Source: a virus
Lineage: Duplodnaviria > Caudoviricetes
Direction: 5' to 3' (one strand)
Virus record (IMG/VR): IMGVR_UViG_3300020045_004664
Span: 1-40,346 of that record
Length of the DNA stretch: 40,346 bases
Shown piece by piece: positions 1 through 40,346 of the stretch. The position numbers and the translations under genes were made by a program. Positions within the stretch are counted from its first letter, which is position 1; each line of letters starts with the position of its first letter. A model generated the notes under the pieces. It had not been told where the DNA came from and made no database searches. It saw nothing but the letters and a program-made list of their open reading frames with translations.

Positions 1-32
1 TTTTTATGCTGTTTCTCAGTATTTTCATCCAT

Positions 33-200
33 CTAATTTCTAAAAGCTTTTAATACTGCCTCCTCTACTATTTTAGCTCCTCCGTATACGTTCTTACCAT
101 AGTTCTTTACGCCATTAAATACAGCGTTAGCTGCTTTCTTTAGTCCTGGACGTATGTGGGGTTTAGGAGCACCTGGTCTGTTTATTGGAAATCTAATCAT
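33..200 (-). CDS. small hypothetical protein (55 aa, MIRFPINRPG...)
   Basis: Hand-translated ORF below the track cut-off. It overlaps the upstream stop and is followed directly by another ATG at 32 (MDENTEKQHK..., runs off the window). Confidence 0.5.
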   Translation of the reverse strand: MIRFPINRPGAPKPHIRPGLKKAANAVFNGVKNYGKNVYGGAKIVEEAVLKAFRN

Positions 201-387
201 TTTGTATTTCTTTTATCTTGGGTATTAAGATGAGGTTAATATAATCTTTCATTCTGCGAGTAAATTCTTTATCGGTTTCTATTACATCTTGAATTTTACC
301 GGTTAATGTGTTCTTATTCTTGCCGAGCGTAATTGCTTCTTCGGCATCCTTTATCTCTTGGTTTAAAAACTCTATTAGCTTATTCAT
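193..387 (-). CDS. hypothetical protein
   Basis: 64-aa ORF translationally coupled to the end of groEL. Confidence 0.6.
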   Translation of the reverse strand: MNKLIEFLNQEIKDAEEAITLGKNKNTLTGKIQDVIETDKEFTRRMKDYINLILIPKIKEIQND

Positions 388-1918
388 CCTTTTGCTCTTC
401 GCTTATATCGCCTCCTATTGATAAAAATATAGCTGCCTCACTTACTGCGTATTGTAGCACACTCTTTACTACTTTAACTGCGTCTATAATACCTTCTTTA
501 TACATATCTTCGACTATTGTATTATCTAATGCATTATATCCTATTGTCAAGCTCTTTGACTCTCTTATTTTATCTATTATAACATCAGGGCTTCCGTTAG
601 AGTTATCCACAATTTGTCTTAATGGAGCTTCTATTGCTTTTATAACTATGTCATACCCCAATCCTATTTCTTCATTCTTATGAGGAGCAAAACTGAATTG
701 TTTAATCACATTAATAAAAGCACAGTTACCACCTATAACAATACCTTCTTCTAATGCTCTCTTAGTCTCATTAACACCATCTTCTATCTTTAACTTTAAG
801 TATCTTATCTCAGCTTCACTATTAGCTCCTACCTTTATTATAGCTATGCCATTCTGTAGTTTAGCTATTCTTTCATCATATTGGTCTTTACCCCACTTAG
901 ATTCTGTTAGCTCTCTGCGTGTTTTTAGTGTGTTTATCCATTCCTTTATATTAGCGGAACTTTGAATGATTGTGGTGTCCTTTGTGGATAAGACCTTTTT
1001 AACCTTACCTAACTTGGGTGGCTTTGTGGTATCAGTCCACACTTCAGCACCTGTTAATACACATAAGTATTCTACACAATACTTCTTCATATATACTGAT
1101 CCTGGAGTATTAATGGCCAATACATTAAATAACGAATTGAATTTACTAAATGCAAATATCTTTAATACTGATTCGTCTATATCTTCTGCAATAATGAATA
1201 GTTCTTTAGAGTTCTTCTTTACCAAACTATCTAATATAGGCTGAATTTCTCCAAAGAATGATATCTTTTTATCTATAATAAGCACTGGAATATCTTTGTA
1301 TTCAGCTTCTAGTTTCTCTCTATTAGTAACCATATAAGGACTTATGTAGCCCTTGTCAAACTTAAGCCCCTCAGCTATTTCACTTGTAATACCAAATGAT
1401 TGTGATTCCTCTACAGTTACAACACTGTCTAAACCAACCTTTTCTACTGTTTCAGCTATTACTTTACCAAGTTCTTCACTTTCTGTTGATATAGTAGCTA
1501 TTTCTCTAAGCTTTCCTTTAACAGGCTTAGCCATTCTGTCTAGCTCTGCGCATATATCTTTTACAGCCAAGTTCATACCCTTCTTTAATAGATTGGCATT
1601 AAACCCTTTGTTTATAAGCTTTAAACCTTCTGTGACTACTGCTTGTGTAATGATTGCACTCGCTGTTCTACCACCACCAACATCATCAGAAGTCTTTTGT
1701 ACTACTTCCTTGATGAGCATAGCTCCCATATTCTCTATTGGGTCTCGCAAGTTAATCTCTTTAGCTATACGCCCACCATCATTAGCTATGATAGGATGTG
1801 TTCCATTCTCTATGATTACATTCTTGCCTCGTGGGCCGATAGTTATCTTTACTGCATCTGCTACCTTATCTAGGCCAGCTTTTAATTTGTTTATATCGTT
1901 GCTTATTGTTTTAGACAT
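380..1918 (-). CDS. groEL: GroEL/Cpn60-like chaperonin (divergent)
   Basis: Motifs VADAVKITIGPRGKNVII, ENMGAMLIKEV, EGLKFDKGYISPY, ERIAKL..GIAIIKVGA, ALEEGIVIGG and GIIDAVKV. The likely start is ATG 1918 (MSKTIS), not the track's 1990. There is no C-terminal GGM tail. Confidence 0.95.
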   Translation of the reverse strand: MSKTISNDINKLKAGLDKVADAVKITIGPRGKNVIIENGTHPIIANDGGRIAKEINLRDPIENMGAMLIKEVVQKTSDDVGGGRTASAIITQAVVTEGLKLINKGFNANLLKKGMNLAVKDICAELDRMAKPVKGKLREIATISTESEELGKVIAETVEKVGLDSVVTVEESQSFGITSEIAEGLKFDKGYISPYMVTNREKLEAEYKDIPVLIIDKKISFFGEIQPILDSLVKKNSKELFIIAEDIDESVLKIFAFSKFNSLFNVLAINTPGSVYMKKYCVEYLCVLTGAEVWTDTTKPPKLGKVKKVLSTKDTTIIQSSANIKEWINTLKTRRELTESKWGKDQYDERIAKLQNGIAIIKVGANSEAEIRYLKLKIEDGVNETKRALEEGIVIGGNCAFINVIKQFSFAPHKNEEIGLGYDIVIKAIEAPLRQIVDNSNGSPDVIIDKIRESKSLTIGYNALDNTIVEDMYKEGIIDAVKVVKSVLQYAVSEAAIFLSIGGDISEEQKDE

Positions 1919-2142
1919 ACAAGGGAAGTTAAACTTACTAATATTAGTTCCTGACCATCGAGTTTCACAGGAGTTCCATATTGATAACACACAATATCAC
2001 CCTTTTTAAGGTCAAATTCATAATCATCTGTTTTGCCTTTAAATGGATATGCTACTTCGCCCGTTTTTACTTCATCTTTGTCTTGATAGCCCCATTTATT
2101 TTCTTCTTTAATCTCTTTGAGGAGTAACTTAAATGTTCGCAT
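1903..2142 (-). CDS. groES: GroES/Cpn10-like co-chaperonin (divergent)
   Basis: 79 aa directly upstream of groEL. TGEV, LKKGDIV and YGTPVKLDGQELILV resemble the GroES beta-barrel pattern. Confidence 0.75.
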   Translation of the reverse strand: MRTFKLLLKEIKEENKWGYQDKDEVKTGEVAYPFKGKTDDYEFDLKKGDIVCYQYGTPVKLDGQELILVSLTSLVCLKQ

Positions 2143-2148
2143 ATATAC

Positions 2149-2649
2149 TTATTTTACCATACTTATAATATAATGTGCAAGTGTTTCATGCACTGATTCG
2201 ACTATTCCATAATCATTTGATTTAACATAAATCTTAATATCTGGTTTAAATTTACCTCCTTTAAATCCTACAAATCCTATCGTTTTTAGTCCTAATCTTT
2301 TAGCTTCTTTGATTGCCTTTAATATATTGGGAGAATTACCTGATGAACTAATAGCGACGAGTATATCAGGGGGATGCATAAAATTCTTTATTTGTTCGCT
2401 ATAGACACAGTGATAACCCATATCATTAGCATATGCTGTTAAAGTTGGAATATTATCTGATAAACAAATAGCCTCTATGCCTCCTATTTTAATCAAATCA
2501 TTGGCAAAATGAGAAGCGATAGCTGATGAGCCACCGTTTCCTATCAAATACACTCTGCGTTTCTGTTTCAATAGACTAATAAATTCATCTAGACTAGACT
2601 GAGAAACACTAGTAAATGCTTTATTAAATTGTTTAAGATACTGTTTCAT
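2149..2649 (-). CDS. gmhA: SIS-domain phosphoheptose isomerase (sedoheptulose-7-P isomerase)
   Basis: GNGGSSAIASH, TAYAND, AISSSGNSPNIL and VESVH are GmhA motifs. Confidence 0.9.
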   Translation of the reverse strand: MKQYLKQFNKAFTSVSQSSLDEFISLLKQKRRVYLIGNGGSSAIASHFANDLIKIGGIEAICLSDNIPTLTAYANDMGYHCVYSEQIKNFMHPPDILVAISSSGNSPNILKAIKEAKRLGLKTIGFVGFKGGKFKPDIKIYVKSNDYGIVESVHETLAHYIISMVK

Positions 2650-3601
2650 ATACTATTTCACTACCATGATTAGTCAACTTTATATCAACTTCTCTCCATT
2701 CTGCGAGAGCTTTTCTAACTTTAGATTGATTGTGAGGTGGAACAATCAACATCATAAAACCACCACCACCTGCACCCATAAGTCTTCCACCCCAAGCTCC
2801 ATTAGTAATACCAAGATTATACATTCTATCTATTTCCTCATCTGAAATTCCTGGCGCTAGTCCTTTTTTAAGTTCCCACATTTCACTTAATAAACTTCCT
2901 ATACCTTTAAAATCTTCTTTCTCAAGTCTTTCTAAAAATACAGGAACAGCATCTGATATCTTTTTAAGAGTTTCAAAATTATCTACTATCCTAGTTTTAC
3001 TAACTTCTAACAAGTTTTTAGCTTCTCTTGTTTTAGCCGTGTAGAAAAACATTAAATGTTTCTCAAAATCATTTTTAGTTTTAGAACTAAGATGGATAGG
3101 ATGTACTTTTACCATTCCATCTTTATTAAAATCAATCATATTCAATCCTCCATAAGATATGGTATATTGGTCTTGTTTACCTGCCCCTTCTTTCTTCTCT
3201 ATTTCGTAAGATTCTCTGGCTAGATATTCTGAATATGTAGAATTGCCTAAAAATCTATTGAGTCCCTTTAAAAGACCTATAGTAAATGCACTAGAAGAAG
3301 ATAGTCCTATTCCCTTGGAGGGCAAATCTGCAATAGATACAATCTCAATTCCTTTCTCAATACCTAATTTTTGTAAAATATTACGCACTCTTGTATGTTG
3401 TACTTCGGCACTTGTTAATACATTCTCAGTATGTGAATATGAAACTCTTATATCTCCACTAAACTTTTTTGATATTGCGATATAAACACTTTTGTCTATT
3501 GTACTACTAATCACTCGACCTGGATATTTTGTGTAAAATTCCTCATAGTCAGTATAACCTCCAACAAAACTTATTCTTAAAGGTGTTTTAACTAATATCA
3601 T
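2633..3601 (-). CDS. hddA: GHMP kinase, D-glycero-alpha-D-manno-heptose-7-phosphate kinase-like
   Basis: KTPLRISFVGGYTD, ADLPSKGIGLSSS, GKQDQY and GAGGGGF motifs. Adjacent to gmhA. Confidence 0.85.
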   Translation of the reverse strand: MILVKTPLRISFVGGYTDYEEFYTKYPGRVISSTIDKSVYIAISKKFSGDIRVSYSHTENVLTSAEVQHTRVRNILQKLGIEKGIEIVSIADLPSKGIGLSSSSAFTIGLLKGLNRFLGNSTYSEYLARESYEIEKKEGAGKQDQYTISYGGLNMIDFNKDGMVKVHPIHLSSKTKNDFEKHLMFFYTAKTREAKNLLEVSKTRIVDNFETLKKISDAVPVFLERLEKEDFKGIGSLLSEMWELKKGLAPGISDEEIDRMYNLGITNGAWGGRLMGAGGGGFMMLIVPPHNQSKVRKALAEWREVDIKLTNHGSEIVYETVS

Positions 3602-4317
3602 TTAAGTAAATGTTTATACTTATCTCGGTTGTTTACAATCTCTTCAGGTAATTCTGATTCATCAACCCATAATTTGAAATCTCGACCTAAATAATCAAGA
3701 TTATGTTTGAATGCCAAAGGAATGTTGTTATGAACCACAGGGATATTAAAATGTTGGTCGCTATAACTCTGCACTTTGTACTTGAGATTATCTTGACCTC
3801 CCATATTAGTGAAATGCCATCCTAGATAATCATCACTTAATACTGCTTTAGACCTTAATTCGTTTAAACTCTTTGATTTCAAAGTTCCATATTTACATAC
3901 AACTGGGCCTAGCCTAAAATCTTCTGAAGAACGGTTATTAAGCCAATAAGTATATTGACGAAGTTTTATTTTTGTCATATCAGACAAACTGACTGCTTTT
4001 CTTTCCCATATTTCATCACAATCACCCATTACAACAGTATCTTCGTCATCTAAATGCATTAAACAATTCTTTATCATCTCTCGCTGATTAGATTCATTTA
4101 TGAAGTAGGGAGTAGTGTCAGGCTTTAAGTCTTTTATTTGAGTAAAGAAATGATATGAAACTTTTGGTAAATTGATAGGATGAGATTCTTTCTTATTATG
4201 ACTAAATGTTTCTCCAAACTCCACCACTACAAATTCATCCACATAATCCTTTAAGATGTTATATCTTAAATCAAATATCTCTCGTTCCCCATTATATAAA
4301 ATTGCATCTACTATCAT
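3598..4317 (-). CDS. GT17-family (beta-1,4-N-acetylglucosaminyltransferase-like) glycosyltransferase
   Basis: YNGE..LR...L...VD.FVVVE, E..QR, DCDEI and GWHFT pattern of GT17. Confidence 0.75.
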   Translation of the reverse strand: MIVDAILYNGEREIFDLRYNILKDYVDEFVVVEFGETFSHNKKESHPINLPKVSYHFFTQIKDLKPDTTPYFINESNQREMIKNCLMHLDDEDTVVMGDCDEIWERKAVSLSDMTKIKLRQYTYWLNNRSSEDFRLGPVVCKYGTLKSKSLNELRSKAVLSDDYLGWHFTNMGGQDNLKYKVQSYSDQHFNIPVVHNNIPLAFKHNLDYLGRDFKLWVDESELPEEIVNNRDKYKHLLK

Positions 4318-5030
4318 AGTATTTTAAGCATGGCCTTAGTTTTTAATTCATTATATTCAGGTGTGCAATGTTTAGCATAGTTACTAGATGTTTTGTAATG
4401 GAACATAAAGGGAAGTATGTCTACACTATAAGGATGAGGGAAATCTTTAAGTAATTCATTTGGCTCATCTAGAACTTCTCCTCTTTCTATAAACTTAATC
4501 TTTGGATTATGCTTTTGAATATATCCATTGATAGCTGAACCTACATCTTGATAGTTTTTTCCATCCAGACAAGCAAAACTAAAACTAATGTCATCTGCCT
4601 TAATTTTATCCATATCAAATATCATTAGACCAGTCCAAGGCCACACTTTACCATCTGTATATAAAGGACAAAAAGCCATATCATATCCATTTAGCAAATC
4701 TTTGAATGATACATCTTTGGTGAAAAACAAATCACCATCCATTATGGCTAATATACCTTTTACCTCTTTGAAATCTTTCCATAAAAAGTTTAATGTATCT
4801 CTTACTAAAGCTGAGGGTTCTGTCTTACCCTTTTGATGGGCAACTTTTAAATATCCAGTTTGCAATCTATCACATTCTTCAAATATTTCTTTTGGTTTAT
4901 CTTGTCCAAAATAAGAGTTATTTGCTACTATATAATAAAAGTCATCCTTTAAATACTTTTTAGCTGAATTATATTGTAATTCAATGAAATCTGGTCTATT
5001 AGAATGTAATGTAAGTAATGTTACCGCCAT
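4314..5030 (-). CDS. hypothetical GT-A-fold-like protein
   Basis: IMDGDLFF DxD motif and WTGLMIFD. Sits inside the glycan operon. Confidence 0.5.
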   Translation of the reverse strand: MAVTLLTLHSNRPDFIELQYNSAKKYLKDDFYYIVANNSYFGQDKPKEIFEECDRLQTGYLKVAHQKGKTEPSALVRDTLNFLWKDFKEVKGILAIMDGDLFFTKDVSFKDLLNGYDMAFCPLYTDGKVWPWTGLMIFDMDKIKADDISFSFACLDGKNYQDVGSAINGYIQKHNPKIKFIERGEVLDEPNELLKDFPHPYSVDILPFMFHYKTSSNYAKHCTPEYNELKTKAMLKIL

Positions 5031-5611
5031 AATGTATATAATCCTCGTTCCATTATTTGTGCTTCTCCAGGATATCTATCCCATTCTAAATACGACCTCA
5101 ACTTTTCATAAAATGCCTTAGGATGTTTTAGTATATTATCTTTTGTTAATATGTAATTAGAACCAGGGGCAAATGGTATATAATCCATTGTACCAATTCC
5201 TAATATCTCTTGCAATTCATATGGTACCATTTTATTCTTGCACGGATAGACTCCGAGATACCACATATCATTCCTCTCATAATACATACCATCCACATAT
5301 CTACACACAGGTTCATATACTTTGTGATTTTGAGTAAGCAAAGGTTGGAACTTTGTTTTATCAAGGGCATCAAATTCTTCTTTCAAAATATAATTAAATA
5401 GATTTGCCTTCGTATAAACAGCAATATTAGGAAGGTTGTCGTAATTATCTATTATGTAAGTAAATTTGTCGTAAATGTCAGTACCTATGTTTTTTACCAC
5501 AATGCTATCTTTCATAGGCTCATCACTACGGTCGTACATGATAACCTCTGTATCAGGATAGTCTTTCATCCAATCCATATTATGATTGTATCTGCTTATT
5601 ATCCATTTCAT
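5021..5611 (-). CDS. DUF3431-like protein (putative glycosyltransferase-related)
   Basis: IISRYN..MDW, YIIDNYDNLP, FAPGSNYILTKDNILKHPKAFY and MER..W pattern. Confidence 0.6.
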   Translation of the reverse strand: MKWIISRYNHNMDWMKDYPDTEVIMYDRSDEPMKDSIVVKNIGTDIYDKFTYIIDNYDNLPNIAVYTKANLFNYILKEEFDALDKTKFQPLLTQNHKVYEPVCRYVDGMYYERNDMWYLGVYPCKNKMVPYELQEILGIGTMDYIPFAPGSNYILTKDNILKHPKAFYEKLRSYLEWDRYPGEAQIMERGLYTLWR

Positions 5612-6366
5612 ATATATGTAAATCTTTTATAATAATTCTGTGGCATTGACCATTGTTTTATATTGTGTCTAGCCCAGTATCGTGGCGCAATTATCTTTTT
5701 GGCGTTCTTATTAAGGAGTGCAGGAAATATTGCAAAACTAGAATTAGAAATAATAAGATAGTGAGCATTCAATATAGAAGTCCAATCATCTGCTATTTCG
5801 TGGCTTATTTCAAAATTAGGGAAGTATTGGCGAGCAGTAATTATATCATCTGTAACGACCTTTAAGACTATATTGGGTTTAAGCTTTCGTATCTCAGTAA
5901 TAGCATCATCGTAATACTCTTTAGTCAACATTAAATCAGGATATAAAGTAAACTCGCCACCTCTGAAAGCTATAACGCATATCTCGTCATAAAATCCAGC
6001 CAACAACTCAGGATTAATATTAAGCCATCCAAGTATTTTATCCATATGATGTTCAAAATATCGTGAGTCCTGAAATTCTCCATCTATGATAGTGTTGTCT
6101 TCTATAAAATTAAATTCAGGATTGTAATAATTTGTTTCTTCTTTCCATACACTCATATTCAGTGGTGGTAGAATATCTCCGAATACTTTTCCCGTATCAA
6201 TATTCATGAAAGATTTTCCTTTGAATCCCATCTCCTTTCCCGAACTATCAGGATTATAAATCATACCGAAATCCACTCCCAAATCAAGAGCTTTAACTCT
6301 AGTCGCCACATAGCGGTGCAACTGGTTGCCAAGCCCCGAACCTTGATGAAATATCCCTGCTATCAT
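5608..6366 (-). CDS. GT11-family (alpha-1,2-fucosyltransferase-like) glycosyltransferase, divergent
   Basis: GLGNQL, DGEFQ, FRGGEF, VVTDD and IISNSSF motifs. Confidence 0.75.
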   Translation of the reverse strand: MIAGIFHQGSGLGNQLHRYVATRVKALDLGVDFGMIYNPDSSGKEMGFKGKSFMNIDTGKVFGDILPPLNMSVWKEETNYYNPEFNFIEDNTIIDGEFQDSRYFEHHMDKILGWLNINPELLAGFYDEICVIAFRGGEFTLYPDLMLTKEYYDDAITEIRKLKPNIVLKVVTDDIITARQYFPNFEISHEIADDWTSILNAHYLIISNSSFAIFPALLNKNAKKIIAPRYWARHNIKQWSMPQNYYKRFTYI

Positions 6367-6992
6367 ATAAGATTTGCGTATTGTTGATTGCGACCATTTA
6401 ATTTATGGAACCCAAAAGGTTTGTCTACATCTTGATTCTCTGGCAATTCATGCTCTCTACTAAAGTGTTTAGCAACTTCTAACGGGGCAAACTTAACTCC
6501 AAAATGTTGCAAGAGTCTTCGGTTATGGCAAGTTAAAAATCCATCTTCATTGCAATTTCCAAAATAAGGTCTCCATGCAAACTCCATTTCATAGGGTAAA
6601 TTAAGTAATCTTTTACTTCTAAAACTAACTGCCCCATTTCCTACCCTAATTATCTCTCCATCAGGACTTCTGTAAGAAAAATCATCCTGAGGTAAAGGCC
6701 AAGGGGCACCTATATAATCATAATTAAACCAATCATTGTTCCACATTTCAGGATTTACGATAAATCCATCATCTTGAATGGTTACGCAATAATCTGTATC
6801 CACAAACTCTCGTAATCTATATATCATTGCATTACTATATTCATCAAGATTCTTCATTGGAACTCCAGTAATTAGTTTGACTGCACCCCAGTCTATACCA
6901 AGACTACTATATTCAAGAGCTTTAAAATGCCCCATTTGGTTTTTAGAAGTCATACATATTAAAGTTACATTAGGTAATTTAATTTTTTGCAT
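6363..6992 (-). CDS. DUF5672-like protein (putative glycosyltransferase)
   Basis: IQDDGF, YDYIGAPW, VGNGAVSFRSKRLL, NEDGF, A.HFS.E and FGFH pattern. Confidence 0.7.
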   Translation of the reverse strand: MQKIKLPNVTLICMTSKNQMGHFKALEYSSLGIDWGAVKLITGVPMKNLDEYSNAMIYRLREFVDTDYCVTIQDDGFIVNPEMWNNDWFNYDYIGAPWPLPQDDFSYRSPDGEIIRVGNGAVSFRSKRLLNLPYEMEFAWRPYFGNCNEDGFLTCHNRRLLQHFGVKFAPLEVAKHFSREHELPENQDVDKPFGFHKLNGRNQQYANLI

Positions 6993-8157
6993 AATAATCT
7001 TTAAATACCTTTATTATGTAATCTAAATCAGATTTTTTAAGGCGAGGATGACAAGTAATCCAAAATGAATGTTTCAATATCCAATCCGATTCTCTTAATA
7101 TTCCATGAATACGATATTTACTATCTTTGTATGCTGGATGTTTTGTTATATTTCCACTAAACATACTACGAGTTTCTATGCCATGCTTTTCAAGATATGG
7201 AACTAATGTCTTTCTATTATCAAAACCACAACTTAATGGAAAAGCAAACCAGCATATATCTGCATTTGGTGACCATTGAGGTCTGATTAAATCACCAATT
7301 CCTGCGAGACCTCTATATAAATAATTAAAATTCTTTTGTCTTAATCTTTTTATTTTATTACTCTTTCGTAATTGCACTCTACCCATCGCAGCCTGAAGTT
7401 CTAGTATTTGAAAGTTGTAACCTATTTTGTCGTAGACGAACCGTGGATTGTAGTCCTTCGGGAGGGTTTTGACTTTGTGTGGTTTGTTTGTTTCAAATTG
7501 CCTACCCCAGTCTCGGTACTGTCTGACAGCATTAGCCAACTTACTATCGTTAGTAAATACACCACCTCCAACACCCATAGAAACAATATGAGCTGCGTGG
7601 AAACTTGTAATTGATATATCCCCAAAAGAGCCAACGGACTTGTCACCGATACGACTGCCCCAACCATCACAATTATCTTCAATGACTTTGACATTATATT
7701 TACGAGCCACTTTCATCAGTCTTGGCATATCACAGGGATTGCCCACTGCATGAACGGCTATTATACATTTAACCCGACCTTTACTTTTAATGATTGCTTG
7801 CTCTACTTCATCTACATCAAAATTATAAGTACCTACTTTAGCGTCCACCACAACAGGGACAAGATTGCACTGGAAGATAATATTAAATATAGTAGGGAAT
7901 GTAACGGCCGAGATGATGACTTCAGAACCTTTGGGAAACTCCAGAGCTGCAAGAGCAAGCAACCCAGCACTAGAACCACTATTAGTAATAACTCCATATT
8001 TCATACCCAAGAACTTAGCAGATTCTTCTTCCATTTTTCTAGCCTCAGAAGCAGTCTGCCAGTTGCCTGTTTTACGGCTTTTATTAACTGACTTTATAAT
8101 AGCATTGACTTCAGCTTTACCAATCAATGCACCACCATATCTTAAATCTAGAGCCAT
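6979..8157 (-). CDS. DegT/DnrJ/EryC1/StrS-fold PLP/PMP enzyme, RfbH(DdhC)/ColD-type 3-dehydratase
   Basis: NSGSSA, HAVGNP, EDNCD, RDWGR and GYN motifs. SFHAAHIVSMGVGG has His at the position of the usual Schiff-base Lys. Confidence 0.85.
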   Translation of the reverse strand: MALDLRYGGALIGKAEVNAIIKSVNKSRKTGNWQTASEARKMEEESAKFLGMKYGVITNSGSSAGLLALAALEFPKGSEVIISAVTFPTIFNIIFQCNLVPVVVDAKVGTYNFDVDEVEQAIIKSKGRVKCIIAVHAVGNPCDMPRLMKVARKYNVKVIEDNCDGWGSRIGDKSVGSFGDISITSFHAAHIVSMGVGGGVFTNDSKLANAVRQYRDWGRQFETNKPHKVKTLPKDYNPRFVYDKIGYNFQILELQAAMGRVQLRKSNKIKRLRQKNFNYLYRGLAGIGDLIRPQWSPNADICWFAFPLSCGFDNRKTLVPYLEKHGIETRSMFSGNITKHPAYKDSKYRIHGILRESDWILKHSFWITCHPRLKKSDLDYIIKVFKDYYAKN

Positions 8158-9149
8158 TGTTTATTCTCAAGAGTCCAATCAATCGACCTTTTCCAAGATT
8201 CTTCAAAATCTTCTGGTGGTTTCCAACCCAAATTCTTTAATCTGTCTCCTGAAAGTGCATAACGCCTATCATGGCCTGGTCGACTTTTGTGAAAATCCTC
8301 AAATTTATATTTTAATTCCTTATCTAAAAGACGAGCAGTCATTTGAGCCAATTCAAGATTGTTAAGTTCTGTCTCCCCAACGATATTGTATTGAGATGGA
8401 ACTAATACGAAGTCTTCAATATAATGCGCTGGTGGTAATTTATTAACTATGTATAGGACAGCATCTGCCGCATTCCTAGCGTGGATATAGAACCTTGAAC
8501 CTATATCTTCTGGCTTGCCATGTACTGTTACTTCTTCCCCATTGTAAATCTTCCTTAAACATAAAGCAGGAAATTTCTCTGCATCTTGTGTTTGTCCTAT
8601 TAGGTTCATAGTGTTTGTGATAATGATAGGCACATCATAAGTTCTCCAATAAGAGAATGCTATAGCTTCTTGTGCTGCTTTTGACGCACTATATGGATTA
8701 GAAGGACGAATAGGTGAACCTTCTTTAAAATTAATTCCCTTAGGAGCTGGCCCATAAACTTCATCGGTTGAAAACTGTAAAAATAATTTAGGCTTAATCT
8801 CTCTTGCTAATTCAAGCATAGTGAGAACAGATTGTACATTCCCTAATACAAAAGGAGCAGGGTCTGTGATTGACCTGTCTACATGTGAATTGGAAGCTAT
8901 GTTTAATATATAATCTATCTTACCAATTCTCTTTTTAGTTTGTTCTGTAAAAGGAGCTTCCAAATCATGACGAATAATAGTGACTCTATTTTTATCTTGG
9001 TCTTTCCATGCATTCTCTACTCTTTCAGGTGTTCCTTTATGTTTCCACGATACAATACAAACTATCTCCCAGTCTGTGTTCATTAATAAATGACGAAGCA
9101 AATGAGACCCAAAAAATCCACTAGCTCCTGTTAAAATTACTCTTTTCAT
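8148..9149 (-). CDS. rfbB: dTDP-glucose 4,6-dehydratase-like SDR
   Basis: TGASGFFG, SHVDRSI, STDEVYG, PSNPYSASKA and RPGHDRRYAL motifs. Confidence 0.88.
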   Translation of the reverse strand: MKRVILTGASGFFGSHLLRHLLMNTDWEIVCIVSWKHKGTPERVENAWKDQDKNRVTIIRHDLEAPFTEQTKKRIGKIDYILNIASNSHVDRSITDPAPFVLGNVQSVLTMLELAREIKPKLFLQFSTDEVYGPAPKGINFKEGSPIRPSNPYSASKAAQEAIAFSYWRTYDVPIIITNTMNLIGQTQDAEKFPALCLRKIYNGEEVTVHGKPEDIGSRFYIHARNAADAVLYIVNKLPPAHYIEDFVLVPSQYNIVGETELNNLELAQMTARLLDKELKYKFEDFHKSRPGHDRRYALSGDRLKNLGWKPPEDFEESWKRSIDWTLENKQWL

Positions 9150-9714
9150 ATTTTTTGTTTATTATTTTATGCTCTGCTAATTTATCTTTATCTGTTAATA
9201 TATTAGTCATTTGTCCATCATGAATTCCAATATTGATTCCTATACTATCTAAAATCTTAGGTGGCCCATATTCTTCATAAAGTCTTTTATATAAATCACA
9301 ATCTAGTAACCAACTCATTCTTTCATCAAAAAATAATGCATTCTTCCTTCTCATGGTTAAAGCAGATGGAGACCCAAGTTTATTATTCCCTTTTATTATA
9401 TCATCAGTCCAATAAGGATGAGGATTTGTATCTGCTCCTGTAATTAACCAATCATCCATAAATTCAAAGTTATCTACTATATCTTGTAGTGCCCTATCAT
9501 GTGCAAGCCAATCATCCATATACAATATCTTTACTAAATCTCCTTTTGCTTCTTTGATAGAGGCATTAGTGTTTTCCGCCATCCTGCCTTTTTCTGTTAT
9601 TACTATTTCATAATCTTGAAATGTCTGAGACCGAATACTATGTAAGGCTCTTTCTAAAAAGAATTCCTTGTTCTTCATTCCATGCGTTGGTATGCAAATT
9701 GAAAGTTTAGGCAT
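9121..9714 (-). CDS. GT2-family glycosyltransferase
   Basis: LSICIPT, SIRSQTFQDYEIVI, LYMDD, GSPSA and FDE....LDCDLY motifs. Confidence 0.85.
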   Translation of the reverse strand: MPKLSICIPTHGMKNKEFFLERALHSIRSQTFQDYEIVITEKGRMAENTNASIKEAKGDLVKILYMDDWLAHDRALQDIVDNFEFMDDWLITGADTNPHPYWTDDIIKGNNKLGSPSALTMRRKNALFFDERMSWLLDCDLYKRLYEEYGPPKILDSIGINIGIHDGQMTNILTDKDKLAEHKIINKKYEKSNFNRS

Positions 9715-10102
9715 TTTTTACTCTATTACGAAGTTCACTAGTACTAAAATTGTGTCTTCTTGAAGTATAAATCATTTTTATTGGCAACTCATTTCCTGTA
9801 AATACTTTACCTCGATACTCCTCTCCGATAAATCTTACATCTGGTTTAATCATCTGCAACAAATTAAACAAATCTCCTTCAGTATCATATGGTATTATTT
9901 CATCTATAAATTTACATCCCTTCAATTGCATAAATCTTTCAAAACTTGTTTGAATTGGCCTATTCTTGCTCGGACGATTTAATGTTGGGTCGGTATGTAA
10001 ACCTACAATTAGATAGTCACATTGTGCCCGTGCCTCTTCTAGCATGGCTACATGGCCTGTATGAAGTAAATCAAATGCTGATGCTGTGAATCCTTTATTC
10101 AT
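9707..10102 (-). CDS. cytidylyltransferase-family nucleotidyltransferase (TagD/HldC-like)
   Basis: FDLLHTGH (HxGH), DYLIVGL and RRHNFSTS motifs. Confidence 0.85.
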   Translation of the reverse strand: MNKGFTASAFDLLHTGHVAMLEEARAQCDYLIVGLHTDPTLNRPSKNRPIQTSFERFMQLKGCKFIDEIIPYDTEGDLFNLLQMIKPDVRFIGEEYRGKVFTGNELPIKMIYTSRRHNFSTSELRNRVKNA

Positions 10103-10412
10103 CTTTGAAAAATTCTTTATCTTTTAAACCGTGGTCATCTATATAATAATCTGCACTTAATTTTTCTCCTACCCTTAATAAATGATATTTAAGACCCCAC
10201 ATTTCTAATTGATTTTCTGTAAATTTTTTCCAATCAATCCCAGTACTAGCTCCTCTGGCGGTATCGACCAAAATGATATGTCCGTCATCATATAAGGAAT
10301 TTACCTTTTCTATTCTATTTCTTATAGGAATAGCTAAATTATATTCTTTATGGCCATATTTATTTTTAACTATAGTACACAAAGTTCCATCAAGGTCAAA
10401 ACAATAGGTCAT
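10095..10412 (-). CDS. small HAD-superfamily phosphatase (capsule-biosynthesis type)
   Basis: FDLDGTLC, TARG and K..ADYYIDD motifs. The likely start is ATG 10412, overlapping the upstream stop (ATGA). Confidence 0.85.
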   Translation of the reverse strand: MTYCFDLDGTLCTIVKNKYGHKEYNLAIPIRNRIEKVNSLYDDGHIILVDTARGASTGIDWKKFTENQLEMWGLKYHLLRVGEKLSADYYIDDHGLKDKEFFKDE

Positions 10413-11134
10413 TCGTTTATATACTCCATTACATTTATAATAGGCGACCAATTAGGAGTAGTGTTTGGTAGTACAGATTTTCTAGCTTCTTTTCTTGCTG
10501 GTTTGAATCTTACAGTCTTACCTTCAGCTAATTGAATTAGATTTGTTTTGATTCCACTTCCCATTTTATATTCTCCTTTATCCCAGAAAAATGCTTTGTC
10601 CAATCCTATTACTATATCATCAACATGAACATAATCCCTTATTTGCTTTCCATCTCCATAGATAATAACTTCTTCCTTATCTTTAAAAATATCAACCACA
10701 CTTCTTGGAAGACCAAAGATATTAGAGAAGTAAAGTATAACCGCATTATTATGAAATTTCTTAAGATATTCATTACAAGCCCATTTAGAGAAACCATAAG
10801 GAGAAACAGGGTCTATTGAAGCTCCTGTAGAAGCAAATACTATTTTTGCATCAGGATAAGCATGCACAAGACGAACTGTTGTAGCTAGATTTTGTACTGT
10901 CCTTACAGGGTCTTTCCAACTATCTTCAACTGGAGCATGAGCAGCTAAATGATAGACTACATCTATATCAGGAGGAAGTTCACAAGTAAGCAAATCTTTA
11001 CCATCCTTAGTATCTATACCTAAAAGTTCCCATTCACCATCTCCTTTTAAATGGTCATATGTATAAGCAGACAATCTGTTCCAAAGTTTTGTACCTATTT
11101 GACCTTTATGACCTGTGATTAAAATTCTACTCAT
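10409..11134 (-). CDS. NAD-dependent epimerase/dehydratase (short SDR)
   Basis: ITGHKGQIG, YHLAA, SPYGFSK and YGDGKQIRDYVHVDD motifs. Confidence 0.88.
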   Translation of the reverse strand: MSRILITGHKGQIGTKLWNRLSAYTYDHLKGDGEWELLGIDTKDGKDLLTCELPPDIDVVYHLAAHAPVEDSWKDPVRTVQNLATTVRLVHAYPDAKIVFASTGASIDPVSPYGFSKWACNEYLKKFHNNAVILYFSNIFGLPRSVVDIFKDKEEVIIYGDGKQIRDYVHVDDIVIGLDKAFFWDKGEYKMGSGIKTNLIQLAEGKTVRFKPARKEARKSVLPNTTPNWSPIINVMEYINE

Positions 11135-11580
11135 ATTGCATTTGCATATTCTTTATAAACTTTACTGGCTTCTATTGCCGTAGAAAAAACTCCAAGAGAT
11201 TTTAATTTACCATTATCCCAAATTCTCGATTCATATTTACCATTAGGTCTTCTATTTGCTCCAACAACTTTCCCTTTTCTATGTATATGACGATTTTGCT
11301 GATTAATCCTATTAGTTGTAATACGGAGATTTATTTTTCTATTATCTAATCCATTTCCATTTATATGGTCTACGATTTTTTTATCGCTCTTCTTTAATCC
11401 TAAGATTATACGATGCATATATAATTTCTTTTTAGTTCTAGTAGCATAAAAAGTATCTTTATAATTTTTATGTGCACTCCATTTATGTAATGAAATAATT
11501 TCGTAGTCTTCATTGTCTACTTTTGCAAACTTTCCATGATTAAGTGGGATGAGTTTCATAACTTTATCTAATCTTCGCAT
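11131..11580 (-). CDS. HNH homing endonuclease with AP2-like C-terminal domain
   Basis: YMHRIIL, VDHINGNGLDNRKINLR and LGVFSTAIEASKVY motifs. An alternative start is ATG 11559. Confidence 0.9.
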   Translation of the reverse strand: MRRLDKVMKLIPLNHGKFAKVDNEDYEIISLHKWSAHKNYKDTFYATRTKKKLYMHRIILGLKKSDKKIVDHINGNGLDNRKINLRITTNRINQQNRHIHRKGKVVGANRRPNGKYESRIWDNGKLKSLGVFSTAIEASKVYKEYANAI

Positions 11581-12545
11581 AAATCACGAATAATGTCAAG
11601 TAAATTATAACTATAATCCCATTTGGGATAATCTTTTCTAAATCTTGAAACATCATGCACATCCCAAACTCGGTCACCTCTTCTGTGTTTGTCAATGTAT
11701 TTTACTATTGCTTTTTTGCCAACTTCGTGTTCTATAGTTTCGATAGCTTCAATAACAGATAGACTTCTTTCTTCACCACCTCCCATATTATAAACTGCTC
11801 CTATTTTTGGTTTTTGTATAAATTCATAACAAGCATTTATTAAATCATACGAATGAATTTGGTCTCTAACCTGTTTTCCTTTGAATCCAAAAATATTATA
11901 TTCTTTTTCTTCTTTTATACATTTAACTAAATATGCTAGAAATCCATGTTCCTGCGCTCCTTTATGTTTCTTACCTGTTATACAGCCACATCTAAAGCAG
12001 ACCGTTTTCATTCCGAAAAAGTTACCATATTCCTGCACATAAATATCAGCTGCAGTTTTAGAACAACCAAATAAAGAACGATTCCCAGCAAAATCTAATC
12101 CTGTATTTTCATCAAATGTTTCAAAGTGGGTAAAACGAGTCCCATTTTCTACTACATGGCGTTCCATATTCTCTCCATAAACTTTATCAGTGGATATATG
12201 AACAAAAACTGCACTAGGGCAATACTTGCGAGTAGCTTCTAATAAAATTAGTGTACCTCTTGCATTAACATCAAAATCAGTCAAAGGCTCTTTCTTTGCC
12301 CAATCGTGTGATGGTTGAGCGGCTGTATGCAATATTGCATCAAATCCTTTTTCCATATCGAACAAATTATTTACGGCCTTCTCATCTCGTATGTCTATTT
12401 CAAATTGAGGTTTACCTTTTTCTACTCCAAAGAAATAGGAACGCATATTATTATCAATTCCAACAACTTCCCAACCTTTCTTTTTAAAGAAATCAACTGC
12501 TTCACTACCTGTCATACCTAATGAACCTGTAATTAAAATTTTCAT
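11568..12545 (-). CDS. NAD-dependent epimerase, CDP-paratose 2-epimerase (RfbE/Tyv)-like
   Basis: ITGSLGMTG, HTAAQPSHD, STDKVYG, LFGCSKTAADIYVQEY and GKQVRDQIH motifs. Confidence 0.8.
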   Translation of the reverse strand: MKILITGSLGMTGSEAVDFFKKKGWEVVGIDNNMRSYFFGVEKGKPQFEIDIRDEKAVNNLFDMEKGFDAILHTAAQPSHDWAKKEPLTDFDVNARGTLILLEATRKYCPSAVFVHISTDKVYGENMERHVVENGTRFTHFETFDENTGLDFAGNRSLFGCSKTAADIYVQEYGNFFGMKTVCFRCGCITGKKHKGAQEHGFLAYLVKCIKEEKEYNIFGFKGKQVRDQIHSYDLINACYEFIQKPKIGAVYNMGGGEERSLSVIEAIETIEHEVGKKAIVKYIDKHRRGDRVWDVHDVSRFRKDYPKWDYSYNLLDIIRDLCED

Positions 12546-13129
12546 ATGACTTCAAAATTATTTGGTAAAGAAATAGTTGTATCATTTGCAAACCATTTTT
12601 TAGGTGCTATCACTTTATTATTTCTAGGGTCAAGATAAGAAGCCCAAAAGCTAAATGATGAATTAGCCATAATATGCCCTTCACAACATGCCATATCTTC
12701 TAAATCCTGTGTTTCTCCTTTTGGTTCATGAATGGTATATTTCCCTTTAATAAAAGTATCCAAGAAATTTTTACACCACTTCTTATCTTCTTCGTCTTGT
12801 TCTACATTTTGTCCATCATGACAAAAAACCCTAAATGTTATATTAGGAAACATTTTAACTGCTCTTTGATAATAATCAGTTTGAGTTAAATCTATATAAT
12901 AATTATTATTAATATAATCCCCACGCCTTATGTGTAGAGATACTTGACATATATACACATTGTTAACTATATTAAATACATTTCTTAATTCATTTTTATA
13001 TTTATCAAATGTAGTGTAATCTTGCAAATAGATATCTGGTAATTTTCCTTCTCTAACTTGACTATAAAGAAAAGCAAATTGAAAAAGTCTATTTCCTAAT
13101 CCTCCCATAAATTGTCTTACATTCTTCAT
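12542..13129 (-). CDS. GT11 alpha-1,2-fucosyltransferase-like
   Basis: GGLGNRLFQ, HIRRGDY (GDP-sugar binding) and MANSSFSFWASYL motifs. Confidence 0.9.
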   Translation of the reverse strand: MKNVRQFMGGLGNRLFQFAFLYSQVREGKLPDIYLQDYTTFDKYKNELRNVFNIVNNVYICQVSLHIRRGDYINNNYYIDLTQTDYYQRAVKMFPNITFRVFCHDGQNVEQDEEDKKWCKNFLDTFIKGKYTIHEPKGETQDLEDMACCEGHIMANSSFSFWASYLDPRNNKVIAPKKWFANDTTISLPNNFEVI

Positions 13130-13818
13130 ATAGGTAAAGGTGACTTAATTTCTACAAATTCAGGAAATACTTTCGGAAAGTCTTTAACTATTTGAGTCAT
13201 TAGTTCTATATGGTGAGCCATTGCATCATTTATCATACTCTTTTCTTTAGTTCGATAAAGCCATAAAACTTCAGGAATGGTAGTTATTATATTTCCACGA
13301 CTTAATAAGTTAAACCACAAATGATAATCTTCATATCCAAAAGTCATTTTAGGGCTATATCCTCCTACTTCTAATAAAGCTTCTCTTTTAATTGCTGAAC
13401 AATATCCTATCCTATTTCCAGTTTTAAAATCTTCTATTGTAGGATTAGCCATCAGTTTTATAACTGTATTTCTTATACCAAATTCCTTAAATGAAAGTCC
13501 TATTATATCTGCTTTAGTTTTTTCTATCTCCTTTTCAATAATTTCTGTGCAGTTCGGGATAAGAATGTCATCAGCATCTAGAGGTAAAATATAGTCTCCT
13601 GTTGCATTCATTATTCCTGTATTCCTCGCAGAACTTAAACCTTTATTAACTTGTGAAATAACCTTTACTGGATACTTGCGAGCAATTTCAAGGGAATGGT
13701 CTGTACTACCATCATCAACTACAATTACTTCACAAGGAACAATCTGATTCAAAGCAGATTCAATAGCATCTGGCAAATATTCTTGTTGGTTATATGAAGC
13801 TATTACAATTGTAATCAT
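13126..13818 (-). CDS. GT2-family glycosyltransferase
   Basis: IVIASYN, VVDDGSTD, NKGLSSARNTG, LDADD and YEDY motifs. Confidence 0.92.
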   Translation of the reverse strand: MITIVIASYNQQEYLPDAIESALNQIVPCEVIVVDDGSTDHSLEIARKYPVKVISQVNKGLSSARNTGIMNATGDYILPLDADDILIPNCTEIIEKEIEKTKADIIGLSFKEFGIRNTVIKLMANPTIEDFKTGNRIGYCSAIKREALLEVGGYSPKMTFGYEDYHLWFNLLSRGNIITTIPEVLWLYRTKEKSMINDAMAHHIELMTQIVKDFPKVFPEFVEIKSPLPI

Positions 13819-14852
13819 TTTTTTAACATTTCCGTTATTGCCTTACCGCCTTCTTTAGAAGTAGTAAACCATTTAGTAACTGTTATTATTTTCGGTTGGT
13901 AATGTTGTCCCCAAAGTGGTTCGTAATATTCTTTAATTAAACTATCAGGATAAATGTATGAAGGAGTTAAAACTATTTCAGGTTGATTTTCTGACAAATA
14001 TTTATTCCATGCACTTTCATCATTCCAAATAGGTACATAGCCCTTATTCATATCTTGTTCAATTATTTTTCTAGTTTCTTTCATTGCTTCTATAAACTTA
14101 TCAGCTTTTCCTCCTTGGAATCCTCCTGCGAAATACAAAGGCATGAATCTAGGTTTACCTCCATCTGATATTATTTGTCCTGGTCTTTTGATATAAGAAG
14201 CTGAAGTAGGGTTAGGTTCATAAGGTGGCCAATACTCTTTTCGTAAAGCATACATGGGATGTAAAGCGGCCATTAATCCTTCTTTAGGTAATATTTCATC
14301 TCCCACTATATTTACTATCTTCATATCTATATCGAGATAAAAGACATAATCATAGTCCTTGAGTTTGTGTTCTTCTTGTAGAAATAGATTATATCTTAAA
14401 AGAGTAGGATATGGCCATTCAACTGGTTCTGTGGGAATTATATTTATATCCTTCTGCCCTCTTAATTTATTTATAGAATCTGAGATATTTTGTATTTGAT
14501 TTGAAATAACAATATCATTTATATCTTTACCTCTTTCTTTCCAAGATGCAGATATCTTATGATATACCTCATAAGGATTTTCTGGTATATCAGTCCAAAA
14601 GAAGAAATCAGTTTTATGGCCTGGAAGAAAATACTCTTTTGTTCCTTGTACCATTTCAGGTGCATATTGCCAATAAAGTGGATTTAAACATATAAATACT
14701 AATGCTACCTTAAATTTCTTATCTAAACTTTTTTGATTAGAGCCACAATAATTTACTAATTCAGAATCTAGTACAATTCTATCAACATTAGACTCTAGTC
14801 CTTTTGAATTATAGAAATTATTTGCTAAACGAGTAAAATCTTTTGGATTCAA
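13815..14852 (-). CDS. GT6-family (ABO/alpha-1,3-Gal/GalNAc transferase-like) glycosyltransferase
   Basis: FFFWTD, WP..TL.RY, YVFYLDID, LHP, YFAGGFQGG, WNDESAWNKY and LTPSYIYP match the GT6 signature. TTG start. Confidence 0.9.
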   Translation of the reverse strand: MNPKDFTRLANNFYNSKGLESNVDRIVLDSELVNYCGSNQKSLDKKFKVALVFICLNPLYWQYAPEMVQGTKEYFLPGHKTDFFFWTDIPENPYEVYHKISASWKERGKDINDIVISNQIQNISDSINKLRGQKDINIIPTEPVEWPYPTLLRYNLFLQEEHKLKDYDYVFYLDIDMKIVNIVGDEILPKEGLMAALHPMYALRKEYWPPYEPNPTSASYIKRPGQIISDGGKPRFMPLYFAGGFQGGKADKFIEAMKETRKIIEQDMNKGYVPIWNDESAWNKYLSENQPEIVLTPSYIYPDSLIKEYYEPLWGQHYQPKIITVTKWFTTSKEGGKAITEMLKK

Positions 14853-14854
14853 TG

Positions 14855-15007
14855 TTATTTTTTATCTGATAATTTTTTCTCTTCTTTAGGTTTTATAGCC
14901 TCCTGTAATATTTTAGCAGATTCTACACATACTTGGTGTTCTTCTGCTGACAATTTTGCTAAACGAGATGCGTTATATAAATTAGCGAGTGCGTTTTCTA
15001 ATGTCAT
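14855..15007 (-). CDS. small hypothetical protein (50 aa, MTLENALANL...), first gene of the glycan operon
   Basis: Hand-translated ORF. It begins 6 nt after a TATAAT box and stops 2 nt before the GT6 start. Confidence 0.6.
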   Translation of the reverse strand: MTLENALANLYNASRLAKLSAEEHQVCVESAKILQEAIKPKEEKKLSDKK

Positions 15008-15013
15008 ATATAA

Positions 15014-15042
15014 ATTATACTACCTTAACTTTTAATTGCAAA
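15014..15042 (-). promoter_or_regulatory. sigma70-like promoter for the glycan operon (probably leaderless)
   Basis: TTGCAA (15036-15041), 16 nt spacer, TATAAT (15014-15019), then ATG at 15007. Confidence 0.55.
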
Positions 15043-15147
15043 CGTTTTCGCCTGTTTTCGACCCTTACTTTAGCCTGTTCTGCCGTTTCTCCTGTATATC
15101 TCACTCGACTAAAATAATATTCTTCTTTGTTGTGCTTTCTCATTGTT

Positions 15148-15309
15148 TTATCTCACCATAAACTTACTTGTTATTTTCTCATATTCTTCTAAATGTTTGG
15201 GACAAAGAGCAAAAGATTGACCTCCTAAATGAACATGAAATTGAATAGTTAAAAGTGATTTTCCACATTTATAGCAACAGGTTTTAAATTGTTTATATTT
15301 CTTACTCAT
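15148..15309 (-). CDS. small Cys/His zinc-finger-like protein (53 aa)
   Basis: Hand-translated; CCYKC...LCPKH. Coupled to the upstream stop (TAATG). Confidence 0.5.
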   Translation of the reverse strand: MSKKYKQFKTCCYKCGKSLLTIQFHVHLGGQSFALCPKHLEEYEKITSKFMVR

Positions 15310-15761
15310 TATTTCTTATATTTATTGATAATATCTTGTAAAGTTTTGTTTTTAGTCATATCTCGTACCAAAGAGGCGACCTTTTTTGTGTAAAGTTTAA
15401 TGTTTTCATCAGAATGTGGAATTTGAGTAAAAACTTTCAATTCGTTTTCTAAAATTTCTTCTGTAATATCTTCAACTTTCATCCCCTCAATTTCTCTTAT
15501 AAGCTGGGTTTGTTGAGAGGAGAGGAGGGAACGAACTTTTGTCTTAATTTTTTCACAATATATTTTTATTTGAATATCAGTTCCTTTTACACATTCGGCA
15601 AATAATATACCAAACTCTTTCTCCCAATCTTCCTCTTTGTTTACAGTGGGAGAGGAGACAATAAGCTTGCTACAATTTTCACAGAATAATTCTCCATTAA
15701 GTTGTATAAGAGGCTGTTCACAACACTTTGATAATTCTTTTGTATTATTGATTTTAGACAT
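15309..15761 (-). CDS. hypothetical protein with N-terminal zinc ribbon
   Basis: SKCC....FCENC motif. Confidence 0.6.
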   Translation of the reverse strand: MSKINNTKELSKCCEQPLIQLNGELFCENCSKLIVSSPTVNKEEDWEKEFGILFAECVKGTDIQIKIYCEKIKTKVRSLLSSQQTQLIREIEGMKVEDITEEILENELKVFTQIPHSDENIKLYTKKVASLVRDMTKNKTLQDIINKYKK

Positions 15762-15763
15762 GG

Positions 15764-15985
15764 TTATTTTGATTTGATAAATTTAATAAATTCTTTGAAA
15801 TGTTTAGGTGAAATCCACCCACATGCTCGACACTCATCTACATCAAATCCGTGCTTATCGCCAATTTTTTCCCATGCTTGCCATTCATCGCTCTGAATTA
15901 CAGTAGCCCAGAAAGAATTATGAATGCCATCAGAGCAATGATATGCAAAATGTTCTTTATCCCAACCATGTTTTTTCTTTGCCAT
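15764..15985 (-). CDS. hypothetical protein
   Basis: 73-aa ORF in the tightly packed gene run. Confidence 0.6.
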   Translation of the reverse strand: MAKKKHGWDKEHFAYHCSDGIHNSFWATVIQSDEWQAWEKIGDKHGFDVDECRACGWISPKHFKEFIKFIKSK

Positions 15986-16003
15986 ATAATTACTTCTTAT
16001 CTA

Positions 16004-16144
16004 CTAAAATTTAATAATAATATCCCAAAATAGCCACATGAAACTCACGACGGGTTTCCACCTAAAATTTATTGATATTGACGGCAATATTTCTATATAT
16101 CTTTTATTAAATGTATTTTCAAATGTTATCTTTTTCTTCTTCAT
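16004..16144 (-). CDS. mini-gene (46 aa, MKKKKITFEN...)
   Basis: Hand-translated; starts just after the junction repeat. Confidence 0.5.
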   Translation of the reverse strand: MKKKKITFENTFNKRYIEILPSISINFRWKPVVSFMWLFWDIIIKF

Positions 16145-16149
16145 ATAAT

Positions 16150-16316
16150 TTTACCACCTATTATTTTAATAATCCATTTATAATTAACGTCAAAAGTAAA
16201 ATAAACAAAACTCCTGTAATTATTTTAACCCATGCCCAGAAAATTATTGTTCTTTCCATTTTCTCTATAAATTTATCTTTTTCCATATATTCATTTACCA
16301 CCTATTATTTTAATAA
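16150..16316. repeat. 23-bp perfect direct repeat TTTACCACCTATTATTTTAATAA (16150-16172, 16294-16316); partial third copy TTCATTTACCACC at 16475-16487
   Basis: Direct sequence comparison. Each full copy spans the last codons, stop and 5' leader at a gene junction. Confidence 0.9.
16161..16286 (-). CDS. mini-gene, single transmembrane peptide (41 aa)
   Basis: Hand-translated; hydrophobic stretch IIFWAWVKIITGVLFILLLTLII, ends LLK*. Confidence 0.55.
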   Translation of the reverse strand: MEKDKFIEKMERTIIFWAWVKIITGVLFILLLTLIINGLLK

Positions 16317-16472
16317 ATCATAACATACATCACATTCTAATTCTGGGTGAAAATAGGCAGCGTGGCGTTCACAAAATCTGTTATATTTAGCTGGATATAC
16401 CCATTTACCTTGATGGTATATCGGTTCGCCCCTTATATATTTTTTATATAACCCATCAATAAGTTTTCTCAT
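16305..16472 (-). CDS. mini-gene (55 aa) with C-x2-H...C-x2-C motif
   Basis: Hand-translated; CERH...CDVC, ends LLK*. Confidence 0.55.
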   Translation of the reverse strand: MRKLIDGLYKKYIRGEPIYHQGKWVYPAKYNRFCERHAAYFHPELECDVCYDLLK

Positions 16473-16515
16473 ATTTCATTTACCACCATTTAAGGTTGGT
16501 GAACCTTTTTTGTTA

Positions 16516-16776
16516 TTAAAGTTCTTCTATTTTTCCATCAGACCATTCTATGCGAGTGCCGTAATCGGGGTGTGCGTAAATATGCACTTTTTTCAAATCT
16601 TCTAATTTATCCCACCAAACACAACTTCCACTTCCTACACACCATCTTTGAGCAACCCTACCGTCAGTAAATACGCATATTTCAAATTGAACTTGGTCTG
16701 GCTCATTATAGGAATCTTTTTCTATCTCTGGTTTTAATGCTTTCGCTTTTGTCCTAAATACTATTGCTGTTTTCAT
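16516..16776 (-). CDS. hypothetical protein
   Basis: 86-aa ORF with FTDGRVAQRW and H..YGTRIEW. Confidence 0.65.
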   Translation of the reverse strand: MKTAIVFRTKAKALKPEIEKDSYNEPDQVQFEICVFTDGRVAQRWCVGSGSCVWWDKLEDLKKVHIYAHPDYGTRIEWSDGKIEEL

Positions 16777-16781
16777 ATAAT

Positions 16782-16925
16782 CTATTCTTTGGTTAATAAA
16801 TCTCTTATATCTAATAATACTTTTAATTGAATAAATTGTGTAATTGCTATTTGATGATATATATTATCTTTTACTTTCCGAGTTTCTTCTTCAAATTCTT
16901 TCAAAACTTCTTGTTGTGTTCTCAT
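16782..16925 (-). CDS. mini-gene (47 aa), ends LLTKE*
   Basis: Hand-translated; fills the gap between neighbouring genes. Confidence 0.55.
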   Translation of the reverse strand: MRTQQEVLKEFEEETRKVKDNIYHQIAITQFIQLKVLLDIRDLLTKE

Positions 16926-16946
16926 ATATTATTCTTTGGTTAATAA
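16783..16946. repeat. 17-bp perfect direct repeat TATTCTTTGGTTAATAA (16783-16799, 16930-16946)
   Basis: Direct comparison. It encodes identical LLTKE* ends on two adjacent unrelated genes. Confidence 0.85.
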
Positions 16947-17129
16947 TTTATATTCATAAGTTGCTGAAAAAATATCATCACTATTATTTAAACCAGTTAT
17001 CCTTCTTTGAACATACTCAAACCAAACATATATTTCATCATCAATTTTTACAGGATACCAAGCAAAATATTTATACCATTCTTTTTTTCTTTTTTTTCTT
17101 AACCACGCACTTGCTGTTATAAATTTCAT
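16929..17129 (-). CDS. hypothetical protein
   Basis: W..YFAWYPVK....VWFEYV pattern; ends LLTKE*. Confidence 0.65.
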   Translation of the reverse strand: MKFITASAWLRKKRKKEWYKYFAWYPVKIDDEIYVWFEYVQRRITGLNNSDDIFSATYEYKLLTKE

Positions 17130-17142
17130 ATATCTTTCCCCA

Positions 17143-17343
17143 TTATTTTACAGCTAGGGGAGCTGGGGGTAATCTTTTAATTCTAGGAACAAGGATATTT
17201 TTAATGTCTTTATCTTCTGTAAGGCGGAATCCACGAGAGTAGGTAAAGTTGTCTTCGCTATTTACTCTTTCAATGATTTCTTCTTTAGAGAAAATGCCGT
17301 ACTTTGGTTTAAATTCTGTTTTAAGGGGTTGTATTGTTTGCAT
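17143..17343 (-). CDS. hypothetical protein
   Basis: 66-aa ORF coupled to the ninG stop. Confidence 0.55.
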   Translation of the reverse strand: MQTIQPLKTEFKPKYGIFSKEEIIERVNSEDNFTYSRGFRLTEDKDIKNILVPRIKRLPPAPLAVK

Positions 17344-17736
17344 TACATTTTACGATATTCTTCCAATAATTCTAAATAGAAATCCATTGCTTTCACAGTT
17401 ACTTGTCTATCTTTTTTTAACTGCTCCATGTACTCTGCTCCTTCTTCTTGCCACATTCTTAGATAAAAGTCTGCTCCCATTCCGCCTTTGTTTATGTTGC
17501 AACTGTAACACTGCGGACGTAAAATCCGTAAATCGTACTTCAAGTAAGCCCCCAGGCTCGCCTTTGGCCACATATGGCCCGTATGCCAGTTCAACCCCTC
17601 TAGGTTCAATTTGTTGCACGTATAACATACATTTCCATATTTTGCCCTGATTATTCTTCGACAATGTTCCCATATTTTTCTTTGTATTAAGCTAATAGAT
17701 TGTTTAGACTTTTTTTTTTAATGGAGTTCTTTTCAT
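17343..17736 (-). pseudogene. ninG: NinG/Rap-like HNH endonuclease with a +1 frameshift in an A10 tract
   Basis: CYTC...HTGH...LRPQCYSCN motifs. ATG 17736 overlaps the upstream stop. Removing one A from 17710-17719 joins MKRTPLKKK to SKQSISLIQRKIW... Confidence 0.75.
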
Positions 17737-18002
17737 TTGTATACGATATGAGGCACATCATTTATAATTTCTACTGTTCTTCGTATTTCTTTAGGAGGAT
17801 TAAAGGCATATCTAGCGAGTCTTGGTGCAAATTTTCCTTTGTAATAATCTACTCTTATTTTACCACTTTCCTCTAACTCTCTCAACACTCTTCCGCATGT
17901 CTCAGGACTGTAGCCCGCCTCGTCTGATACTAAATATAACTGTACTTTTTTTATCCATTCTCCTGCGTGTTTTTTAAGATAATCTAAAAGTATCTTTTCC
18001 AT
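17733..18002 (-). CDS. winged helix-turn-helix-like protein
   Basis: ILLDYLK...YSPETCGRVLRELEESGKI pattern. Confidence 0.55.
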   Translation of the reverse strand: MEKILLDYLKKHAGEWIKKVQLYLVSDEAGYSPETCGRVLRELEESGKIRVDYYKGKFAPRLARYAFNPPKEIRRTVEIINDVPHIVYK

Positions 18003-18003
18003 G

Positions 18004-18186
18004 TTATTTTAAAGGTTTAGCCCAAGGTATATTTTCTGGTGTTTCACAATTACAAGGTCTAAAAAATATTTTAATTCCTTGACATTCAATACAATTTTTA
18101 CAATTACCATTATTTCCTGGCATTGCACTATGATGACATCTACAAGCACAAACTTCTTTATCTTCACATTTTGTTTTATTTTTCAT
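18004..18186 (-). CDS. small Cys-rich protein
   Basis: 60 aa with many Cys/His residues. Confidence 0.5.
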   Translation of the reverse strand: MKNKTKCEDKEVCACRCHHSAMPGNNGNCKNCIECQGIKIFFRPCNCETPENIPWAKPLK

Positions 18187-18187
18187 G

Positions 18188-18496
18188 TTAATATATTAGT
18201 CTAAATGTTCTTGACTTCAAACTATTTAATAATTCTTTCGTGGCGAGCAAATATCTTTTAAGGGTTATTTCTCGTAAACCCAATTCTCTACTTTGCCATG
18301 CTCTTTTTATTGATATATCGGTAACTGATTTATCATTTTCGTATACACTAAAAAATTTAGCTTTCTCTTTTTCAACTTCTGCAAGTTCTAATTGCATTTC
18401 TGCATAAAGTGAGGACATTTGGTCAGCGTATGCCTCTAATTCCTCTTTAGAGAGGTCTTTTTCTTTAACTGCTACAATTAGTTCTGTGAGTGTCAT
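18188..18496 (-). CDS. helical hypothetical protein
   Basis: 102-aa ORF with coiled-coil character. Confidence 0.65.
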   Translation of the reverse strand: MTLTELIVAVKEKDLSKEELEAYADQMSSLYAEMQLELAEVEKEKAKFFSVYENDKSVTDISIKRAWQSRELGLREITLKRYLLATKELLNSLKSRTFRLIY

Positions 18497-18499
18497 TTT

Positions 18500-18979
18500 T
18501 TATGAATTAAAAGCTTGAAAATCTTTATCCTCTGCATCCCAATTCTCCCAACACCACGCTCGCCACTTTTTGATAGATTGTTCTAGAGTGTCCAACACAG
18601 TTTCATCCCGATATTCCGCAATTGCCAAATCTACTGCCATTCGCATAGTACTAGCTATTTTTATACTGTTTTCCTTGTTTTCTTGGCTTTTTGTAATTCC
18701 AGTTTGTTTGTAATCTATAACCTCCTTTGCTTGTGCCGTTTTAAAGCCCTGTGAGGCTCGTGGTGCAGAGTTTGTGCCAAAATCAATGTTCCAGTACTGT
18801 CCCTCCATAGTCATTTTACCGCTCAATATAGAGCCTTCTGTAAGGTTAGCGAAGTCAGGTGCATTTGACCAAATATTTACTTTACGAATCTCACCATTTA
18901 CTTCAACCTCACACATCTTGTAAGGCTTGGCATTCTTAGTGGTCTTACTCGTTATCTTTACTATTTTTATGTTTTCCAT
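18500..18979 (-). CDS. putative OB-fold ssDNA-binding-like protein
   Basis: Beta-rich N-terminal ~65 aa (KPYKM.EV, GQYWNI), flexible linker, helical C-domain and acidic-aromatic tail. The function is inferred. Confidence 0.4.
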   Translation of the reverse strand: MENIKIVKITSKTTKNAKPYKMCEVEVNGEIRKVNIWSNAPDFANLTEGSILSGKMTMEGQYWNIDFGTNSAPRASQGFKTAQAKEVIDYKQTGITKSQENKENSIKIASTMRMAVDLAIAEYRDETVLDTLEQSIKKWRAWCWENWDAEDKDFQAFNS

Positions 18980-19090
18980 TTTATTTAATAATTATTAGTA
19001 ATAAGGCTGAAATAAACATGACTAAAGCGAATAGTTGGCGATGTTGGTATTCTATATTCTTAACTTTCATATCATTAAATTGTTTTGTTT

Positions 19091-19282
19091 TCATAAATTT
19101 ATTTCATCTATTTTAATATCTCCTAAAATATACTTCATAACATTATCCGACCAACTAGGTGATTTATTTTGTCCTGACACACGGTATCCACATTCCTTGA
19201 ACATTTCTTCTTCTTCTTCAGTTAAGATTATTCTGCCAAACTTCATACCACTTTTACTTTGTTCTGTTAAAAAATATGACAT
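19091..19282 (-). CDS. hypothetical protein
   Basis: 63-aa ORF in the gene run. Confidence 0.55.
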   Translation of the reverse strand: MSYFLTEQSKSGMKFGRIILTEEEEEMFKECGYRVSGQNKSPSWSDNVMKYILGDIKIDEINL

Positions 19283-19286
19283 AAAT

Positions 19287-19538
19287 TTAATCTTCTTGAC
19301 AACTACATCTAATAATTACATCATAACTTTCATTCGGTTCTGCCCATTCTGTCTTTTCTGTCTTTTCTATAAATCCAGTATCGTGACAAAATTCACACTC
19401 TTTAATTACTGTAACTTTTGCTTTCAAAAGACGATTCTCACGAAAGCACTCACTACAATCTGAATGAAAACTTTGATGAAAATTCTCATGTTCTTTTTCG
19501 GTATCTTCTATTTTTTTTTCTTTGAATTGGTCTGACAT
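19287..19538 (-). CDS. zinc-binding hypothetical protein
   Basis: H..FH..CSEC and CEFCHDTG...CSC motifs. Confidence 0.6.
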   Translation of the reverse strand: MSDQFKEKKIEDTEKEHENFHQSFHSDCSECFRENRLLKAKVTVIKECEFCHDTGFIEKTEKTEWAEPNESYDVIIRCSCQED

Positions 19539-19725
19539 ATTTGCTCTTCTCTATGACCCCTGTTTTAAATTTTCCTTATTGTAAACAGGGGATAGAGTAT
19601 TTAGTTGATAAACATTTTCGATAATCTTTTGACTCATAGAGTCTAGGTTATCTGGGGACTTGCTTGTGGGTGGTTTGTAGTAAAGATTTCTCTAACCACT
19701 TACTCCCTTGCTTATCCTTATTATC

Positions 19726-19754
19726 AGTATATTCCTATATCATACGCTTGTCAA
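19726..19754 (-). promoter_or_regulatory. near-consensus sigma70 promoter
   Basis: TTGACA (19749-19754), 17 nt, TATACT (19726-19731). A tandem TTGACA-17-CATATT lies at 19777-19805. Confidence 0.75.
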
Positions 19755-19787
19755 TATAATATGTTAATAACTTTTCAATATGATACA

Positions 19788-19922
19788 TTATCGAGCGTCT
19801 GTCAATGTTGCACCCTTTCTAACCTTAGACATCATTTGACTTATCTCTTTCTTAGATTTTCCTTTCTTACGAATAGCCCAACTCTTTTTAGCCATTTCTG
19901 ATGGTGTGAGTATTTTTTTCAT
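19788..19922 (-). CDS. small basic protein (44 aa, MKKILTPSEMAKKSW...)
   Basis: Hand-translated; Lys/Arg-rich helical peptide ending over the tandem promoters. Confidence 0.5.
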   Translation of the reverse strand: MKKILTPSEMAKKSWAIRKKGKSKKEISQMMSKVRKGATLTDAR

Positions 19923-20270
19923 ATTTTTTTTTCTTAATTGGTATTGTTCCTTTTTTAGTCTTTTTGCCTAGAAGTCTGTGGTGATTTTCTTTTACTAGTT
20001 GTATACACGAACTTTTACTTCCATGACACAATAACCGACCTTTTAGTTTTATTTCTCTTTTAATATTTTTCATTAGTTTTTCAAATTCAAAAATGGGACT
20101 GCACCATTAGGTGTAATGGATGTAGGTAAAACTCCATTCCATTTCTGCAATTTGCTTTATAATTTACATAATCAAACATTCCCATACCCTAACAATATCA
20201 CAATACTTAAAGTTCCGCAAGTGCATAACTTTATCCCCCTATTGCATTTCTTTTTGTATCTGGGGAGAAG

Positions 20271-20474
20271 TTATTTAATTGTTAACCATTCATTATATTT
20301 TTTTCCTGTAAAGTCATATTTATAGTCGCAAAATTCACAAGTATAAGTAATTACAATTTTGTTAGCATATTCGGGAACATTTGGATACCACCAAGTTTTA
20401 CGATAAGTATGTCGCCCAAATAGATGTATTATTTTCCCCCACAAAATAATTAAATTATATGTAAGCCAATTCAT
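20271..20474 (-). CDS. hypothetical protein with H...CxxC
   Basis: 67 aa, preceded by TGnTATAAT (20482-20490). Confidence 0.55.
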   Translation of the reverse strand: MNWLTYNLIILWGKIIHLFGRHTYRKTWWYPNVPEYANKIVITYTCEFCDYKYDFTGKKYNEWLTIK

Positions 20475-20665
20475 TTCTTATATTATATCATACAACTTAC
20501 CCTTTGTATCTGGGGGATTTGCCTTTTTTATTTTAGACAACTTCTCCCCTTTTACCTCTGAAGTAACTCTTTTTAAAAATATTAAGTTTATTCTTTTCTC
20601 TAATTCGTTTATTACCGCTAATAAGCCGACCTGTAGAGTATGATTACTCCGATACATATCAGATG

Positions 20666-21040
20666 GCTAGGCAAGAGGGGCGAACTTGTTTTCCTAGCTT
20701 TCGCATATATACCTGAATAATCATTTCTTAAAGTGTATTAGGGGAAGTTCCTGCGTGTGGAGCATTTGCTAAGAATTACATGAGCCATAGATATCATACC
20801 TCTCATGACTTACCCTAACCTCCCCCTAATACACTTTAATGATTTCAAAGATTAGTTTATACAGCGTAACCTTAAAGCTGTTCCAAAAGAATTAAAAATG
20901 GACAGCAAAAAATCGCCCCCTAATTAAATAGGTTGGCGACTTCTTGTTTTCTATGTTGAATAGAACAACCATACACTAACATATCTCCAACAATTTGGCA
21001 AGATACTGAATATAGAGTTGTTCTATTTCTATTCAACATA
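20666..21040. other. structured non-coding block with four inverted repeats
   Basis: Perfect 17-bp IR 20728-20744/20823-20839. Perfect 14-bp IR 20952-20965/21027-21040. Hairpins at 20666-20698 and 20913-20939. Confidence 0.7.
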
Positions 21041-21092
21041 CTTTCATTATACCACTTCTAAAAATAAAGCAATACCATTTTGTGGTCTAATA

Positions 21093-21101
21093 TGTGGATA
21101 A
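21093..21101. promoter_or_regulatory. perfect DnaA box (TGTGGATAA = TTATCCACA)
   Basis: Exact match to the consensus. Intergenic and overlapping the IS target duplication. Confidence 0.5.
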
Positions 21102-21170
21102 CTTAATACCTCTCCCCTCACGACCTAATTGACCTATGTTAGAATAGTGTTATGACTAAACAACAATTTT

Positions 21171-22049
21171 TTAAGCAGTTGAAGGCGTTATTAAAATGGC
21201 GAGCAACTTCCAAAAGCGTTCCTTGTCGCTGTAGCGATTGTCACGCAAAAAGACAAAGCCATCCAGATACTCCTGCAAGTATTTCTTAGAAACCACTTTG
21301 TGAGTGCCTGTGATACTTCGCTTGATATGTGACCAAAATCCTTCAATGCTGTTAGCGTGGACATCACCACGAACATACTCACCTCGTCCGTGGTCTACTG
21401 CGTGGCGATTGAAACCTACTGCAACTTTATCGAGGCGGTTTGTTTTATCCGTCATAAGGCGTGTTCCTTGCGGGTCTATCATTTCATTGAGAAAGTCGCC
21501 GTGGGTCTTTGCTTTTGCGTCTGGCACTATAAGTAAACGAGCATTACCGCCTCGCTGAACCGCACCCATTACCACGCTCTTTGCTTTCATAGCGTCTGAA
21601 AGGTTTTCGTTGTTCTTTCCTGCATTCTTCCTACCACCAAAATATGCGGTATCCATTTCAACATCACCCGACAATTTTCCGTCTTGTTCTAGTGCCTTTC
21701 GGATACGGTGCAAGATACGCCAAGCGGTCTTGTAAGTGACTTCCAGCTGTCGCTCAAGTTCCTTTGCAGATATGCCACTCTTTGCGTTTGAGAATATGAG
21801 AATGGCTTTGAACCATAGCGTGAGAGGCGTGTCACTCTTGTGAAATAGCGTGTTAGAGGCAGGTGCTATTTGAAAACGGCACTTACTGCATTGATACTGC
21901 CTACGCCCTGCCTTGAGCGAATATGAGCCACCACAAGAGCATTTACGGCTATGCTGTGCGTCAAAAATAAACTCCAAACAGTCCTCATCGGTTGTGAAGT
22001 CCTTTTCTAACGATTTTATGCCGTAGCGGTTTTCTCTTTTTTTAGTCAT
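21171..22049 (-). CDS. IS1595-family (ISXO2-like) DDE transposase
   Basis: Zn ribbon (CSC...CSKC), GISAKELERQLEVTYKTAWR HTH, VEMDTAYFGG, LMTD, HANSIEGFWS and KYLQEYLD. The likely start is ATG 22049, 1 nt after the methylase stop. Confidence 0.92.
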   Translation of the reverse strand: MTKKRENRYGIKSLEKDFTTDEDCLEFIFDAQHSRKCSCGGSYSLKAGRRQYQCSKCRFQIAPASNTLFHKSDTPLTLWFKAILIFSNAKSGISAKELERQLEVTYKTAWRILHRIRKALEQDGKLSGDVEMDTAYFGGRKNAGKNNENLSDAMKAKSVVMGAVQRGGNARLLIVPDAKAKTHGDFLNEMIDPQGTRLMTDKTNRLDKVAVGFNRHAVDHGRGEYVRGDVHANSIEGFWSHIKRSITGTHKVVSKKYLQEYLDGFVFLRDNRYSDKERFWKLLAILITPSTA

Positions 22050-22050
22050 A

Positions 22051-22773
22051 TTATTTTGTGAAGAGTTTTTCAACTCCTTGCTTACTACCTGTTTCTTTTG
22101 TAAGAGAATTATTGACCGTCTTTTGCCAAATACAGTTCCAACCTTCAGGTGCGTTATATTCTGAAACAAACACCTTATGCCCTTTTGCTACCTGTTCGTC
22201 ACACCATTTCCAAAAAGCAGAGTGGTCAAAATAGTCCTTGTATTTTGTTGTTCCTGCGTATGGGGGGTCACAATAGATAATACTGTTATCGGGAATATAC
22301 ATATCTTTGTAATCGCCGTGAGTAAATACTACTCCGCTAATATCTTGTTTCAATAGGTTTTTCTTGCTTTCCAAGCAGTAATTTCTTGGCTGACCATTAT
22401 TTGCATTTCCTCGTGCATATCCACCGAACCATTTGCCAGAATAAGAGCAACCAATACCAACGAAACCAATCAAAGCACTTTCAATCCCAGTGCAATAAAT
22501 ATCGCTCTTGCTCATTAACTGCTTATACTCTTGCTCTGAAACACTATCAGGTGGAACCCAGCCGTTTTGAACCGCCTTAAACATTTCAATCAAATGAACA
22601 TTTATATCATTTCCATATTTACCGACCTTTGCTTTGATGTGGTCTATCATATTAGCCCCCCCAACAAACGGCTCAACCCAGTTTTGACGAGTTGTAAGAG
22701 CCATAGGAAATGACTCCATAATTGCCTCTAATATCTCATCGGCGTGTTTCGCCTTACTTCCCATATATTTCAT
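22051..22773 (-). CDS. DNA adenine methyltransferase (Dam/D12 class)
   Basis: MKYMGSK, WVEPFVGGA, NDIN, IYCDPPY and VSEY motifs. Confidence 0.93.
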   Translation of the reverse strand: MKYMGSKAKHADEILEAIMESFPMALTTRQNWVEPFVGGANMIDHIKAKVGKYGNDINVHLIEMFKAVQNGWVPPDSVSEQEYKQLMSKSDIYCTGIESALIGFVGIGCSYSGKWFGGYARGNANNGQPRNYCLESKKNLLKQDISGVVFTHGDYKDMYIPDNSIIYCDPPYAGTTKYKDYFDHSAFWKWCDEQVAKGHKVFVSEYNAPEGWNCIWQKTVNNSLTKETGSKQGVEKLFTK

Positions 22774-22804
22774 ATACTTTTTATAATTAACTACTAATAC
22801 AAGA

Positions 22805-22833
22805 AGTATATACCTATGTGATTAGGTTGTCAA
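22805..22833 (-). promoter_or_regulatory. IS promoter with its -35 inside the terminal inverted repeat
   Basis: TTGACA (22828-22833), 17 nt, TATACT (22805-22810), upstream of the methylase-transposase pair. Confidence 0.75.
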
Positions 22834-22856
22834 GGGATACCTATTGATAACTTGTT

Positions 22857-22890
22857 AAAAAGAAAGAGGGCAACCCGAAAGTCGTCCTCT
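22857..22890 (-). terminator. intrinsic terminator
   Basis: AGAGGACGAC-TTTCGG-GTTGCCCTCT followed by TTCTTTT on the minus strand, just after the 22902 stop. Confidence 0.65.
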
Positions 22891-22901
22891 GCCTGAAATT
22901 A

Positions 22902-23102
22902 TCAGGGCTTAGATTTCCACTCACTCTCCTTGCGTGGTGGTATTGTTGGTAAGGTTTTGATTACTTCACTTACGAAGTAACGATGACTGCATAGCCGACT
23001 ACAAAAGTAGCGACCATCACGAATTACTGCACCTCCTCCATACAATTTTTCAGTAGGAAAAGGTTTCTCACAATGGAAACATTGTGTTAATTCCATATTC
23101 AC
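22902..23102 (-). CDS. small zinc-finger (CxxC...FCSxxC) protein
   Basis: CFHC and YFCSRLC motifs. Strong SD-like AAAGGGGGTGA; the start may be ATG 23096. Confidence 0.6.
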   Translation of the reverse strand: MNMELTQCFHCEKPFPTEKLYGGGAVIRDGRYFCSRLCSHRYFVSEVIKTLPTIPPRKESEWKSKP

Positions 23103-23111
23103 CCCCTTTCT

Positions 23112-23315
23112 TTAGAATTTTCGATGACAGTAACAGTAACGCTTTTCTCCTGCTATCGTAATTGTGTGAATGGCTATGAGGTTATCAAGCCGTATACAAC
23201 CGATAGTAGAGAGAGCGTATTCACTATGTCGTGGAAATTTCTTAGGAAAGACGATGCGTGGAACTGTAACTTTCGGGACAGACATGATTTGTCTTTTGTA
23301 GTTGAACTGCCACAT
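23112..23315 (-). CDS. hypothetical protein
   Basis: AAAGGAG Shine-Dalgarno sequence 5 nt before the ATG. Confidence 0.55.
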   Translation of the reverse strand: MWQFNYKRQIMSVPKVTVPRIVFPKKFPRHSEYALSTIGCIRLDNLIAIHTITIAGEKRYCYCHRKF

Positions 23316-23328
23316 ATTATCTCCTTTG

Positions 23329-23806
23329 GTTAAATGTGCTTGTGGGGAAAGGTTGGTTAATTTTTAAAAAGTTTTTATTGAACTAAAACTACAATTTGTA
23401 TCAAGTGGTGAATATGTACTTAGTGTTGTTTCATTTGCAGGATATAGCATGCCACCATGTGTTAAAGCACCTTGACTTCCTCCACACCAATTTTCATAAG
23501 GTCTATACCAATTATATTGTCTATAAGCTGGTTGGATATATTCAATTTGTTTAACAATAGTAGTTGATTTATTGTCTGATAATTTCTCTACTAATTCTCT
23601 TAGGAATTTTATTTCTTCTTCAAGACTTTTTACATCTCGTTCTGTTTTTTCTTCTTCTGATAAAAGAATTTCTTTTGCTTCTGCTGGAGTAATAATTTTA
23701 TTAGACACCAATTCAGTAAGTTCTGAAGGTGTTGGCAACTTACTCAATCGCCATTTTAATGATTTCGTCATGTTATTTTTACCCTTCCCCCATAAACACA
23801 TTTAAC
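23329..23806. repeat. 24-bp imperfect inverted repeat (23329-23352 / 23783-23806) enclosing one gene
   Basis: 21/24 complementary. Two of the three mismatches are G-U pairs on the minus-strand RNA. Confidence 0.8.
23364..23771 (-). CDS. hypothetical protein (135 aa, MTKSLKWRLSKLPTP...)
   Basis: The likely start is ATG 23771. Contains a short coiled coil. Confidence 0.7.
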   Translation of the reverse strand: MTKSLKWRLSKLPTPSELTELVSNKIITPAEAKEILLSEEEKTERDVKSLEEEIKFLRELVEKLSDNKSTTIVKQIEYIQPAYRQYNWYRPYENWCGGSQGALTHGGMLYPANETTLSTYSPLDTNCSFSSIKTF

Positions 23807-23880
23807 TATTTGGTTTTCAATGAACAACCTTCATAAGAGGAACGTTGTGCCGACATCAGTAAAACGTTCCCCCAAGAAAA

Positions 23881-24168
23881 TTACTTATTATACCAAGACA
23901 AGAATAATTCCAATACTCCTTTAACTCCTGCACGAATAGCACCACCTAGTACGCCCAATACTGCTCCACTTTCAATAGTTTGAGCATTTATATTGTCTAT
24001 ATTTGCTACTACTACCATTGCAAAAGCTACAAAAAATGTGATTAAGAAACTTTTTAAATGTTCGTTCATTGTATTTTTATCTTCTACTTCTAAATCTTCG
24101 ACCTTTAAATCTTGAAAATCTATCTCCTCATATACTCTATTCGGTTGGAATTCTGATTGCCAAGTCAT
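23881..24168 (-). CDS. putative holin
   Basis: Two hydrophobic segments, located in the lysis cassette. An alternative start is ATG 24069. Confidence 0.55.
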   Translation of the reverse strand: MTWQSEFQPNRVYEEIDFQDLKVEDLEVEDKNTMNEHLKSFLITFFVAFAMVVVANIDNINAQTIESGAVLGVLGGAIRAGVKGVLELFLSWYNK

Positions 24169-24169
24169 A

Positions 24170-24247
24170 TTATTTATCCTTTATCATCAATATTACACCA
24201 ATGGCAACCAACAATAATATTATAACGCTCAGTTCAAATTCTATCAT
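24170..24247 (-). CDS. 25-aa transmembrane peptide (MIEFELSVIILLLVAIGVILMIKDK)
   Basis: ATGA overlap with the stop of the full-length lysin frame; ends 1 nt before the next ATG. Confidence 0.5.
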   Translation of the reverse strand: MIEFELSVIILLLVAIGVILMIKDK

Positions 24248-25149
24248 TTTATCCAATAGCAAGGACTAGGTTTAGAACTATCAATATCGACATGCAAGTG
24301 TCCGTCTCCATAGAAGCCAAAACGCTTAAATCCCGCTTGTATTAACCCTAATAGTATTTTACCACCTACAACGCTATCCGCAACCGCTAAATCCACTGCA
24401 AGTCCATTTAAGTGGCTAGAGTCAGGTACTCCACCTACTAATTCGTTTTGTGAGGGGCTACGAAGCCCGCTAGTGATTTAAAATGGCACACCTGCCAAAT
24501 CCCTTGCTTTATCTAAAAGTGCCACTAATTCGGGCTTTAAACCGATAATTTCACTTGGCTTAAAATATTTATATGTTGGGACAGGTTGTGGTGCAGACAT
24601 ATTACGAAAGTTGCATATCTTATCCCAGTGAGGTGCTAATGTCATTATTGCCACTTCTCTATTTGTATCTATAAATTTATCTACTGATAGATCGGAATCA
24701 TGTAAATAAGTGTCCATATTATCGTAAATATTTTCTCCACATTTTTTTGCTTTAAAGAAAAAGGCATGAAAAAGTTCGTGGTTAATAACTTTACCACCAT
24801 CATCGCCTCTGAATGTTTGTATAAATTCTGTATCAGGATAGATAGGGTCTTGTCCTGTTATATTTGTAGAACTAACTCGTATTCCGTTTAGGTCATTACC
24901 ATAAACAAAAGCAATACAGTTATATTTTCCCTCTGGTACTATTTTTCTAACTTTATCTAAAATATCTTTTCCACAGATTACTCCCTTAAAAGTTGCATTT
25001 GAAACTTCTTGTGTAGTAACATCAAAATTAGTTTCAATAGTTTCTATTTGTATTTTTATAGGAGTGTACAGTGCAAACCAATCTAAATATTTTTGTACAT
25101 TTAGTTTTCCACTATATCTATTCTTAATGATAAGAAGTTTGTAAGTCAT
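24244..25149 (-). pseudogene. endolysin: HExxH domain plus peptidase M15A domain, interrupted by an in-frame TAA at 24478-24480
   Basis: After AGVPF* the same frame continues ITSGLRSP..N..VGG..DSSHLNGLAVD...HLHVD to TGA at 24244. Confidence 0.85.
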
Positions 25150-25361
25150 TTTATTTTAGCTTTTATATAAGATATGTCGTTTTGCATTACTGCAATGTTT
25201 GTTTTTATTTCGTTGATACTTTCTACAATAGTTTGTAGTTTATTTATATCGCCCTCTGCTTCTATTAGACGACTATTGAAAGTTGTCCAAGTTGTTATAA
25301 GACTTACTATGAAGAGTAATATTATCCAGTTATCTTTTATTTGTTTGAGAGTGTGTTCCAT
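25146..25361 (-). CDS. small membrane/coiled-coil protein (holin-like)
   Basis: One hydrophobic helix then a coiled coil; directly upstream of the lysin. Confidence 0.5.
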   Translation of the reverse strand: MEHTLKQIKDNWIILLFIVSLITTWTTFNSRLIEAEGDINKLQTIVESINEIKTNIAVMQNDISYIKAKIK

Positions 25362-25570
25362 TATACTTGGTTATCTAATAATTTTTGGTTCAAGACCTCT
25401 ATTTCTGCTTGTCTTGCATCTATTTCGTCTTTCAATATTTGTTTCCTTTCTTTTAGGAAATTATCATTCTTATTCGACCATTTTTCTGCTAACTTCCCCA
25501 AGACATTTAACACACCAATTGGTAAATTTTCTATTCCTACTGCTTCTATATATTTTTTGATTAAGTCCAT
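25361..25570 (-). CDS. small coiled-coil protein after the tail fibre
   Basis: The likely start is ATG 25570 (MDLIKKY). Confidence 0.55.
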   Translation of the reverse strand: MDLIKKYIEAVGIENLPIGVLNVLGKLAEKWSNKNDNFLKERKQILKDEIDARQAEIEVLNQKLLDNQV

Positions 25571-25583
25571 ATATTTATTGTTA

Positions 25584-28412
25584 TTAAATTCCAACCCACG
25601 CACCTCCGTTATAAAACACAACTGCTCTAGCACTTCCCCCTCCTACAGGCGCTACGCCCTTTGCAGTTACTACTGTACCGTCAGTTATATAAACCATAGC
25701 TCCCTCTAATCCTCCTGGTAGTGTCGCAACTGTATAATTTTTTAATCTTAATATAGTCTCAGCAAGTATGGGACTATAAAAGACAAAACTTGCAGTATCT
25801 CCATCGGTATGAAAGTTAATATCAGTTCCTTCTCCAGAGTTGTTAATCCAATAAACATCTGGTGAATTTGTTCCAAAAGTCAATGAACTTACATTCGTAA
25901 CAAAATCTCCTCCTGTTATATTGAAATCAGTCCCTGATGTTAGATTCAATACATCAGAAGTCGAGAGTGTGAAATCACCATTACTTTTGTTTATTTCAGC
26001 ATCAGTCCAAGTGAATGCTCCTCCATTTACATCCATGTCTATCCTTTCGCTTGTGTTTATGACCAATCTGTTACTTGTTCCGTTGAAGTTTATCGAGTTA
26101 CCCGTGTTGACTATACCCGTCAATAAATCAGTCTTCATTTTTGTAGAAGTGAGAGTATCAACAGAGAAGGTGAAGTCAGAGTCATCTTGTAATAGCCCAG
26201 CAGTACCAGCAAACGGAACACGACCAGCTGTCAAAGAGCCGAGAGTTACTGCTCCTGATGTAGTGATAGGATAGGCAGTACCAGAGGCTCGGAGACCAAG
26301 ATTGCTCAACACAACACCTAGGTCAGTAGTAGCACCCACTTGTACGATAGGAGTCGCATTAAAGAATCCAAGTTTTTGAGTTGTTGCTGTACCTATTTTC
26401 GTTCCAGTTGTAGTATCTGTAGCTATATTCTGTGCTGATAAAGTAAGAAGTCCATTTATTGTTACTGGGTCTGAAAATGTGAAACCTGCACCACTTCCAA
26501 CTGCATTAAATGTAACTCCACCAGTAGAACCTACTGTAGTTGAAAAGTAGTTTGAGGCATCATAACCAACTCTTAACTGTTCTGTTGTTGACTTCAAATG
26601 GAGAAGAGCTGCCGCTGAGAATAGCGCATTAGTTCCACTTGGAGTTATACCGACTTTTCCATCACTAGATATATTAAATCCAGCATCAACAACACCATAG
26701 TGTAAATTCGAGTTTGTTGTAAATCCAATAGTGAATCTATTGTCACCATAACCTCTACGACCAATAACCCAACGATTAAATTGAGCTGTATTAGCTCCGT
26801 TTATCTCCAACATGTCTAGTAGGGCGTTGTTCACTGAAGAATCAGATGTGTGTGCGATACCAATATAGTTACGACTATCAGAACCATAAGCAGAACCAGC
26901 ATAAATAACTGGGTGGTGAGTTGAATTTGAATAAGGATAATATGTATCTAGGTTGAGTGAGAATGAACCTGTGGAGATTATTCCTGCATAACCAGTATTT
27001 CCAGCATTTACACTCAATCTTCTTGATTGTCCTGTTCCGCTTATTGTTGAACCTATAACACCAACACCAGTAAATGTTCCATTAACTCCTGAAACATTAC
27101 CGCCAAATGTTCCGTTCCCCCCAACTGTGGCATTACCATCAAAATCCAATGATTTTGTCGAAATCAAATCTCCATTAGTTCTATCAACATAAATATTTGC
27201 CTTAAAATAATCATAAGGACTTGATGGCGTAACTACCATCGGGTCTGCATAAGTATAATACTGTCCACTAACAGAATCATAACCTGAATCGACATCTCCA
27301 ATTAAAATAGAAGTATATGTTGTGTCAATATAATTTAAGCCAGGGTCGCCCCAATATGGGTCATATGCAACAACTCTGTAACCATCTGCACCTGTTACAG
27401 CATCCCAAGTTGTATCCATTTTGAAATTATCTCCGCTTGACGGTGCGAAACCAGATTGTACAAGCGGATTAGCGGAAAACATTTTTATTCCATCAGGAGC
27501 AAATTTAAAGGAATAAATATCAAAAGCGTATTCTACACCATCGGCAGGATATAAATACGACGGGTCTTGAGTAAAACCAACACCAACACTTGAAGTTGTA
27601 ACATCTGCAATAGTGTCATCTGCCGTAGTATGTAAATCAAAAATTCCTCGATGTGTAGTAGGGTTTGTTATATCAACTATACCCAACTCTCCATCGTCAT
27701 TAAAGTGAGCAGTTCCGTCTACTCCAAAAATTCCATTATAACCAACAATGGTTGTCGCTTGAGCTTCATTTACACCAGAGAGATTCTTACTATTTCCATC
27801 TATATCAGAAGTCCATGGGGTTTGAGAGCCACCTGGAGAAAAAGTAATATCTACTTGTTTTGTATTTTTATTATCTGTTTTGGTTATAGAACCAAGTAAA
27901 TTAATATCTGCATATCTTGAAGACATTACAGAAGAATTAATCATTATTCTTTGATTCTGAGAACCTCCACCTCTTGATAAGGCTTCTATTTTATATTCTT
28001 GGATAAGTTTCTTTAGATTTTCAACTGCTTGTTTATTATCTTCTTTTATACCTTGTATATCTGAATTGAATCCCACAATATCAGATTCCATATTAGTTAT
28101 GGTTAAAGTTAGATTTCGTTCTAAAGAATTTATTTCAGATAGATATTTTTTTTTTATATCATCAATAGTATTTTTATCTGGCAAGTTTTCTAACTTAGAA
28201 AGAATATCTTTACGAAGACTACCTAAATCATTGTAAATAGTTTGTATTGCATTTGAATAATCTTTAGGTTGAGTTATTTCAGGTAAAACTGGTATTTTAT
28301 TTTCCAATGCTTTAATATCTTCAGATAAGTTTTCAGCCAAAAGTTTCGCCTCTTTACTTGGGTCGAGTTTAGCTAACAGGTTTCTTAATTTTTTTTTATT
28401 CTTTGAGAGCAT
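25584..28412 (-). CDS. tail fibre / receptor-binding protein
   Basis: N-terminal coiled coil followed by G/S/T/N-rich beta modules (EQLRVGYDASNY, IGTATTQKLGFFNATP, C-terminal YTVATLP...MVYITDG). Confidence 0.75.
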   Translation of the reverse strand: MLSKNKKKLRNLLAKLDPSKEAKLLAENLSEDIKALENKIPVLPEITQPKDYSNAIQTIYNDLGSLRKDILSKLENLPDKNTIDDIKKKYLSEINSLERNLTLTITNMESDIVGFNSDIQGIKEDNKQAVENLKKLIQEYKIEALSRGGGSQNQRIMINSSVMSSRYADINLLGSITKTDNKNTKQVDITFSPGGSQTPWTSDIDGNSKNLSGVNEAQATTIVGYNGIFGVDGTAHFNDDGELGIVDITNPTTHRGIFDLHTTADDTIADVTTSSVGVGFTQDPSYLYPADGVEYAFDIYSFKFAPDGIKMFSANPLVQSGFAPSSGDNFKMDTTWDAVTGADGYRVVAYDPYWGDPGLNYIDTTYTSILIGDVDSGYDSVSGQYYTYADPMVVTPSSPYDYFKANIYVDRTNGDLISTKSLDFDGNATVGGNGTFGGNVSGVNGTFTGVGVIGSTISGTGQSRRLSVNAGNTGYAGIISTGSFSLNLDTYYPYSNSTHHPVIYAGSAYGSDSRNYIGIAHTSDSSVNNALLDMLEINGANTAQFNRWVIGRRGYGDNRFTIGFTTNSNLHYGVVDAGFNISSDGKVGITPSGTNALFSAAALLHLKSTTEQLRVGYDASNYFSTTVGSTGGVTFNAVGSGAGFTFSDPVTINGLLTLSAQNIATDTTTGTKIGTATTQKLGFFNATPIVQVGATTDLGVVLSNLGLRASGTAYPITTSGAVTLGSLTAGRVPFAGTAGLLQDDSDFTFSVDTLTSTKMKTDLLTGIVNTGNSINFNGTSNRLVINTSERIDMDVNGGAFTWTDAEINKSNGDFTLSTSDVLNLTSGTDFNITGGDFVTNVSSLTFGTNSPDVYWINNSGEGTDINFHTDGDTASFVFYSPILAETILRLKNYTVATLPGGLEGAMVYITDGTVVTAKGVAPVGGGSARAVVFYNGGAWVGI

Positions 28413-28758
28413 CTTGGATAGTTTTCTTCAAAGTGTCAATTTCTCTTTGATTGTCCTCTTTAAGTTCCTTTCTTATCTGGTCTAGTTTTTCACTAAAGGA
28501 CTTTTCCATTTCAGATATTTTTTCTGCCATAGGGTCTGGCTGTGGTTCTTTTTCTTCTTGGGGTGCAGGTTCTTCATTCTGTGGCTGTTCCTCTTGTTGT
28601 GGAGCAGTTTCAGGCGCTGTAGGGGCTTTTACAGGTTGTTTTGACTGTCCTTGGGACATCATTTGTTGTTGGAGAAAGGTAGCAATACCTAGAGAGGCTT
28701 TTGCATCTTCTGGGGTCATATCGTTATCTTGTTCTACTTGACTTTCATTTGGATTCAT
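28396..28758 (-). CDS. Q/P/E-rich hypothetical protein
   Basis: Low-complexity centre and C-terminal coiled coil. Confidence 0.7.
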   Translation of the reverse strand: MNPNESQVEQDNDMTPEDAKASLGIATFLQQQMMSQGQSKQPVKAPTAPETAPQQEEQPQNEEPAPQEEKEPQPDPMAEKISEMEKSFSEKLDQIRKELKEDNQREIDTLKKTIQDALKE

Positions 28759-28835
28759 AGTATACTTGTTATATGTTATGGATAATATTGATTGTTTGTA
28801 TTGTTATATATTCAGCTCTTAAAACAGCTGCGTAA

Positions 28836-30236
28836 TTACTTTATAATACCTATCCCAGCTCCAAATCCAGCGGCTTTAACGCCCATCTCTGCTGTTTTAT
28901 TTATAAGTGGATTATTCTGTTTAAATCTTCCTATTATTGAGCCAGATTCTTTTTCAGCAGCGGTTTTAAGTTCATCTAATGCTCTATACAAATTCCACTG
29001 AGAACGCATACCTGCCTTAACATCTGTATTCTGAGCCTTTTCAATTAAGTAATTATATAAAGTATCACGAACAACTTTGTTTACATCGTCCAAGGCACTT
29101 ATTTTGTCAGAACCGAATGCTTGCTTACCTCTAGCATTTTCGTAAGCATCATCTAATGTTTTTCTTAATTTTAAAACTCCTTTAAGAGTTCCAGGTAAAT
29201 CTTTAAAAGCATTCTTAAAAACTCGCATATAATTTATTATCACTGGGTCTGATGTTTGGAGTAATAAACTTTTATTAGGTAATTCATTCACTGCTTTTTG
29301 CACTCTACTAGTTACTTCTCTTTTGGGAACTACAACTTTCTCATTTTCTAATGAACTTTCTAGAGCCTGCCCTCTTTTTGCAATTTCTTCTTTGGTAACT
29401 TGATATTTTGAAAGTTTTGTAGCTTTAGGGTCATAGCCAGGAACTTTAGATAATTCTTTTCCTGCTTCTATTTCTAATTCATTTGATTTTACACTTCTAC
29501 CTTTCAAAACCCCCCCTTCTTCAACCCTTCCTAATAGTTTTCCTTTTTGTGTTGGTGTGGATGTTTCATAGTTAGGTGTAGCATCTCTAATAGCGGATGA
29601 TTCAATATCAGCTGGAGTAGTAGGTTTCATTCCTGGAACTTTATTTTTTACATTTGAAACAGTATCTGTAACTGCTGTTCTTCCTCTTGCGGCAATATCA
29701 GTTACACCAGTTTTTAGATTGCTTGTCATTTCATTAACTTTTGGAACTCCTCCTTTGAATCCAGCAATAGTTCCTGCGGTAGTATTCAAGTTCGCTAATG
29801 CTTCTACACCAGATGAAGTCGCCTCTCCTGCTGGGGACGTGGCAAATTTTTGGTAAGAAGGATTATTGTTTATCGGATTATTTTTATCTATAAACTCTAT
29901 TGCTTTACTTGTTGGTTTTCCGAATAGCGGTGCTGTGATGGGGGAAGTAACAGCTGCTATTGTTCCTCCTAGAAGGTTCAAACTTCCTCCAAACAAGTCT
30001 CCTACATTTTTAGCGTTCTTAGCTTTTTCATACCCTTGTTTGGCTTGGTCTACTCCTCCCTTGAATTGTTCTGTTATAGTATCAGCAGCATAATCACCTA
30101 TTTTATTTGTTACACCAAAATATCCTCCACCTTCTTGACTCAACATACCTGGTTTTTGAGTCTGTTGCTGAGCAAATTGACCAACTGCTTGTGCTCCATA
30201 CATTTTTCTAAATTGTTCTGCCGATATTGTTTTCAT
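28836..30236 (-). CDS. putative internal virion / DNA ejection protein
   Basis: Helical, G/A/K-rich; lies after the tail genes in a podovirus-like layout. Confidence 0.5.
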   Translation of the reverse strand: MKTISAEQFRKMYGAQAVGQFAQQQTQKPGMLSQEGGGYFGVTNKIGDYAADTITEQFKGGVDQAKQGYEKAKNAKNVGDLFGGSLNLLGGTIAAVTSPITAPLFGKPTSKAIEFIDKNNPINNNPSYQKFATSPAGEATSSGVEALANLNTTAGTIAGFKGGVPKVNEMTSNLKTGVTDIAARGRTAVTDTVSNVKNKVPGMKPTTPADIESSAIRDATPNYETSTPTQKGKLLGRVEEGGVLKGRSVKSNELEIEAGKELSKVPGYDPKATKLSKYQVTKEEIAKRGQALESSLENEKVVVPKREVTSRVQKAVNELPNKSLLLQTSDPVIINYMRVFKNAFKDLPGTLKGVLKLRKTLDDAYENARGKQAFGSDKISALDDVNKVVRDTLYNYLIEKAQNTDVKAGMRSQWNLYRALDELKTAAEKESGSIIGRFKQNNPLINKTAEMGVKAAGFGAGIGIIK

Positions 30237-30237
30237 A

Positions 30238-32061
30238 TTATTCTACTTGGGTAAATGTTCCATCACTATTCTGCGACCAAAATGTTCCATCAGGCATTTG
30301 TTGGAGTCCTACGTCAGTAGGTTGCCCCCCTTTTAGGACATAATCAAGTTTAGCGAAATTATTTATCTTATCTAACTCTGCCTTGAATTGTCCTTCACTT
30401 GCTTTATAACCTGTTACACTTCCATTTTTGTCTTTTATTGCATAAGTACCTAACTTAGTGGCTGCATTAGCAAGAACCTGAAGTTCATTATCTGAAAGTG
30501 CTCCAAATGTAGCCCCTTGAGCCTTGGATTGAATCAGTTTATCCAAGTTCAATTGTGAACGTAGTTGCTCAACCCCTGCAATAAAGTCAGTTTTACCACC
30601 TGTTGCAAAATTACTAAATGAAATACGAGCCAGTGGATTAGGCCCTACTGCGGTTGAAAGATAAGAATTGGAAGATAGGCTATTTATCAAATCCACGTTC
30701 CCTTTTGCAACTGCTTGTTGTAGTGGAGCACTTACTTTTCCTACATTTCCTGAAGTTACATCCTGTTTTAGTTTTTGTCCTGTAAGTTGTGAATTGGCTA
30801 ATTGAGATTTCTTTAGTTGCAAGTCAAGTTTATCCATTTCACTCATTGGGGGAATATAAGACGCTAATTTTTGTAATCCACCAGAAGCAAGTCCTAGAGA
30901 CTTTTCTACTAGAGGTATTGAACTTGGGTCTTGTTGTAGAGCTTGATAAAGTCCAGCATAACCTACCGCTTTGATAACATTATTATACCCTTCTCGTGCA
31001 TTAGACACAGCTCTTTCTTTAAACTCAGCTACCTTAAAGGCGAAGTTCATTTTTGTATCAAACTCTTGCTGTGCCATTTGTCTATCTTGTACTGATAGGT
31101 TCATCATGGTGTTGAGTTGTGTCATGGCACTATCTCTACTTTCCAATAAGTAATTATAGTTTTTTACAAGAGATTTGTTGCGTGCATTTGCCAGCGCCAT
31201 AACCTGTGAATCGGTGCCGAATCCAGAGACTGCCTGAATTTCACTTCGTATGTCATCTTCTGTTCCTTCGATGATTCTTTTAGAGTTCAACAACTCTTCA
31301 TTCATTGAGTTTATACCCAATGATTTTTCCATTGATTTATATTCCTGAAGTAGACTTTGCTTTTGTTTTGGTGGTGAGAAGTAGTCATCAAACTGAGAGA
31401 AGATACTATCAAATGTTGTGTCGGTATCTACTATCCCTGTTAAAGGAGAAGGTGCCGTTTGGGTGTTAGTAACAGTACTAGCTATTTGACCTGCCGCACC
31501 TCCTTGTGTTGCGGAGGCTGGTACCCCACTAGCATTGGTTTGAGCTAATCCTTGTTTAAACTTTTGTCCTTGAGTAAAGGTGTTACCCATTGCATCCGTG
31601 GTAGTTGCCCCAGGGGCTAACTGGAGTCCTGTTTTAGTATCAAAGTTTGTTATACCTGCCGATACATCTTGCGCACTAGGAGGAGTCAAGGAGCCTGGAA
31701 GTCCTGCTCCTGCCTGTACTGTAGTAGGAGAAGGTTGTTTTGTATCTATTGGTGTATTCCCTACTTGAACACCATTTTGAAAATTTGTTCCAGTTTTTTT
31801 TACTCCATTTACATCTACATATTCTCCTTTGTCAGGATTCACATAATTTGCACTACCTGGTTTATTTAAGGATTTCAAATAAGCATCATACTCCTTACTT
31901 GGTGTTCCTGTTGTTGCACCTGTAGCTGCGTTGTATGCGGGTGCCTTTGAAGAACCCGATGATACAGGAGAACTTGCTGGAGCCAAAGAGATAGGTTTTC
32001 CTACAGGAGTCCCTTTGCTGTCCACATTATATGTATTCCCGTTAAATGTTGATGTTGCCAT
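30238..32061 (-). CDS. putative internal virion / DNA ejection protein
   Basis: T/S/G/P-rich N-terminal third, helical remainder, FGALSDNE motif. Confidence 0.5.
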   Translation of the reverse strand: MATSTFNGNTYNVDSKGTPVGKPISLAPASSPVSSGSSKAPAYNAATGATTGTPSKEYDAYLKSLNKPGSANYVNPDKGEYVDVNGVKKTGTNFQNGVQVGNTPIDTKQPSPTTVQAGAGLPGSLTPPSAQDVSAGITNFDTKTGLQLAPGATTTDAMGNTFTQGQKFKQGLAQTNASGVPASATQGGAAGQIASTVTNTQTAPSPLTGIVDTDTTFDSIFSQFDDYFSPPKQKQSLLQEYKSMEKSLGINSMNEELLNSKRIIEGTEDDIRSEIQAVSGFGTDSQVMALANARNKSLVKNYNYLLESRDSAMTQLNTMMNLSVQDRQMAQQEFDTKMNFAFKVAEFKERAVSNAREGYNNVIKAVGYAGLYQALQQDPSSIPLVEKSLGLASGGLQKLASYIPPMSEMDKLDLQLKKSQLANSQLTGQKLKQDVTSGNVGKVSAPLQQAVAKGNVDLINSLSSNSYLSTAVGPNPLARISFSNFATGGKTDFIAGVEQLRSQLNLDKLIQSKAQGATFGALSDNELQVLANAATKLGTYAIKDKNGSVTGYKASEGQFKAELDKINNFAKLDYVLKGGQPTDVGLQQMPDGTFWSQNSDGTFTQVE

Positions 32062-32067
32062 ATATTT

Positions 32068-32355
32068 TTATGCTACTACACTTCCTACTCCATTACACCA
32101 GTTCGACCCATTAAATCTCATTGGTATATTTGTATCAGTTGCGAAATAAAATTGTCCCAAAGTTGCAACAGAAGCATTAGGTCTATTTGCTACTGTTCCA
32201 TTAAGATTAACATATTTTCGACTAACTACCGCAAGTACATCAAGAGGTGTGTCTGTTAATTTTCTTGTAATAAAAGCTGTTGAATCAAGAAAATTTGGAA
32301 GAATCTTTTTGATTCGCTCATCTATTTTTTTGTTTAATTCAATTTCTTTATCCAT
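32068..32355 (-). CDS. small tail-associated protein
   Basis: GTVANRP....GQFYFATDTNIP...NGSNW module of the kind seen in phage fibre proteins. The likely start is ATG 32355. Confidence 0.55.
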   Translation of the reverse strand: MDKEIELNKKIDERIKKILPNFLDSTAFITRKLTDTPLDVLAVVSRKYVNLNGTVANRPNASVATLGQFYFATDTNIPMRFNGSNWCNGVGSVVA

Positions 32356-32356
32356 T

Positions 32357-33955
32357 TTATTTACCACCTATTGTGTAATCAATTTCAATCTTATTAATAA
32401 CATGGTTGGTGTTTCCCTCATTGGTTATAGCAACTCCTAATGCATAAGTTGGAGCACAATCTGGTGTATACCAAGCAAAATCTTCTCCTGAAGTTAAATT
32501 ACTTCCAGCAGTAAATGTCATACTTCCTCCACTGATTGCTCCACCTGATGAACCTATTAAATCTATCAAGAATGAATTTCCATTTACCCAAGGTTCACCA
32601 TAAATTCGTGCTTCTTTAATGGTAATTTTTTTAGAAAATAACTGTGTTTGAGTTTGATAAATAGCTCCTACAAAGGGTGAACCTGAAGGAACTGAACTTG
32701 AAGGGGAGGGATTCCATTTATATAATCTATATGCACTCGTAGAATCAGATATCTCAAAGGAAGAAAAATATACTTTTGAACTTCCGAAAATATTATTAGT
32801 GTAATTATTAGATGATGCTCCTAAACCAAAGTTAGATACTGGCAACATGAAGGGTGTAGCGATAATATCTGTTTCAGGTGCAGTTGCATTGTAGAAAAAT
32901 ACATCCCAATAACCAGGATACCCAACTTGAAAGTCAATATTGCCCCAATAAAGTATGTCAGCTTCAAGAACTCCATCAAAGTAGAGTGGACTTATCCATG
33001 TTAAAAGATTACCATTAGATGCTACAGAATTAGGAAGTGGTACCTGAACTTCTTGTAAAGATAATAGTTTCTCTTCGGGACTATAAAGTGCAGCTCCATA
33101 TTGGTCTGACCCAAACGCGTATTCATGGTTTTGGAACATTATATTTGTTGCCAGAGAAAAAGAAGGATAGCTATCAAAGGTGGTATACCCAACATCAATT
33201 CCGTTCCATTTAAAAATATAACTCTCCGAACTTGCGGTTGATGTGGTTTCTTGGGTACTTGAGGTTATATCATACAAGGGTAATCGAGAAACTACCATTT
33301 GTAGATAATTTCCATCAGGAGAAATATCTATATCTCTAGTTTGAGTATTGTCAGGGAAACCTGGAGAAAGTTTGGCTGAACTTGTGACCGTAGCAGTTGA
33401 ATCAATTTCTGCTATGTTAGAACCATTCCCTATATAAAGTTTTCCCACAAATTGTTTTATAGGACGTGGAACATTTTGCACCCAAGTTCCTGAGATTGCA
33501 GTTTCACTTGTTCCGTCAAAATTTATTCTTGTAACGCCCTTATCGTGTCCTATGTATATTCTTTCTGTAGCACCAAAGAAGTCCATAAAAGCTCCTCTAG
33601 TAAAGGTAGGAGAACCGCTTATGAGTGTGGAAAGCAAGACAGGATTATCGTAATCAGGGTTGTAAGTTGTTGGGTCATTGACTTGTATTTTGTACAGTCT
33701 GCCCGTATGCCCTATAGCATATACATACAGCACGCCATTTTCGGTTCTTTCTTTGCCTGCCAAGATTAAATCTTGGATTACGTCAGCATTAGGGTCTATC
33801 TGCTCAGCCGCCTGACTCCAAGTTAATTGCCCTGGTTTGATGTATGGATTTTGACCACTAACATTAGTAACAAAAGATTTACCAGAGTTTATATCTCCAT
33901 TTGCATATAGCGTCATGCTTCCTCCAAAATTGTCTATAGTAAGTGTTTTTATCAT
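32357..33955 (-). CDS. putative tail nozzle / beta-propeller structural protein
   Basis: 532 aa, beta-rich with aromatic residues; downstream of the adaptor. Confidence 0.5.
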   Translation of the reverse strand: MIKTLTIDNFGGSMTLYANGDINSGKSFVTNVSGQNPYIKPGQLTWSQAAEQIDPNADVIQDLILAGKERTENGVLYVYAIGHTGRLYKIQVNDPTTYNPDYDNPVLLSTLISGSPTFTRGAFMDFFGATERIYIGHDKGVTRINFDGTSETAISGTWVQNVPRPIKQFVGKLYIGNGSNIAEIDSTATVTSSAKLSPGFPDNTQTRDIDISPDGNYLQMVVSRLPLYDITSSTQETTSTASSESYIFKWNGIDVGYTTFDSYPSFSLATNIMFQNHEYAFGSDQYGAALYSPEEKLLSLQEVQVPLPNSVASNGNLLTWISPLYFDGVLEADILYWGNIDFQVGYPGYWDVFFYNATAPETDIIATPFMLPVSNFGLGASSNNYTNNIFGSSKVYFSSFEISDSTSAYRLYKWNPSPSSSVPSGSPFVGAIYQTQTQLFSKKITIKEARIYGEPWVNGNSFLIDLIGSSGGAISGGSMTFTAGSNLTSGEDFAWYTPDCAPTYALGVAITNEGNTNHVINKIEIDYTIGGK

Positions 33956-33956
33956 A

Positions 33957-34832
33957 TTATGTATCTAATCTAACAATTACTCCTTGTGACGCCAGTGTTA
34001 CTAATGAAGCAGAATTAAATGTAGTTGGTAATGTTCCTCCTGTAACTGACACGACACCACCAAACTTTTTTTTACCTGCTACAGATGAACCTAATGGCCC
34101 AGGAGATGTGTCAGACTTCCAAGTTGTATATTGATTGGTATTGGTAGCGGCAACTGGAACCACACAAGTCCAATAATTACCTGCAGCAAAAAATACACTA
34201 CTAATAGGTCTGGTTACTATTCCTGTTCCTAAAATACAAGCAAAAACTGATGCTACACGAGTTTGACCAGATTCATCATAGATGGCAATTTTGGCTGCAT
34301 TTCCAGCATCACCTAATGTAATACATTCTATGCTGATACTATTAGCAGTTATATTTAATGGAATAGTAACCAGACCAAAAGAACCTAAGATACTATTACT
34401 ATAATTCTGTGCCAAGGTTGCTGCATTACCGAAAGAATTTGAAGGTATCAAAGATGTTGCATTTCCAACTCCATTAGACCACTGAACACCTGAAGCCGTA
34501 GAACTATTAGCAAATAATGTTTGCCCATCTATACCTATCGCAAGTTTAGTTAAAACTGAATTAGAATTAGCTACTAATAAATCCCCTTTTGTATACGTAG
34601 TTTGACCAGTGCCTCCTTTATTAGCTGTTTGTACGTGTCCACCTCCTCCTGAATCAGGACTACGTACATCATACATTAAAGTGCCAATAGCAGATGAAGT
34701 TGAAAGACCAATAACTGCTTGTACTTGTCCCAAAGCTGAACTAACTGTGTTATGTAATGCTGAATGAGATGGACTGTTGAGTCTATCTGTAGGCGATACT
34801 ATGTTAAATGTTGATATAATTGATGGATACAT
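33957..34832 (-). CDS. virion fibre/decoration-like protein
   Basis: KGGTGQTTYTKGDLLVA...LAIG.DGQ.L.ANS....GVQW fibre module; very S/T-rich. Confidence 0.6.
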   Translation of the reverse strand: MYPSIISTFNIVSPTDRLNSPSHSALHNTVSSALGQVQAVIGLSTSSAIGTLMYDVRSPDSGGGGHVQTANKGGTGQTTYTKGDLLVANSNSVLTKLAIGIDGQTLFANSSTASGVQWSNGVGNATSLIPSNSFGNAATLAQNYSNSILGSFGLVTIPLNITANSISIECITLGDAGNAAKIAIYDESGQTRVASVFACILGTGIVTRPISSVFFAAGNYWTCVVPVAATNTNQYTTWKSDTSPGPLGSSVAGKKKFGGVVSVTGGTLPTTFNSASLVTLASQGVIVRLDT

Positions 34833-34833
34833 A

Positions 34834-35028
34834 TTAATTTGGCTTATTTACATTAACCCATGCATTTGTAATTGGTCTGGAAGTATTTGACCATTGATTG
34901 GGATTGATTCCATCGTAATAAGTATCAGCACTATCATAAAGAATGTCCGCTTGGTCATATTGTTCTTTACCCATTGGGTTAACATTTGTATAATTCGCAT
35001 TATTTGGTTTTGGTATATTATTCCACAT
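34834..35028 (-). CDS. small structural protein
   Basis: Internally repetitive W.N..KP ends and YD repeats. Confidence 0.6.
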   Translation of the reverse strand: MWNNIPKPNNANYTNVNPMGKEQYDQADILYDSADTYYDGINPNQWSNTSRPITNAWVNVNKPN

Positions 35029-35718
35029 TTAATATTGCCAACCAGTATTTTGTATTACAGTGGCCTGCATTGGGGTTTGAACGCCACGACTAAGCGTTTT
35101 AATAATATCTTGTACTTTCTTTTCATATTCAACATCGAATGGTGCAGCACTTTCCCAGTTACCTAAACTCTTTAAATAAGAAGAAGCAATGCGCCAACCA
35201 AGTATTCTGTAATCAAGGGTCTCAGGGTATGAAAGTGTATCTGATATATCTGTGTATTCAGTAGGTTCTAAGAAATAAAATATACGAAACAAACTTGTCA
35301 GACTATTAGCGGATGTTGGTGTTGGGAATATTTCAAACCAGTCTCCCCTATCATCAAACTTTGGGAAAAGTCTGTTTTGATTAGCTCGTAACCATGAGAA
35401 TGAATTCTCTGCAGATATATTGGAAACATCCATTTGAGCTGCTGTAATATAATTGCTTGGTGTTGTATCAGTATAGTTTACCTCGATAGCCTTTAAGAAA
35501 AACATATCAGTTGGGTATAAATAAGTACCTACATTGGCTTGTGCATCCATATAAGCTTCTTGTAATTGAGAAGCGTCTACTCCATGGGCAATCATTTGCC
35601 TATGAAAATCTAATAGAGCTTCATTGGCGAAGATGATACCTTTAGTATCTGTTAAACCATTATTATCTGTTTGTACTTGTGCCCTAGCAAAGCTAAGGAC
35701 TGTGTTTAATGTTGACAT
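35029..35718 (-). CDS. head-tail adaptor-like protein
   Basis: Follows the capsid gene; YLYPTD...KAIE and FEIFPTP pattern. Confidence 0.55.
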   Translation of the reverse strand: MSTLNTVLSFARAQVQTDNNGLTDTKGIIFANEALLDFHRQMIAHGVDASQLQEAYMDAQANVGTYLYPTDMFFLKAIEVNYTDTTPSNYITAAQMDVSNISAENSFSWLRANQNRLFPKFDDRGDWFEIFPTPTSANSLTSLFRIFYFLEPTEYTDISDTLSYPETLDYRILGWRIASSYLKSLGNWESAAPFDVEYEKKVQDIIKTLSRGVQTPMQATVIQNTGWQY

Positions 35719-35741
35719 ATATTCACAGGATTATTGCCCTG

Positions 35742-35774
35742 TGTCCTGCTCCCTATCTGTCAGGAGCAGAGACA
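35742..35774 (-). terminator. hairpin after the capsid gene (attenuator or stabiliser; no clear U-tract)
   Basis: TGTCCTGCTCC / GGAGCAGAGACA stem. Confidence 0.45.
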
Positions 35775-35795
35775 AAGCATTAAACTGTCGTTAGA

Positions 35796-36881
35796 CTAGT
35801 TCGTAAATGCTGATTCGTAACGGATTATTCTAACATAACCTACTTGGTCTTCGAAACGAGTAGCTCCCAATGTAACTTTACCAGCTATTGACTTGTAAAG
35901 ATTTAATGGGTTACCTGAATCGGCAGTAGTTGTAAGAATAGCCTGTGGTTGCTGGAAGTATCCCCAACCAAATGACCTATCGCCCAAAAGGGTTGTAGGT
36001 AATACAGGCACTGTAGAAGCATAGTAGTTCTGATAAGGATATTCCAAGAAGCGAACTCCACGGAATGAACCCATCGTACCTTTCTTAACATCTTCTACTG
36101 ATGTGTAGCGAGCCATATCAGTCCAAGAACCAGTTGCTGTGTTAGTCATCAAATCACCCATTGTGTTAGGGTGTAAGACAGCTACATAGAAACTACCATC
36201 GAAAGGTTGCAACCCAGCAGCATTTGAAGCTCTAAGTTGTGTTGTACCTCTAACGATGTCTTGCTGAACAGCAGTATCACCTGCTGCCAAGCCTGTTCTT
36301 GAAGTTTTACCTCCTGCGTATATAACACCGTTTGTTCCAGCGTTAACAACAGTTTGTAGAACTGTATCGACAAGTCTTGCTAAAGCGTTTCTAACTTGCA
36401 TAGAAGCCTCATCTATCGTTTCGATAGCTGAGTTTCTAACCAACAGGTCAGTGATTTGCACCAAGATACCATACTGAGCAGGCCCAGATGAGTATGAGGT
36501 AGCACCCCATGTGATTGATGATGGATTTGAACCTTCTGTGATAGCGGCCACACCTTCTGTACTTGATACAGGAAAGCCTGGTGCTGTTGCGGCTGCTCCA
36601 CCTTGGATAGATGCACCTGCTCCCCAAACTGAACCTCCTCCTGCAAATCCTCCTGGACCACCAACGGTAATCATAGAAGTATTTATTTTAACAGGTAATT
36701 GGTTTGATTGAGGGAATAAGATACGGTCATATCCCTGTGGAACATCACGCCTTAGGCCTAGTTGAGCGTACTTGAGTTCTGGCTCTAGTACATTCAATTT
36801 GCCATTTATATAGGAAACTAGGAGAGCTGAAGTGTTTGTACTTGCTCCACCCCATCCTGTTCCTCGTGCTGTTACTGCCAT
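35796..36881 (-). CDS. major capsid protein, N4-gp56-like
   Basis: ITEGSNP, QYGILVQITD, YVAVLHP...DL and GTMGSFRGVRFLE motifs; downstream of the scaffold gene. Confidence 0.85.
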   Translation of the reverse strand: MAVTARGTGWGGASTNTSALLVSYINGKLNVLEPELKYAQLGLRRDVPQGYDRILFPQSNQLPVKINTSMITVGGPGGFAGGGSVWGAGASIQGGAAATAPGFPVSSTEGVAAITEGSNPSSITWGATSYSSGPAQYGILVQITDLLVRNSAIETIDEASMQVRNALARLVDTVLQTVVNAGTNGVIYAGGKTSRTGLAAGDTAVQQDIVRGTTQLRASNAAGLQPFDGSFYVAVLHPNTMGDLMTNTATGSWTDMARYTSVEDVKKGTMGSFRGVRFLEYPYQNYYASTVPVLPTTLLGDRSFGWGYFQQPQAILTTTADSGNPLNLYKSIAGKVTLGATRFEDQVGYVRIIRYESAFTN

Positions 36882-36897
36882 AATAATTTTGTGCCCT

Positions 36898-37371
36898 CTA
36901 TAAATGTAATTCTCCTTTAAGTTCCAATTCTCTCAATGAAGTTCTAAGTTCATCTTGAGTCATTTCATTTGGTGATTTTGTGTCGCTTCCAGTCATTGCT
37001 GTTGCGGCTGAACCTCCTCCTGCTCTAGCTACTTCTACTTTAGGTTGGTTCGGTGTTAGCTTCCCCTCCTTGTTTAGAATAGCTACAGTCGCATCTTCCA
37101 CATCATATCCTGATTTCACTTTTTCCCAGATTTTATCTTGGTACTCATTAGCTCCTTGATACTTTGCAGAGACTTGATTGAAACCTTTGAAGAAATCTCG
37201 CTCTTTCTCGGCTGATGCTCTGGCTGTGGCCTCTTCTTCTCTTGCCTTAGTTGCAGCATCCCGTTCTTCAGAACTTAATTTTACTTTATCAGAGAGCGAT
37301 TTAATTCTTTTTTCGACTCTATTAATATTATCTTGCTCTTCGTCTAACTCTAAATCCAATTCTTCTGCCAT
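36898..37371 (-). CDS. putative capsid scaffolding protein
   Basis: Acidic coiled coil ending in EMTQDELR; immediately upstream of the capsid gene. Confidence 0.65.
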   Translation of the reverse strand: MAEELDLELDEEQDNINRVEKRIKSLSDKVKLSSEERDAATKAREEEATARASAEKERDFFKGFNQVSAKYQGANEYQDKIWEKVKSGYDVEDATVAILNKEGKLTPNQPKVEVARAGGGSAATAMTGSDTKSPNEMTQDELRTSLRELELKGELHL

Positions 37372-37456
37372 TTGTTTACATAAGTTAAGAGGCGAACCTT
37401 AACCTAGAATTAGTCTTTTAATACAGCGTCTACAAGGGACTAGCTTGAGATGCGAT

Positions 37457-37828
37457 TTACCTTGAAACATCGAAACGGTTTTCGTGTTTGTTAGTACAAG
37501 TATACGAGTCACATACGACAACGAGTTTTGGTCTTCCATACTCATCTTTGTCATAAGGGTGGTCGTGAACTTTCATTACTGAGTATCTAACGACTTCTTG
37601 AGGGTCTTTAGTTGCATCACAGTAAGAACATTCAATCTCACCCATCCCTCGATAATGAGGACAAAGTTTATATTGATAAGTTGCAGGCATATTTTTATCT
37701 AATGTCCCACAAAAATCACATTGTCCTCCCTTTATCAAGGGATACATTCTCGTATAAGGTACTGTCTTTCCTCCCTGTCTTTCTGATTGTCGTGGTGGCT
37801 GAGCATTACCCACAGTGGTTGGATTCAT
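37457..37828 (-). CDS. Cys-rich zinc-binding protein
   Basis: CDFC, CPH, CSYC and CDSYTC..KH motifs. Confidence 0.65.
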   Translation of the reverse strand: MNPTTVGNAQPPRQSERQGGKTVPYTRMYPLIKGGQCDFCGTLDKNMPATYQYKLCPHYRGMGEIECSYCDATKDPQEVVRYSVMKVHDHPYDKDEYGRPKLVVVCDSYTCTNKHENRFDVSR

Positions 37829-38145
37829 GATAGTTTTTTCCTTATTGCTTGTAATTCATCCCGATATTTTAGGATGAGTTTCTCTAGGTCGAACTTTTCT
37901 CCCCAGCGAATTTCTCCTTGTAATCGGAATATCTCTGTTGTGTCCTTCTCTAATGCGAGTCGACGCTTCGCTTTATCTAAGTCCACTTCAAATATAAATT
38001 GTTTAAGAACTTTCCAATAACTTGAACCTGCAATACTCTGTAACGCTTCTACTGTTTCAGTAAGTCGTTCTACTTTTTCTCTTAAGATAGGTGAAGTATC
38101 ATCTATCTCTTTAACTTCTTCTAAAATAATATTAGCGTTATTCAT
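37825..38145 (-). CDS. hypothetical helical protein
   Basis: EIFRLQG motif; ATGA/TAATG coupling with its neighbours. Confidence 0.65.
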   Translation of the reverse strand: MNNANIILEEVKEIDDTSPILREKVERLTETVEALQSIAGSSYWKVLKQFIFEVDLDKAKRRLALEKDTTEIFRLQGEIRWGEKFDLEKLILKYRDELQAIRKKLS

Positions 38146-38669
38146 TATGCAGTTGCTGATTGACTATTAACTTTAACTTGTACTTGTAAACCTGCATTCA
38201 ATGCGACTGTTCCTGCATAAGAGATTTGAATACGATTCAAAGGCCCCATGATAGGTAAACCAGACATTGTTTGTGGGCCAAGACTTCTCATTGATGCGTT
38301 TCCTGTAACTGACAAGATACTTCCACCAGGGCCTCCTCCAAGGACTGACACCTGTGAACCTAATGTTGTTCTAACTCCAAGTCCATTAACATTGGCATTC
38401 ATAAATAATGCGTTAGCATTAGTGATTGCTGTTTGTGTAACATCTGGTAGTCGAGCAATATCGTACCAAGTTGTGCCTCCATCATCAGTTGTTTGTAAGT
38501 AAATAGCTGCTAATGGGCTAGTTCCATTGATTGAAGTAACTGGCACTTTGACTATGATATTGTCGGCATCCTGTGGGACAAAGAAAGTTTGGCTAACTAC
38601 TGATGTAGCTCCTGTATTTCCTGAGTCATTATAGTCTAGAACGGTAAGTAACGGTTTTCTTATTGACAT
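38145..38669 (-). CDS. putative virion decoration protein (beta-sandwich)
   Basis: YLQTTDDGGTTWYDI motif; S/T/G-rich. Confidence 0.55.
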   Translation of the reverse strand: MSIRKPLLTVLDYNDSGNTGATSVVSQTFFVPQDADNIIVKVPVTSINGTSPLAAIYLQTTDDGGTTWYDIARLPDVTQTAITNANALFMNANVNGLGVRTTLGSQVSVLGGGPGGSILSVTGNASMRSLGPQTMSGLPIMGPLNRIQISYAGTVALNAGLQVQVKVNSQSATA

Positions 38670-38707
38670 ATGTTTTTTATATTATTCTTATAATTGCTCG
38701 ACCTTTA

Positions 38708-38857
38708 TTAAAACCCTGATTTTTTTGCTGCTTTATCAACCTTGTGCAGCTTCTTTGGTAATTTGCTTATTTTGCCTGTTTCTTTCAACCATTCTCGTGC
38801 CATACCTGGATGTTGTGCGAACATATATTTTGCTTGTGCTTGTGATTTGAATGGCAT
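38708..38857 (-). CDS. small basic phage protein (49 aa, MPFKSQAQAKYMFAQHP...)
   Basis: Hand-translated; recognisable MPFKSxAQ small head-module protein pattern. Confidence 0.7.
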   Translation of the reverse strand: MPFKSQAQAKYMFAQHPGMAREWLKETGKISKLPKKLHKVDKAAKKSGF

Positions 38858-38859
38858 GT

Positions 38860-39264
38860 TTAATATTGTGTTAACATCACGCTACCTACTCCGAATGACT
38901 TTACAGCGATTCGGTTAAATAGACCGTATTGCTTATTAAGACCGACTACACTTGTTTGTGCTACGAATGCTTCTATTGGAATAGCGAATCTTCGATAATA
39001 ATTTAAAGGAACTATGTTATCAAAGTTAGCTGTTGCTGGAGCTGTAAGGACGCTCGCTCCTGTATCTGTCGTTGCTATCCATTTAATGGCTGCTGGAGCC
39101 GCCCCTGCATAGACTTCAATGGTACTGCAATTATCATTTAAGGTAATAACAGATGAGTTGGTTGAGTTATCACTTGTAAGATTCGCAAGTGCCTTAAAAG
39201 GAGCTGCAAATTCTTGCATTGATTCACTTGAGCCATCTCTTGGTAATTGTTTATATGGAATCAT
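38860..39264 (-). CDS. putative virion protein (beta-rich)
   Basis: 134 aa, S/T/A-rich, in the head module. Confidence 0.6.
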   Translation of the reverse strand: MIPYKQLPRDGSSESMQEFAAPFKALANLTSDNSTNSSVITLNDNCSTIEVYAGAAPAAIKWIATTDTGASVLTAPATANFDNIVPLNYYRRFAIPIEAFVAQTSVVGLNKQYGLFNRIAVKSFGVGSVMLTQY

Positions 39265-39451
39265 TGTTGTTATCTATAATCTCATTAATCTTCTCGACCA
39301 ACTTGTTAAAATCCTCACTTCCTGATAGACCTGTCAATCTGTTTATTCTTTTACATTTACAATCTGTACACTTGTCACTACTTGTTACTTCACTACTAAT
39401 TGTTGGAATGACTTCACTTGCTGTTACTTTACTTGTTGTTTTCTTTTTCAT
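39251..39451 (-). CDS. hypothetical protein
   Basis: ATGA overlap with the portal stop; LVEKINEII motif. Confidence 0.55.
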   Translation of the reverse strand: MKKKTTSKVTASEVIPTISSEVTSSDKCTDCKCKRINRLTGLSGSEDFNKLVEKINEIIDNNNDSI

Positions 39452-40346
39452 TTATTTTTTAATTCTGTTGCTAATGGACTTGCCTGTGATAGCGGACTCG
39501 ACTTCTCCGCCCCTATTTGACCTTTACCTCCCAATGCTGTTGGAGGAGCCGTGCCTTGTTGCATAGCCATTTGTTGAGCTTGCATCACTTGGGCTTTTTG
39601 TTTGGCTAATAAATCCTCATGCCAAGCAATGTGATACCATGTAGCCCAAGTCTTTGGTTGTACTTGATGGTGGACGTATATATGCGTTGTATGATTATCA
39701 GTCTCTGCTACATCTGGCATATCATTCTTAGCAAGTTGCTCATTCTCTGAGTCAGCTTTCATTTCATCTATTGTCTTAGGAAGCATTACATCTATAAGTG
39801 ATGGGTCATTCAAGAACTTGGGAAAGAATACATGTTTATTGAAGTTTCTCATTCCATCTTGGTCTAGTGTTTGCATAAGAGCTGGATATAATTGCATTAA
39901 ATCTCTACGCAAAACCAACTCTTTGTATTCTGCTTCTTTAGCTGAATAGACTAGAATACCAGGTGGAAAATCTGTGTCAAACACATCTAACTTGACTTCA
40001 GTTGTACTAACGCCCTTTACTCCTACAATATTAGCCATCTTAGTTCCAAGAGCTTCTGCGTATAATGCGTATCTATGAAACCAATGAGACCAAAACTCTG
40101 CTTCTCCAAATTGTAGAACCTTAGAGATAAGAGACTGACTCATATCGTTCAATTGCTGGTCTATTGCTGCCTGAGTTGCTGTTTGTTTACTTGAACCACC
40201 TGTTGGTTGCATTGGTCTACCTGCACCCATTGGGTCTTCAGCTTCACTCTCTAATACCTGGATGAAGTTGATAAGTTCAGGTGACATCGTTTGTGCCTTA
40301 TTAAGTGGCATAACAGCATCGTTAACATCTGATACTGGAATATGTT
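39448..40346 (-). CDS. portal protein, C-terminal part (truncated by the window edge)
   Basis: The frame is open to the window end. QTATQA motif, ENE.L...DNH..HI.VH...HI..H and Q-rich tail typical of P22-like portals; upstream of the head genes. Confidence 0.7.
   Translation of the reverse strand, partial: HIPVSDVNDAVMPLNKAQTMSPELINFIQVLESEAEDPMGAGRPMQPTGGSSKQTATQAAIDQQLNDMSQSLISKVLQFGEAEFWSHWFHRYALYAEALGTKMANIVGVKGVSTTEVKLDVFDTDFPPGILVYSAKEAEYKELVLRRDLMQLYPALMQTLDQDGMRNFNKHVFFPKFLNDPSLIDVMLPKTIDEMKADSENEQLAKNDMPDVAETDNHTTHIYVHHQVQPKTWATWYHIAWHEDLLAKQKAQVMQAQQMAMQQGTAPPTALGGKGQIGAEKSSPLSQASPLATELKNK

What the first reader, a model, noticed from the sequence alone, without database searches (positions are those of the whole stretch)
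12542..14852. Blood-group-like module: ABO-type GT6 (DxD, AGG) + GT2 + GT11 at the head of the operon
Seen: the GT6 has YLDID, YFAGGFQGG and WNDESAWNKY, and lies two genes from a GT11 with HIRRGDY. Known: GT11 alpha-1,2-fucosyltransferases make the H antigen, which GT6 enzymes extend. Characterised bacterial GT6 enzymes have NxN and are metal-independent, while vertebrate ABO and the cyanophage P-SSM2 enzyme have DxD. The tripeptide at ABO positions 266-268 sets the donor (LGG/AGG = GalNAc, A-type; MGA = Gal, B-type). Inference: the phage could build an A-antigen-like GalNAc(a1-3)[Fuc or dideoxyhexose(a1-2)]Gal cap with a metal-dependent GT6.
Basis: partly seen in the sequence, partly recalled or inferred. 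Interest (0 to 1): 0.85.

Follow-up and report, generated by a model that had tools for sequence, protein, structure and literature searches.

The report
Core phage glycan cassette with GT6
An uncultured phage carries relatives of the two enzyme families that make human ABO blood-group sugars, at the head of an eight-gene sugar-transfer cassette found next to the DNA-packaging genes in every near-complete relative checked; the cassette likely sugar-coats the virus particle, but the product is probably not a true blood-group A antigen.

Summary
GT6 (13815-14852), GT2 and GT11 head 18 overlapping glycan genes of a ~43-kb podovirus-like phage. DxD and AGG sit at the BoGT6a/ABO positions and are fixed in relatives (120/120, 119/120). 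DxD+AGG is not new: P-SSM2 has it, and Parachlamydia GT6 is a metal-dependent A-type enzyme. P-SSM2 and S-CAM9 also pair GT6 with GT11.

Four points argue against an A antigen. Substrate-contact residues differ (Thr134→Pro and His190→Asn in 120/120; Gly124→Met in 82/120). AGG does not fix the acceptor. The GT11 is a 195-aa miniature lacking most of the acceptor domain. The window has no GDP-fucose pathway, but 3,6-dideoxysugar-type enzymes.

The larger finding: eight genes (GT6, GT2, mini-GT11, GT2, DUF5672, second GT11-like, DUF3431, GT17-like) form a core cassette upstream of the terminase. All eight are present in 5/5 genomes found by capsid alone, while the sugar-synthesis genes swap. There are no membrane parts, integrase or base-modification enzymes. 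Virion glycosylation is most likely (~0.6), untested. The scan noted a GT6+GT11 43-kb phage and terminase-adjacent glycan cassettes before, on other DNA.

The parts
13815..14852 (-). GT6, DxD/AGG, WNDE subclade, with clade-specific N-terminal helices and a two-helix insert (93-131)
13126..13818 (-). GT2a, core; next labelled gene after GT6 in 51 of 51 loci
12542..13129 (-). Mini-GT11 (GT11a), 195 aa; GDP-sugar-binding domain intact, N-terminal domain reduced; core
11568..12545 (-). CDP-tyvelose 2-epimerase-like SDR (accessory, 8 of 19 cassettes)
11131..11580 (-). HNH homing endonuclease (passenger)
10409..11134 (-). Short NAD-dependent epimerase/reductase (accessory, 9 of 19)
10095..10451 (-). 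HAD-type phosphatase (accessory)
9707..10102 (-). Cytidylyltransferase-like nucleotidyltransferase (accessory, 5 of 19)
9121..9714 (-). GT2b, core
8148..9149 (-). RmlB-like NDP-hexose 4,6-dehydratase (accessory, 12 of 19)
6979..8157 (-). E1/RfbH-like PLP 3-dehydratase; active-site His kept, Fe-S cysteine segment absent (accessory, 14 of 19)
6363..6992 (-). DUF5672, core, presumed transferase (untested)
5608..6366 (-). Second, divergent GT11-like protein (GT11b), core
5021..5611 (-). DUF3431, core, presumed transferase (untested)
4314..5030 (-). 238-aa ORF without family, not seen in the related loci
3598..4317 (-). GT17-like, core, last transferase of the cassette
2633..3601 (-). HddA-like GHMP sugar kinase (accessory, 1 of 19)
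2149..2649 (-). GmhA-like SIS isomerase (accessory, 1 of 19)
380..1918 (-). Variant GroEL between the cassette and the terminase
1..32 (-). Probable first 10 codons of the small terminase (contig end; judged by position and by eye)
15014..15042 (-). Sigma-70-like promoter candidate 190 nt upstream of GT6; a similar site lies upstream of GT6 in 8 of 18 relatives (lead only)

Best explanation
The GT6, GT2 and GT11 genes head an eight-gene cassette that is a core part of a family of ~43-kb podovirus-like phages, and this cassette likely builds a branched glycan on virion proteins. Shown: gene content, order, conservation, position upstream of terS-terL-portal, soluble enzymes. Inferred: GT6 is a Mn/Mg-dependent retaining alpha-1,3 transferase that likely adds a GalNAc-like sugar from a UDP donor; GT2a likely makes or extends its acceptor; mini-GT11 and GT11b likely add branch sugars. 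The branch sugar would depend on the swappable synthesis genes: probably a 3,6-dideoxyhexose here, and possibly fucose in the Gmd carriers. The product would be blood-group-like in architecture at most, and probably not the A trisaccharide.
For: Core status: of the 20 of 26 capsid-found loci tested, 13 have GT6, including 8 of 8 at least 90% complete. The 5 genomes not found through GT6 all hold 8/8 core genes, as do 19 of 19 cassette-spanning loci. The cassette lies upstream of the packaging genes in the 12 loci measured: GT17 ends 3-4749 nt before terS (9 loci), 3855 nt before terL (1), or 235-241 nt before GroEL where the locus ends earlier (2); in G007 GT17 abuts terS. The core transferases have no membrane helix (maximum 19-residue hydropathy 0.49-1.11). 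No flippase, polymerase or lipid-carrier transferase is found. No integrase, DNA polymerase, thymidylate-synthase or TET hit in 48 window proteins or 58 proteins from relatives. GT6 keeps the catalytic set Y60, R153, D174/D176, Y240, AGG, W276, D278, E279, K327 in 119-120/120. Precedent: covalent capsid and tail glycans made by phage transferases in mycobacteriophages (second-hand passages).
Against: No biochemical, proteomic or expression evidence. No initiating protein glycosyltransferase was identified. DUF5672 and DUF3431 are only presumed transferases. The sigma-70-like site upstream of GT6 would also fit early expression acting on the host; promoter-like sites in the region are fewer than in shuffles (59 against 84.8). 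Similar clusters in T4-like cyanophages are read in print as host-surface modifiers. Nine of the 19 loci were chosen because they span GT6 to GT17, which biases the count for the end genes.
Confidence: 0.6

Rival explanations
1. One reading: GT2, GT11 and GT6 build an A-antigen-type cap, GalNAc(a1-3)[Fuc or dideoxyhexose(a1-2)]Gal. This concerns the product and is compatible with any target.
For: AGG, DxD, His198, Tyr240, Trp276 and Glu279 kept; small Thr324 at the A7 site and Leu305 would leave room for a 2'-branch. GT6 and GT11a co-occur in 19/19 cassettes. A nucleotide-sugar enzyme that swaps between phages (tyvelose-epimerase-like 15, Gmd 4, GME-like 2) directly follows GT11a in 21 of 29 loci. 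PaGT6 (DxD) acts on H antigen.
Against: Thr134→Pro and His190→Asn in 120/120, Gly124→Met in 82/120, His122→Gln in 7/120; these contact the 6-OH groups or the acceptor in BoGT6a. AGG permits Forssman and iGb3 synthase activity. GT11 also holds an alpha-1,3 FucT. GT11a has a reduced acceptor domain. No Gmd/Fcl in the window; Gmd in 3 of 19 cassettes. The megaphage version has GT6 with GT11b but no GT11a hit within 10 kb.
Confidence: 0.3
2. The cassette remodels a host surface glycan (LPS, S-layer or pilus glycan) during infection, to exclude other phages or evade grazers.
For: This is the published reading of cyanophage LPS-like clusters. The enzymes resemble O-antigen pathway enzymes. A host-type promoter candidate heads the cassette. 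The predicted C-terminal helix of GT6 (333-344) could touch a membrane.
Against: No integrase and no integrated copy: one hit in the GTDB collection, a 43.4-kb contig of phage-genome size in a MAG. No membrane components. Fixed position beside the packaging genes. An eight-gene core is large for editing an existing host glycan.
Confidence: 0.2
3. The transferases hypermodify phage DNA against restriction.
For: Phage glycosyltransferases often modify DNA. SIS isomerase, kinase, HAD and nucleotidyltransferase genes can supply such sugars (recalled).
Against: No hydroxymethylase, TET-like oxygenase or own polymerase to provide a hydroxylated base; relatives carry ordinary adenine and cytosine methyltransferases instead. 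GT6 and GT11 act on sugar acceptors in every case read.
Confidence: 0.08
4. The cassette makes a free glycolipid or small glycoconjugate, or drains host nucleotide sugars (the 'auxiliary metabolic gene' reading).
For: A soil virome paper reads phage GT6 and GT11 as glycosphingolipid-synthesis genes (annotation-based).
Against: Strict core status and position beside the terminase; no lipid-handling genes.
Confidence: 0.07

Closest known systems
GT6 clade 1: cyanophage P-SSM2 PSSM2_268, marine-metagenome homologues and Parachlamydia PaGT6 (PMC3516806)
   Same: DxD, AGG (P-SSM2), no BHB-type tail evident; GT11 nearby in P-SSM2 (PSSM2_265) and adjacent in S-CAM9
   Different: 29% identity to P-SSM2; separate well-supported subclade (100/99) with WNDE for WHDE, Pro for Thr134/Ser, an inserted loop and extra helices; GT11 partner is miniature; core gene of a small podovirus-like family rather than part of a T4-like island
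Bacteroides ovatus BoGT6a and human GTA (A-antigen synthases)
   Same: Fold (Z 27.7, rmsd 2.0, 223 residues), AGG, catalytic Glu, Trp, Lys
   Different: DxD instead of NxN (against BoGT6a); Thr134, His190, Gly124 and Asn69 equivalents changed; acceptor unproven
E. coli O86 O-antigen cluster (WbnI GT6 + GT11 fucosyltransferase, blood group B)
   Same: GT6 and GT11 encoded by one strain to build an ABO epitope; a GT2 partner in that cluster is recalled, not checked
   Different: No Gmd/Fcl, flippase or polymerase here; AGG rather than B-type; GT11 truncated
Mycobacteriophage virion glycosylation (Che8, Rita; Freeman et al. 2023, seen only second-hand)
   Same: Several phage-encoded soluble glycosyltransferases in a tailed phage
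   Different: Different enzyme families, own nucleotide-sugar genes, core status across a whole family; target not shown here
Glycan clusters of megaphage LR756502 and cyanophage S-H68 (unstudied)
   Same: Megaphage: GT2-GT6 fusion, GT2b, DUF5672, DUF3431, GT11b, GT17, E1-like; S-H68: DUF5672, GT2b, GT11b, GT17, E1-like
   Different: Unrelated phages; megaphage GT6 keeps WHDE and HPG; not beside a terminase as far as seen

Membership tests
CAZy GT6 | Sequence profile above curated cut-off | tested here: met
   Pfam PF03414 72 bits against cut-off 25; NCBIfam Gltr_6 147 bits is below its subfamily cut-off of 250
CAZy GT6 | GT-A fold matching BoGT6a/GTA/GTB/alpha3GT | tested here: met
   Z 27.7, rmsd 2.0, 223 aligned to 4ayj
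CAZy GT6 | Catalytic Glu, Trp, Asp and C-terminal Lys | tested here: met
   W276, D278, E279, K327 in 120/120
Metal-dependent GT6 | DxD motif | tested here: met
   D174-I-D176; DxD in 120/120
Metal-dependent GT6 | Activity needs Mn2+/Mg2+ | not testable with these tools
   predicted from PaGT6
A-antigen synthase (GTA/BoGT6a type) | GalNAc-permissive tripeptide at 266-268 | tested here: met
   AGG in 119/120; not exclusive to A synthases
A-antigen synthase (GTA/BoGT6a type) | Acceptor set His122, Thr134, Tyr153, Trp189, Glu192 and small A2 residue | tested here: not met
   Thr134 is Pro (120/120) and A2 is Met in the window; the other four are kept
A-antigen synthase (GTA/BoGT6a type) | Small A7 residue leaving room for the 2'-fucose | tested here: met
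   Thr324 in 119/120
A-antigen synthase (GTA/BoGT6a type) | Donor O6 contact His190 | tested here: not met
   Asn277 in 120/120
A-antigen synthase (GTA/BoGT6a type) | GalNAc transfer to H acceptor | not testable with these tools
   needs assay
CAZy GT11 | Profile and three motifs including HxRRxD | tested here: met
   PF01531 60 bits against 23.9; motifs present, first Arg invariant in 12/12
GT11 alpha-1,2-fucosyltransferase | Full two-domain GT-B body of about 260-300 aa | tested here: not met
   195 aa; motif I-II spacing 54-58 in the 18 of 40 rows where both motifs were detected, against 130-135 in 3 cyanophage GT11s; no N-terminal sheet in the model; GT-B fucosyltransferase-like matches only at Z 7.4-8.7
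GT11 alpha-1,2-fucosyltransferase | GDP-fucose supply (Gmd + Fcl) | tested here: inconclusive
   not encoded in the window; Gmd in 3/19 cassettes; host supply unknown
Virion glycosylation system | Glycan covalently bound to capsid or tail proteins | not testable with these tools
   only context evidence
Serotype-conversion / O-antigen cluster | Membrane flippase, polymerase or GtrABC parts; temperate carrier | tested here: not met
   none found; the window lacks about 3 kb and small ORFs were not scanned
DNA hypermodification system | Base hydroxymethylase/TET or own polymerase | tested here: not met
   no such Pfam hit in 48 + 58 proteins

The most novel reading that the evidence does not exclude
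A widespread family of small environmental phages coats its virions with a blood-group-like branched glycan, GalNAc(a1-3)[deoxyhexose(a1-2)]Gal-type. A fixed eight-enzyme line is fed by swappable sugar genes, giving phage 'serotypes' (dideoxyhexose here, fucose and hence a true A epitope in Gmd carriers). It would be made with an undescribed GT6 subclade and a minimal GT11, and the same kit would be reused by unrelated megaphages and cyanophages.
Probability: 0.2. Interest if true: 0.8.

Novelty: new variant of a known kind. Interest (0 to 1): 0.45.

Why it matters
If right, virion glycosylation is not a mycobacteriophage oddity but a core trait of a large environmental phage family (1207 GT6 relatives at E<=0.001). 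The glycan would be complex and variable, built by a fixed line of transferases. The WNDE/Pro GT6 subclade and the 195-aa GT11 are small soluble enzymes that can be assayed at once. They test how far the ABO specificity code (tripeptide, acceptor residues) holds outside characterised enzymes, and may accept unusual deoxysugars. The bare GT6+GT11 pairing is not itself new.

Tried and rejected
Host search: the GT6 profile found nothing in the GTDB collection (63 pattern hits, 0 confirmed). The capsid profile found 1 contig of 43.4 kb, phage-genome size, in a Cellvibrionaceae MAG, which I read as a binned phage contig and not as host evidence. Named phages match only weakly (capsid 26-28%, terminase 25-29%). 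Cluster look-up gave no names. No RNA holder was listed. No longer or fused GT6 forms among 1562 candidates (weak, since the 530-aa megaphage fusion lies below that length range). No PDB sequence hit for GT11a (best E 0.84) or the GT17-like protein. Atlas searches only returned DUF3431 and DUF5672 clusters, mostly viral; their folds stay untested. No tRNA in the window. Promoter scan below chance overall; the 8/18 against 2/54 upstream count uses coding DNA as control and is a lead only. Paper searches for the cassette found no description; some searches gave the background used. PMC13216743 mentions GT63/GT113 only. Freeman et al. 2023 was not held. Fig. S1 of PMC3516806 (alignment with PaGT6) was not seen, so whether PaGT6 keeps Thr134/His190 is unchecked. 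Loci were fished with a WNDE pattern, so motif counts rest on the 120 phmmer hits instead. No complex prediction was run.
Full report
OBSERVATION. The window is one whole 40,346-nt contig of a phage: major capsid protein at 35796-36881, portal C-terminus at the right end and probable terminase start at the left end. Relatives are 40-44-kb genomes, several with terminal repeats, so about 3 kb (terS, terL, portal start) is missing. The three genes and all quoted motifs are there. AGG aligns with BoGT6a A155-G157 and ABO 266-268, and DID with NAN/DVD. The model matches BoGT6a at Z 27.7. GT6 heads 18 genes whose 17 junctions all overlap.

GT6. There are 1207 relatives at E<=0.001; I aligned the best 120, the query included. 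DxD is in 120/120, AGG in 119/120, and the catalytic Trp, Asp, Glu and Lys in 120/120. PMC3516806 (passages and section 6) and PMC3961637 (passages) show that DxD GT6s of P-SSM2, marine metagenomes and Parachlamydia form a known clade. PaGT6 transfers GalNAc to H antigen with Mg or Mn, so metal dependence and a GalNAc-type donor are fair predictions, but not new. The same papers name the contacts. Against them this clade has Pro for Thr134 (acceptor H-bond) and Asn for His190 (donor O6) in 120/120, Met for Gly124 in 82/120 (Gly in 38), and Gln for His122 in 7/120. The small A7 residue (Thr, 119/120) is kept. P-SSM2 keeps Ser and His at the first two sites. In a 16-row tree the clade is separate from P-SSM2 (100/99; long branches flagged). 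PMC6351642 (passages) shows that AGG also supports Forssman and iGb3 synthase activity, and PMC5377540 (passages) warns that a motif does not guarantee function. The tripeptide therefore leaves the acceptor open.

GT11. The neighbour has all three motifs but only 195 aa. The motif I-II spacing is 54-58 residues in the 18 of 40 rows where both were detected, against 130-135 in three cyanophage GT11s. Its model (pLDDT 86.4) has no N-terminal sheet and resembles GT-B enzymes, among them FUT8, POFUT1/2 and NodZ, at modest scores. GT11 also includes an alpha-1,3 enzyme (PMC4202792 passages). A second, divergent GT11-like gene lies at 5608-6366, so which GT11, if any, feeds GT6 is open.

SUGAR SUPPLY. 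No window protein passes the Gmd or Fcl cut-offs. It has an RmlB-like dehydratase, an E1-like 3-dehydratase with the active-site His but no Fe-S cysteine segment, a tyvelose-epimerase-like SDR and GmhA/HddA-like enzymes. This points to a 3,6-dideoxy sugar and perhaps a heptose (inference).

FAMILY CONTEXT. Loci came (10 loci; 53 loci). GT2a is the next labelled gene after GT6 in 51 of 51 loci (HNH, cupin and unlabelled ORFs skipped; 9 duplicate or overlapping loci dropped). Eight genes (GT6, GT2a, GT11a, GT2b, DUF5672, GT11b, DUF3431, GT17-like) are present in 19 of 19 cassettes: 10 near-complete genomes plus 9 loci picked for spanning the cassette; shorter loci were left out. Accessory genes vary: E1-like 14, RmlB-like 12, tyvelose-epimerase-like 8, Gmd 3, GME-like 3 ('GME-like' is my recalled label; a homologue is annotated as UDP-glucose 4-epimerase). 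As an unbiased test, the capsid search gave 26 loci; I passed 20 on (6 under 9 kb left out). GT6 was found in 13, including 8 of 8 near-complete records, and the five new ones carry all eight genes. The cassette lies upstream of the packaging genes in the 12 loci measured, with GroEL between them in 6. Seven of the eight families recur in a 642-kb megaphage, with GT2 fused to GT6, and several recur in cyanophage S-H68. GT6 with GT11 is annotated in P-SSM2 and adjacent in S-CAM9, and is reported in soil phages (PMC12016548 passages).

TARGET. The core enzymes are soluble. No integrase, polymerase, hydroxymethylase or TET domain was found in 48 window proteins or in 58 proteins of relatives (44 of 53 unlabelled ORFs, 9 probable shadow ORFs dropped, plus 14 others). 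Core status and position beside the packaging genes favour virion glycosylation, with precedent in mycobacteriophages (PMC11256854 and PMC12619734 passages). Host-surface change is the main rival (PMC12801897 passages). The host is bacterial, since relatives carry amidase, M23, CHAP and SLT lysins, but unknown. Shine-Dalgarno-like 4-mers are no commoner than chance (4 of 39 genes against 13%), A stands at -3 in 25 of 39, and the promoter candidate is of sigma-70 type. This would fit Patescibacteria (recalled traits; about 0.4, untested).

VERDICT. A real and conserved feature, best seen as a new variant of phage glycan cassettes with an undescribed GT6 subclade and a minimal GT11. I found no paper on the cassette. 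Earlier notes of this scan describe a 43-kb phage with GT6+GT11 and several terminase-adjacent cassettes; they agree but are not independent evidence. Odds: virion target 0.6, metal-dependent HexNAc transfer 0.7, H-like branched acceptor 0.3, true A antigen in this phage 0.1.

Noticed in passing
window 380-1918 (-); L009, L023, L126, L127, L128: Phage GroEL between the glycan cassette and the terminase, in 5 of 19 cassettes counted. The ATP-site motif (GDGTTT in ordinary GroEL, recalled) reads GGGRT in the window and in 5 of 5 long relatives; no GroES was seen. It may be an ATPase-altered chaperonin.
   Followed up: partly
window 6979-8157 (-): E1/RfbH-like dehydratase keeps the His but lacks the Fe-S cysteine segment in all relatives listed, suggesting ColD-like chemistry on an E1 scaffold.
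   Followed up: partly
window 11568-12545 (-): Tyvelose-epimerase-like SDR has Phe where the solved enzyme has the catalytic Tyr.
   Followed up: no
L130:4949-16823 (LR756502): Unannotated 642-kb megaphage carries nearly the same cassette, with GT2-GT6 and RmlD-GT2 fusions.
   Followed up: partly
L067:9833-10558; L068:3409-4134: GT6 with WNDE and CGG on contigs whose neighbours look eukaryotic-virus-like (kinase, helicase; judged by eye).
   Followed up: no
window 21171-22773 (-): IS1595-family transposase ORF overlapping the end of a Dam-type methyltransferase.
   Followed up: no
L119:13033-14457; L126:5330-6895; L004-L054: Accessory slots of the cassette also hold a B12 radical-SAM enzyme, methyltransferases and many HNH genes, suggesting methylated sugars in some members.
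   Followed up: no
L031, L032, L037, L043, L047, L051, L052, L056: In a short-GT6 subgroup (about 260 aa) a mini-GT11 lies upstream of GT6; L043 has two copies.
   Followed up: no
window 19540-21170 and 16780-17730: Stretches with few long ORFs; no tRNA found.
   Followed up: no
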